Source: an uncultured Actinomycetes bacterium (lineage in GTDB: Bacteria > Actinomycetota > Actinomycetes > S36-B12 > CAIYMF01). From it: a stretch of DNA of 32,000 nt. Of the stretch, positions 1 to 32,000 are shown one piece after another. The stretch is taken from the NCBI GenBank assembly GCA_963843975.1, contig CAWJMG010000003.1, forward strand, positions 1,110,001 to 1,142,000, given 5' to 3'. The notes below the pieces were generated by a model. That model was not told where the DNA came from. It did no database searches and saw only the letters and a list, made by a program, of their open reading frames with translations. Position numbers and translations under genes: made by a program. Within the stretch, counting starts at the first letter, position 1. Each line of letters begins with the position of its first letter.

Positions 1-722
<722 letters not shown>

Positions 723-826
723 TTAACCGCCCGACGGAACCGGCACGCGGTGACCGGCGTCACAGGGGCGTACGGGACCGGGAGACGCCCGAGGACGATG
801 ATCGGGCACGGCAGGGAGGTTCGACC

Positions 827-2399
827 ATGACCACCAGCACGGAGACCCGCAAGACAGCACGGACGACTCGCACGTCGCTGGCCGCCGGCGGCGTCGTCGC
901 GGTGCTCGCCCTCGCGGGCTGCGGCACCCAGGTGGCGAGCGACAGCTCCGGCCTTGCCCCCCTGCGCATCGGCCAGGCCTCGATGGCCGGCGCACCCGCA
1001 GCCGGAGCGGACTCGGCCGGCGGCAAGATCGCCGCGGGCTGGACGCTCGACGGCACGCTCCCCACCGGCCCCGGGACCGGACCGGTCCTGCGGTTCACGG
1101 GGGCCCCCGGCGAGGACGACGTCCGCGCCCTCGCGGCCGCGCTCGGGCTCACCGCAGCGCCCGACAAGCACGCGCACGGCTGGGTCGTCGACGGTGCCGC
1201 GGGCGAGCCTCCGCGTCCGCAGCGACGCCGCCGGCCAGTGGTCCTTCTCGCGCAGCACCGACTGCCCGTCGTACTTCGTCGACGTCGACCGCACCGACGG
1301 CAGCACCGGGGTGTCGTGCGCCGTCGGCGGCGAACCGGTGTCGGTGACCGTTCCGCTGCCCCCCGACGCGCCGTCCGACGCACCCACCGCGAACGACCTG
1401 CCCCTCGTCAGCGACGACGCCGCACTGGCTGCGGCGGAGCCGGTGCTCACGGCAGCCGGTGTCGACGCCCAGCCGAGGGTCTACGGCGGAGCATCCGGCC
1501 AGAGCGGCACCGTGGCCATGGTGGTCGGCGACCCGACCGTGGCCGGCCTCCCCACCGCCGGCCTGCGCACGGTGGTCGACGTCGACACGACCGGAGTCCT
1601 CGGCGCGACCGGGTGGCTCGGCGACCTCACGGCCGACGGCGACTACCCCGTGATCAGCGCGCAGAAGGCGTTCGACCGGCTCGACCAGCTGCCGCGGGCG
1701 CTGGCCGCCATCGCCTGCCCCGAGATCGCGCCCGGCCCCCTGGAGTCCCCCGGCGACGACCCGAAGCCCATCCCGTGCCCGACTCCCGAGCCGATGGCCG
1801 TCACCGGCGCCGCCTTCGGGCTGACGCTCTCGTGGGAGGGCATGACGCCGATCCTCGTGCCGGCGTGGCTGTTCCAGGTGGCCGGGTGGGACGACCCGCT
1901 CGTGCAGGTCGCCGTCGCCGACGAGTACCTGGCCGACCCGACGCCGGCACCCGAGCCGAGTGCGGGCACCGGAGGCGGCAGCGCCATCCCGCCGAACCCG
2001 GGACCGAGCGGACCGGTCGACACCCCCGTCGCGCCGCCGACGCCGAATCCCGGCACCCCGCCGGGCAATGGGGGCGGCACCGATCCGTCGACCGGTACGG
2101 GTGGCGGCCAGCCCGGTGCGGAGACTCCCGCGATCGAGAAGGCGTACCTCGACACCAACGGCACGACGCTCGCGCTCGTCGGGTGGGGCGGCGTGTGCTC
2201 GGAGTACACCGGCATCGCCGACGAGTCGTCGTCCGCGGTGAAGGTCCAGATCGTCGGCCGCTCGACCCTCGGCCCCGACCAGGCGTGCATCGAGATCGCC
2301 CAGGAGATCAAGGTCGTCGTGGAGCTCGACGCACCTCTGGGCACCCGCACCCTGACCGATGCGGCCACGGGCCTGAAGATCCCCGTCACCCGCACCTGA
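827..2399 (+). pseudogene. Secreted lipoprotein of unknown function (about 523 aa if repaired). The frame is disrupted near 1203-1212.
   Basis: ATG at 827 follows GGGAGG. The N-terminus MTTSTETRKTARTTRTSLAAGGVVAVLALAGCG has a lipobox (LAGC). The 827 frame is coding-like up to ...HAHGWVVDGAAGE. The 954 frame is coding-like from ...LRVRSDAAGQWSFSRSTDCPSYFVDVDR to the stop at 2399. Each frame is Arg/Pro-rich junk on the other side of the junction. Confidence 0.7.
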
Positions 2400-2481
2400 C
2401 CCCCGCGCTGAACCTGATCAATCCGTCGTTTCCGGGCGTGGGAAGCGACGGATTGATCAGTGTGAGCGGGTGGGTCGTACG

Positions 2482-2517
2482 ACGAAGGGCCGCACCCTCG
2501 CGGGTGCGGCCCTTCGT
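2482..2517. terminator. GC-rich hairpin between convergent genes, a likely bidirectional terminator
   Basis: acgaagggccgcaccc / tcgc / gggtgcggcccttcgt forms a 16-bp perfect stem with a 4-nt loop. It lies between the lipoprotein stop (2399) and the erpA stop (2531). Confidence 0.6.
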
Positions 2518-2530
2518 GACGTGTGGCGGT

Positions 2531-2896
2531 CTAGCTGAACGAGTCGCCGCAGGCGCAGGAGCCGCCGGCGTTCGGGTTGTCGATCGTGAAGCCCTGCTTC
2601 TCGATCGTGTCCACGAAGTCGACCGTGGCGCCGGTGAGGTACGGGGCGCTCATGCGGTCGGTGACGACCTTGACGGTGCCGAACTCCTTGACGATGTCGC
2701 CGTCGAGCGAGCGGTCGTCGAAGAAGAGCTGGTAGCGCAGACCCGAGCAGCCACCGGGCTGCACTGCGACGCGCAGCGAGAGGTCCTCGCGGCCCTCCTG
2801 CGCGAGCAGGGCGGCAACCTTGGACGACGCGGTGTCGGTGAGCAGGATGCCGTCGGAGACGGGGGTCGAGGTCTCGATCGTGACGTCGGCGGTCAT
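2531..2896 (-). CDS. erpA: Iron-sulfur cluster insertion/assembly protein, HesB/IscA/ErpA family (121 aa)
   Basis: ATG at 2896 sits 7 nt after GGAGGA. The protein contains VQPGGCSGLRYQLFFD and a C-terminal GGSCACGDSFS, the three-Cys signature of A-type carriers. Its position matches Rv2204c. Confidence 0.85.
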   Translation of the reverse strand: MTADVTIETSTPVSDGILLTDTASSKVAALLAQEGREDLSLRVAVQPGGCSGLRYQLFFDDRSLDGDIVKEFGTVKVVTDRMSAPYLTGATVDFVDTIEKQGFTIDNPNAGGSCACGDSFS

Positions 2897-3020
2897 GCGG
2901 CTGTCCTCCGTGATGCGACTGGTCGTTCCGGTACGTGAGGGCCAACCGGGCCACCCGGCGTCGTATTCCCACCGGGTGAGGACACCCTCACCAGGACCAT
3001 CGTGCCACGGCCGGGGCCGA

Positions 3021-4172
3021 TCAGCCCCTTCCGCCCCACGTGCGAGCCGCGCGCTCCGCCAGGGCCGCGAGGTGCTCGGCCGGCTGCTCGAGGGCGGCGG
3101 ACTCCGGGATGCCGCGGGCGACGAGGTCGTCGACGACGGCGAACGCACCGCTGATGCCCGTCGCGGCGTACTCCCGGCGTCCGACCTCGACGCGGCCCGC
3201 GAGCACGACGCAGGCCCGGCCGTGCGCGAGCGCGGTCTCCGCGACGCCCGAGACGACCTTGCCGCGCAGGCTCTGCCAGTCGAAGGACCCCTCGCCGGTC
3301 ACGACGAGGTCGGCAGCCGCGACCAGCGCGTCGAAGCCGAGGGTGTCGAGCACCGTCGCGATGCCCGGAACCCGGACGGCGTCGAGGTGAAGGAGCGCGT
3401 AGCCGAGACCGCCCGCCGCACCGGCGCCGAGCGCGACCGCCGGGTCCTTGCCGTCGGGGCGACGCCCGACGACCTCGACCAGGTGCTCGACGGTCCCCTC
3501 GAGCTCCATCACGGCGCCGTCGTCGGCGCCCTTCTGGCGGGCGAACCCGTTGGCCGCCCCACGCAGGCCGAGGAGCGGGTTGTCGACGTCCGTGGCCATG
3601 ACGAGCTCGACGCCGTCCAGCGACGCACGCGCTGCCGAGAGGTCGACCGACTGCACCGAGCGCAGGGCGGAGGCGCCCAGGGCCAGCAGGGCCGTGACGT
3701 CTGCGCCCTCGGCGCCCTCGGCCGTGGCCCCCAGGGCGGCGAGCATGCCGATGCCGCCGTCGTTCGTCGCGCTGCCGCCGAGGCCGACCACGACGCGCTC
3801 GACGCCCTCCGCCACGGCCACGGCGATCAGCTCGCCCACGCCGTACGTCGTGGTGCGCACGGGATCGCGGAGGTCGACGGGCACGAGGTGCAGGCCGCAC
3901 GCCGACGCGGACTCGACGTACGCCGTGCCCTCGACGACGAGCACGGACGCGGTCACGGGGAGGCCGAGCGGGCCGGTGACCTCGCGCTCCACGCGGCGAC
4001 CGCCGAGGGTGCGCTCGAGGGCGTCGAGGAATCCAGGGCCGCCGTCGGCCAGCGGCACCTGCACGATCTCGTCGCCCGGTGCCGTGCGCAGCCAGCCCTC
4101 GGTGATGGCGGCCGCGGCCTCGAGAGCCGAGAGCGTGCCTGCGAACTTGTCGGGGGCGAGGAGGACCTTCAC
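3021..4172 (-). CDS. glxK: Glycerate kinase (383 aa)
   Basis: MKVLLAPDKFAGTLSA, PLADGGPGF, GLGGSATNDGGIGML and VVTGEGSFDWQSLRGKV are family motifs. It is a full-length ORF. Confidence 0.85.
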   Translation of the reverse strand: MKVLLAPDKFAGTLSALEAAAAITEGWLRTAPGDEIVQVPLADGGPGFLDALERTLGGRRVEREVTGPLGLPVTASVLVVEGTAYVESASACGLHLVPVDLRDPVRTTTYGVGELIAVAVAEGVERVVVGLGGSATNDGGIGMLAALGATAEGAEGADVTALLALGASALRSVQSVDLSAARASLDGVELVMATDVDNPLLGLRGAANGFARQKGADDGAVMELEGTVEHLVEVVGRRPDGKDPAVALGAGAAGGLGYALLHLDAVRVPGIATVLDTLGFDALVAAADLVVTGEGSFDWQSLRGKVVSGVAETALAHGRACVVLAGRVEVGRREYAATGISGAFAVVDDLVARGIPESAALEQPAEHLAALAERAARTWGGRG

Positions 4173-4276
4173 GTGATCGACCGTACCGGGACGGAAGCAG
4201 CGAGCCCTGTCGAGCGTTGCACGGGTGACGCGGTTCGGACGGTCGCCCGGCCGGTCCGGGACCCGTCTGGGAGGAT

Positions 4277-5488
4277 GTGCGCGTGAGCACCGAGAGCTTC
4301 GTGGACCCCAGCCCGACCCCCCTCGCCCTGCTTCTGCTCGGTCGCGGCGCCGACCCGCAGTCCGAGCGCGGCGTCGAGTGCCCGGGCGACCTCCCCGCGG
4401 CGAGCGACCCCGACCTCGTGGCCCGCGCCCGCGCGGCCAAGGAGAAGCTGGGCGACCGCGTCTTCGTCCTGGGTCACCACTACCAGCGCGACGAGGTCAT
4501 CCAGTTCGCCGACATCACGGGCGACTCGTTCAAGCTCGCGCGCGACGCCGCGGCCCGGCCGGACGCCGAGTTCGTCGTGTTCTGCGGCGTGCACTTCATG
4601 GCCGAGAGCGCCGACATCCTCACCGGACCCGACCAGGCGGTCGTCCTCCCCGACCTCGCCGCGGGCTGCTCCATGGCCGACATGGCCGCCATCGGCCAGG
4701 TCGAGGACGCATGGGACGTGCTGGCGGACGCCGGGATCACCGATGTCACGATCCCGATCACGTACATGAACTCGACCGCCGCCATCAAGGCGTTCACCGG
4801 TCGCAACCGCGGCGCGGTGTGCACGTCGTCCAACGCGCAGCGCGCCCTCGAGTGGGCGTTCGAGCAGGGCGAGAAGGTCTTCTTCCTCCCCGACCAGCAC
4901 CTCGGTCGCAACACCGCGGTGCTCGACCTCGGGCTCTCGCTCGACGACTGCGTCGTCTACGACCCGCACAAGCCGCAGGGCGGCCTCACCGTCGAGCAGC
5001 TGCGCGCGGCGAAGGTCATCCTCTGGAAGGGCCACTGCTCGGTGCACGGCCGCTTCGCGCTCGAGTCGGTGGTCGATGTCCGCGAGCGCGTGCCGGGCGT
5101 CAACGTCCTCGTGCACCCCGAGTGCAAGCACGAGGTCGTCACCGCCGCCGACTACGTCGGCTCGACCGAGTTCATCATCAAGACCCTCGACGCCGCCCCC
5201 GTCGGCAGCGCCTGGGCCATCGGCACCGAGCTCAACCTCGTGAAGCGCCTCGCGCTCGCGCACCCCGACAAGCAGATCGTCTTCCTCGACAAGACGGTGT
5301 GCTTCTGCGCGACGATGAACCGCATCGACCTGCCGCACCTGGTGTGGGCGCTCGAGAACCTCGTCGACGGGAACGTCGTCAACCGCATCGAGGTCGACCC
5401 CGACGTCGCCCACTGGGCGAAGGTCGCGCTCGACCGCATGCTCGCCCTGCCCGGCGTCGGTGCCACCCCGCCCTCAGCCCAGGACTGA
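4277..5488 (+). CDS. nadA: Quinolinate synthase NadA
   Basis: The 403-aa ORF contains VFCGVHFMAESADIL, AGCSMADM, YMNSTAAIKAF, WKGHCSVHGRF, VHPECKHEV and VCFCATMNRI, which place three cluster-ligand Cys in the expected positions. The start is GTG 4277 or, with better spacing from GGAGG, GTG 4283. Confidence 0.9.
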   Translation: MRVSTESFVDPSPTPLALLLLGRGADPQSERGVECPGDLPAASDPDLVARARAAKEKLGDRVFVLGHHYQRDEVIQFADITGDSFKLARDAAARPDAEFVVFCGVHFMAESADILTGPDQAVVLPDLAAGCSMADMAAIGQVEDAWDVLADAGITDVTIPITYMNSTAAIKAFTGRNRGAVCTSSNAQRALEWAFEQGEKVFFLPDQHLGRNTAVLDLGLSLDDCVVYDPHKPQGGLTVEQLRAAKVILWKGHCSVHGRFALESVVDVRERVPGVNVLVHPECKHEVVTAADYVGSTEFIIKTLDAAPVGSAWAIGTELNLVKRLALAHPDKQIVFLDKTVCFCATMNRIDLPHLVWALENLVDGNVVNRIEVDPDVAHWAKVALDRMLALPGVGATPPSAQD

Positions 5489-5495
5489 CCTCGCA

Positions 5496-6110
5496 CTAGA
5501 GGCCGGGGGCGCCCCAGACGGCGAACCAGCGGCTGGTGTCGGCCTCCATCTTGAGGTCGTCCCCCAGCAGGTCGCGCAGCTGGATCTCGAGCAGGTTGTC
5601 GCGCTTGTTGATCGGCTTGCCGTCGACGGTCGTGCCGGTGCTCTTCGCCGGTACGAACGGGTAGAACGTGCCCTGCTTGTAGAGGTACACGAGCCCCGCC
5701 GTACGCGATCCGTCGGTGAAGGTGACCAGCGAGCAGAGCAGGGTCGAGCCGAAGCCCGAGTCCTGCAGCGTGGTGTTGACGGCGTGCAGGTCGGTGACCA
5801 GCGCGCTCGCGTCGGGCGGGTCGTTGCTGCAGACGAGCCACGTGTAGCCGTACGAGTCGACCTCGACCTGCACCTTCGGGCCGCCGCCCGCGTCGAGCAG
5901 CGCCTGCACCTCGGCCTGGACGTCGGCGAAGGCGCGACCCTCCGGCGCGCGGAACGCGACAGAGCCGGTGCCCGTGGGGTGGAACCCGAGCGAGGCGTCG
6001 AGCGTGATGGCGGCCGAGGGCAGCCCGAAGAGGTTGTCGAGGTCGGGGCGCGCCGGCTTGCTGCGCCCGAGGATCGAGTCGAGGAATCCCACGGCACCAC
6101 TCTCCCTCAT
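5496..6110 (-). CDS. PspA-associated protein, PspAB-like (about 200 aa)
   Basis: The conserved-looking N-terminus GFLDSILGRSKPARPDLDNLFGLPSAAITL and the remainder match my memory of the actinobacterial PspAB family. The start is ATG 6110 or GTG 6092 (GGGAGAG upstream). It lies 44 bp downstream of the M48 paralogue on the same strand. Confidence 0.6.
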   Translation of the reverse strand: MRESGAVGFLDSILGRSKPARPDLDNLFGLPSAAITLDASLGFHPTGTGSVAFRAPEGRAFADVQAEVQALLDAGGGPKVQVEVDSYGYTWLVCSNDPPDASALVTDLHAVNTTLQDSGFGSTLLCSLVTFTDGSRTAGLVYLYKQGTFYPFVPAKSTGTTVDGKPINKRDNLLEIQLRDLLGDDLKMEADTSRWFAVWGAPGL

Positions 6111-6153
6111 CACCCCGCGGAGCACCGATCGGCAGGCGTGCGGGTCGGTGCGT

Positions 6154-7014
6154 TCAGCGCTGCCCGAGCTGGGCGGCCACGCGGGCGAGGCTCGCCGCAC
6201 GCTCGTCCACGCTGGGGTGCGTACGCCGGTCGAGCGGTCCGGCAGGCGACGCCTCCGCGAACGGCACCGCCATCACCAGCCGCAGGTCGGCGGGCCCGCT
6301 GCTCGCGCCCGTGCACGTGCGGACCGCGGCGTCGAGGTCACTCGGGCTGCCCGTGAGCAGCGCCGCAGCACGGTCGGCCGAGAGCTCGCGCTGGCGCATG
6401 AGGCTGCGAACCGCAGGGACGATCCACCCGGCGAGGAAGCCCACCTTGCGGTCGGCGAGCTCGGCGATCGCCTCGAGGCGGCTCGTCAGCGGAGCGTCGC
6501 CGTGCGCGATGTGGAACAGCTCGTGCGCCAGCATCGCGTCGAGCTCCGCGGGCGTGCATGTCTCCACGGCCGCCATCGTGACGCAGATCGCCTGCACGCG
6601 GTCGATCTCGACGACCACGTAGGAGTTGGGCCGCTCGGAGGCCACGATGCGCAGCGGCGGAGCGGGCACGTCGGCCAGGGCCGCGAGCCGTTCGAGGGCG
6701 ACGCGCAGCGGGTCGCCCGGCGGCACCTCGGCGATGTCACCCCGTCCGAGCGACGTGCCGCGCTCGGCTCGCCGCAGCTCGCCTAGCAGCCAGATCACCG
6801 CGATCGCGAACGGGACCACGAGCGCGAGTCCGTGCGTCGTCCCGATGACCTTGAACGCACCCCAGTGCCCGATCTTGGCGGCGAAGACGGTCACCACGAC
6901 CGTGAGCCCGAGGACGAGCAGGACGACGGCGCCGGCCACGGCGGCGACCGCGCGACGGGTCGCGCGCTCGAGCACGGGATCGTCGCCGTAGCGCCGAGCC
7001 GACCGGTCCGTCAT
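6154..7014 (-). CDS. M48-family zinc metallopeptidase, a divergent HtpX paralogue (286 aa)
   Basis: It has the HELFHIAHGD (HExxH) motif, two N-terminal TM helices, and RELSADRAAALLTG aligning with HtpX RELSADRTGALLTG. Its C-terminal AQLGQR is identical to that of HtpX at 7732-8640. Confidence 0.75.
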   Translation of the reverse strand: MTDRSARRYGDDPVLERATRRAVAAVAGAVVLLVLGLTVVVTVFAAKIGHWGAFKVIGTTHGLALVVPFAIAVIWLLGELRRAERGTSLGRGDIAEVPPGDPLRVALERLAALADVPAPPLRIVASERPNSYVVVEIDRVQAICVTMAAVETCTPAELDAMLAHELFHIAHGDAPLTSRLEAIAELADRKVGFLAGWIVPAVRSLMRQRELSADRAAALLTGSPSDLDAAVRTCTGASSGPADLRLVMAVPFAEASPAGPLDRRTHPSVDERAASLARVAAQLGQR

Positions 7015-7130
7015 GCCACGACGATACGTCCGGGTCCCCCGTTCGGCAGCGTCGAATCCGATCGCCCGTCAGGCCCGGGGGTCGGGCCCCGCGTGCGCCC
7101 GTCCTCGTGAGGGTCGGGGATACTCGAGCG

Positions 7131-7727
7131 GTGAAGCGCACCCTGCTCGTGGCCGTGCCGGTGTCGGCGTCCGCCCTGCTGCTGTCCGCCTGCGCCGCCA
7201 GCGCGTCCGACGGCGGCACCACGGCGTCGCCCGCCCCCACCGGGTCGGCGTCGTCCTCGGGCACGACCGTGGTGTCGGGTGAGCGCACCTACTCCGGGCT
7301 CGTGCAGGACCACGTCGACGGCGCGGTCGACTACCCGCAGTCCCCGCCTGTCGGCGGACCGCACAACCCGGTGTGGGTCGCCTGCGACGGCCGCGTGTAC
7401 GACGCCGCGATCCCGAACGAGAAGGCGGTGCACTCGCTCGAGCACGGCGCCGTATGGGTCACGTGGGCGCCGACGCTCGCACCGGCGGACGTGGAGAAGC
7501 TGCACGCGCTGATCGAGGGCGTGAACTACCGCCTCGGCTCGCCGTACCCAGGTCTCACGGCACCGGTCACCGTCACGGCGTGGGGCCACCAGATGGGCGC
7601 CGACAGCGTCGACGACCCCCGGATCGCGACCTTCCTGGACGCCTACACCAACGGACCGCAGACGCCGGAGCCCGGCGCCTCGTGCGCCGACCCGACCGGA
7701 GCCAGCCCGGACGTGCACTCGAGCTGA
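7131..7727 (+). CDS. DUF3105-like lipoprotein
   Basis: GTG at 7131 gives VKRTLLVAVPVSASALLLSAC, a lipobox (the track ORF starts at 7107). The core HSLEHGAVWVTW and AWGHQ resemble DUF3105 as I recall it. Confidence 0.65.
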   Translation: MKRTLLVAVPVSASALLLSACAASASDGGTTASPAPTGSASSSGTTVVSGERTYSGLVQDHVDGAVDYPQSPPVGGPHNPVWVACDGRVYDAAIPNEKAVHSLEHGAVWVTWAPTLAPADVEKLHALIEGVNYRLGSPYPGLTAPVTVTAWGHQMGADSVDDPRIATFLDAYTNGPQTPEPGASCADPTGASPDVHSS

Positions 7728-7731
7728 ACGG

Positions 7732-8640
7732 TCAGCGCTGGCCGAGCTGGGCGGAGACCTTCGCGAGCTCCTCGAGCCGCTTCTCGAGCGGCGGGTGGGT
7801 CATGAACAGCGTGGAGAGCGAGGCCTTGCTCGTGACGGCCGGGGCGAAGGCGAACGCCGACACCGCCTCCATCGAGCGCAGGTCGCGGTCCGGGATGGTG
7901 GCGATGTCGCCGGAGATCTTCACGAGGGCCGACGCGAGCGCGCTCGGCTTGCCCGTGAGCAGCGCGCCGGTGCGGTCGGCCGACAGCTCTCGGTAGCGCG
8001 ACAGCGCACGCGTGAGCAGGAACGACAGCACGTAGACGACGACCGAGACCAGGAAGACCACCATGAACATCAGCGCCGCGTTCTGGTCGCGGTTGTCGCG
8101 GCCCATGCCGCCCCACATGACCATGCGGGTGAGCAGACCGGCGACGACGCCGGCGAAGGACGCCACCGTCATCACCGTGACGTCGCGGTGGGCGATGTGC
8201 GAGAGCTCGTGCGACAGCACGCCCTCGAGCTCGTCGGCCTCGAGGCGGCGCAGGATCCCCGTGGTGACGCAGATGACCCCGCGGCTCGGAGTGCGGCCGG
8301 TGGCGAACGCGTTCGGGACGTCGGTGTCGGACACGGCGATGCGCGGCTTGGGCATGTCGGCCATGGCGCAGAGGCGATCGACCATGGCGTGCAGCTCGGG
8401 CGCCTCCTCCGGGGTGACGACGCGGGCGCGCATGGCGGCCAGCGCCATCGTGTCCGAGAAGTACCACTGCCCGAACAGCATGCCGCCGGAGATGATCAGC
8501 ACGAACGCGGTGCTCATGCCGAAGGAGATGAGCACGGCGGCGAGCGCGACGTAGAGAAGGCCCAGCCCGAAGGCCGTCCCGACCATGCGCCTCGTCAGGC
8601 CCTTGTCGCTGGCGTACCGCGTGGCGGCCACAGCCGTCAT
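7732..8640 (-). CDS. htpX: Zinc metalloprotease HtpX (M48B, 302 aa)
   Basis: ATG at 8640 follows CCAAGGAGG. It has four TM segments, the HELSHIAHRD motif and RELSADRTGALLTGKP. Confidence 0.9.
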   Translation of the reverse strand: MTAVAATRYASDKGLTRRMVGTAFGLGLLYVALAAVLISFGMSTAFVLIISGGMLFGQWYFSDTMALAAMRARVVTPEEAPELHAMVDRLCAMADMPKPRIAVSDTDVPNAFATGRTPSRGVICVTTGILRRLEADELEGVLSHELSHIAHRDVTVMTVASFAGVVAGLLTRMVMWGGMGRDNRDQNAALMFMVVFLVSVVVYVLSFLLTRALSRYRELSADRTGALLTGKPSALASALVKISGDIATIPDRDLRSMEAVSAFAFAPAVTSKASLSTLFMTHPPLEKRLEELAKVSAQLGQR

Positions 8641-8688
8641 CCTCCTTGGTCGTCGTGCGGGGACGTTCCTTGGTGATGGAACGCCGAC

Positions 8689-8713
8689 GGGCCGGGGAAG
8701 CGTTCCCCGGCCC
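8689..8713 (-). terminator. Perfect hairpin between the PspAA gene and htpX, a possible partial terminator or processing site
   Basis: gggccggggaa / gcg / ttccccggccc forms an 11-bp perfect stem with a 3-nt loop. There is no U-tract. Confidence 0.35.
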
Positions 8714-8733
8714 GGCAGACGTACAGGTGATTC

Positions 8734-9021
8734 TCAGCCGACCGGCTGGTCCGGCACGAGGCCTTCCTCGCTCAGCATCGCGCGGATGTCGTCCTCGCTC
8801 GCGTCGGCGAACGGCAGGATCACGTCGGACTCGCGGGCCTCGTGGTCCGGCGGGCGGACGCCCGTCGTGCGCACGAAGTCGAGCAGCGCGTCGAGCGCCG
8901 GCGTCACATCGGGCTGAGGCGTCTTGAGCGCTGCCTCCAGGGCGGCGTCGAGACGGTTGAGCTCGGTGAGCGCGGACTCGGGCATCTCGTACTGCCCCTC
9001 GCCCAGGATGCGGATGAGCAC
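8734..9021 (-). CDS. PspA-associated protein, PspAA-like (95 aa)
   Basis: MLIRILGEGQYEMPESALTELNRLDAALEAAL...ESDVILPFADASEDDIRAML matches my memory of the small acidic PspAA family. It lies 39 bp downstream of pspA. Confidence 0.65.
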   Translation of the reverse strand: MLIRILGEGQYEMPESALTELNRLDAALEAALKTPQPDVTPALDALLDFVRTTGVRPPDHEARESDVILPFADASEDDIRAMLSEEGLVPDQPVG

Positions 9022-9060
9022 GTGACTACCCCTCTCGGGACGTGACTGCGGGACGGTGGA

Positions 9061-9807
9061 TCAGGCCTGCGGCTTGTCGGCCGACTCGATGGCCGGAGCA
9101 GGGGCGGATCCGCTGATCTCGCCCTTCATCGCGGCGAGCTGCGCCTCGACGTCGTTGCCGCTGGCCATGCGCTCGAGCTCGAGGGTGATCGAGTCCTTGC
9201 TCGTGCCGGTCGGGTCGTCGAGAGCGCCGGACGCGAGCAGCTCGTCGATCGCCTGGCCGCGGGCCTGCAGCTGGGCGGTCTTGTCCTCGGCCCGCTGGAT
9301 AGCCATGCCGACGTCGCCGAGCTCCTCGCTGATGCCCGAGAAGGCCTCGTTGATCTTGGTCTGCGCCTCCGCTGCGGAGTACGTGGCCTTGATCGTCTCC
9401 TTCTTGGTGCGGAAGGCCTCGACCTTGGCCTGCAGTCGCTGGCTGGCCTGGACCAGCTTCTCCTCCTGGTCGGCGAGCGCGGCGTGCTGCGTCTGCAGGT
9501 CGGTGATCTGCGTGGCGAGCCCGGAGCGACGGGTGAGCGCCTCGCGGGCGAGGTCCTCGCGGCCGCCGGCGAGCGCGGCCTTGGCCTGCCCCTCGAGCTT
9601 GGTGCTCTGCTGCTCGAGCTGGGTGATCTGGAGCTCGAGGCGCTTGCGGCTCGTGGCCACGTCGGCCACGCCGCGGCGCACCTTCTGCAGCAGCTCGAGC
9701 TGCTTCTCGTAGGAGTAGTCCAGCGTCTCGCGCGGGTCCTCTGCCTTGTCCAGGGCCTTGTTCGCCTTGGACTTGAAGATCAGGGTGAAGCGCTGCCAGA
9801 GGCCCAT
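9061..9807 (-). CDS. pspA: PspA/IM30 (phage shock protein A) family protein (248 aa)
   Basis: ATG at 9807 follows GAGGAAGGGA. The N-terminus MGLWQRFTLIFKSKANKALDKAEDPRETLDYSYEKQLELLQKVRRGVADV is followed by long coiled-coil heptads. The extended 9975 start in the track is not supported. Confidence 0.9.
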   Translation of the reverse strand: MGLWQRFTLIFKSKANKALDKAEDPRETLDYSYEKQLELLQKVRRGVADVATSRKRLELQITQLEQQSTKLEGQAKAALAGGREDLAREALTRRSGLATQITDLQTQHAALADQEEKLVQASQRLQAKVEAFRTKKETIKATYSAAEAQTKINEAFSGISEELGDVGMAIQRAEDKTAQLQARGQAIDELLASGALDDPTGTSKDSITLELERMASGNDVEAQLAAMKGEISGSAPAPAIESADKPQA

Positions 9808-9855
9808 CGTGGGCGTCCCTTCCTCGTTGCGACGTCGAACGCGTCCTGCCGTGCC

Positions 9856-9881
9856 GACGTACGACGGCACCGCGGAGTTCC
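9856..9881 (-). promoter_or_regulatory. Candidate ECF-sigma (SigE-like) promoter for pspA
   Basis: The minus strand reads GGAACT-N16-CGTC, with the AAC in the -35 and the CGT in the -10 typical of ECF promoters. It ends 48 nt upstream of the pspA ATG. The call rests on motif only. Confidence 0.3.
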
Positions 9882-10096
9882 AAAGTGCGGAGTCCCAACC
9901 TATCGGGCCGTCGACGGCCTGTCCCCCGGTCCCACCCCCAGCGGACCCCTCACGTGCGGTGAGTAGCCGCGGCACCGATCTGAGTAGTCGCTACCCATCC
10001 CCCACGCACCTGGGATCCCGAGACTCGTCCACGAGCGGCGCCACCGGGCGCCACGACAGGACCAGGGGCCGTCCGGCCCGGACCAAGGAGAGCACC

Positions 10097-10939
10097 ATGA
10101 AGACCACCCTGCGCCGCGCGGCCACCGCCCTGGCCGCCACCGTCGCCCTCGCGGCCGGCGCCCTCGGCGTCGCGACGCCCGCCTCGGCCGCCAGCCTCTG
10201 CGCGACCGACTGCATCTCGTACGCGCCGGTCACCGCCGACACCAAGACCATCCGCGCCAGCGTCGTCACCACCGGCTACGTGAACGTCACCGGCGAGATC
10301 TGGAAGTCGGACAAGTCGGCCCGGGTCGGATACCTGGTCGACGGCCAGACCGAGACGTGGACGAACTCGTGGACCTTCACCAGCTCGACCAGCGGGGCCC
10401 TCACCCAGGGCGCGACGTACGCCGTGAAGCTCGTCGCCAAGGACATGCTCGGCAAGACCTGGACCGAGTGGCGCTCGGTCCGCGTGAAGCAGCGGACCGC
10501 CACGTGGCACGTGACCAAGATCAACCTCGCTGACGACAGCGACTCCCTCGGCTCCGGCGAGTTCAAGGCCGGCTGGAAGGTCGGCACCACGGTGAAGTCC
10601 CCGCTCTGGAGCGGCTGGCAGTCCAAGTCCTCGGGCGGCAGCTGGACCTTCTCCTCGACCAACACCGCCGCGACGATCGTCCGCGTCGGCGAGACCTCTG
10701 CCCCCAAGGTCTTCCTCGAGCTCCTCGACGACGACACCGACCCGAGCGACTTCGGGTGCGGCACCGGCTTCGCCCCGGGCTGGGACGCCGGCACCAACAG
10801 CTGCGCCGACTGGGCCACTGCCGGCGCCTACGTCAACCTCCCCGAGACCTCGGCGACCACCAGCTTCACGCTGTACGTGAACAAGAACGCCGTCGTGAAG
10901 TTCACCGTCCAGGGCTACGTGGTCACCACCGTCGCCTGA
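10097..10939 (+). CDS. Secreted protein of unknown function (280 aa)
   Basis: ATG at 10097 follows AAGGAGA. The Sec signal is MKTTLRRAATALAATVALAAGALGVATPASA|AS. The mature part is Trp/Thr/Ser-rich and beta-like, with Cys pairs (CATDC, CGTG...NSC). I recognise no family. Confidence 0.7.
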   Translation: MKTTLRRAATALAATVALAAGALGVATPASAASLCATDCISYAPVTADTKTIRASVVTTGYVNVTGEIWKSDKSARVGYLVDGQTETWTNSWTFTSSTSGALTQGATYAVKLVAKDMLGKTWTEWRSVRVKQRTATWHVTKINLADDSDSLGSGEFKAGWKVGTTVKSPLWSGWQSKSSGGSWTFSSTNTAATIVRVGETSAPKVFLELLDDDTDPSDFGCGTGFAPGWDAGTNSCADWATAGAYVNLPETSATTSFTLYVNKNAVVKFTVQGYVVTTVA

Positions 10940-10955
10940 CGCGCCCCACCTCCTC

Positions 10956-10987
10956 GGCAGGCCTCCGCCCTCGGGCGGGGGCCTGCC
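10956..10987 (+). terminator. Hairpin terminator after the secreted-protein gene
   Basis: ggcaggcctccgcc / ctcg / ggcgggggcctgcc forms a 14-bp stem with one G-U pair. It starts 17 nt after the stop. Confidence 0.5.
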
Positions 10988-11026
10988 CGTTGGTCGGCGC
11001 GCCTGGGCGACGCCTAGAGTGACGGC

Positions 11027-11641
11027 GTGTTCCGCCGCAAGAGCTCCGACACCGAGGTGTCCGCGCCCACCACCGAGCCCGCCCCGTCGGCCCAGGGCAA
11101 GGGCGCGCCCACGCCCACCCGCAAGGAGGCCGAGGCCGCCCGCAAGGCGCGGCTCTCGGGCACCACGGGAGACCCGAAGGCCGACAAGAAGGCCGCGCGC
11201 GAGGCCGACCGCCAGGCCCGCTACGAGGCCCGGATGGCCCTGCAGGCGGGCGACGAGCGCCGGCTCCCGGCCCGCGACGCCGGCCCGGTCAAGTCCTACG
11301 TCCGTGACTTCGTCGACGGCCGCATCAGCGCAGGCGAGCTGTTCATCCCCGTCGCCCTGGTCGTGCTCGTGGCCGGCTTCGTGCGGATCCAGTGGGTGCA
11401 GGTGGTCCTGCTCTGGGCCTGGTCGGCGATGCTCCTCGGCGTCATCCTGGACTCGCTGTTCCTGTGGTTCCGCCTGCGCAAGACGCTGCCGGAGCGGTTC
11501 CCGGACGAGTCCCGCAGGGGCGCCCTCTCGTACGGCATCCTCCGCAGCCTGCAGATCCGCAAGCTCCGCCTGCCCCCGCCCAAGGTGCGCTACAACGGCC
11601 AGCCCGTCGTGCCGAAGGCGAAGAAGCAGCCGAAGGCCTAG
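11027..11641 (+). CDS. DUF3043-like membrane protein (204 aa)
   Basis: It has a Lys/Arg/Ala-rich N-terminal half and two TM helices (FIPVALVVLVAGFV, LLWAWSAMLLGVILDSLFLWF). Its position corresponds to Rv2206, upstream of cobT. Confidence 0.7.
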   Translation: MFRRKSSDTEVSAPTTEPAPSAQGKGAPTPTRKEAEAARKARLSGTTGDPKADKKAAREADRQARYEARMALQAGDERRLPARDAGPVKSYVRDFVDGRISAGELFIPVALVVLVAGFVRIQWVQVVLLWAWSAMLLGVILDSLFLWFRLRKTLPERFPDESRRGALSYGILRSLQIRKLRLPPPKVRYNGQPVVPKAKKQPKA

Positions 11642-11686
11642 CGCCGCTCGATCGCGCCCGTCACCCGCCCCGCATAGGGTCGGGGC

Positions 11687-12685
11687 ATGCAGCATCGACG
11701 TCTCGGCCGCAGCGGCCTCAAGGTCAGCGAGATCTCCTACGGCAACTGGATCACCCACGGGTCCCAGGTCGACGAGGACGCCGCCATCGCCTGTGTGAAC
11801 GCGGCGCTCGAGGTCGGCATCACGACGTTCGACACCGCCGACGTGTACGCCGGCACCAAGGCCGAGTCGGTGCTCGGCAAGGCCCTGGCCGGCCAGCGCC
11901 GCGAGGGACTCGAGATCTTCACGAAGGTCTACTGGCCGACCGGCCCGGGCGTGAACGACCGCGGGCTCTCGCGCAAGCACATCCTCGAGTCGATCAACGG
12001 CTCGCTGCGCCGCCTCGGCACCGACTACGTCGACCTCTACCAGGCCCACCGGTACGACCACGAGACGCCGCTCGAGGAGACGATGCGCGCGTTCGAGGAC
12101 GTCGTGCGCTCGGGCAAGGCGCTCTACATCGGCGTCTCGGAGTGGGACGCCGAGCAGATCCGTCGGGCGGTCGAGATCGCCGACCAGATGGGCTTCGACC
12201 GCCTCGTGTCGAACCAGCCGCAGTACTCCATGCTGTGGCGCGTCATCGAGGCCGAGGTCGTCCCGACGAGCCAGGAGCTCGGTCTCGGGCAGGTCGTCTG
12301 GAGCCCGATCGCCCAGGGGATCCTGACCGGCAAGTACCTCCCGGGCCAGCCCGCCCCCGAGGGCTCGCGCGCCACCGACCCGACCAGCGGCCACTTCACC
12401 GAGCGGCTGCGCACCGACGAGATCCTGACCCAGGTGCAGAAGCTGAAGCCGCTCGCCGAGCAGGCCGGCCTGTCGATGGCCCAGCTCGCCGTCGCGTGGG
12501 TCCTGCAGAACGACAACGTGTCCTCGGCGATCATCGGGGCGAGCCGTCCCGAGCAGGTCGTCGAGAACGTCAAGGCCGCGGGTGTCGTGCTCGAGCCCGA
12601 GCTGCTCGACGCGATCGACATCGTGCTCGGCGACGTCGTCGAGACCGACCCCCGCCTCACCGTGTCCCCCAACCCGAGGGCGTGA
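11687..12685 (+). CDS. Aldo/keto reductase (Kv-beta/Tas-like, 332 aa)
   Basis: MQHRRLGRSGLKVSEISYGNW, TFDTADVYAGTKAE, DYVDLYQAHRYD, IGVSEW and AIIGASRPEQ are canonical AKR blocks. Confidence 0.85.
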   Translation: MQHRRLGRSGLKVSEISYGNWITHGSQVDEDAAIACVNAALEVGITTFDTADVYAGTKAESVLGKALAGQRREGLEIFTKVYWPTGPGVNDRGLSRKHILESINGSLRRLGTDYVDLYQAHRYDHETPLEETMRAFEDVVRSGKALYIGVSEWDAEQIRRAVEIADQMGFDRLVSNQPQYSMLWRVIEAEVVPTSQELGLGQVVWSPIAQGILTGKYLPGQPAPEGSRATDPTSGHFTERLRTDEILTQVQKLKPLAEQAGLSMAQLAVAWVLQNDNVSSAIIGASRPEQVVENVKAAGVVLEPELLDAIDIVLGDVVETDPRLTVSPNPRA

Positions 12686-12689
12686 GGGC

Positions 12690-12914
12690 ATGAGCGGCGA
12701 CACCGACTGGACGTGGCGGTACGTCACGACGTCCGGCGACCCCGTGGCGACGGCGCCGACCGACGTCCCCGAGGGCTTCCCGAGCCAGGCCGATGCGGAG
12801 ACCTGGATCGGCGAGGAGTGGGCGCGCCTGCTCGAGGCCGGGGTGGACGCCGTCACCCTGCTCGAGGGCGAGCGGGTCGTCTACGGCCCGATGAGCCTGC
12901 ACCCGGCGGGCTGA
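12690..12914 (+). CDS. Small hypothetical protein (74 aa)
   Basis: ATG at 12690 lies 4 nt after the AKR stop, with GAGGG upstream. The GC3 bias is strong. The sequence is MSGDTDWTWRYVTTSGDP...WIGEEWARLLEAGVDAVTLLEGERVVYGPMSL. I recognise no family. Confidence 0.55.
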   Translation: MSGDTDWTWRYVTTSGDPVATAPTDVPEGFPSQADAETWIGEEWARLLEAGVDAVTLLEGERVVYGPMSLHPAG

Positions 12915-12924
12915 GGAAGCCGGC

Positions 12925-14313
12925 TCAGGCCGCGGCCGCCACCAGCGAGCCGCTGTACATGCCCATGACGCACGCGAAGTCGTAGCGCTCCCCGGCCGCG
13001 AGGGCGGGGAGCTCGACGACGTTGGCGCCGGTCCGCAGGTTGGCCTTCCACTCCCAGCTCACCCCGCGCAGGTACGCCGCGCAGCTGAGGTCGGACACCG
13101 AGGTGATCTCCCAGCGGATCGGCAGACCGGGCTTCACCACCGTGGTCTGCGGCACGTAGCCGCGGGTGGTCTGCTCCATCGTCACCGTCTGGGTCGTCGC
13201 GCCGACGCTGACGTTTCCGGTGATCGCCGTCGGCACCTCGGTGGCCCGCTGGGTCCAGCCGAGGAGCGCTGCGGCGCCGCCGGCGTTGACCAGGGCGAAC
13301 GCCACGAGCACGGCGCCGGTGATCGCGAGCACCTGCTGCCGCACCGCGGCCGAGCCGATCCGCGGGAGCCCCGCCACGGCGAGCAGGCCGGGCGCGGTGC
13401 CGATCGCGAACACCGCCATGGTGATCCCCGCGGTGAGCGCCGAGCCGGTGGTCATGGCGTAGAGCTGCATGGCCTGGGTGAAGCCGCAGGGCAGGAAGAA
13501 CGTCAGCGCTCCGAGGGCGGCCGTGCGGGCGTCGGAGTACGGCCCTGAGGAGCGCTGCTCGACGCCGAGCGCGCGGGCGAGCGACGGCGGCAGCGACGGC
13601 GACCACGCGGCGAGACGGGGAGACACCCGCAGCAGCCGGATGCCGAGCACGGCCATCACGAGCGCCACGGCGAGCGTCAGCACCGCCTGCGCCTTCTCCG
13701 GCAGGCCGATCTGGGCGCCGATCGCTCCGAGGGCGGCTCCCAGGAGGGCGAAGCCGACGATCCGGCCCGCATGGAACACCAGATGCGGCCGCAGCGATCC
13801 CGGGCGCGGCCGGCCGTCCTCGTACCCGACGGCCGCGGCGTGCGAGGCGGACACCGCGAGCACGAGACCGCCCACCAGGGCCATGCAGGTCGAGACGCCG
13901 GCCGCCAGGCCGACGAGCAGCACGACGAGCAGGCTCCCGGACGACGTCGAGGCAGAGCCCGAGAGCAGGTCGGGCAGGCCGAAGAAGGCGACGAGCACCG
14001 CGCCGACAGCCACGACGGCGGCTGCCACGAGCGCCTCGCGCCACACCGTGACGTCCGGGCTCACCCACGGCTCACGGCCCACGCGGTAGCCGGCCCCGGC
14101 GACGGCAGCTTCGACGGACCGGTCCAGCACGGGACGGTCGACGTCGTCCGCGACGATCAGTGAGGCCTCGCCGCGGCGCACCGAGACGACGGCGGACTCC
14201 ACGCCCGGCACCTTCGTCAGCGCCTTGGACACCCGGGTCTCGCACGCGCGGCAGGTCATGCCGGCGACGGGGACACGCACCTCGTGCATCCCGGTCGTCG
14301 TCGGTCGTGCCAT
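12925..14313 (-). CDS. Three-domain metal-handling membrane protein with an N-terminal HMA domain, a TauE/DsbD_2-like polytopic core and a C-terminal cupredoxin-like domain
   Basis: ATG at 14313 sits 7 nt after GGAGG. It has the GMTCRACETRV metal-binding motif, about 6 TM helices with FFLPCGFTQAM, and a C-terminal FACVMGMYSG. Confidence 0.7.
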   Translation of the reverse strand: MARPTTTGMHEVRVPVAGMTCRACETRVSKALTKVPGVESAVVSVRRGEASLIVADDVDRPVLDRSVEAAVAGAGYRVGREPWVSPDVTVWREALVAAAVVAVGAVLVAFFGLPDLLSGSASTSSGSLLVVLLVGLAAGVSTCMALVGGLVLAVSASHAAAVGYEDGRPRPGSLRPHLVFHAGRIVGFALLGAALGAIGAQIGLPEKAQAVLTLAVALVMAVLGIRLLRVSPRLAAWSPSLPPSLARALGVEQRSSGPYSDARTAALGALTFFLPCGFTQAMQLYAMTTGSALTAGITMAVFAIGTAPGLLAVAGLPRIGSAAVRQQVLAITGAVLVAFALVNAGGAAALLGWTQRATEVPTAITGNVSVGATTQTVTMEQTTRGYVPQTTVVKPGLPIRWEITSVSDLSCAAYLRGVSWEWKANLRTGANVVELPALAAGERYDFACVMGMYSGSLVAAAA

Positions 14314-14489
14314 GCCGTCACCTCCGCCAGCGCTGATCGTCACGGTCATCATCGGCGTCCCGGGCAGCGAACGCGAGAGATCCCGCTGCGAGCGGCCGGT
14401 GTCGTCCGACACGCCCGGCGGGGCACCCACCTGGGGCGATGCGACGACCTTTGACTCCGGGCACCGGCGCGTGGTCAGGTACAGGGGCC

Positions 14490-14630
14490 CCCTACCGTGG
14501 GGGTCACAACTGAACACCCGCGCCTGACGTCCAGGGGAAGCCGGTCCGAATCCGGCGCTGAACCCGCAACCGTAGGTGGTCGACCCGTTGAGGACGGGAA
14601 CGACTGCGAGCCGGAGCACCTGGCGGGCGC
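14490..14630 (+). promoter_or_regulatory. Cobalamin (B12) riboswitch aptamer. The 5' boundary is approximate.
   Basis: The conserved core AGGGGAAGCCGGTCCGAATCCGGCGCTGAACCCGCAACCGTAGG lies at 14533-14576. The B12 box GAGCCGGAGCACCTGGC lies at 14608-14624. The element sits in a roughly 490-bp gene-free region upstream of a corrinoid salvage operon. Confidence 0.8.
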
Positions 14631-14697
14631 GAGATCGGCTCACATCCGTCGAGGTCTACGGAACGAGCCCGGACCGTCCCCCTGGTCCGACCTCTCG

Positions 14698-14741
14698 CCC
14701 CTCGCGCCCGGTCCTCACGGACCACGGCTCGAGGGGTTTTT
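14698..14741 (+). terminator. Riboswitch expression platform: an intrinsic terminator (attenuator)
   Basis: The outer stem cccctcg (14698-14704) pairs with cgagggg (14730-14736), and an inner stem ggtcc/ggacc closes a tcac loop. It is followed by TTTTT (14737-14741). The left arm 14701-14710 (ctcgcgcccg) is perfectly complementary to 14624-14633 (cgggcgcgag) at the 3' edge of the B12 box, giving an antiterminator option. Confidence 0.65.
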
Positions 14742-14801
14742 CGTCGTACGGGGAGCAGTCCGGACCACTTGGTTCGTGCCCGCTCCACCGAAAGGACCCC
14801 C

Positions 14802-16190
14802 GTGGTCACCGTCCCCTCCGGGCGCCCGCCCGCTGCTCGTCGTGCCATCGCCGGCCTCCTGGCCGCCACCGCGCTCCTGGCCTCCGCCGCGCTCGCCGCG
14901 CCGTCGGCCTCGGCCGCCACCGCCCCCGTGCAGGTCGGCCTGTTCGGCACGCAGGACCCGACGTACGACGGCGTCTTCCGCCAGTCGCTGGCCCTGCTCG
15001 CCTTCGCGGCCGCCGACCAGGCGCCGCCCGAGGAGTCGGTCGCCTGGCTGCTCGACCAGCAGTGCGCGGACGGCGGCTTCCAGGCGTTCCGCGAGGACAC
15101 GACCAAGCCGTGCACGAAGTCCGACCCCGCGAACTTCGTCGGCGAGGACTCGAACTCCACGGCGCTGGCGTCCGCGGCGCTCACGGTGCTGGGCGAGCTC
15201 GACGCCGCCGACGGCGCTCTCGCCTGGCTCGAGGGTGCGCAGAACTCCGACGGCGGCTTCCCCTACTTCCTCGGCGGCACGTCCGACGTGAACTCCACTG
15301 CCATCGCGCTGATGGCGACCAACGCCGTCGGGCTGGCCCCCACCCAGGTGACCTCCGGCGGCGTCTCGGCCGCCGACTACCTCGTCGGCCTGCAGGTCGG
15401 CTGTCCGGGCGTGCCCACGAACGAGGACGGCGGATTCGCCTACGCCGACTTCTCCGCCGGCACCGCGAACGACGCGGCCACGGTGCAGGCGGCGCTCGCC
15501 ATCACCGGAGCTGCGCTCCCGTTCGTCGCGGACGCCCCGTCGCTCGACATCCCCCGCGTGGACTGCCCCGCACCGACCGTGACGCCCACCGCGCCCGCGG
15601 TCGCCGGTGCCGCCGCTCCGGCGGCGGCGCTGCCCGTGACCCCGGCCGAGCTGGCGGGCGGCTACATCGCGCGCACGCTCGAGACCTACGGCAACGCCAT
15701 CCCCCAGCTCGACTTCACCACGGGAGAGCGCAAGCCCGGCACCGTCTCGGCCGGCGACACCGCGTGGGCCGTGCTCGCCCTGTCGGCGATCGGAGTCGGC
15801 GGCACCCAGCGCGACGCCGCCCTCGACGTGCTGCTCGCCGAGGTCGGTACCGCCCCGGCGGCCAAGACCGCCGCGAAGGCCGTCTCGGACGAGGCGCCCG
15901 GGCTGCTCTCGCTCGCCGCGCTCGCGGTCGTGTCGGCCGACGGCAAGCCGGCGACCGCGGCCGACCTCGTCGCGAGGGTCGGCGCGACGATGCGCACGGC
16001 TCCCGCCTCGGTGACGCCGACACCGACGCCCACGACCGGCACGCCGACCCCGTCCGGCACGAGCGACGGCGGCCTCGCGCCCTCGGGCGCCTCGCCGCTC
16101 ACGCCCGGCCTCGCAGGTGCCGGTGCGCTCCTGCTCCTCCTCGGGTCCGTGGCGCTCGGGCTGACCCGCCGCCAGGGCAGCCACTCGTGA
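14802..16190 (+). CDS. Cell-surface prenyltransferase/squalene-cyclase-repeat (alpha/alpha toroid) protein with a C-terminal sorting-type anchor (462 aa)
   Basis: GTG at 14802 sits 5 nt after AAAGGA. The signal peptide contains RR (AARRAIAGLLAATALLASAALAAPSASA). It has three Q/N-xx-DGGF repeats (QQCADGGFQAF, AQNSDGGFPYF, TNEDGGFAYADF) and a T/P linker. The C-terminus is LAPSG plus a hydrophobic stretch plus RRQGSHS. Confidence 0.75.
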   Translation: MVTVPSGRPPAARRAIAGLLAATALLASAALAAPSASAATAPVQVGLFGTQDPTYDGVFRQSLALLAFAAADQAPPEESVAWLLDQQCADGGFQAFREDTTKPCTKSDPANFVGEDSNSTALASAALTVLGELDAADGALAWLEGAQNSDGGFPYFLGGTSDVNSTAIALMATNAVGLAPTQVTSGGVSAADYLVGLQVGCPGVPTNEDGGFAYADFSAGTANDAATVQAALAITGAALPFVADAPSLDIPRVDCPAPTVTPTAPAVAGAAAPAAALPVTPAELAGGYIARTLETYGNAIPQLDFTTGERKPGTVSAGDTAWAVLALSAIGVGGTQRDAALDVLLAEVGTAPAAKTAAKAVSDEAPGLLSLAALAVVSADGKPATAADLVARVGATMRTAPASVTPTPTPTTGTPTPSGTSDGGLAPSGASPLTPGLAGAGALLLLLGSVALGLTRRQGSHS

Positions 16191-17125
16191 CCGACGCACG
16201 CCGGGGGACGGCGGCCGCACGTGCGGCCGCCGTCCTCGGCGTGCTCGGGTCCGTCCTCGTCGCGTTGCTCGTCGCGGCCCCGGCCGCCGAGGCCGCGTCG
16301 TACCGCTACTGGACCTACTGGTGGGGGCAGCCCGCCGCCACCTCCTGGACCTTCGCCCAGCTCGGCCCCGCGAGCGACCGCCCGAAGGACGGCGCGGTGC
16401 TCGGCTGGAGGTTCGCCGTCACGACCGAGGCGGGCGGCAAGAAGTCGCCGCGCGCGTCGCTGCCGTTCGACTCCCTCTGCCCGTCGCTCGCCGGGACACC
16501 TGCCGGCGCGGGCGAGAAGCGCGTCGCGGTCGTCGTCGACTACGGCACGGCGTCCGACGCTCCCCCGGGCGAGGCGCCTCCGGGCGGAGGCACCGTGCGC
16601 GTCGAGTGCGTGACGGTCGCCGCCAACGCCACCGGCGTCGCCCTCCTCAACGCGGCCGGCGTCTCGCTGCGGTTCGGCGACAACGGGCTCGTGTGCGGGA
16701 TCGACCGCTATCCGCGCACCGAGTGCGCGGCGGTCGTGGCCGACCCGACGCCGTCCCCGAAACCCACCACGGCCGCCCCCAAGCCCCAGCCCAGCACCGC
16801 CCGACCGACCGCGTCGGCGACCGGTGGCGGCAGCGTCGCCAGCAGCGCGGCGGCGGGAACGGCCTCAGCCGGTGAGCAGTCGTCGTCGGCCGCGACCACC
16901 GGGAGCAGCAGCGCCGTCCCCGAGGCGACGACGGCGTCGCCTGCGCCCTCGACGTCGGTCGACCCGACGACCGAGGTGCCGCTCCCGGTCAGCTCCGGGG
17001 CCCCCGTGGCCTCGGGCACCGAGGGCGGTTCCGGCGGCAGCCCCATGGCGCCGGTCGTCGGGGTCGCGCTCGTCGCCGCCGTCGGCATCGGAGCCTGGTG
17101 GACAGCGCGCGGGAGGCGGGCATGA
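16187..17125 (+). CDS. Stalked, membrane-anchored extracytoplasmic protein (312 aa), reminiscent of the SCO2322-type family that accompanies such ECF operons
   Basis: The GTG at 16187 overlaps the upstream stop (GTGA). It has a signal peptide ending AAEA|AS and a roughly 150-aa domain (YRYWTYWWGQ, DGAVLGWRF, GLVCGIDRYP, 4 Cys). A roughly 100-aa S/T/P/A stalk follows, then a C-terminal TM plus RGRRA. Confidence 0.7.
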   Translation: MTDARRGTAAARAAAVLGVLGSVLVALLVAAPAAEAASYRYWTYWWGQPAATSWTFAQLGPASDRPKDGAVLGWRFAVTTEAGGKKSPRASLPFDSLCPSLAGTPAGAGEKRVAVVVDYGTASDAPPGEAPPGGGTVRVECVTVAANATGVALLNAAGVSLRFGDNGLVCGIDRYPRTECAAVVADPTPSPKPTTAAPKPQPSTARPTASATGGGSVASSAAAGTASAGEQSSSAATTGSSSAVPEATTASPAPSTSVDPTTEVPLPVSSGAPVASGTEGGSGGSPMAPVVGVALVAAVGIGAWWTARGRRA

Positions 17126-18279
17126 GCCGCACCGCGCACGCCCTCGGCAGCCGCGCGCTCCCGCGCTGGACCCACCCCGTCGCCTGGTGGGTCTGGGCCC
17201 TCGGGCTCGCCACCGCCGTCAGCCGCACCACCAACCCGCTGCTGCTCGCACTGATCGTCGCGGTGGCCGGCTGGGTCGTGGCCCGTCGTCGCCCCGACGC
17301 GCCCTGGGCCAGGTCGTACGCGGTCTTCCTCCGGCTCGGCCTCGTGGTGATCGCGATCCGCGTGGCGTTCGCGGTGGTGCTCGGCTCGGGCGCCGGTACG
17401 ACCGTGCTCCTGCAGCTGCCCGAGATCCCGCTCCCCGACTGGTTCGCCGGCGTGAGCCTCGGCGGCCCGGTCACCCTCGAGGAGCTGCTCGCCGCCGTCT
17501 ACCAGGGCATGGTGCTCGCCGCGCTGCTCGCCTGCGTCGGCGCTGCGAACTCGCTGGCGAGCCCCGCCCGGCTACTCGCGTCGGTGCCGGCCGCGCTCTA
17601 CGAGGTGGGCGTCGCCGTCGTCGTCGCCATGACCTTCGCCCCGCAGCTCGTTCAGGACGTCGGCCGCGTGCGCACGGCTCGGCGCCTGCGCGGTCGGCCG
17701 GACCGCGGCGCCCGCGCGCTCGCGGGGTCGGTGCTGCCGGTGCTCGAGGGTGCGCTCGAGCGGGCGGTGGACCTCGCCGCGGCGATGGACTCGCGCGGCT
17801 ACGGCCGTACGGGCGCTCAGTCGCCCGCCCTGCGACGTACGTCGGCCGCACTCCTGCTGCTGGGCCTGCTCGGCATGTGCCTCGGCGTCTACGCGCTGCT
17901 CGACACGGGCACGGCCGGTGCTCTCGGCCTGCCGCTGCTCGTGCTCGGCGTGGCCGCCGGGACGATCGGCGTGCTGCTCGCGGGCCGGCGCTCGATCCGC
18001 ACGCGCTACCGCCCCGACCCGTTCGCGCTGCCCGAGTGGATCGTCGCGGGCACCGGGGTGCTCGTCGCCGTCGTCGTGGTCGCCGTCTCGATCACCGACC
18101 CCGCCGTCCTCGTCGGCCCGGTGGCGCCGCCGGCCTGGCCGGCCCTCCCCCTGCTGCCGGTCGCAGCGATCCTGCTCGCCGCCCTGCCGGGTCTCGTCAC
18201 GCCCCCGCCCCCCGGCATGATGACCGTCCAGCCCGTCCCGGCTCGTCGGGACCGCGAGCCCGAGGGGGTGGCCGCGTGA
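17122..18279 (+). CDS. ECF transporter transmembrane (T) component, CbiQ/EcfT family, with an extra C-terminal TM region (385 aa)
   Basis: The ATG at 17122 overlaps the upstream stop (ATGA), with GGGAGG upstream. The coupling-helix Arg-Gly motifs RTARRLRG and AMDSRGYG are present. There are about 3 additional TM helices after residue 270. Confidence 0.8.
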   Translation: MSRTAHALGSRALPRWTHPVAWWVWALGLATAVSRTTNPLLLALIVAVAGWVVARRRPDAPWARSYAVFLRLGLVVIAIRVAFAVVLGSGAGTTVLLQLPEIPLPDWFAGVSLGGPVTLEELLAAVYQGMVLAALLACVGAANSLASPARLLASVPAALYEVGVAVVVAMTFAPQLVQDVGRVRTARRLRGRPDRGARALAGSVLPVLEGALERAVDLAAAMDSRGYGRTGAQSPALRRTSAALLLLGLLGMCLGVYALLDTGTAGALGLPLLVLGVAAGTIGVLLAGRRSIRTRYRPDPFALPEWIVAGTGVLVAVVVVAVSITDPAVLVGPVAPPAWPALPLLPVAAILLAALPGLVTPPPPGMMTVQPVPARRDREPEGVAA

Positions 18280-19907
18280 TCCGCTTCGACGACGTCACCG
18301 TCACCTACGACGGCTCCCCCGCACCGGTGCTGAGCCACGTCGACCTCCACATTCCCGAGGGCGAGCTCGTCCTCGTCGTCGGTCGCACGGGCACCGGCAA
18401 GTCGACGCTCCTGCGCTGCGTCAACGGCCTGGTGCCGCACTTCACCGGCGGCACCCTGCGCGGCCGCGTCACCGTGGCCGGCCGCGACACGCGCACGCAC
18501 CCGCCCCGCGAGCTCGCCGACGTCGTGGGCGTCGTGCCGCAGGACCCGCTCAGCGGCTTCGTCACCGACATCGTCGAGGACGAGCTCGCCTACGGCATGG
18601 AGTCGATCGGCCTCGCACCGGACGTCATGCGTCGCCGGGTCGAGGAGACGCTCGACCTGCTCGGCCTCAACGACCTGCGCAACCGCGCGCTGCGCTCGCT
18701 GTCCGGCGGGCAGCGCCAGCGGGTGGCGATCGGCGCCGTCCTCACCACGCACCCGAAGGTGCTCGTGCTCGACGAGCCCACATCGGCCCTCGATCCCGGT
18801 GCGGCAGAAGAGGTCCTGGCCGCGCTGCAGCGGCTCGTGCACGATCTCGGCGTCACCGTGCTGCTCGCCGAGCACCGGCTCGAGCGGGTCGTGCAGTACG
18901 CCGACCGCGTCATCGTCGTCCCCGGCGGAGGCGAGCCCCTCGTCGTCGGCACGCCCGCCGAGGTGATGGTGACGGCTCCCGTCGCTCCCCCGGTGGTGGA
19001 GCTCGGGCGCCTCGCCGGGTGGTCGCCGCTGCCGCTGTCCGTGCGCGACGCCCGCCGCGCCGCCGGTCCTTTGCGCGAGCGGCTGCAGCCGCTCGTCGAG
19101 GACGCCGTCCTGCGCTCGCGCTCCTCGCTGCACGTCCTGTCCGGCACGCCGGCGGTATCCGCGCTCGACGTCGTCGTGCGCCACGGCTCGGTGGCCGCGC
19201 TCCGCGGTGTCACGGTGGCCGCGGACAAGGGCGAGATCGTCGCCGTCATGGGGCGCAACGGCGCCGGCAAGTCGACGCTGCTCTCGACCTTCGTCGGCCT
19301 CCACTCCCCCGCCGCCGGGTCGGCGACCGTGGGCGGTGCGACCTCCGCGGCCCTGCGCGGTCGAGAGCTCGTGACACGCGTGGGACTGGTGCCGCAGGAG
19401 CCCACCGACGTGCTGGTGGCCGACCGGGTGGGCGACGAGTGCGCGGCCGCCGACCGCGACTCCGGCGTCGCGCCCGGCACGGCCCGCGCGATCCTCGACC
19501 GGGTCGCACCGGGCGTGGACGACGACACGCACCCGCGCGACCTCAGCGAGGGGCAGCGCCTCGCCCTCGCCCTCGCCGTCGTCCTCGCCGCCCACCCGCC
19601 CGTGCTGCTGCTCGACGAGCCGACGCGCGGCCTGGACTACGCCGCGAAGCGGCGGCTCGTCGCCGTCCTGCGCGAGCTGGCTGCCGACGGGCACTGCGTG
19701 ATCCTCGCGACGCACGACGTCGAGCTCGCGGCAGAGGTGGCGACGCGCGTCGTCGTCCTCGCGGAGGGCGAGGTCGTCGCGGACGGCCCGGCCACCGAGG
19801 TCGTCGTGGGGTCGCCGATGTTCGCCCCGCAGGTGAGCAAGGTGCTCGCACCGCAGCCCTGGCTCACGGTGGCAGAGGTCGCCGCCGCACTGGTAGCGGC
19901 GTCGTGA
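18276..19907 (+). CDS. ECF transporter ATPase, a fused tandem A-A' protein (543 aa)
   Basis: The GTG at 18276 overlaps the upstream stop (GTGA). The first ABC cassette has GRTGTGKST / LSGGQRQRV / VLVLDEPTSALD. The second has GRNGAGKST / LSEGQRLAL / VLLLDEPTRGLD. Confidence 0.9.
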   Translation: MIRFDDVTVTYDGSPAPVLSHVDLHIPEGELVLVVGRTGTGKSTLLRCVNGLVPHFTGGTLRGRVTVAGRDTRTHPPRELADVVGVVPQDPLSGFVTDIVEDELAYGMESIGLAPDVMRRRVEETLDLLGLNDLRNRALRSLSGGQRQRVAIGAVLTTHPKVLVLDEPTSALDPGAAEEVLAALQRLVHDLGVTVLLAEHRLERVVQYADRVIVVPGGGEPLVVGTPAEVMVTAPVAPPVVELGRLAGWSPLPLSVRDARRAAGPLRERLQPLVEDAVLRSRSSLHVLSGTPAVSALDVVVRHGSVAALRGVTVAADKGEIVAVMGRNGAGKSTLLSTFVGLHSPAAGSATVGGATSAALRGRELVTRVGLVPQEPTDVLVADRVGDECAAADRDSGVAPGTARAILDRVAPGVDDDTHPRDLSEGQRLALALAVVLAAHPPVLLLDEPTRGLDYAAKRRLVAVLRELAADGHCVILATHDVELAAEVATRVVVLAEGEVVADGPATEVVVGSPMFAPQVSKVLAPQPWLTVAEVAAALVAAS

Positions 19908-20776
19908 CCGCCACCGCGCTGCCGCCGGCAGCGAACGGCACGGTCGACGTCTACGTCGTCCGCTCGGGGCGCCCCAGCGCCGTGCGCGTCGGCCGCCGCT
20001 CGCTCGTCGCGATGATCCTCGCGAGCGCCGTCGGCCTGCTCGCCTTCGCCTGGCCGCTCATGGCCCCCGCGGGGTCGGCGATCGTGGCGCACGCGGCCGA
20101 TGCCCCGTGGCTGTTCGCGGCGATGCTGCCGCTGGTCCTCGCCGTCGTCCTGGCCGAGGTGGCCGACGGCGGGCTCGACGCCAAGGGCGTCGCCCTGCTC
20201 GGCGTGCTCTCCGCCGTCGCGGCAGCCCTGCGGCCGTTCGGCAGCGGGCACGCGGGGTTCGAGCCCATGTGGATCGTGCTGGTGCTCGGTGGCCGCGCGC
20301 TCGGCCCCGGCTTCGGCTTCTGCCTCGGCTCGGTCGGCATGTTCGCCTCGGCCATGGTCACCGGCGGCGTGGGCCCGTGGCTGCCGTTCCAGATGGTCGG
20401 CGCCGCGTGGGTCGGCGTGGGTGCCGGCCTGCTTCCGCGCGCGACCGGCCGACGCGAGCTCGGACTGCTCGCCGGCTATGCGGCCTTCGCCTCGCTCGCC
20501 TACGGATTCCTGCTCAACCTGTGGTTCTGGCCGTTCATCACGGCCGACCAGGGCTTCGCCCCCGGCCTGTCGTACGTTCCCGGCGCACCGGTGCTCGAGA
20601 ACCTGCAGCACTGGATCCTGTTCAGCCTCGCCACCTCGCTCGGCTACGACATCCCGCGCGCCGTGCTCACCGTGGTGCTCGTGCTCGTCGCGGGGCGGCC
20701 GGTGCTCACCGCGCTGCGGCGAGCGTCGAGACGGGCCGCGTTCGAGGTGCCGGTTCGGTTCGAGGACGCCCGCTGA
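19904..20776 (+). CDS. ECF transporter substrate-capture (S) component, unusually large (290 aa). The substrate is inferred to be a corrinoid.
   Basis: The GTG at 19904 overlaps the upstream stop (GTGA). The protein is polytopic and Gly/Ala/Leu-rich with about 7-8 hydrophobic segments. It lacks the CbiM-type MHIxEG N-terminus. Its position completes a dedicated T-A-S set. Confidence 0.65.
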   Translation: MTATALPPAANGTVDVYVVRSGRPSAVRVGRRSLVAMILASAVGLLAFAWPLMAPAGSAIVAHAADAPWLFAAMLPLVLAVVLAEVADGGLDAKGVALLGVLSAVAAALRPFGSGHAGFEPMWIVLVLGGRALGPGFGFCLGSVGMFASAMVTGGVGPWLPFQMVGAAWVGVGAGLLPRATGRRELGLLAGYAAFASLAYGFLLNLWFWPFITADQGFAPGLSYVPGAPVLENLQHWILFSLATSLGYDIPRAVLTVVLVLVAGRPVLTALRRASRRAAFEVPVRFEDAR

Positions 20777-22188
20777 TGCAGGTGCTGATGCTCGGCACCG
20801 GCGCGGCCGACGGATGGCCGAACCCCTTCTGCACGTGCGCCTCCTGCGACTGGGCACGATCGACGGGCACCGTCCGCACCACGACCTCCGCGCTCGTCGA
20901 CGACGCACTGCTGCTCGACTGCGGACCCGACGCACCGCGCCAGGCCTCCCGCGCCGGGCGCAGCCTCGAGCAGCTGCGCGCGGTGCTCGTGACGCACGCG
21001 CACCCCGACCACCTCGATCCGTCCGCACTGCTCGCGCGCTCGTGGGCGCGACCGGCGTCGGCGCTGCAGGTCGTCGGCCCGCGCTCGGTCATGGCCGCGT
21101 GCGAGCACTGGATCGGTCCGGACGACTCCGTGGCGCTCACCGAGGTGTCGCCCGGCGACGTCCTCACGATCGACGGGTACGTCGTGCGCGTGCTCGCGGC
21201 CGCGCACGACGTCGGCCACGACCCCCTGACGGCCGACGCGGTGCTGTACGACGTCACCGCGCCCGACGGTGCGCGCCTGCTCTACGCGACCGACACCGGG
21301 CCGCTCCCGCAGGAGACCGTGGACGTGCTGCACGGCGCGGCGCTCGACCTGCTGCTCGTCGAGGAGACGTTCGGCGCCCAGGCCGACCACGGCACGGGCC
21401 ACCTCGACCTCGCGACCCTGCCGCGCGAGCTGGCTCGGCTGCGCGAGTGCGGTGCGCTCACCGGCACGACCGACGTCGTCGCCGTCCACCTGAGCCACCA
21501 CAACCCGCCGGGCCCCGAGCTCGCGCGCGTGCTGGCGCCCTGGGGAGTCCGTGTGGTCGACGACCTCGCCGAGCTGCGGGTCGGGCCGTCGGAGTCGGTG
21601 TCGCGCCCCACGACGCCGCGACGGACGCTGCTGCTGGGAGGCGCACGCTCGGGCAAGTCGCACGAGGCCGAGCGGATGCTCGCGGCCACCGCCGATGTCG
21701 AGTACGTCGCCACCGGCGGCGCCCGCGACGGCGACGCGGAGTGGGCCGAGCGCGTCGCCCTGCACCGCGCCCGTCGACCGGCCACGTGGTCGACCGTCGA
21801 GACGCTGGACGTCGCGAAGCTGCTGCAGTCGCCCGGCCCGTCGGCGGTGCTCGTCGACTGCCTCTCCCTGTGGCTCGCGGGCGTGCTCGACTCCGCCGGC
21901 ATGTGGGAGCACGCCGCAGGCTCCCCGGGCCGAGGCGAGGCGCTGTCACATGTCGACGTCGAGGTCGCTGCCCTGGTCGACGCCGTCCGGCGCACGTCGC
22001 GCACGGTCGTGCTGGTCTCCAACGAGGTCGGTAGCGGCGTCGTGCCGGAGCACGAGTCGGGCCGGCTCTACCGCGACCTGCTCGGCCGCCTCAACGCCCG
22101 CGTCGCCGCCGAGTGCGACGCTGTGTCCCTCGTCGTCGCAGGCACCGTCCTGCCCCTCACGCCCGGAAGCAGCGCAGCAGCACCGTGA
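20776..22188 (+). CDS. cobU: Fusion of a PhnP-like metallo-beta-lactamase-fold phosphodiesterase domain with adenosylcobinamide kinase / adenosylcobinamide-phosphate guanylyltransferase (CobU/CobP), 470 aa
   Basis: The N-terminal domain has LGTGAADGWPNPFCTCASCDWAR (the Cys cluster seen in E. coli PhnP), VLVTHAHPDHLD (HxHxDH), YATDTG, GHLDL and AVHLSHH. The C-terminal domain has LLLGGARSGKSHEAE (P-loop), LVDCLSLWL and VSNEVGSGVVPEHESGRLYRDLLGRLN. Confidence 0.8.
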   Translation: MQVLMLGTGAADGWPNPFCTCASCDWARSTGTVRTTTSALVDDALLLDCGPDAPRQASRAGRSLEQLRAVLVTHAHPDHLDPSALLARSWARPASALQVVGPRSVMAACEHWIGPDDSVALTEVSPGDVLTIDGYVVRVLAAAHDVGHDPLTADAVLYDVTAPDGARLLYATDTGPLPQETVDVLHGAALDLLLVEETFGAQADHGTGHLDLATLPRELARLRECGALTGTTDVVAVHLSHHNPPGPELARVLAPWGVRVVDDLAELRVGPSESVSRPTTPRRTLLLGGARSGKSHEAERMLAATADVEYVATGGARDGDAEWAERVALHRARRPATWSTVETLDVAKLLQSPGPSAVLVDCLSLWLAGVLDSAGMWEHAAGSPGRGEALSHVDVEVAALVDAVRRTSRTVVLVSNEVGSGVVPEHESGRLYRDLLGRLNARVAAECDAVSLVVAGTVLPLTPGSSAAAP

Positions 22189-23271
22189 CCCTCGACCTCG
22201 ACGCCCTCGTCGCCCGCATCGAGCTGCCGGACGACGACGCCCGCGCCGCGGCAGCGGAGCGGCAGACGCGGCTCACCAAGCCGACCGGGGCGCTCGGGCG
22301 GCTCGAGGAGCCTCTCCCTGTGGCTGTGCGCGGTGCAGGGCGTGTGCCCGCCGCGGCCGCTCGAGCGCGTGCGCGTGATCGTCCTGGCCGGCGACCACGG
22401 CGTCGCCCGCACTGCCGCCACGAGCGCGTACCCGCCCGAGGTCACCGCGCAGATGGTGCTCAACTTCCTCGCCGGCGGCGCCGCCGTGAACGTGCTCGCG
22501 CGGCAGAACGGCGCGACCGTCCGCGTCGTCGACGTCGCGGTCGACGTCGACTGGGCCGAGCTCGGCGCGACGGTGCCCGAGGACGTCGTGCGCGACAAGG
22601 TACGGCGCGGCAGCGGCTCGATCGACCGCGAGGACGCGATGACGCGCGAGGAGACGGAGGCGGCGTTCGCGCTCGGCGTCCGCATCGCCGACGAGGAGGT
22701 CGATGCCGGCGCCGACCTCCTCATCCCCGGCGACATGGGCATCGGCAACACGACGCCAGCCGCCGTCATCACCGGGCTGTACACGAACCAGGACGCCGCG
22801 TCCGTCGTCGGGCGCGGCACCGGGATCGACGACGCGACGTGGATGCGCAAGACCGCGGCGGTCCGCGACGCGATGCGTCGCGGCCGCGACGCCAAGGGCG
22901 ACCCGATCGCCCTGCTGGCGACCGTCGGCGGCGCCGACATCGCCGCCATGACCGGCCTGCTCATCGGCGCAGCCGCCCGGCGGACACCCGTGCTGCTCGA
23001 CGGCGTCGTGTCGTGCGCAGCCGCGCTGGTGGCGCAGCGGATGTCGTTCCGCGCGCGGGAGTGGTGGCTCGCCGGCCACCTGTCGACCGAGCCGTCCGCG
23101 AAGGCCGCGCTCGAGCGCCTGCGGCTCGACCCGCTCGTCGACTACGGCCTGCGCCTCGGTGAGGGCACCGGCGCCCTGATCGCGCTGCCGGTCCTGGCCG
23201 CCGCCGGCGCGACGCTCCGCGAGATGGCGACCTTCGACGAGGCCGGCGTCTCGGACAGGGAGCAGCCCTGA
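22185..23271 (+). pseudogene. cobT: Nicotinate-nucleotide--dimethylbenzimidazole phosphoribosyltransferase CobT. The frame is disrupted by one extra base at about 22311 as sequenced.
   Basis: The GTG at 22185 overlaps the cobU stop (GTGA). The first frame gives [42 protein letters not shown]. The next frame continues [16 protein letters not shown]...VLAGDHGV...GDMGIGNTT...LRLGEGTGA to the stop at 23271. The repaired length is 361 aa, as for Rv2207. Confidence 0.85.
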
Positions 23272-24080
23272 TGCCCGACTTCGTGCGCCTCGCGCTCGGC
23301 ACGTTCACGATCCTGCCGGTGCCGCCGCCGCGCACAGTGGACCGCACGACGGCGCGACGGGCGATGCTCCTCGCGCCGTTCGTCGGAGCCCTGCTCGCGA
23401 TGGTCGCCGCCGGCGTCATCCTGTTCGTCCGGCTCTCGCCGCTCGGCCACCGCACGCACATCGTCGTGACGCTCGTGGCCGCCACGCTCGCGATCGTCAC
23501 GCTCGCGGTCCTCACCCGCGGCCTCCACCTCGACGGCCTCGCGGACACCGCCGACGCGCTCGGGGTGAAGGGCGACGACGACGGCGCGCGGGAGCGCCGG
23601 CTCGCGGTGATGCGCACCCCGGAGATCGGGGCGTTCGGCGCCGTCACGCTGATCCTGGTGCTGATCGTCCAGATCCTCGCCCTCACCGCGTGCGACCTCG
23701 CCGGCCGCGGCACGGTCAGCCTGGTCACGGCCTGCGTGGTCGGCCGCCTCGCGGTGGTGTGGGCCTGCACCCGGCTCGCGCCGTCCGCCCGGCCCGACGG
23801 CCTCGGGGCCACGGTCGCCGGCACCGTGCCGGTGGTGGCCGCCGCGCTGCTCACCGTCGCCGCCGGGCTGCTCGCGGTGTGGCTCGGCCTCGGCGACGAC
23901 GACGGCGGCCGCCGGCTCGCTGCCGCGCTCGTGATCGCGACGATCGGCGGCCTCGCGGTCGGCGCCCTGGTCGTGCTCCGCGCCGTACGCCGGTTCGGCG
24001 GCATCACCGGCGACGTCCTCGGCGCCACGGTCGAGCTCACCTTCACCGCCGTCCTGCTGGCGCTCGCCCTGCTCCCCTGA
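23271..24080 (+). CDS. cobS: Adenosylcobinamide-GDP ribazoletransferase (cobalamin synthase) CobS
   Basis: The ATG overlaps the cobT stop (TGATG). It is a polytopic protein with the LHLDGLADTADAL motif. Confidence 0.85.
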   Translation: MPDFVRLALGTFTILPVPPPRTVDRTTARRAMLLAPFVGALLAMVAAGVILFVRLSPLGHRTHIVVTLVAATLAIVTLAVLTRGLHLDGLADTADALGVKGDDDGARERRLAVMRTPEIGAFGAVTLILVLIVQILALTACDLAGRGTVSLVTACVVGRLAVVWACTRLAPSARPDGLGATVAGTVPVVAAALLTVAAGLLAVWLGLGDDDGGRRLAAALVIATIGGLAVGALVVLRAVRRFGGITGDVLGATVELTFTAVLLALALLP

Positions 24081-24221
24081 CCCGCTGGTACGGCCGGGAT
24101 GTCCACGATGTGAGAGCGGACCCCCTCGTGTGGCGGAGGTCACCGTCCCAGCGGGCCCGTCGTGGCCGAGGTCACGCTCCGCCAGGCAAGGGCAGGCTCA
24201 CCTTCTTGTCAGAATTTCCCC

Positions 24222-24494
24222 ATGACTGCGACCACCGACGACATGCGCGAGTTCCAGCTCGACTTCGACGCCGAGCAGCCCGCTGCTCCGGCCGCCCCCG
24301 CCGTCCCGGCGTACCTGACCTCCGCCGCCCGCCGTCGCGCCGCCGACGCCGAGCAGGGCGACGGCTTCATCAAGGGCATGTACGCCCTCGCGATGGTCGG
24401 CCTCGTGATCTCGCTCGGTGTCTTCGGCCTCGTGACGTACGACAACTCGACCGCCCAGCTGGGCGAGCAGACGTCGGTCGCCACCACCCCGTAG
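24222..24494 (+). CDS. Small single-pass membrane protein (90 aa), hypothetical
   Basis: GC3 bias is strong from the ATG at 24222. There is one TM (MYALAMVGLVISLGVFGLVTY) and no SD. CAGAAT lies 6 nt upstream of the ATG, which suggests a leaderless transcript. Confidence 0.5.
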   Translation: MTATTDDMREFQLDFDAEQPAAPAAPAVPAYLTSAARRRAADAEQGDGFIKGMYALAMVGLVISLGVFGLVTYDNSTAQLGEQTSVATTP

Positions 24495-24529
24495 CACGCA
24501 CGCCCCGCGGCCACCCGCCGCGGCCCCAC

Positions 24530-24563
24530 GACAGGCGCCTCCCCACCCGGGACGGCGCCTGTC
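24530..24563 (+). terminator. Hairpin after the small membrane protein gene
   Basis: gacaggcgcc / 14-nt loop / ggcgcctgtc forms a 10-bp perfect stem. There is no U-tract. Confidence 0.4.
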
Positions 24564-24596
24564 GCGCGTCCGGAGGCACGGGGTCACGATGACCCC

Positions 24597-25154
24597 ATGG
24601 ACTCCTCGCTCTGGAACGACCTCGTGGTGCCCGGCATCCCGCTGCTGGAGAAGGTGCTCCGCACCGTGCTCGTGTACGTCGCGATCGCCGTTCTCCTGCG
24701 GCTCGTCGGCAAGCGCAACCTCGCCCAGCTCAACACGTTCGACCTCGTGGTCGTGCTGCTGCTGTCGAACGTCGTCCAGAACGCGATCATCGGCCCGGAC
24801 GACTCGCTGGTCGGAGGCCTCATCGGCGCCGCAGTGCTGCTCGGCATCAACGCCGGCGTCGTGCGACTGGCGGCCCGCAACGACACCCTCGCGCGGTGGA
24901 TCGACGGCAGCCCCACCGTCATCGTCCGCGACGGCGAGTACGACGACGACGCGCTGCGGAGGATGGCCCTGCGCCGAAACGACGTCGCGGACGCGCTCCT
25001 CAAGCAGGGGGCGCACGTGTCCGACGTCGCGACGGCCCAGCTCGACCCGAACGGCGCCATCACGTTCAACTACCGCGAGGGCGCGGAGCCGGCCACGAAG
25101 GCCGACATCCAGAGGCTCATCGACCGGATCGACGCCCTGGCCGCGCGGGGCTGA
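24597..25154 (+). CDS. DUF421 (YetF-like) membrane protein (185 aa)
   Basis: The N-terminal TM region has GKRNLAQLNTFDLVVVLLLSNVVQNAI. The soluble C-terminal domain has TVIVRDGEYDDDALRRMALRRNDVADALLKQG. Confidence 0.7.
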   Translation: MDSSLWNDLVVPGIPLLEKVLRTVLVYVAIAVLLRLVGKRNLAQLNTFDLVVVLLLSNVVQNAIIGPDDSLVGGLIGAAVLLGINAGVVRLAARNDTLARWIDGSPTVIVRDGEYDDDALRRMALRRNDVADALLKQGAHVSDVATAQLDPNGAITFNYREGAEPATKADIQRLIDRIDALAARG

Positions 25155-25178
25155 GCCAGACGGGTCGGTCGGGTCGGG

Positions 25179-26312
25179 TCAGCGGGTCGAGCGGTCCACG
25201 AACGGCGGCGTCGTCACCGCGAAGCGCGACGCCCGGCCGCGGACGTCGACGAGCACCTCGTCGCCGTCGACGAGGCCGGCCGAGGTGTCGAGCAGCGCCA
25301 GGGCGATGCCGACCTTGAGCGTCGGCGAGAACGTGCCGGACGTGATCTCTCCCAGCGGCGCGCCGTCGACCGACGAGACGGTCATGTGCGGCCGCGGGAT
25401 GCCGCGCTCGAGCGAGACGAGGCCGACCGAGCGACGGGCCGGGCCCGCCTCCTTCTCGGCGACGAGCGCGTCGCGGCCGTGGAAGGCAGGCTTCTTCCTG
25501 CCGACCGCCCAGCCCGCGCGCGCCTGCACCGGGCTGATCGACAGCGAGAGGTCCTGCCCGTGCAGCGGGTAGCCCATCTCGGTGCGCAGGGTGTCGCGGG
25601 CGCCGAGGCCGCACGCCCGGATGTCGTCGGGTGCGCCCGCCTCGAGGATCGCGTCCCACACGGCGGCGGCCGCGGCCCACGGCACGACGAGCTCGTAGCC
25701 GTGCTCGCCGGTGTAGCCGGTGCGGCAGACCAGGAGGTCGGTGCCGGCCAGCGTCGCCGGGACGAACGCCATGTACTCGAGGGCCGAGGGCAGGCCCAGC
25801 GCGTCGAGCAGCGCGGCCGAGCGCGGCCCCTGCACGGCCAGGACGGCGTGCTCGTGGTGCAGGTTGGTCACGGTGACGCCCTCGGGCGCGGCCTCGGCCA
25901 GGATCCGCACGACCTCGGTGGTGTTCGAGGCGTTCGGGATGAGGAAGACGTCGTCCGGCCCGTGCAGGTAGGCGATGAGGTCGTCGACGACGCCGCCGCT
26001 CGCGTCGCACAGCAAGGTGTACTGCGCCTTGCCGGGGGCGATCCGCTCGAGGCTGTTGGTCAGCACCGAGTCGAGGAACGCCGCCGCACCGGGGCCGGTC
26101 ACGGAGGCCTTGCCGAGGTGCGAGACGTCGAAGACGCCGACCCTCTCGCGCACGGCCGTGTGCTCGGCCACGACGCCGCCGCCGGCGTACTCGAGCGGCA
26201 TCGACCAGCCGCCGAAGTCGCCGAGCTTCGCGCCGAGCGCGAGGTGGCGGTCGTGGAGCGGGGACAGCAGCGGTGTGGAGGCGTCGGTCACGCACCGCAC
26301 CGTACCGGCCAC
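25179..26312 (-). CDS. gcvT: Glycine cleavage system aminomethyltransferase GcvT
   Basis: It contains [46 protein letters not shown] and [20 protein letters not shown]. An alternative start is GTG 26291. Confidence 0.9.
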
Positions 26313-26419
26313 GGGCGAGGTCCGCTCCGGTGCGGCTGGCCGCCCGACCCGGCAGACGGGAGGTCACACGGCGTCCCTGCCGGTAGGTTCTGGGAAGACC
26401 TCGACCACGGGAGCGCACT

Positions 26420-27934
26420 GTGACCACCCTTGCCCTGAACTCCGGCGACATCGCCGCCCTCGCGACCGACGTCCTCGTCGTCGCCACCGTCCCCGCAGGC
26501 GGCCGCAAGAAGGGCGCCGTCCTCGCCGGGCCGGCCGCGGGCCTCAAGGCCGCGCCCAAGCGCAAGCTCGAGGAGGCCCTCGCGGCCCTCGGCGCCACCG
26601 GCAAGGCCGGCGACGTCGTGAAGGTGCCCGGCGCCGGCATCGCGGCCGCACCGGTCGTCGTGGCCGTCGGCCTCGGCGCAGGCCCCTGGACCGACGAGGC
26701 GCTGCGCCGCGCCACCGGCAACGCCGTCCGCTCCGTCGCGGGCAGCAAGCGCGCCGCCCTCGCCCTCCCCGTCGAGTCCGCCTCCGCCCTCGACGCCGTC
26801 GCCCAGGGGGCGCTGCTCGGCGCGTACTCCTTCGACGACTTCCGCGTCGACAGCAAGGCGGCGCAGAAGTCGCCCGTCGACCGCATCACGCTCGCGGTGA
26901 AGGACGCCAAGGACGCCGAGACCGTCGCCGCGGTCGCCCGCGCAAAGGCGATCGCAGGTGCGGTCAACTTCGCCCGCAACCTCGTCAACACCCCCTCGGG
27001 CGATCTGCCCCCGGCGGCCCTGGCCGACGCGGCCGCCGACGCCGTGTCCGACCTGGCCGTGGAGGTCGAGATCCTCGACGAGGGCGCGCTCGAGGCCCGC
27101 GGCTACGGCGGCATCCTCGGCGTCGGCAAGGGCTCGGCCAACCCGCCGCGCCTCGCCCGTCTCGCCTACCGCCCCGTGGGCGCCACCGCCCACCTCGCCC
27201 TGGTCGGCAAGGGCATCACGTTCGACACCGGCGGCATCTCGATCAAGCCCTCGCTCAACATGCACGAGATGAAGGGCGACATGGGCGGCGCCGCGGCCGT
27301 CGCGGCCGCCGTCGTCGCCATCGCCAAGCTCGGCCTCCCCGTCAACGTCACCGGCTACCTCTGCGTGGCCGAGAACATGCCGAGCGGCAAGGCCCAGCGC
27401 CCCGGCGACGTGATCCGGGCCTACGGCGGCAAGACCGTCGAGGTCATCGACACCGACGCCGAGGGCCGCCTCGTCCTCATGGACGGCCTCGTCCGCGCCC
27501 AGGAGGACAAGCCCGACGTCATCGTCGACGTCGCCACGCTCACCGGCGCTGCCGTCGTCGCCCTCGGATCGCGCACCTTCGGGATCATGGCCAACGACGA
27601 CGACCTCCGCGAGGCCGTGCACGACGCCTCCAAGCGCGCCGGCGAGGCCGCCTGGCCGATGCCGTTCCCGGAGGAGCTGCGCGCCAACCTCGACAGCTCG
27701 GTCGCCGACATCATGAACATCCCGCTCGTCGGCCGCCCCCACGGCGGCATGATGACCGGCGGCATCTTCCTGGCCGAGTTCGTCAAGGACGGCCAGCGCT
27801 GGGCGCACCTCGACATCGCGGGCCCGTCGTACAACGCAGGCGGCCCGCACGGATACACCCCCAAGGGCGGCACCGGCAGCGCCGTCCGCACCCTGGTGCA
27901 GCTCGCCGAGGATCTCGCCGACGGCGCCGTCTGA
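26420..27934 (+). CDS. pepA: Leucyl aminopeptidase (M17)
   Basis: It contains VGKGITFDTGGISIKP, MKGDMGGAAAV, DTDAEGRLVLMD and ATLTGAAVVALG. Confidence 0.9.
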   Translation: MTTLALNSGDIAALATDVLVVATVPAGGRKKGAVLAGPAAGLKAAPKRKLEEALAALGATGKAGDVVKVPGAGIAAAPVVVAVGLGAGPWTDEALRRATGNAVRSVAGSKRAALALPVESASALDAVAQGALLGAYSFDDFRVDSKAAQKSPVDRITLAVKDAKDAETVAAVARAKAIAGAVNFARNLVNTPSGDLPPAALADAAADAVSDLAVEVEILDEGALEARGYGGILGVGKGSANPPRLARLAYRPVGATAHLALVGKGITFDTGGISIKPSLNMHEMKGDMGGAAAVAAAVVAIAKLGLPVNVTGYLCVAENMPSGKAQRPGDVIRAYGGKTVEVIDTDAEGRLVLMDGLVRAQEDKPDVIVDVATLTGAAVVALGSRTFGIMANDDDLREAVHDASKRAGEAAWPMPFPEELRANLDSSVADIMNIPLVGRPHGGMMTGGIFLAEFVKDGQRWAHLDIAGPSYNAGGPHGYTPKGGTGSAVRTLVQLAEDLADGAV

Positions 27935-27977
27935 TCCGACCGATCGACCGCGCGACCCGCACGACCCGCAGGGCATC

Positions 27978-28013
27978 GGAGCCCCGCCCCGGCAGCAGCC
28001 GGGGCGGGGCTCC
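27978..28013 (+). terminator. Hairpin terminator after pepA
   Basis: ggagccccgccccgg / cagcag / ccggggcggggctcc forms a 15-bp perfect stem. Confidence 0.55.
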
Positions 28014-28032
28014 TCGCACATCCGGAGGACAG

Positions 28033-28635
28033 ATGACGACACAGCGGTTCCTCGTGCTGCACGGGCTCACCAACCGCCGGCCCGAAGGGCACTGGGAGCG
28101 TCGGCTCACGGCCGCGCTGCGCCGGGCCGGGCACGTGGTGGTCTACCCGCAGCTGCCCGACACCGACACCCCCGACCTCACGACGTGGCTCGACCTCATC
28201 GACGCCGAGCTCGCGATCCTCGACGAGGCCGGCGACGGGCCGCTCACGGTCGTCGGCCACTCGCTCGGCGCCGTCACGTGGCTGCACGCCGTCGCGCGGG
28301 GTCTCGCCGTACGCCCCGACCGGGTGCTGCTCGTGTCCCCCGCCGGGCCCTCGGCTCTGGCCGACGCGGCGCCGGGCTTCGTGCTGCGGCCGGCCGACGG
28401 CACGCTGACGGCCGACCAGGTGGCCGACTCGGCCGGCAGAACGCTCCTGGTGTGGAGCGGCGACGACTCGTGGTGCGCCGAGGGCGTCGACGTCGTCTTC
28501 GCCGATCCTCTCGGCCTCCCGGTCGTCGTCGTCCCGGGCGGGGGCCACCTCGCCCTCGGCGACGGGTACGGCGAGTGGCCCGACGTGATCGCCTGGGCCG
28601 AGAGCGGCGAGGCCGCCTGGCCTACCGACGGGTAG
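28033..28635 (+). CDS. Alpha/beta-fold serine hydrolase (RBBP9/YdeN-like, 200 aa)
   Basis: ATG at 28033 follows GGAGGA. It has FLVLHG, a GHSLG nucleophile elbow and a C-terminal GGGHL. The 886-aa track ORF upstream of this ATG is junk. Confidence 0.7.
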   Translation: MTTQRFLVLHGLTNRRPEGHWERRLTAALRRAGHVVVYPQLPDTDTPDLTTWLDLIDAELAILDEAGDGPLTVVGHSLGAVTWLHAVARGLAVRPDRVLLVSPAGPSALADAAPGFVLRPADGTLTADQVADSAGRTLLVWSGDDSWCAEGVDVVFADPLGLPVVVVPGGGHLALGDGYGEWPDVIAWAESGEAAWPTDG

Positions 28636-28765
28636 CCAGAGGTTCGCCGACGGCGCATCACCCGCGGTCACGTGCACCCGCCGCAGGTGGAAGGATGGGT
28701 CGACGCCCGTCACCTCGGGCCACTGACCGCTGCACTCGTATCACACGCACCCATGAGGAGCGCCC

Positions 28766-30145
28766 GTGTCCGGGACCTCGTTCGACCTCGTCATCCTCGG
28801 CGGCGGCAGCGGCGGCTACGCCGCTGCTCTGCGCGGAGCCCAGCTCGGCCTCTCGGTGGCGCTCATCGAGAAGGACAAGCTCGGCGGCACGTGCCTGCAC
28901 TGGGGCTGCATCCCGACCAAGGCGCTGCTGCACGCGGCCGAGGTCGCCGACTCCGCGAAGGAGTCCGAGGCGTACGGCGTCAAGGCCACCTTCGAGGGCA
29001 TCGACATCGAGAAGGTCTACGGCTACCGCGACGGCGTGATCGCCCGCCTCTACAAGGGCCTGCAGGGCCTGGTGAAGAGTCGCGACATCACGCTCGTCGA
29101 GGGCACGGGCACGCTGACCTCGCCGACCACGGTCGACGTCGCCGGCACCACCTACACCGCGACCAAGGCCGTCATCCTCGCCACGGGGTCCTACGCCCGT
29201 TCGCTGCCCGGTCTCGAGATCGGCGGCCGCGTGATCACGTCGTTCGAGGCGCTGAGCCTCGACTACGTGCCTCAGTCCGCGATCGTGCTCGGCGGCGGCG
29301 TCATCGGCGTGGAGTTCGCCAGCGTCTGGAAGTCCTTCGGCGCGGACGTGACCATCGTCGAGGCCCTCCCCCGCCTGGTGCCGAACGAGGACGAGGCCTG
29401 CTCCAAGGCCCTCGACCGCGCCTTCCGCAAGCGGGGCATCAAGGCCAAGACCGGCGTGCGGTTCTCCGGCGTCACCCAGGACGCGTCGAGCGTCACCGTC
29501 ACGCTCGAGAGCGGCGAGACGCTCACCGCCGACGTCCTGCTCGTCGCGGTCGGCCGCGGCCCGCAGACCGCCAACTGCGGCTACGAGGGTGTCGGCGTCG
29601 CCATGGACCGCGGCTTCGTGCTCACCAACGAGCGCCTGCAGACCAACGTCCCCGGCGTCTACGCCGTCGGCGACATCGTCCCCGGCCTGCAGCTCGCGCA
29701 CCGCGGCTTCCAGCAGGGCATCTTCGTCGCCGAGGAGATCGCGGGCCTCAACCCCCGCGTCATCGACGAGGCCGGGATCCCGCGCGTCACCTACTGCGAG
29801 CCCGAGGTCGCCTCGGTCGGCCTCACCGAGGCCCAGGCCAAGGAGAAGTACGGCGACGGCAACGTCGAGGCGTACGAGTACAACCTCGGCGGCAACGGCA
29901 AGAGCCAGATCCTCGGCACCACCGGCTTCATCAAGCTCGTCCGCGAGAAGGACGGCCCTGTGGTCGGCGTGCACATGGTCGGCGCCCGAGTCGGGGAGCT
30001 CGTCGGCGAGGGCCAGCTCGTCGTCAACTGGGAGGCCTACCCCGAGGACGTCGCCGCCCTCGTGCACGCGCACCCCACCCAGAACGAGGCGTTCGGCGAG
30101 GCCTTCCTGGCCCTTGCCGGCAAGCCTCTTCACGCACACTCCTGA
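28766..30145 (+). CDS. lpdA: Dihydrolipoyl dehydrogenase (E3)
   Basis: GTG at 28766 follows GAGGAG. It contains ILGGGSGGY, the redox-active GGTCLHWGCIPTK, VYAVGD and HAHPTQNE. Confidence 0.9.
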   Translation: MSGTSFDLVILGGGSGGYAAALRGAQLGLSVALIEKDKLGGTCLHWGCIPTKALLHAAEVADSAKESEAYGVKATFEGIDIEKVYGYRDGVIARLYKGLQGLVKSRDITLVEGTGTLTSPTTVDVAGTTYTATKAVILATGSYARSLPGLEIGGRVITSFEALSLDYVPQSAIVLGGGVIGVEFASVWKSFGADVTIVEALPRLVPNEDEACSKALDRAFRKRGIKAKTGVRFSGVTQDASSVTVTLESGETLTADVLLVAVGRGPQTANCGYEGVGVAMDRGFVLTNERLQTNVPGVYAVGDIVPGLQLAHRGFQQGIFVAEEIAGLNPRVIDEAGIPRVTYCEPEVASVGLTEAQAKEKYGDGNVEAYEYNLGGNGKSQILGTTGFIKLVREKDGPVVGVHMVGARVGELVGEGQLVVNWEAYPEDVAALVHAHPTQNEAFGEAFLALAGKPLHAHS

Positions 30146-30225
30146 CACACCCCGGGCCGCGCGCCAGGATCTGACGCGCGGCTGCACCGCCCGAACGTCC
30201 CCGTACCGAAGGAGTCACGCAGGCC

Positions 30226-31966
30226 ATGTCGGTCTCCGTCACGTTGCCCCAGCTCGGTGAGAGCGTCACCGAGGGCACGGTCACCCGCTGGCTCAAGCAG
30301 GTCGGTGACACCGTCCAGGCCGACGAGCCGCTGGTGGAGGTGTCGACCGACAAGGTCGACACCGAGATCCCCGCGCCCGCCTCCGGCGTGCTGCTCGCGA
30401 TCACCGCGGGCGAGGACGAGGTCGTCGCCGTCGGCGGAGAGCTCGGCGTCATCGGTGCTGCCGACGAGGCCGGCGCAGCAGCGCCTGCCGAGGCGCCCGC
30501 TGCCCCCGCGCCCGTCGAGGAGCCCGTCGCGGCCCCGGTGGCCGAGCCCGTCGCAGCCCCCGTCGTCGAGGCCCCGGCTGCGCCCGCGGCCCCAGCGCCT
30601 GCGGCCGCCCCTGCCGGCGCCGGCACCCCCGTGGTGCTGCCCGCCCTGGGCGAGAGCGTCACCGAGGGCACCGTCACCCGCTGGCTGAAGGCCGTGGGCG
30701 ACTCCGTGGCCGTGGACGAGCCGCTGGTGGAGGTCTCGACCGACAAGGTCGACACCGAGATTCCGTCGCCGGTGGCCGGCACGCTGCTCGAGATCACCGT
30801 CGGCGAGGACGCTGTCGTCCAGGTCGGCGGCACGCTCGGGGTCGTCGGCGCCGCAGGCGCCGCTCCGGCCGCTGCTCCCGCTCCGGCTGCTCCCGCCCCC
30901 GTCGAAGCTTCCGGCGCCGACTCCCGCCCCGGCAGCTCCGGCCCCCGTCGCCGCTCCGGCCCCGGCTCCCGCCCCGGCCGCACCGGCGCCCGCCGCCCCG
31001 GCGGCTCCCGCTGCCCCGGTGGCTCCCGCTGCAGCTGCGTCCGACACCTACGTCACGCCGCTCGTCCGCAAGCTCGCGGCCGACAACGGCGTCGACCTCG
31101 CGTCGCTCACCGGCACGGGCGTCGGGGGACGCATCCGCAAGCAGGACGTGCTCGCTGCTGCCGAGGCCGCCAAGGCCACGGCGGCCGCGCCCGCTCCGGC
31201 CGCTGCGGCCGCGGCCGCAGCACCCGCCGTCGCGGCGTCCCCGCTCCGCGGTCGCACCGAGCCGATGACCCGCCTGCGCAAGGTGATCGCCGAGCGCATG
31301 GTCGAGTCGCTGCATGTCTCGGCGCAGCTCACCTCGGTCGTCGAGGTAGACGTCACGCGCATCGCTCAGCTGCGCGGCAAGGTCAAGAAGCAGTTCGAGG
31401 CCACCGAGGGCGTCAAGCTCTCGTTCCTGCCGTTCTTCGCCAAGGCCGCCGTCGAGGCGCTCAAGCAGTTCCCGCAGGTCAACGCGTCGATCGACCAGGC
31501 CGCCGGCACCGTCACGTACCACGACGGCGAGCACCTCGGCATCGCGGTCGACACCGACCGGGGGCTGCTCGTCCCGGTCATCCGCGACGCCGGCGACCTC
31601 AACATCGCGGGCATCTCGCGCAAGATCGCCGACCTCGCCGAGCGCACGCGCACCAACAAGGTGAGCCCGGACGAGCTCTCGGGCGGCACGTTCACGCTGA
31701 CCAACACCGGCAGCCGCGGCGCGCTGTTCGACACCCCGATCATCAACCAGCCGCAGGTCGCGATCCTCGGCACCGGCGCGGTCGTCAAGCGCCCGGTCGT
31801 CGTCACCGACGAGACCGGAAGCGACTCGATCGCCGTCCGCTCGATGGTCTACCTCGCCCTGACCTACGACCACCGGATCGTCGACGGCGCCGACGCCGCC
31901 CGATTCCTGGTCGCGATGAAGCAGCGCCTCGAGGACGCCAACTTCGAGGCCGAGCTCGGCCTGTAG
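30226..31966 (+). pseudogene. sucB: Dihydrolipoamide acyl(succinyl)transferase E2 (SucB/DlaT type) with two lipoyl domains. The frame is disrupted in the second Ala/Pro linker near 30900-30912 as sequenced.
   Basis: ATG at 30226 follows GAAGGAG. Two lipoyl domains ([13 protein letters not shown] twice) lie in one frame. The peripheral-subunit-binding domain ([17 protein letters not shown]) and the catalytic domain ([17 protein letters not shown]) lie in the next frame, ending at 31966. The first frame then runs Arg/Ser/Gly-rich without a stop to the window end. Confidence 0.85.
30256..30850 (+). repeat. Intragenic tandem duplication: two lipoyl-domain coding units offset by 393 nt
   Basis: 30256-30457 and 30649-30850 share long identical runs (gagagcgtcaccgagggcac.gtcacccgctggct; gacgagccgctggtggaggt.tcgaccgacaaggtcgacaccgagat). 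Confidence 0.8.
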
Positions 31967-32000
31967 GAACACGCACCGACGACGGGCCGCCCTCCGGGGC

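Follow-up and report, generated by a model that had tools for sequence, protein, structure and literature searches.

Several described systems share parts of the locus analysed here. The acI actinobacteria (Nanopelagicales) lack B12 synthesis and carry an ECF module behind cobalamin/AdoCbl riboswitches, which has been proposed to be a cobalamin importer (Kang et al. 2017, PMC5301498). As in our locus, this is a riboswitch-preceded ECF transporter of actinobacteria, and two Nanopelagicales MAGs (loci L007 and L010) carry the same eight-gene locus. However, the acI paper names just "an ECF module", and does not describe the two surface proteins (A and B), the fusion of a metallo-beta-lactamase-fold (MBL) domain to CobU, or the linkage to cobT-cobS. 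ECF-CbrT of Lactobacillus delbrueckii carries out ATP-driven uptake of cobalamin and cobinamide (Santos et al. 2018, PMC5997447). The job of this ECF-type ABC importer is the one predicted for the present transporter, but CbrT is a group II S component served by a shared housekeeping ECF module, whereas the T, A-A' and S genes of our locus are dedicated and lie next to one another (group I), with fused ATPases and extra helices in T, and no sequence similarity of S to CbrT could be detected. CbrT also has no partner surface proteins, in contrast to the A and B of this locus.

The CobU-CobT-CobS(-CobC) enzymes of Salmonella enterica belong to the same three families and have the same order of action. 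In contrast to Salmonella, CobU here carries an N-terminal PhnP-like MBL domain, the genes are joined to an importer operon behind a riboswitch, and no CobC-type histidine phosphatase is found in the window, i.e. the whole 32-kb stretch of DNA analysed. The BtuG/BtuB system of Bacteroides belongs to a Gram-negative envelope, in which BtuB is TonB-dependent and BtuG a beta-propeller. It follows the same logic, a riboswitch-controlled membrane transporter plus an extracellular high-affinity B12-capture protein (BtuG is mentioned in PMC12713380), but the fold of BtuG is unrelated to that of A (an alpha/alpha toroid) or B. Finally, CbiR, whose gene sits next to cobamide genes, is a metal-dependent hydrolase that cuts the nucleotide loop and thereby produces cobinamide-phosphate (Mok et al. 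2020, PMC7733943), the substrate of the guanylyltransferase half of CobU. CbiR and CbiZ are cobamide-remodelling enzymes, and the MBL domain may be functionally analogous to CbiR; this resemblance is one of context only, CbiR being an AP-endonuclease-2 TIM barrel and the domain on CobU an MBL fold closest to PhnP.

Riboswitch and gene arrangement

The Rfam scan of the window returned RF00174 as its sole match (35.0 bits, gathering threshold 31.5, E 1.7e-05), directly 5' of gene A and on the same strand (Table 1), in agreement with the proposal of an earlier, sequence-only reading that a single cobalamin riboswitch heads the operon. A homologous riboswitch lies 5' of gene A in 75 fetched related loci (nhmmer), and the Rfam gathering score is reached in seven of 14 loci checked (L013, L017, L059, L083, L016, L046 and L082). 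The match in the window is above the Rfam threshold by a margin of only 3.5 bits.

Table 1. Features of the locus, with positions in the window
Feature	Position	Strand	Basis
Cobalamin riboswitch aptamer	14508..14641	+	RF00174 match
Expression platform, intrinsic-terminator-like	14698..14741	+	bulged G+C-rich hairpin 14698-14736, then U5 14737-14741
Gene A, secreted alpha/alpha-toroid protein, 462 aa	14802..16190	+	SCO2321 relative
A/B junction	16187	+	GTGA
Gene B, SCO2322-family protein, 312 aa	16187..17125	+	NCBIfam SCO2322_fam
B/T junction	17122	+	ATGA
ECF T component, CbiQ family, 385 aa	17122..18279	+	Pfam CbiQ, 31 bits (cut-off 25)
T/AA junction	18276	+	GTGA
Fused ECF A-A' ATPase, two ABC domains, 543 aa	18276..19907	+	Pfam ABC_tran twice, 182.8 bits
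AA/S junction	19904	+	GTGA
ECF S component, 290 aa	19904..20776	+	Pfam ECF_trnsprt, 36.4 bits (cut-off 30.7)
S/MBL-CobU junction	20774	+	TGATG
Two-domain MBL-CobU, 470 aa	20776..22188	+	Pfam Lactamase_B_2 2e-19, CobU 4e-51
MBL-CobU/cobT junction	22185	+	GTGA
cobT, nicotinate-nucleotide:DMB phosphoribosyltransferase	22185..23271	+	Pfam DBI_PRT, TIGR03160
cobT/cobS junction	23269	+	TGATG
cobS, adenosylcobinamide-GDP ribazoletransferase, 269 aa	23271..24080	+	Pfam CobS, 153.1 bits (cut-off 23.2)

The 5' strand of aptamer helix P1 is CCCGCGCC (at 14517) and its 3' strand includes GGGCGCGAG (at 14625). The hairpin downstream of the aptamer has a folding energy of -30.8 kcal/mol (RNAfold), and its 5' arm, CTCGCGCCC at 14701, is complementary to the P1 3' strand. 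The duplex of these two strands is computed at -28.5, against -19.3 for P1 (RNAfold), and this pairing is a possible anti-terminator. An identical 45-nt hairpin plus U5 is found in Longivirga aurantiaca; a simple consensus terminator scan did not pick up the hairpin of the window. A terminator/anti-terminator expression platform behind the riboswitch is a plausible reading of the sequence.

Gene A begins at GTG 14802, behind a ribosome binding site (GAAAGGA, 14790-14796). All seven junction strings were found where the sequence-only reading had placed them, and seven of its eight proposed cistrons are stop-free with the expected family match, the exception being cobT, which is frame-shifted. 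Orthologous junctions in dozens of related loci overlap in the same way, with 4-nt overlaps at T/AA and AA/S in almost every one and an S start overlapping AA in nearly all. Because 4-base overlaps are frequent in high-GC actinobacterial operons, seven of seven is tidy but not extraordinary, and the earlier description "unusually tidy" has to be tempered.

A relative of protein B is encoded in at least 575 genome stretches from actinomycete species genomes, and the order and orientation A-B-T-AA-S are conserved in nearly all full-length fetched loci. Of 62 loci that were long enough, 13 have the MBL-CobU-CobT-CobS extension, none of them from Streptomyces, and the eight-gene order with tight junctions is found in 13 other species-level genomes. 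Streptomyces and Kitasatospora (40 loci) have riboswitch-A-B-T-AA-S with no cobUTS downstream. In locus L015, A and B follow the riboswitch, but the 2.5 kb that separate B from cobU contain no ECF genes. The operon layout is real and common to related actinobacteria.

The overlaps had also been taken to leave no room for an internal promoter. This does not follow, because promoters can sit within coding sequence, with which start/stop overlaps are compatible. There may be two or more transcription units, the riboswitch controlling A to S only and a promoter within the S coding region serving MBL-cobU-cobT-cobS; uptake and loop assembly would then not be strictly co-regulated. The 40 loci without cobUTS point in this direction, since they make the uptake and cobUTS halves separable modules, as do some eight-gene relatives in which 81-124 nt separate CobU from CobT, or up to 15 nt separate S from MBL. 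The position of cobT-cobS beside gcvT/pepA/lpd/sucB is moreover an old actinobacterial neighbourhood, as in the M. tuberculosis Rv2207-Rv2215 layout. Against this, S and MBL-cobU share TGATG without a spacer in both the window and Longivirga, the two genes overlap or lie no more than 15 nt apart in the other eight-gene loci, and a scan for sigma-70-like sites and terminators, which is weak evidence for actinobacteria, found none within the operon. We regard separate transcription units as rather unlikely, and a single transcript for all eight genes as plausible.

Extracytoplasmic proteins and the ECF transporter

Both A and B have signal peptides, anchors and invariant cysteines. Protein A ends in LAPSG followed by a hydrophobic segment and RRQ, a sortase-type sorting signal, and the L[AP]x[TS]G anchor is a constant feature of its family. 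Its score against SCO2321_fam (NCBIfam) is 195.9 bits, under the cut-off of 300, and its Pfam matches to Prenyltrans and SQHop_cyclase are below threshold. The best Foldseek matches of its AF2 model (pLDDT 84.7) are drimenyl-diphosphate synthase and squalene-hopene cyclase (E 3e-06), and the family profile matches the latter (2sqc) with E 1e-19. Protein A thus shares the fold and QW-type repeats of class II terpene cyclase toroids, but differs from those enzymes as a secreted, wall-anchored protein the size of a single toroid. The stretch of A that aligns, weakly, with the cyclase DxDD reads N-D-A-A, so that the acid motif appears to have been lost, and A probably does not act as an enzyme on isoprenoids.

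Protein B (146.7 bits against SCO2322_fam, cut-off 85) consists of the signal peptide, a beta-rich domain of about 145 residues, a Pro/Thr/Ser-rich linker and a C-terminal transmembrane anchor. The beta-rich domain has four invariant cysteines and a YRYWTYW motif in the family alignment, and homologues carry PF28005. The family falls into 630 clusters at 50% identity. The core is modelled with pLDDT above 90 (AF2), and searches of the PDB by fold and by sequence gave no match. Neither A nor B matched Cobalamin_bind, DUF4430 or transcobalamin, and a literature search for the function of SCO2321 and SCO2322 yielded no paper.

It could be that A and B are co-transcribed envelope proteins with another job, and that S alone gives specificity. 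They might free corrinoids from carriers, arrange the cell wall near the transporter or do something unrelated. Neither resembles any B12 binder known by fold or family, ECF transporters usually work without an extracytoplasmic binding protein (PMC5997447), and L015 retains A and B behind the riboswitch with no adjacent ECF genes before cobU. On the other side, A and B are adjacent, behind the riboswitch and ahead of T-AA-S in nearly all full-length loci, both are extracytoplasmic with conserved disulfide-type cysteines, and the cyclase motif of A is apparently lost. There is also precedent for surface receptors beside B12 and haem importers, in BtuG and in the Isd proteins that accompany LhaSTA; on this ECF system see PMC7299338. 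We consider a role other than binding doubtful for A and B, and favour corrinoid capture.

The T component has an AMDSRGY coupling motif and, from hydropathy, about four extra C-terminal transmembrane helices, and the best NCBIfam models for the fused ATPase are ECF_ATPase_1 and ECF_ATPase_2. Neither the single S sequence nor its family profile matched CbrT or any solved S component; in sequence the S family is distinct from CbrT.

The transporter might instead import cobalt, like CbiMNQO, or DMB/alpha-ribazole, like the predicted CblT, with A and B serving that substrate. Transporters of cobalt and of lower ligands are further targets of B12 riboswitches, and the CblT and CbiMNQO assignments reportedly come from Rodionov 2009. 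The T component falls in a Pfam family named CbiQ, S is unrelated to CbrT in sequence, and CobT, a DMB user, is within the operon. The module also occurs in Streptomyces, generally regarded as B12 producers; since they keep riboswitch-A-S, there is room for cobalt or another B12-related substrate. However, Pfam CbiQ spans ECF T components of many specificities, S matched only the generic ECF_trnsprt in Pfam, and the linked CobU acts on cobinamide, which speaks for a corrinoid. A pair of large extracellular proteins would be more usual for the capture of a large, scarce ligand. In addition, acI genomes without B12 synthesis carry a riboswitch-ECF module (PMC5301498), and cobalt import under B12 control would be pointless there, because these bacteria do not make B12 at all. 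A substrate other than a corrinoid is thus improbable.

Nucleotide-loop assembly genes

The gene content predicted earlier, two extracytoplasmic proteins, a dedicated ECF transporter and CobU, CobT and CobS, is present, except that "CobU" is a two-domain protein, with a PhnP-like MBL-fold hydrolase at about residues 1-280 and the CobU adenosylcobinamide kinase/guanylyltransferase at residues 284-460. This 280-aa domain and the cobT frameshift had been overlooked. PhnP (3g1p) is the nearest solved protein to the MBL domain (6.5e-07), and the CxCxxC cluster, HxHxDH, H144, D173 and H209 are invariant in 28 homologues. The fusion is widespread among actinomycetes, also outside B12 gene clusters (Prescottella, Rhodococcus). 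Most likely, if speculatively, the MBL domain is catalytically intact and supplies phosphoester hydrolysis.

The cobT interval is 1087 nt long and not divisible by three. The frame from 22185 encodes the CobT N-terminus for about 41 codons and from there on is out of frame, as far as a stop at 23162, while the body lies in the +1 frame (ORF 22333-23271; DBI_PRT 3.8e-114 in Pfam, TIGR03160 366.6 with cut-off 319.3); the N-terminal 52 residues match the same Pfam model. The cause is an extra C at 22311 (GAGGAG[C]CTCTCC). If real in the strain, it would make cobT a pseudogene and the nucleotide-loop branch a decaying one. This is very unlikely: the Logan assembly of ERR12037365, from the same organism, lacks the C, shows no other difference across 5,069 nt and has an unbroken CobT reading frame of 361 aa. 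The insertion falls within a C run, as would be typical of a consensus error, the downstream frame is a full-scoring CobT with no other lesions, and cobT of Longivirga is intact. Because the independent assembly gives an intact CobT, the extra C is probably an assembly error.

CobS is a polytopic membrane protein with seven hydrophobic segments. CobU, CobT and CobS do not amount to the "complete late pathway" claimed earlier, since no CobC-type phosphatase and no corrinoid adenosyltransferase, which CobU's substrate requires, were found in the window, nor was a DMB source. Corrin-ring synthesis genes are absent from the window ORFs scanned, as had been stated.

Proposed function

From sequence and energetics, we suggest that when adenosylcobalamin is scarce the P1 3' strand would pair with the 5' arm of the hairpin and RNA polymerase would read through, giving one mRNA of about 9.3 kb with eight cistrons translationally coupled by their 4-nt or 1-nt start/stop overlaps. 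Ligand would close P1, allowing the hairpin and U5 to form and halting transcription before the start codon of gene A. As suggested by location and context, protein A, a probably non-catalytic squalene-cyclase-like toroid, would be secreted and attached to the cell wall by sortase, protein B would be tethered at the membrane on its long Pro/Thr-rich stalk, and the two would bind corrinoids outside the cell and hand them over to the S component. The group I transporter, assigned by its families, would then import the corrinoid with ATP. An unlinked enzyme would first adenosylate it, after which, by their family assignments, CobU would convert adenosylcobinamide to AdoCbi-GDP, CobT would make alpha-ribazole-5'-phosphate and CobS would join the two. 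Speculatively, the MBL domain may supply the missing phosphoester-hydrolysing step, either a CobC-type final dephosphorylation or a CbiR-like cleavage of foreign cobamides to cobinamide-phosphate.

Some Planktophila strains convert cobinamide to cobalamin (PMC12817590). As Streptomyces keeps riboswitch-A-S, the module is not restricted to auxotrophs. In this Gram-positive actinomycete related to Longivirga (Sporichthyaceae), the locus is probably a cobalamin-repressed operon for scavenging and completing corrinoids.

Riboswitch leader and layout of the operon

Eight genes follow a cobalamin riboswitch on the forward strand. They encode, in order, two predicted surface proteins (A and B), the T, fused A-A' and S parts of an ECF transporter, a CobU joined to a metallo-beta-lactamase (MBL) domain, CobT and CobS. 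The sequence-only reading of this DNA had placed a single cobalamin riboswitch ahead of the operon, and a search with the Rfam models bears this out. RF00174 (clan CL00101) matches over its full length (model positions 1-189) with 35.0 bits, a small margin above the gathering score of 31.5, on the same strand as the genes and 160 nt from gene A, and it is the sole Rfam match in the whole 32-kb window. With an nhmmer profile made from five riboswitch copies, a homologue is found 5' of A, on the same strand and as one match each, in 75 loci; the Rfam gathering score is reached in seven of the 14 related loci checked.

The 5' arm of the leader hairpin holds CTCGCGCCC (14701), which is complementary to GGGCGCGAG (14625) in the 3' strand of aptamer P1, and the predicted energies are -28.5 kcal/mol for the anti-terminator duplex versus -19.3 kcal/mol for P1. 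As predicted from the sequence, the leader has the classic layout of a transcription-terminating OFF-switch, and its expression platform is predicted to be able to switch, with the terminator competing with P1. A simple consensus scan for promoters and terminators from 14200 to 25300 found none; it missed the leader terminator, which has a bulged stem and is seen only on folding. The same 45-nt hairpin and U5 tract are present in the leader of Longivirga aurantiaca. Most Streptomyces relatives lack the U-tract terminator, and their expression platform may therefore differ.

All seven start/stop overlaps that had been read from the sequence are present at their positions. Among related loci, the T/A-A' and A-A'/S junctions are 4-nt overlaps nearly everywhere, at the S/MBL junction of eight-gene loci the two genes overlap or lie no more than 15 nt apart, and the CobU/CobT gap is 81-124 nt in two related loci. 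The arrangement had been called unusually tidy; the overlap pattern is indeed conserved, but it is not exceptional, as overlaps of four bases are frequent in the operons of high-GC actinobacteria. That an internal promoter would have no room cannot be concluded from the overlaps, and the uptake and cobUTS halves are separable, since Streptomyces has the uptake module without cobUTS. In our reading the eight genes would share a single transcript. Seven of the eight cistrons are uninterrupted; the cobT frame is broken in the deposited sequence.

Downstream of cobS, at a distance of 141 nt, lies a gene for a 90-aa protein with a single transmembrane (TM) segment, which has a conserved counterpart in the same position in Longivirga aurantiaca (locus L002, 18043-18315) and for which no family match was found. 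As there is no clear terminator 3' of cobS, it may be a ninth co-transcribed gene. The divergent HMA-DsbD_2 gene upstream, a neighbour also found in Longivirga, may encode a metal-handling protein beside a cobalt-cofactor operon. The downstream flank carries a YetF-like gene, gcvT, pepA, lpd and a gene for an E2 acyltransferase. Elsewhere in the window is a PspA/IM30 cluster, with the PspA-associated proteins PspAA and PspAB and two M48 peptidases; it shares synteny with Longivirga and has no connection with the operon.

Features of the operon, its leader and its flanks, in window coordinates
Feature	Position	Strand	Details
PspA/IM30 cluster	5496-9975	-	
HMA-DsbD_2 gene	12925-14313	-	divergent upstream flank; HMA domain fused to DsbD_2-type membrane domain
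Cobalamin riboswitch	14508-14641	+	RF00174
Bulged G+C-rich hairpin	14698-14736	+	folding, -30.8 kcal/mol
U5 tract	14737-14741	+	directly 3' of leader hairpin
Ribosome-binding site	14790-14796	+	GAAAGGA, 5' of gene A start GTG 14802
Gene A	14802-16190	+	462 aa, signal peptide; sub-threshold prenyltransferase and squalene-cyclase repeat matches
Gene B	16187-17125	+	312 aa, NCBIfam SCO2322 family
T component	17122-18279	+	Pfam CbiQ, 31 bits versus 25
Fused A-A' ATPase	18276-19907	+	543 aa, two ABC_tran domains
S component	19904-20776	+	Pfam ECF_trnsprt, 36.4 bits versus 30.7; overlaps A-A' stop
MBL-CobU (gene 6)	20776-22188	+	470 aa; MBL about 1-280, CobU 284-460
cobT	22185-23271	+	1087 nt; frame broken by extra C at 22311
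cobS	23271-24080	+	Pfam PF02654, 153.1 bits versus 23.2
90-aa protein gene	24222-24494	+	
Gene junctions (overlaps, from sequence)	16187; 17122; 18276; 19904; 20774; 22185; 23269	+	GTGA; ATGA; GTGA; GTGA; TGATG; GTGA; TGATG

The ECF transporter and the two surface proteins

Judged by family matches, T, A-A' and S make up a dedicated group I ECF transporter, and the gene order T-AA-S is conserved in related loci. The T component has its coupling motif, AMDSRGY, at residue 224. It is unusually long (385 aa), with about four extra predicted TM helices after the CbiQ domain, an extension that is kept in relatives. The best NCBIfam models for A-A' are ECF_ATPase_1 (308.8 bits) and ECF_ATPase_2 (295.4 bits), scores just under the equivalog cut-offs, as expected for a fusion. 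No solved S component, CbrT included, was matched at E up to 10 by either the S protein or a profile of 22 S sequences, and for this lack of similarity S is not counted as a relative of CbrT. ECF-CbrT, for which there is a crystal structure, imports cobalamin and cobinamide, so that ECF systems can import both (PMC5997447); S has no sequence similarity to it, although its function may still be analogous. The substrate of the transporter encoded here would be corrinoids.

Protein A scores 195.9 bits against the NCBIfam SCO2321 family (NF053823, an equivalog model), below the cut-off of 300. By sequence it is a clear relative of that family that shares its genomic position with the Streptomyces proteins and falls outside the equivalog threshold. 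Its AlphaFold model (mean pLDDT 84.7) has class II terpene cyclases and prenyltransferase beta subunits as its best Foldseek matches, and a profile of 46 homologues matches squalene-hopene cyclase with an E of 1e-19. Where the cyclase active site has DxDD, A has N-D-A-A, in a weak alignment. The C-terminus runs from LAPSG through a hydrophobic helix (TM segment) to RRQ, and homologues carry LPDTG, LSPTG, LAPTG or LPPTG at the LAPSG position. Pfam Gram_pos_anchor is matched by seven of the 46 homologues, and A itself reaches 20.1 on strep_LAETG, for which the cut-off is 30. These features make A a putative sortase-anchored wall protein.

Protein B matches the SCO2322 family (NF040672) with 146.7 bits against a cut-off of 85, over profile positions 1-143 of 144, and its homologues carry Pfam PF28005. 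A signal peptide is followed by a beta-rich domain of about 145 residues, a linker rich in Pro, Thr and Ser and, at the C-terminus, a TM anchor. Four cysteines are invariant in the domain, which also contains a YRYWTYW motif and is modelled with pLDDT >90; Foldseek and profile searches found no structural or sequence relative of it in the PDB. Twin-arginine pairs occur in the signal peptides of A (AARRAIAGLL, window 14802-14920) and B (DARRGTAAAR, window 16187-16300, where R5 is nearly invariant in the family), so that Tat-dependent export of both proteins in folded form is possible.

Extracytoplasmic topology signals are thus present in both proteins, and we infer that A and B capture corrinoids. 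A split transcobalamin, with A as the alpha-domain and B as a DUF4430 beta-domain, was rejected on the Pfam, Foldseek and PDB profile searches. Among 46 members of the A family and 44 of the B family, Pfam Cobalamin_bind and DUF4430 gave no match at E up to 1, transcobalamin is absent from the top Foldseek matches of the A model, and B has no Foldseek match at all. In this, A and B differ from the transcobalamin and intrinsic-factor binders, to which they have no detectable similarity. Two proteins that look like A-B fusions of the Rosetta-stone kind (P0389, 664 aa, and P0455, 730 aa, from the protein collection) were rejected despite having both domains; an Arg-rich out-of-frame junction, after which B keeps its own signal peptide, marks them as frameshift or gene-call artefacts. 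NCBI names the SCO2321 and SCO2322 families without characterising them, and a literature search on SCO2321-SCO2325 found no paper on the function of SCO2321 or SCO2322.

Nucleotide-loop assembly genes and the domain fused to CobU

Gene 6 had been read as CobU. The CobU domain is there, matching PF02283 with 173.2 bits versus 27 over residues 284-460 and NF004469 with 159.4 versus 161, marginally under the cut-off, but the protein also has an N-terminal MBL-fold hydrolase domain that the sequence-only reading missed. The closest solved relative of this domain (window 20776-21615) is PhnP, with an E of 6.5e-07; it scores 45 on TIGR03307, far under the cut-off of 272. Across 28 homologues, the N-terminal CxCxxC cluster and the metal ligands (HxHxDH, H144, D173 and H209) do not vary. 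The MBL-CobU fusion is widespread in actinomycetes (2045 matches, Rhodococcus and Prescottella among them). It is annotated as CobU only. In Prescottella the fusion gene lies away from cob genes, 3' of genes for rhodanese and Cys/Met metabolism (PF01053), a context also seen in Rhodococcus, and at the syntenic position Rhodococcus sp. SGAir0479 has the MBL part alone (310 aa); these contexts (L085 8001-8933 and L086 10001-11347, loci from other assemblies) are uninformative for function. The MBL domain is a candidate hydrolase of the B12 pathway. CbiR, a metal-dependent hydrolase that makes cobinamide-phosphate for re-assembly, is a precedent (PMC7733943).

Read from GTG 22185, the cobT frame gives about 41 codons of the CobT N-terminus, then Arg-rich nonsense up to a stop at 23162. 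The body of CobT continues in the +1 frame and matches TIGR03160 with 366.6 versus 319.3. The extra C at 22311 (GAGGAG[C]CTCTCC) stands out against an independent Logan assembly of run ERR12037365 (L084), which differs from the window by this base alone over 5,069 nt and encodes an intact CobT of 361 aa. Given this agreement, the frameshift is best taken as a probable error of the consensus in the deposited assembly, and a true pseudogene is unlikely. The CobT of Longivirga aurantiaca is also intact (360 aa). CobS, a predicted polytopic membrane protein, has seven hydrophobic segments and scores 100 on TIGR00317, slightly under the cut-off of 110.

No corrin-ring, adenosyltransferase, BluB or CobC-type phosphatase family was found among the other window ORFs scanned. 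The claim that the window holds no corrin-ring synthesis genes thus agrees with the scan, but the late pathway cannot be called complete, as the window encodes neither the final dephosphorylation (by CobC or an equivalent) nor corrinoid adenosylation nor a supply of DMB.

Distribution and biological meaning

In the nearest named relative, Longivirga aurantiaca (Sporichthyaceae), the eight genes recur with their overlap pattern and between the same flanks. When one genome per GTDB species was searched with a pattern scan, at least 575 stretches proved to encode a B relative, and the best 80 were fetched for comparison. In tblastn with the window proteins, nearly all loci that are long enough to judge keep the order and orientation of A-B-T-AA-S. 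Typing was confined to the 62 loci that extend 7.5 kb or more to the right of B. All eight genes are present in 13 of these, from Nanopelagicales, Acidothermaceae and unclassified actinomycete MAGs. Forty end at S, having five genes in the SCO2321-SCO2325 arrangement, and belong to Streptomyces and Kitasatospora only; the remaining nine, from mixed lineages, are other variants. In a Nanopelagicales MAG (L015, 8776-15423) the riboswitch, A and B are followed by a beta-lactamase-family gene, an aspartate-semialdehyde-dehydrogenase-like gene, an unfused CobU of 187 aa, CobT and CobS, with no ECF genes between. Four other loci (L035, L044, L066 and L067) have a CobT-like gene (40-53% identity) directly 3' of S, and MBL-CobU and CobS were not detected in them.

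B12-type cofactors are needed by most microbes and made by few, and acI/Nanopelagicales dominate freshwater bacterioplankton. To our knowledge, B12 acquisition by Gram-positive actinomycetes such as acI/Nanopelagicales and Streptomyces is poorly known. With family memberships, extracytoplasmic topology signals, a riboswitch with its predicted switch and conserved synteny established by the tools used here, the best-supported reading of the locus is a B12-repressed operon for corrinoid scavenging and completion. Riboswitch regulons in which a B12 transporter is coupled to salvage genes are a known kind of system; the pairing of riboswitch and ECF in acI has already been noted in print (Kang et al., PMC5301498), and some Planktophila strains salvage cobinamide (2025 study, PMC12817590). 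What is undescribed so far is the constant partnership of the two surface proteins with the ECF transporter, in nearly every locus judged, the distinct S family, the join of eight genes with nucleotide-loop assembly, and the conserved MBL domain on CobU.

A further reaching proposal, which we hold only tentatively and think somewhat more doubtful than not, is that A and B form a new class of Gram-positive extracellular corrinoid receptor and, jointly, that the MBL domain fills a missing step of the pathway. A would be a wall-anchored, catalytically dead toroid of the terpene-cyclase type and B a membrane-tethered Cys-rich domain with a new fold, and the two would pass corrinoids to a new family of S components. 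The MBL domain would be either the long-missing actinobacterial phosphatase for AdoCbl-5'-phosphate or alpha-ribazole-phosphate, or a new cobamide-remodelling phosphodiesterase.

Current understanding is not overturned by this locus; the known logic of riboswitch regulons is extended to uncharacterised parts. With its at least 575 relatives, it offers as candidates two surface proteins and a dedicated ECF importer whose S component is of a new family, and in some lineages a hard-wired link of the importer to cobinamide completion. The hydrolase domain conserved on actinobacterial CobU could supply a step so far missing from nucleotide-loop assembly or remodelling. If the joint proposal is true, Streptomyces, acI/Nanopelagicales and related actinomycetes would take up B12 mainly by this system.

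Follow-up and report, generated by a model that had tools for sequence, protein, structure and literature searches.

In Bacteroides, the surface-exposed lipoproteins BtuG and BtuH bind corrinoids and feed the TonB-dependent transporter BtuB under the control of B12 riboswitches; BtuG is a beta-propeller. Concerning Gram-positive bacteria, Burroughs et al. predicted in 2007 that Firmicute surface proteins combining a toroid with a transcobalamin-like beta-grasp domain (DUF4430), encoded beside CbiO and CbiQ genes, scavenge B12 or a precursor (PMC1796856). The survey found the transcobalamin-like clade in low-GC Gram-positives, planctomycetes and some euryarchaea, and Actinobacteria were not listed (PMC1796856). 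The sole Firmicute analogue studied experimentally is an operon of L. sakei, in which the split alpha/beta pair Lsa1839/Lsa1840 lies beside an ECF transporter. The pair was modelled as a heterodimer and deleted, and the work connected the operon with the uptake of haem rather than of B12 (2019 preprint, bioRxiv 10.1101/864751). As for transport across the membrane, ECF-CbrT of Lactobacillus delbrueckii is a characterised ECF importer of cobalamin and cobinamide, and a term search of its paper brought up no extracytoplasmic accessory proteins (PMC5997447).

We analysed a stretch of 32,000 nucleotides (the window) from an uncultured Actinomycetes bacterium. It carries, in this order, a cobalamin riboswitch, a terminator-like hairpin, two genes for putative surface proteins (A and B), ECF genes for T, A-A and S, and cobU, cobT and cobS, with neighbouring genes overlapping. 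The leader, A, B and the ECF genes all lie where a preliminary description of this DNA had placed them. The features are as follows.

14508..14641, + strand: cobalamin riboswitch aptamer (Rfam RF00174, 35.0 bits against a gathering score of 31.5)
14697..14742, + strand: terminator-like hairpin with U5, from RNA folding (hairpin 14697-14737, UUUUU 14738-14742)
14802..16190, + strand: gene A, SCO2321-like alpha6/alpha6 toroid surface protein (predicted), 462 aa; signal peptide, short Thr/Pro stalk, LAPSG sortase-type C-terminal signal
16187..17125, + strand: gene B, SCO2322 family (PF28005), 312 aa; beta-rich ectodomain, stalk, C-terminal membrane anchor
17122..18279, + strand: ECF T component (CbiQ family); Pfam CbiQ at residues 22-229 of 385, C-terminal extension of ~155 residues
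18276..19907, + strand: fused double ECF ATPase (A-A'); two Pfam ABC_tran domains, near the NCBIfam ECF_ATPase_1 and ECF_ATPase_2 models
19904..20776, + strand: ECF S (substrate-capture) component; Pfam ECF_trnsprt at residues 96-262
20776..22188, + strand: metallo-beta-lactamase-fold domain fused to CobU (cobinamide kinase / guanylyltransferase), MBL-CobU; Pfam Lactamase_B_2 and CobU
22185..23271, + strand: cobT (DMB phosphoribosyltransferase); Pfam DBI_PRT in frame 22333-23271, gene broken by a one-base insertion near 22309
23271..24080, + strand: cobS (cobalamin-5'-phosphate synthase); Pfam CobS, E = 1.5e-44

The translational coupling proposed earlier for A, B and the ECF genes is evident at each junction. 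A and B share a GTGA overlap (16187-16190) and B and T an ATGA overlap (17122-17125), and GTGA overlaps also join T to A-A (18276-18279), A-A to S (19904-19907) and MBL-CobU to cobT (22185-22188). At the remaining junction, TGATG (20774-20778), the MBL-CobU start overlaps the S stop codon. In the leader, the hairpin at 14697-14737 had a folding energy of -40.2 kcal/mol (z = -4.7), and an equally good fold was obtained in 0 of 200 shuffles; a simple terminator scan overlooked it because the loop limit of the scan was too short. The hairpin and U5 are likely to be an expression platform that would turn transcription off upon B12 binding.

The presence of CbiQ, two ABC_tran domains and ECF_trnsprt in a single operon with overlapping stop and start codons identifies the transporter as a Group I (dedicated) ECF system. 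Like ECF-CbrT, it would be an ECF-type ABC corrinoid importer consisting of T, two ATPase domains and S, but here the module is dedicated, the ATPases are fused, T is extended and S has no sequence match to any PDB chain, any CbrT chain in the library included. S belongs to the generic vitamin-type ECF_trnsprt family, and CbiM was absent among its Pfam matches. The genes cobU, cobT and cobS are translationally coupled 3' of the ECF genes, and MBL-CobU or CobT is also found 3' of S in other lineages. When cobT was aligned with two other loci (L001 and L002), its frame break in the window proved to be one extra C.

The primary structure of A agreed with the preliminary description. The gene starts with GTG, with GAAAGGA just 5', and the protein has an RR-containing signal peptide (including ARRAIAGLL), DGGF repeats at residues 90, 150 and 209, and a C-terminus consisting of TPTPTPTTGTPTPSG...LAPSG, a hydrophobic stretch and RRQGSHS. 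Against the NCBIfam equivalog model SCO2321_fam (NF053823), A scored 195.9 bits (E = 1e-57, profile positions 3-357 of 405), under the cutoff of 300 bits, yet it is a clear homologue. The alpha/alpha toroid foreseen in the preliminary description was recovered by AlphaFold2 as a complete alpha6/alpha6 toroid of 12 helices (pLDDT 92.6, pTM 0.91), whose Foldseek matches were terpene cyclases, prenyltransferase beta subunits and complement TED domains (E = 2.5e-7 and weaker). Transcobalamin was not among the best 50 Foldseek matches. In sequence searches of the PDB, the only match came from a profile and lay in the repeats of squalene-hopene cyclase, and tblastn of A against plasmids gave no match. 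Pfam Cobalamin_bind (PF01122), which detected human transcobalamin with 394 bits, matched only 2 of 100 A-family members (best E = 0.18), and hhalign of the family with the alpha domain of human transcobalamin gave a probability of 0.2%; no sequence-level link to that domain was found.

We also considered the possibility that A is a cyclase or a prenyltransferase. The cyclase catalytic motif DxDD (D.DD) is absent from A and from 99 of 99 family members checked, the protein is predicted to be extracellular, and its Pfam scores are all under the gathering cutoffs. This candidate was therefore rejected. The complete toroid, the absence of DxDD, four conserved cysteines and the predicted location suggest that A is a binder, not an enzyme. 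An A-like toroid was also found outside the context of a B12-import operon (L082).

In 69 of 100 A-family members, the C-terminus comprises an L[APS]x[TS]G pentapeptide followed by a hydrophobic segment and then a basic tail; these pentapeptides include LPPTG (13), LPDTG (8), LAQSG (8), LAPSG (6) and others. Pfam Gram_pos_anchor matched 15 of the 100, and NCBIfam strep_LAETG gave 20.1 bits on A itself, below the cutoff of 30. A is probably anchored to the cell wall by sortase. B, as the preliminary description had noted, consists of a signal peptide, a domain of ~150 aa, a stalk and a transmembrane anchor. The domain holds four conserved cysteines, the low-complexity stalk is 96 residues long (82% Ser/Thr/Pro/Ala/Gly), and the transmembrane segment is followed by ARGRRA. 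The signal peptides and anchors support the earlier proposal that both proteins would be displayed on the surface.

B is a member of NCBIfam SCO2322_fam (NF040672), with 146.7 bits against a cutoff of 85 over profile positions 1-143 of 144. PF28005 was recorded on 41 of 41 B homologues, and the family comprises 2170 clusters at 50% identity (E <= 0.001). AlphaFold2 modelled the domain as beta-rich (pLDDT 93.1, pTM 0.89). In the model, residues 74-148 form a strand, a short helix (96-99), a strand, a helix and three strands, with a separate N-terminal hairpin; omitting the short helix, the order would be that of a beta-grasp. The SLBB/DUF4430 version of this fold is characterised by a beta-hairpin insertion behind the helix. 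No PDB match was found by sequence search, or by Foldseek at E <= 0.001. Only one Foldseek hit had a plausible geometry, 3u7z_A (E = 5.7; 68 columns, rmsd 2.8). A possible DUF4430 identity of 3u7z was given no weight, as a verified DUF4430 profile fails to recover it even at E <= 10.

The preliminary description had likened B to the transcobalamin beta domain, of which it named DUF4430 as the bacterial relative, and here neither Pfam nor Foldseek detected a relationship of B to either. Pfam DUF4430 (PF14478) matched 0 of 42 B-family members at E <= 10 and 0 of 9 circularly permuted B sequences, whereas the transcobalamin beta control matched at E = 1.4e-6. When the transcobalamin beta domain served as the seed of a homologue search, mammalian fragments were all that was obtained. 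On the other hand, when the profile of B was circularly permuted, hhalign gave a collinear alignment of 79 columns to the beta domain of transcobalamin (score 24.1, reached by 0 of 150 column shuffles) and an alignment of ~75 columns to DUF4430 (score 18.2, reached by 1 of 150 shuffles). These alignments correspond to P = 0.0013 to 0.011, yet to probabilities of just 3-19%. The weak signal of circular permutation leaves kinship of B with DUF4430 unproven.

The locus was then compared with 80 Firmicute metagenome loci holding DUF4430 genes. DUF4430 often lies directly 5' of T-AA-S, the position occupied by B, and all 23 small domains sampled were Pfam DUF4430. Toroids were fused in seven of the loci and adjacent in seven. 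They carry the same Pfam signature as A, and the A family aligned with them by hhalign with a probability of 96.9% (E = 1.5e-10). The two systems are thus alike in their secreted or anchored surface proteins, in homologous toroids and in the order of one or more accessory genes followed by T, A-A and S, and the small domain can occur without a toroid, as B can without A. The combination that marks the module predicted in 2007, a signal peptide or anchor and an operon with CbiQ-like and CbiO-like genes, is also found here. They differ in their small partner, which in the actinobacterial system is the SCO2322 domain (PF28005), not recognised as DUF4430 by Pfam, and in that toroid-DUF4430 fusions are seen on the Firmicute side whereas no genuine A-B fusion was found. 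Riboswitch linkage, nearly universal in the actinobacterial loci, was sparse in the Firmicute sample, a cobalamin riboswitch being present in just 2 of 13 DUF4430-ECF loci tested (L096 and L152).

The parallel with transcobalamin, intrinsic factor and haptocorrin drawn in the preliminary description therefore holds for the architecture, an alpha6/alpha6 toroid with a small beta-rich domain and, judging from the riboswitch, the same class of ligand, whereas Pfam gives no support for homology of A or B to transcobalamin. The eukaryotic carriers are one soluble polypeptide, whereas two anchored polypeptides would be involved here, A without a Cobalamin_bind match and B without a DUF4430 match. 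BtuG and BtuH would be similar as surface corrinoid binders that feed a membrane transporter under B12 riboswitches, but have unrelated folds, an outer-membrane lipoprotein anchor and a different partner, BtuB. The claim of novelty had been overstated, as the same device was predicted in 2007 (PMC1796856) and modelling and deletion of a split pair have been described for L. sakei (bioRxiv 10.1101/864751). We found no description of either actinobacterial family, a search of the literature on SCO2321-SCO2325 yielding a single paper of no relevance. The A-B pair is most likely an actinobacterial version of the module predicted for Firmicutes, a variant of a known idea and not a new one.

Conservation was examined in 80 loci from other species, found through B. 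Almost every one of them shows the order A-B-T-AA-S, and T, A-A and S follow B in every locus with enough downstream sequence except four (L005, L011, L034 and L046). A covariance model was built from eight leaders, each with a cobalamin-clan match above the Rfam gathering score. In 74 of the 80 loci it matched immediately 5' of the first accessory gene, which is A or, in loci lacking A, B; four of the six misses lacked sufficient upstream sequence, so that 74 of 76 informative loci carry the leader. The call made by Rfam itself varies with the lineage (RF00174, RF01482 or RF01689). The association suspected in the preliminary description is real: across Actinomycetota, the A-B pair is tightly linked to the B12 riboswitch and ECF genes. 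B occurs without A in 6 of the 80 loci, and A-B without ECF genes in 4, these stand-alone pairs also being riboswitch-controlled. One apparent natural A-B fusion, P0321, was rejected; its junction looks like frameshifted read-through and the B signal peptide is retained. No genuine A-B fusion was found in the actinobacterial loci. Many A and B homologues derive from Nanopelagicales, and the operon is also carried by Streptomyces, which make B12.

Taken together, we consider this a B12-repressed corrinoid-scavenging operon in which A and B correspond, in Actinobacteria, to the Firmicute surface module (toroid and DUF4430/SLBB), binding corrinoids and passing them to S, and we give this reading a probability of roughly 0.6. 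With B12 plentiful, the riboswitch and terminator hairpin would stop transcription; when it is scarce, the dedicated ECF importer (T, fused A-A' and S) would be made along with CobU, CobT and CobS, which would convert imported cobinamide-type corrinoids to cobalamin. A would be an alpha/alpha toroid without catalytic activity, probably linked to the wall by sortase, and B a beta-rich domain that is stabilised by disulfides and carried on a long, flexible stalk with its base in the membrane. Corrinoids would most likely be bound by the two proteins, either within the wall or outside it, and then handed to S, and any contact between A and B is equally conjectural. B may be the core partner of the transporter and A an optional enhancer. 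It counts against this role that ECF S components usually have a very high affinity for their substrates and can do without an extracytoplasmic partner. Further points against it are the link of the L. sakei operon to haem, the scarcity of riboswitches among the Firmicute loci tested, the lack of significant similarity of B to DUF4430, transcobalamin or any PDB fold and of A to Cobalamin_bind, and the presence of the operon in Streptomyces.

A stricter form of the idea, put forward in the preliminary description, is an obligate A-B heterodimer in which a single corrinoid is clamped by the toroid on one side and, on the other, by a beta domain that shares ancestry with DUF4430. The translationally coupled genes for a toroid and a small beta-rich domain, the natural toroid-DUF4430 fusions of Firmicutes, the collinear alignments of the permuted B profile and the similarity of the motif 'GPASDRPKDGAVLGWRFAV' to 'GIADYRPKDGETIELRLV' are in its favour, but the hhalign probabilities are low, Pfam DUF4430 misses both native and permuted B, B has no significant Foldseek match, and the only apparent A-B fusion looks like a frameshift. 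Moreover, A is missing from six loci and the transporter from four, and an obligate clamp is therefore not required. We regard this version as unlikely. A related proposal is that B either descends, by circular permutation, from the SLBB beta-grasp of the transcobalamin type or represents a wholly new corrinoid-binding fold and is, in either case, with or without the toroid A, the main corrinoid-capture device on the actinomycetotal surface; we hold it only tentatively, as a possibility with the odds somewhat against it.

The substrate carried by the transporter, and concentrated by A and B, might also be something other than a complete corrinoid, namely cobalt or a lower-ligand precursor such as DMB or alpha-ribazole. 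Cobalt transporters are likewise under B12 riboswitches (PMC3766115), T is of the CbiQ family and cobT lies downstream, and with the operon present in B12-making Streptomyces, cobalt or another precursor is a conceivable substrate. Nevertheless, S is of the vitamin type with no CbiM among its Pfam matches, a large toroid cavity and the transcobalamin-like Firmicute parallel suit a tetrapyrrole-sized ligand, and genomes of the acI lineage, which lack B12 synthesis, keep the ECF module behind cobalamin riboswitches (PMC5301498), where cobalt alone would be of little use. We find this quite improbable. Still more remote is the view that A and B are merely co-transcribed envelope proteins with no part in capturing the substrate, serving in wall binding, in ECF protection or assembly, or in the capture of haem, a role proposed for L. 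sakei (bioRxiv 10.1101/864751). The resemblance of A to the toroids of complement TED and alpha-2-macroglobulin, whose role is not vitamin binding, and the A-like toroid outside a B12-import context would fit it, but not the nearly universal control by B12 riboswitches, stand-alone A-B loci included, or the gene order kept across many actinobacterial lineages.

How Gram-positive bacteria collect scarce corrinoids ahead of membrane transport is poorly known, and we know of no surface B12 binder that has been biochemically demonstrated in them. With the idea of such a module already known, the surprise here is limited; what the actinobacterial loci add is a large family, that of B, almost always tied to a B12 riboswitch and an ECF importer. 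If A and B do bind corrinoids, they would provide a second, sequence-divergent example for the evolution of transcobalamin-like capture. Since the B family is found in Streptomyces and in Nanopelagicales, the order of the B12-auxotrophic freshwater acI lineage, corrinoid binding would then matter for the ecology of B12 cross-feeding. Should B indeed be the main capture device, alone or with A, its bearers would include the acI/Nanopelagicales, dominant in freshwater bacterioplankton, and the transcobalamin lineage would then reach into a second Gram-positive phylum.

The operon is best read as a B12-repressed system for corrinoid scavenging. Genes, riboswitch and domains proved to be present in the window as a preliminary description had reported them, including the overlaps GTGA at the A/B junction and ATGA at the B/T junction. 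The elements concerned are as follows.

14508-14641, + strand: cobalamin riboswitch aptamer (Rfam, 35.0 bits; gathering score, 31.5)
14697-14737: strong hairpin, followed by five U
14802-16190: gene A, toroid surface protein (462 aa)
16187-17125: gene B, protein with a beta-rich ectodomain (312 aa)
17122-18279: T, with its CbiQ domain at residues 22-229 of 385
19904-20776: S, with ~95 residues preceding the ECF_trnsprt domain
20776-22188: fusion of a metallo-beta-lactamase-fold domain and CobU (cobinamide kinase / guanylyltransferase)
22185-22340: stretch in which cobT is divided between two reading frames

The hairpin in the interval between aptamer and gene A (fold -40.2 kcal/mol, z = -4.7), with its U tract, is most readily explained as the terminator of a transcriptional off-switch; a consensus terminator scan overlooked it because of the loop limit of the scan. 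The overlapping genes go on through T (CbiQ), the fused double ATPase (AA) and S (ECF_trnsprt) of the ECF importer and, past S, through the metallo-beta-lactamase-CobU fusion, cobT and cobS. Import is thus coupled in this unit to the nucleotide-loop enzymes of cobinamide salvage, and this coupling was counted as context for the scavenging reading. The same fusion lies 3' of S in loci of several other lineages (L001, L002, L008, L018, L028, L032, L050, L052 and L072). Past its CbiQ domain, T is extended at the C-terminus by ~155 residues, in which there are further hydrophobic segments. In cobT, the DMB phosphoribosyltransferase gene, the window contains one extra C near 22309 (GAGGAG-C-CTCTCC) relative to Longivirga aurantiaca (L002) and a Nanopelagicales MAG (L001); a sequencing error or a genuine frameshift accounts for it. 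A divergent gene upstream of the operon (12925-14330, minus strand) codes for a protein that joins a heavy-metal-associated (HMA) domain to a DsbD_2-type membrane domain; as listed, the frame extends into the riboswitch region, so its real start must be further in.

A scan with a B profile, one genome per species, gave at least 441 relatives, and 80 loci were kept. The order A-B-T-AA-S was found by tblastn almost everywhere among them, in Streptomyces, Kitasatospora, Nanopelagicales, Nocardioidaceae, Intrasporangiaceae, Micrococcales and bins labelled Bifidobacteriaceae. The Rfam gathering score was too strict for the GC-rich leaders of B loci, calling 7 of 12 and missing the close relative L002. 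We therefore built our own covariance model from eight leaders, each with a match exceeding that score. In 74 of the 80 loci this model matched the + strand immediately 5' of the leading gene; E was 0.033 for L022 and ≤ 0.001 for the other 73. A and B are closely linked to riboswitch and ECF genes across Actinomycetota. For four of the six loci without a match the sequence is truncated upstream; in L030 and L063 the element was truly absent by our model, even with speed filters off. Three Rfam cobalamin-clan models front this one operon type, depending on lineage: RF01482 in L017 and L032, RF01689 in L034 and L081, and RF00174 in the window and others. Six loci displayed riboswitch-B-T-AA-S with A absent (L018, L019, L033, L044, L062, L064), and four displayed riboswitch-A-B with ECF genes absent downstream (L005, L011, L034, L046). 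The transporter thus has B as its constant core partner; A is dispensable, and the A-B pair can form a module of its own. A single apparent A-B fusion, protein P0321, looks like a read-through artefact.

Gene A contains DGGF at residues 90, 150 and 209, and had been described as a toroid followed by a second helical region. The AlphaFold2 model from a 100-sequence alignment (pLDDT 92.6, pTM 0.91) retains the toroid, with 12 helices, and predicts that the supposed second region is the other half of a single alpha6/alpha6 toroid. Foldseek and profile searches matched A to drimenyl diphosphate synthase, squalene-hopene cyclase, RabGGTase beta and complement TED domains. In NCBIfam, A scored 195.9 bits for the "SCO2321 family", a near match that falls short of the equivalog cutoff of 300. 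The cyclase motif DxDD was absent in A and all 99 relatives checked, cysteines are conserved, and an extracellular location is predicted; we read A as a binding toroid rather than an enzyme. The C-terminal part comprises a Thr/Pro linker, LAPSG, a hydrophobic stretch and RRQGSHS. LAPSG falls within a continuum of LPxTG, LAxTG and LAxSG signals found in 69 of 100 family members, a pattern that supports, but does not prove, the suggested sortase attachment. At 6001-8332 in L082, a 382-aa A-like toroid precedes a 392-aa protein without a Pfam match, and neither an ECF gene nor B is present; toroids of the A type therefore pair with other partners too.

Gene B consists of a signal peptide, a ~150-aa domain with four cysteines, a 96-residue stalk (S/T/P/A/G, 82%) and a membrane anchor. 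It belongs to the NCBIfam "SCO2322 family", Pfam PF28005 (146.7 bits; cutoff, 85), and its family amounts to 2170 clusters at 50% identity (E ≤ 0.001). Protein P0295 (431 aa) has a B domain fused behind an unrelated domain that takes up ~280 N-terminal residues, and no signal peptide separates the two; judged by eye only, the N-terminal domain resembles a serine hydrolase or beta-lactamase. The ORF after B in L034 (6762-7625) also resembles a domain of this type by eye.

The proposal that B is a DUF4430-type domain, and hence a relative of transcobalamin beta, was not established. Pfam gave nothing in 42 members, profile searches of the PDB no match, and Foldseek no significant match. The AlphaFold2 model of the domain (pLDDT 93.1) begins with an N-terminal hairpin, and residues 74-148 form a strand, a short helix (96-99), a strand, a helix and three strands. 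The hairpin (YRYWTYWWG...GPASDRPKDGAVLGWRFAV) is similar to the strands at the C-terminus of transcobalamin beta (FWQLL...GIADYRPKDGETIELRLV), and the C-terminal half of B to the N-terminal strand-helix-hairpin part of transcobalamin beta, raising the possibility of a circular permutation. When permuted, the B profile aligned collinearly over 73-79 columns in hhalign, whereas native-order B gave 20-23 columns against the transcobalamin and DUF4430-plus-transcobalamin profiles and 39 against DUF4430 alone. The permuted score was 24.1 against transcobalamin (P = 0.0013, reached by 0 of 150 column shuffles) and 18.2-18.6 against DUF4430 (P ~0.01, reached by 1 of 150). However, hhalign probabilities were only 3-19%, and permuted sequences still did not match Pfam DUF4430; we regard the permutation as a lead that falls short of a result.

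Burroughs, Balaji, Iyer and Aravind reported in 2007 that low-GC Gram-positives secrete bacterial relatives of transcobalamin beta or anchor them in the wall. Often these relatives carry a fused alpha/alpha toroid and their genes neighbour CbiO/CbiQ genes, in organisms without B12 synthesis. From this context they inferred probable scavenging of B12 or its precursors, and animal transcobalamin was probably acquired from such bacteria (PMC1796856). The capture idea is thus a rediscovery of that prediction; the phylum and the partner domain described here were not covered there. An independent survey of ours recovered the Firmicute context. Scanning metagenomes for the motif GWMYxVNG gave 80 loci, and Pfam DUF4430 matched 23 of 23 sampled domains as well as the verified human transcobalamin beta domain. 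DUF4430 lies directly 5' of T-AA-S in many of these loci. Toroids are adjacent in seven and fused in seven, giving toroid and DUF4430 in single bacterial polypeptides (L084, L087, L091, L112, L118, L144, L158), some directly upstream of ECF T and AA genes. The neighbouring toroid proteins in L098 and L138 carry C-terminal repeats resembling SLH wall-binding domains. Firmicute toroids share with A a weak SQHop_cyclase / Prenyltrans / TED Pfam signature and align to the A family with an hhalign probability of 96.9% (E = 1.5e-10). B therefore stands in the genomic position of DUF4430 and, like it, is seen with or without a toroid and in front of ECF genes. RF00174 was found in only two of the 13 Firmicute loci that were tested; the actinobacterial version thus has a much tighter link to B12. 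For a Lactobacillus sakei pair (Lsa1839/Lsa1840), a heterodimer has been modelled and haem argued as the ligand (bioRxiv 10.1101/864751).

In the scavenging system, A would be wall-anchored, and a ~100-residue stalk would tether B to the membrane; they would bind corrinoids and hand them to S, and incomplete corrinoids would be completed by CobU, CobT and CobS. Further context in favour of this reading comes from freshwater acI genomes, which lack B12 synthesis but retain a riboswitch-controlled ECF module (PMC5301498). The two-polypeptide analogue of transcobalamin proposed earlier is partly supported. That the two form a strict heterodimeric clamp is less likely, because A-less and ECF-less loci exist. 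We found no experimental work on the A or B families in the literature; the family is very widespread and ecologically relevant.

Follow-up and report, generated by a model that had tools for sequence, protein, structure and literature searches.

A PhnP-like metallo-beta-lactamase domain fused to CobU in a cobalamin-riboswitch operon of an actinobacterium: a possible corrinoid salvage enzyme

Results

Gene content of the operon

We analysed a 32,000-nt stretch of DNA from an uncultured Actinomycetes bacterium (hereafter the window), in which eight genes on the same strand follow a cobalamin riboswitch in the order SCO2321, SCO2322, ECF T, AA', S, MBL-CobU (metallo-beta-lactamase domain joined to CobU; the sixth of the eight), CobT and CobS. 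The features are the following:

14508..14641, + strand: aptamer of the cobalamin riboswitch (RF00174) that opens the operon; 35 bits (gathering threshold 31.5), E 1.7e-5
14769..16190 (the start may be 14928), + strand: SCO2321-family surface protein; NF053823, E 2e-55, below the cut-off of that model
16187..17125, + strand: SCO2322-family secreted, membrane-anchored protein; NF040672, 146.8 bits (cut-off 85)
17098..18279, + strand: ECF transporter T component (CbiQ/EcfT family); Pfam CbiQ, E 2.5e-6
18276..19907, + strand: duplicated ATPase of the ECF transporter (A-A' fusion); ABC_tran found twice, E 6e-54
19904..20776, + strand: ECF substrate-specific (S) component; Pfam ECF_trnsprt, E 6.8e-9
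20776..21579, + strand: predicted PhnP-family MBL phosphodiesterase domain, residues 1-268 of MBL-CobU; Pfam, PDB sequence search, AlphaFold/Foldseek and alignments
21580..21621, + strand: variable inter-domain linker, residues 269-282; alignment A1 and a dip in pLDDT
21622..22188, + strand: CobU domain, residues 283-470; Pfam CobU, NF004469, alignment to 7tm8 and 1c9k, Foldseek
22185..23271, + strand: cobT (NaMN:DMB phosphoribosyltransferase); Pfam DBI_PRT, E 4e-114, and TIGR03160, 366 bits against 319
23271..24080, + strand: cobS (adenosylcobinamide-GDP ribazoletransferase), the final gene; Pfam CobS, E 1.5e-44

Overlapping stop and start codons link the eight genes. Precisely, the SCO2322-family gene (GTG start) and the A-A' ATPase gene each overlap the gene before them at GTGA, the T component may start at the ATG at 17122 and hence overlap the preceding stop, and the sequence TGATG is shared by the stop of the S-component gene and the ATG of MBL-CobU, which has GAGGA 9 nt upstream, and again by the stop of cobT and the start of cobS. 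The cobT gene itself is broken by a one-base frameshift near 22313, with the N-terminus in the 22185 frame and the remainder in the 22333 frame; in three related loci (L001, L003 and L086) it is read in one frame throughout. Homologous operons in L003, L021 and L086 are likewise preceded by RF00174 (33-34 bits). The operon therefore has the composition of a B12-riboswitch corrinoid salvage operon, that is, a riboswitch followed by co-directional, coupled genes for transport and for the nucleotide loop, and since this coupled operon sits behind a cobalamin riboswitch, expression of MBL-CobU should be confined to times of adenosylcobalamin shortage.

The SCO2321-family protein consists of a signal peptide, an alpha/alpha-toroid-like domain, a Pro/Thr linker and a C-terminal LAPSG sorting signal, with a match to the LAETG-type sorting motif. 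Its matches to SQHop_cyclase and Prenyltrans are weak, and comparison of the domain with the PDB by sequence gave marginal squalene-cyclase repeats and nothing else. On the question of a transcobalamin-like fold, a single-sequence AlphaFold model of this domain reached a pLDDT of 37, too low for use. The SCO2322-family protein has a signal peptide and a C-terminal hydrophobic anchor. The ECF T component is 49-78% identical across homologous operons, and the top NCBIfam matches of the A-A' ATPase are ECF_ATPase_1 and ECF_ATPase_2, both slightly under cut-off. We infer that the substrate of the S component is a corrinoid.

Two domains in one protein

The ORF at 20776-22188 (+ strand) is open for 470 codons, has a GC3 of 0.91-0.94 along its entire length and encodes a 470-aa protein. 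The initial annotation had read this protein as CobU with an attached PhnP-like MBL phosphodiesterase domain, and this architecture was borne out by Pfam (Lactamase_B_2, residues 45-214, E 2e-19; CobU, residues 284-460, E 4e-51, 173 bits with the cut-off at 27), by PDB sequence search and by an AlphaFold model (pLDDT 85.7). Between the domains pLDDT falls to 54, in a linker block whose sequence and length differ between homologues. In Foldseek comparison of the model, the N-terminal domain matched PhnP (3g1p, TM-target 0.81) and a "PhnP-family diphosphatase" (6b9v, TM-target 0.80), and the C-terminal domain matched CobU structures with TM-target values of 0.80-0.88.

All the PhnP landmarks listed in the initial annotation were found in the N-domain, namely G7-T8-G9..G13.P15....C19.C21..C24..A27-R28, T73-H74-A-H76-P-D78-H79, D173-T174-G175, H209-L-D211-L and H238-L-S-H241. 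From the HMMER alignment with PhnP (H144=H143, D173=D164, H209=H200, H238=H222, H241=H225, with C19, C21 and C24 on C21, C23 and C26) we predicted a structural Cys3-His zinc site (C19, C21, C24, H241), a binuclear metal site with seven ligands (H74, H76, D78, H79, H144, D173, H238) and a general acid (H209), under the assumption that the aligned PhnP residues have the roles of metal ligands, zinc site and, for H200, general acid that are reported for PhnP. The residues of all three are invariant across 23 fused homologues.

The profile search proposed in the initial annotation gave E. coli PhnP (3g1p) as the closest solved relative, with an E-value for residues 1-275 of 6e-7 as a single sequence and of 2e-25, over the full length, with a family profile, followed by the weaker relatives 6b9v (E 3e-17) and PqqB (E 3e-10). 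The domain thus belongs to the MBL superfamily by its Lactamase_B_2 match, its HxHxDH motif with the downstream His, Asp and His ligands and its modelled fold, and to the PhnP-like clade by its CxCxxC motif with the late His and by the general-acid His. A true PhnP orthologue was considered and rejected: TIGR03307 gave 45-47 bits against an equivalog cut-off of 272, and no phn (C-P lyase, phnG-M) genes were present in the window or detected in the related loci examined. On sequence and model together, the N-domain is predicted to be a catalytically competent binuclear metallo-phosphodiesterase of the PhnP family.

The C-terminal domain is, by the same two kinds of evidence, a complete CobU (adenosylcobinamide kinase / adenosylcobinamide-phosphate guanylyltransferase). 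The family models score above cut-off (NF004469 gives the isolated domain 162.8 bits against 161), the P-loop GGARSGKS occupies residues 288-295, and H330, the counterpart of the guanylylated His46 of Salmonella CobU, falls on the second of the two His in the enteric "QHH" (7tm8, 1c9k).

The claim that the N-domain is non-orthologous to CbiZ, CbiR and CobC held, since it has the MBL fold and matches none of their Pfam domains. In fact, there was no AP_endonuc_2 match in the protein, and neither the protein nor the ORFs of the window gave a CbiZ amidohydrolase, histidine-phosphatase or PgpA-like match by Pfam; CbiR-type genes were likewise absent among the ORFs of the window. This agrees with the earlier remark that the window has no CobC candidate, no His_Phos_1 match being present among its ORFs.

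Distribution of the fusion

Relatives of the query are encoded at no fewer than 590 genome loci. A survey across relatives, also suggested in the initial annotation, established the fusion as real: it occurs in more than 100 full-length protein clusters (50-93% identity) and in 71 of the 80 loci kept, and it is held across many orders of Actinomycetota, so that a lost stop codon or an assembly artefact was ruled out. In 22 loci of the intact type, the median identity was 53% for the MBL half and 53% for the CobU half, and all catalytic residues were invariant in 22 of 22. An ECF S component lies directly 5' of MBL-CobU in 6 of the 17 intact-type loci with enough flank, against none of 49 Streptomycetaceae loci. 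No B12 gene is clustered with the intact fusion in Prescottella or Mycolicibacter.

Two "unfused" close relatives (P0121, P0122) come from error-rich assemblies with many fragmented genes. The apparent triple fusion of S component, MBL and CobU in P0073 is probably a frameshift artefact, as the sequence at its junction looks like an out-of-frame reading. A recurrent pairing of P-loop kinases with MBL domains found no support: the "AAA_33-MBL" protein P0393 has only about 88 N-terminal kinase-like residues, and the kinase adjoining the MBL gene in L069 is a gluconokinase.

The 49 Streptomycetaceae loci carry a different form, in which a domain of about 215 residues is kept with its Cys3-His zinc site and without HxHxDH, H144, D173 and H209. 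These loci have no adjacent importer and retain CobU, CobT and CobS. The loss of catalysis in such a setting fits a dispensable salvage function, and it argues against an indispensable last step of the CobC type. Since the domain is kept there without catalytic residues, a non-catalytic role must exist in Streptomycetaceae. The decayed domain is a natural pseudo-enzyme control.

Stand-alone orthologues

Stand-alone orthologues of the MBL domain are interspersed with fused forms in a rough NJ tree. Stand-alone relatives scored only 39-65 bits on TIGR03307 (cut-off 272). Of the 9 orthologue contexts examined, 4 have B12-type neighbours (cobU, cobT/cobS, a riboswitch or a BtuCD-like importer). 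In L092, a sub-threshold riboswitch match (29.9 bits), SCO2321 and SCO2322 precede the stand-alone gene; in L093, the gene stands between an ECF S component and a separate cobU; in L094, it adjoins cobT and cobS; and in L062, it ends an importer operon whose top NCBIfam matches are BtuC and a corrinoid ATPase. The remaining five contexts (L023, L069/L088, L079, L091, L095) contained no B12 genes, and in L069 and L088 the neighbours are a gluconokinase and two ABC exporters. No cobalamin riboswitch was found in L023, L062, L069, L079, L088, L091, L004, L009 or L010.

More distant stand-alone relatives (28-35% identity; Chloroflexota, Clostridia) have hut, PTS or otherwise unrelated genes around them, are members of no curated NCBIfam family and were set aside as uninformative for function. 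The label PhnP given to them by JGI is by similarity only.

Discussion

A proposed role in opening the cobamide nucleotide loop

As the MBL-CobU gene sits in a B12-sensing operon for uptake and assembly, its N-domain probably processes imported B12-like molecules, and the genomic context (the riboswitch, the ECF importer upstream, the neighbours of stand-alone copies) points to B12. Our proposal, a tentative one but the best of those considered, is that the N-domain acts as a phosphodiesterase on imported cobamides, opening their nucleotide loop and delivering cobinamide or cobinamide-phosphate to the fused CobU; with the same reserve, the two-domain protein may be regarded as a corrinoid salvage enzyme. 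The ECF system would import corrinoids, complete cobamides with unsuitable lower ligands among them, and the metal-bridged hydroxide of the MBL domain would attack the phosphodiester between the aminopropanol arm and the 3'-O of the alpha-riboside, giving the old nucleoside and cobinamide-phosphate, or, if the other P-O bond were cut, cobinamide and the alpha-riboside 3'-phosphate. The tethered CobU would turn the product into cobinamide-GDP, using its kinase activity first if needed, and CobS would couple this to alpha-ribazole-phosphate from CobT. The MBL domain would thus have a role like that of CbiR on an unrelated fold. The Rosetta-stone logic supports this reading, because the product proposed for the MBL domain is the substrate of the CobU to which it is fused. 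Against it stand the small cyclic ribosyl phosphate that is the known substrate of PhnP, the missing riboswitch match in L062, L069, L088 and L091, and the intact fusions of Prescottella and Mycolicibacter, which are unclustered with B12 genes; the five stand-alone contexts without B12 genes and the unrelated contexts of the distant relatives argue against a strictly corrinoid role.

More guardedly still, the intact N-domain could be a fourth, MBL-fold class of cobamide remodeller, acting after a hitherto undescribed system by which actinobacteria would capture and import corrinoids, made up of the sortase-anchored SCO2321-family protein, the SCO2322-family protein and the ECF transporter, all under the B12 riboswitch.

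Alternative explanations

The MBL domain might instead replace CobC non-orthologously and remove the 5'-phosphate from adenosylcobalamin-5'-phosphate or alpha-ribazole-phosphate, the last step of loop assembly. CobC is the only nucleotide-loop enzyme absent from an operon that otherwise has the full CobU-CobT-CobS set under a B12 riboswitch, with no His_Phos_1 gene in 32 kb, and the deposition of 6b9v as a "diphosphatase" would mean that the chemistry of the family is not limited to cyclic diesters. We nevertheless consider this unlikely. Loop opening fits better because the whole diesterase apparatus of PhnP is kept, general-acid His included (PhnP is reported to lack monoesterase activity), and because Streptomycetaceae lose the catalytic residues and keep CobU, CobT and CobS, a decay not expected of an indispensable step unless another phosphatase does the job. 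Moreover, actinobacteria carry CobC-like histidine phosphatases elsewhere (e.g., of the Rv2228c type), and the CobU and CobC steps are not consecutive. A role in tidying or redirecting the pathway, in which the domain would be a pyrophosphatase or phosphodiesterase for a side product or intermediate of the loop (alpha-DMB-adenine dinucleotide made by CobT from NAD+, cobinamide-GDP, or an alpha-riboside 2',3'-cyclic phosphate) and complete cobamides would not be opened, shares the B12 context with loop opening. It can also draw on a family chemistry that spans cyclic phosphates and, by the title of 6b9v, diphosphates, and we know of no enzyme assigned to the conversion of alpha-DAD to alpha-ribazole-phosphate. 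It seems quite improbable, since a role linked to CobT predicts fusion or adjacency to CobT and not to CobU, and hydrolysis of cobinamide-GDP beside its own maker would be futile.

A further explanation dispenses with corrinoids, taking the domain as a PhnP-like (cyclic) phosphodiesterase of general type, whose substrate would be a small ribosyl or nucleotide diester, and the fusion as a lineage-specific accident or mere co-expression. It would account for the hut, PTS and other contexts of the distant relatives and for the close stand-alone orthologues without B12 neighbours (L069, L088, L079, L091, L095), and the mixing of stand-alone and fused forms in the tree suggests that the domain can work without CobU. 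We hold it to be improbable, given a fusion maintained across many orders with equal constraint on both halves, four independent stand-alone contexts with cob or corrinoid-type transport genes, and a B12 riboswitch match, even if sub-threshold, before the stand-alone copy of L092. Finally, the domain could serve CobU mainly as a structural or regulatory part (oligomerisation, binding of corrinoid or metal, docking to the importer), with catalysis irrelevant, as the zinc-site domain kept without catalytic residues in Streptomycetaceae would allow. For the intact form this is very unlikely, as the catalytic residues are invariant in the window and in the 22 intact-type loci, the domain changes at the same slow pace as CobU, and stand-alone copies of the catalytic type exist.

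Significance

In a large share of Actinomycetota, with Rhodococcus/Prescottella, Mycolicibacter, Frankia, Nocardioidaceae and Nanopelagicales among the groups concerned, CobU bears an intact, strongly conserved, predicted phosphodiesterase domain, and genome annotation masks this domain under "bifunctional cobinamide kinase/guanylyltransferase". A full-text literature search found no report on a CobU-fused MBL domain. To our knowledge, many genomes have no gene assigned to the last-step phosphatase. If loop opening is true, Actinomycetota, abundant in soil and freshwater, can remodel cobamides, predictions of the use of B12 analogues by community members change, and the protein would exemplify the hand-over of a substrate from a degradative to a biosynthetic active site within a single polypeptide.

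Comparison with known systems

E. coli PhnP (3g1p, 3p2u), the 5-phospho-alpha-D-ribosyl 1,2-cyclic phosphate phosphodiesterase, shares with the N-domain the fold, the CxCxxC...His zinc site, the seven dimetal ligands and the general-acid His; it differs in its low identity (about 23%), and the N-domain in being fused to CobU under a B12 riboswitch. Alpha-ribosyl phosphate esters are substrates of PhnP and would also be those of the CobU-fused domain. Two further members of the PhnP-like clade, PqqB and 6b9v (the "PhnP-family diphosphatase"), also have the N-terminal Cys cluster; PqqB is a hydroxylase, so reactions other than hydrolysis occur in this clade. As for CobU/CobP (Salmonella 1cbu/1c9k; Klebsiella 7tm8), the last 190 residues make up an ordinary CobU that shares 33-36% identity with the enteric structures, and the matched solved proteins are single-domain, of about 160-200 residues, whereas the protein described here adds an N-terminal domain of 268 residues.

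Among enzymes of the nucleotide loop, CobC (alpha-ribazole-phosphate / cobalamin-5'-phosphate phosphatase) performs a step that is absent from the operon, a gap that the MBL domain could in principle fill. However, CobC falls in the histidine phosphatase superfamily and CobZ has a PgpA-like fold, neither is homologous to the MBL domain, and both are monoesterases, in contrast with the diesterase machinery of the PhnP type. CbiZ, the adenosylcobinamide / pseudocobalamin amidohydrolase, cuts an amide bond and not a phosphodiester, and its fold is unrelated; it is a salvage or remodelling enzyme frequently encoded beside corrinoid transporters (PMC7733943). The recognised cobamide remodelling activities are only those of CbiZ, CbiR and certain CobS, and the same list is given in a February 2026 review. 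The closest functional parallel would be CbiR, the known cobamide phosphodiesterase, whose activity has been demonstrated for the Akkermansia muciniphila enzyme (Amuc_1679) and whose genes adjoin cobamide genes (80%) and transporters (25%) (PMC7733943). Nucleotide-loop genes and transporters are likewise the neighbours of MBL-CobU, and the reaction that we suggest for the MBL domain, from cobamide to cobinamide-phosphate and alpha-riboside, would be the same, carried out on an MBL fold without sequence similarity to the AP-endonuclease-2 / xylose-isomerase-like TIM barrel of CbiR.

Architecture of the MBL-CobU protein

The open reading frame at 20776-22188 (+) of the window, the G+C content of which is about 74%, encodes a 470-residue protein, hereafter MBL-CobU; its GC3 is 0.91-0.94 along the full length, and its ATG shares bases with the stop codon of the preceding gene (TGATG). 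Databases name proteins of this kind simply CobU. Pfam matches were obtained for Lactamase_B_2 at residues 45-214 (E 2e-19), in an N-terminal metallo-beta-lactamase (MBL) domain, and for CobU at residues 284-460 (E 4e-51). The AlphaFold model, for which 23 homologues were used as input (mean pLDDT 85.7), consists of two folded domains with a low-confidence linker between them.

The C-terminal domain is an ordinary CobU. When isolated, it scored 162.8 bits against the NF004469 cut-off of 161, and CobU structures matched it with TM-target values of 0.80-0.88. Its P-loop, GGARSGKS, occupies residues 288-295, and H330 is aligned to the guanylyl acceptor, which is the second His in the 'QHH' motif of enteric CobU; this half of the protein looks functional.

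For the MBL domain, the top solved sequence relative was E. coli PhnP (E 6e-7 with the single sequence; E 2e-25, over the full length, with the family profile). PhnP (TM-target 0.81) and the 'PhnP-family diphosphatase' 6b9v (0.80) were also the best-covered fold targets, with RNase Z and YhfI behind them, which bears out the PhnP-like domain that the initial annotation had placed at the N-terminus of CobU. In HMMER alignments, C19, C21 and C24 coincide with the Cys cluster of PhnP, H74/H76/D78/H79 with its HxHxDH motif, and H144, D173, H209, H238 and H241 with PhnP H143, D164, H200, H222 and H225, respectively. In the PhnP structures, these positions supply the ligands of the structural zinc and of the dimetal centre, and the general acid. 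Because all of them are present and none varies across 23 fused homologues, the PhnP landmarks listed in the initial annotation were right, and catalytic competence of the domain looks likely; at the level of sequence, its PhnP-type phosphodiesterase active site is intact. PhnP proper was nevertheless rejected as its identity: the domain shares the aligned Cys cluster, HxHxDH and H209 (PhnP H200), but its score of 47 bits is far below the equivalog cut-off of 272 bits, and its neighbourhood lacks phn genes.

Genomic context in the window

MBL-CobU is the sixth of eight co-directional genes with overlapping stops and starts that follow a cobalamin riboswitch.

Cobalamin riboswitch and operon of the window (genes on the + strand)
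14508-14641, cobalamin riboswitch (35 bits)
14769 (or 14928)-16190, gene 1, SCO2321-family protein with signal peptide, alpha/alpha-toroid-like repeats and C-terminal LAPSG sorting signal
16187-17125, gene 2, SCO2322-family protein with signal peptide and C-terminal anchor
17098 (or 17122)-18279, gene 3, ECF T component
18276-19907, gene 4, duplicated ECF ATPase
19904-20776, gene 5, ECF S component
20776-22188, gene 6, MBL-CobU
22185-23271, gene 7, CobT
23271-24080, gene 8, CobS

The same riboswitch and the same operon were found in three other loci (L003, L021 and L086), and the window has the gene order of actinobacterial loci, namely DUF3043 and an aldo-keto reductase, then cobU-cobT-cobS, gcvT, pepA, lpd and sucB. 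No curated NCBIfam family matched the S component, and the single-sequence structure model of the SCO2321-family protein had a pLDDT of 37. The two surface proteins, the first of them sortase-anchored, together with the ECF T, AA' and S components, may constitute an undescribed actinobacterial system for corrinoid capture and import. We found no homologue of CobC, CbiZ or CbiR in the 32-kb window, in agreement with the earlier statement that it holds no CobC candidate.

The cobT gene starts with GTG at 22185, in a GTGA overlap with the cobU stop. Its frame is lost at about 22313 (GAGGAG-C-CTCTCC) by a one-base insertion, and the remainder of CobT is in frame at 22333-23271; in the cobT relatives without frameshift (L001, L003 and L086), 'GRLEDLSLWLC' is read in a single frame. 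Either the sequence is in error here or cobT has become a pseudogene very recently.

A membrane protein with HMA and DsbD_2 domains is encoded at 12925-14517 (-), divergently from the riboswitch, and the same gene has the same place in L001 and L086. The window also holds a phage-shock-like envelope stress cluster at 5496-9870 (-), unrelated to MBL-CobU.

Phage-shock-like cluster
9061-9870 (-), PspA/IM30
8734-9021 (-), PspAA
6154-7014 and 7732-8640 (-), two M48 peptidases
5496-6125 (-), PspAB

Distribution and conservation of the fusion

Both domains occur together in more than 100 full-length protein clusters with 50-93% identity, and the few 'unfused' close relatives come from assemblies rich in errors; a lost stop codon, raised initially as a possible artefact, is thereby dismissed. 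When one genome per species was scanned, at least 590 loci encoding an MBL-CobU relative were obtained, of which 80 were kept. Among these the fusion was seen in several actinobacterial groups (Nanopelagicales, Prescottella, Mycolicibacter, Frankia, Cumulibacter, Nocardioidaceae, Acidothermaceae and Streptomycetaceae), and Rhodococcus proteins are fused too. The nearest genome locus among the matches listed belongs to a 'Candidatus Nanopelagicales' MAG (65% protein identity). In 22 intact loci the two parts are equally conserved, with a median identity of 53% for each. The fusion is genuine, of long standing and widely distributed.

In one related protein, P0073 (763 aa, JGI isolate, 3.37 Mb contig), an ECF S component appears to be fused to MBL and CobU, which would make it a triple fusion. 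Its junction, 'RRASRRGCVRCTGPVRRGPARPAG...', resembles out-of-frame read-through past the end of the S gene, and the protein probably reflects a frameshift artefact and not an importer tethered to an enzyme.

The protein has about 400 residues in 49 Streptomycetaceae loci (Streptomyces, Kitasatospora and relatives; they lie among L024-L078, e.g. L027:10001-11209). Their N-terminal domain has kept CxCxxC and HxxH and has lost HxHxDH (now 'SHPHD--G'), H144, D173 ('YLPPG') and the H209-bearing segment; its identity to the window protein is only 35%, against 59% for the CobU part. An ECF S gene immediately precedes the fusion in 6 of 17 intact-type loci (catalytic residues kept) and in 0 of the 49 Streptomycetaceae loci. 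In a rough NJ tree the Streptomycetaceae forms are a long branch nested within the fused clade. Judging from these residues, the Streptomycetaceae appear to have given up MBL catalysis with CobU, CobT and CobS retained; the MBL reaction is therefore dispensable for nucleotide-loop assembly as such. Their N-terminal domain can be described as a putative pseudo-enzyme, conserved and attached to an intact CobU, and, since it was kept after the loss of its catalytic residues, the fold must also have a non-catalytic role.

Stand-alone orthologues and distant relatives

Orthologues of the MBL domain without an attached CobU have 45-57% identity, and the catalytic residues were complete in the 9 checked. 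They are intermixed with the fused forms in the rough NJ tree; therefore, the MBL domain can work unattached to CobU. We examined nine distinct contexts, four of which are B12-linked. In a MAG (L092:2881-6084), a sub-threshold cobalamin riboswitch (29.9 bits) is followed by SCO2321-like, SCO2322 and stand-alone MBL genes, and no ECF, cobU, cobT or cobS gene was found at the locus; this reduced operon raises the possibility that the MBL constitutes a functional core with the two surface proteins. The order in L093 is ECF S, MBL and a separate cobU, and in L094 the MBL gene adjoins cobT and cobS. In a Dietzia MAG (L062:6611-10825) it is the last gene of a BtuFCD-type importer, overlapping the stop of the ATPase gene; the top NCBIfam matches of this importer were BtuC and a corrinoid ATPase, both under cut-off, and no riboswitch was detected upstream. 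The substrate-binding protein of the same importer is extended at its N-terminus by about 255 residues, for which Pfam gave no match.

Nothing B12-related was found in the other five contexts, i.e. L023, L079, L091, L095 and the one shared by L069 and L088 (gluconokinase and two exporter-type ABC genes). In Nocardioidaceae-like genomes (L069:9377-14521, L088:8001-12511 and L084:1934-5751), the adjacency of the stand-alone MBL to two ABC half-transporters of exporter type is conserved, and in L069 a gluconokinase adjoins the MBL as well. A further relative, P0393, was called as a short kinase-like N-terminus fused to MBL. More distant relatives, from Chloroflexota and Clostridia (28-35% identity), are members of no curated family, and their genomic contexts are unrelated.

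Proposed function of the MBL domain

The fusion is conserved, under B12-riboswitch control and tightly coupled to an importer and to CobT/CobS, and we consider it probable that the MBL domain is catalytic and that its function is corrinoid-related. Of the two roles suggested in the initial annotation, cleavage of the cobamide loop and a CobC-type phosphatase, the former is the most economical: the MBL domain would cut the phosphodiester of imported cobamides and the tethered CobU would re-activate the cobinamide(-phosphate) so released. We propose this substrate tentatively. Such remodelling would account for CobU as fusion partner, for the link to uptake and for the riboswitch, as well as for how the Streptomycetaceae could lose catalysis and keep the pathway. 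The idea of a CobC replacement would explain the step missing from the operon, but it fits poorly both the diesterase machinery and the Streptomycetaceae decay. It is also possible that the domain is a housekeeping cyclic phosphodiesterase or a pyrophosphatase for loop side-products, or that it is purely structural.

Full-text searching of the literature gave no report on the MBL domain of MBL-CobU, and in a review of February 2026 the remodelling activities are still limited to CbiZ, CbiR and CobS. In fold and chemistry the domain is of an already known kind; the fusion, its context and the probable substrate set MBL-CobU apart and make it worth an experiment. For CbiR, an unrelated enzyme, cleavage of the cobamide phosphodiester is the established reaction, and its genomic habits are those of the MBL-CobU domain (PMC7733943).
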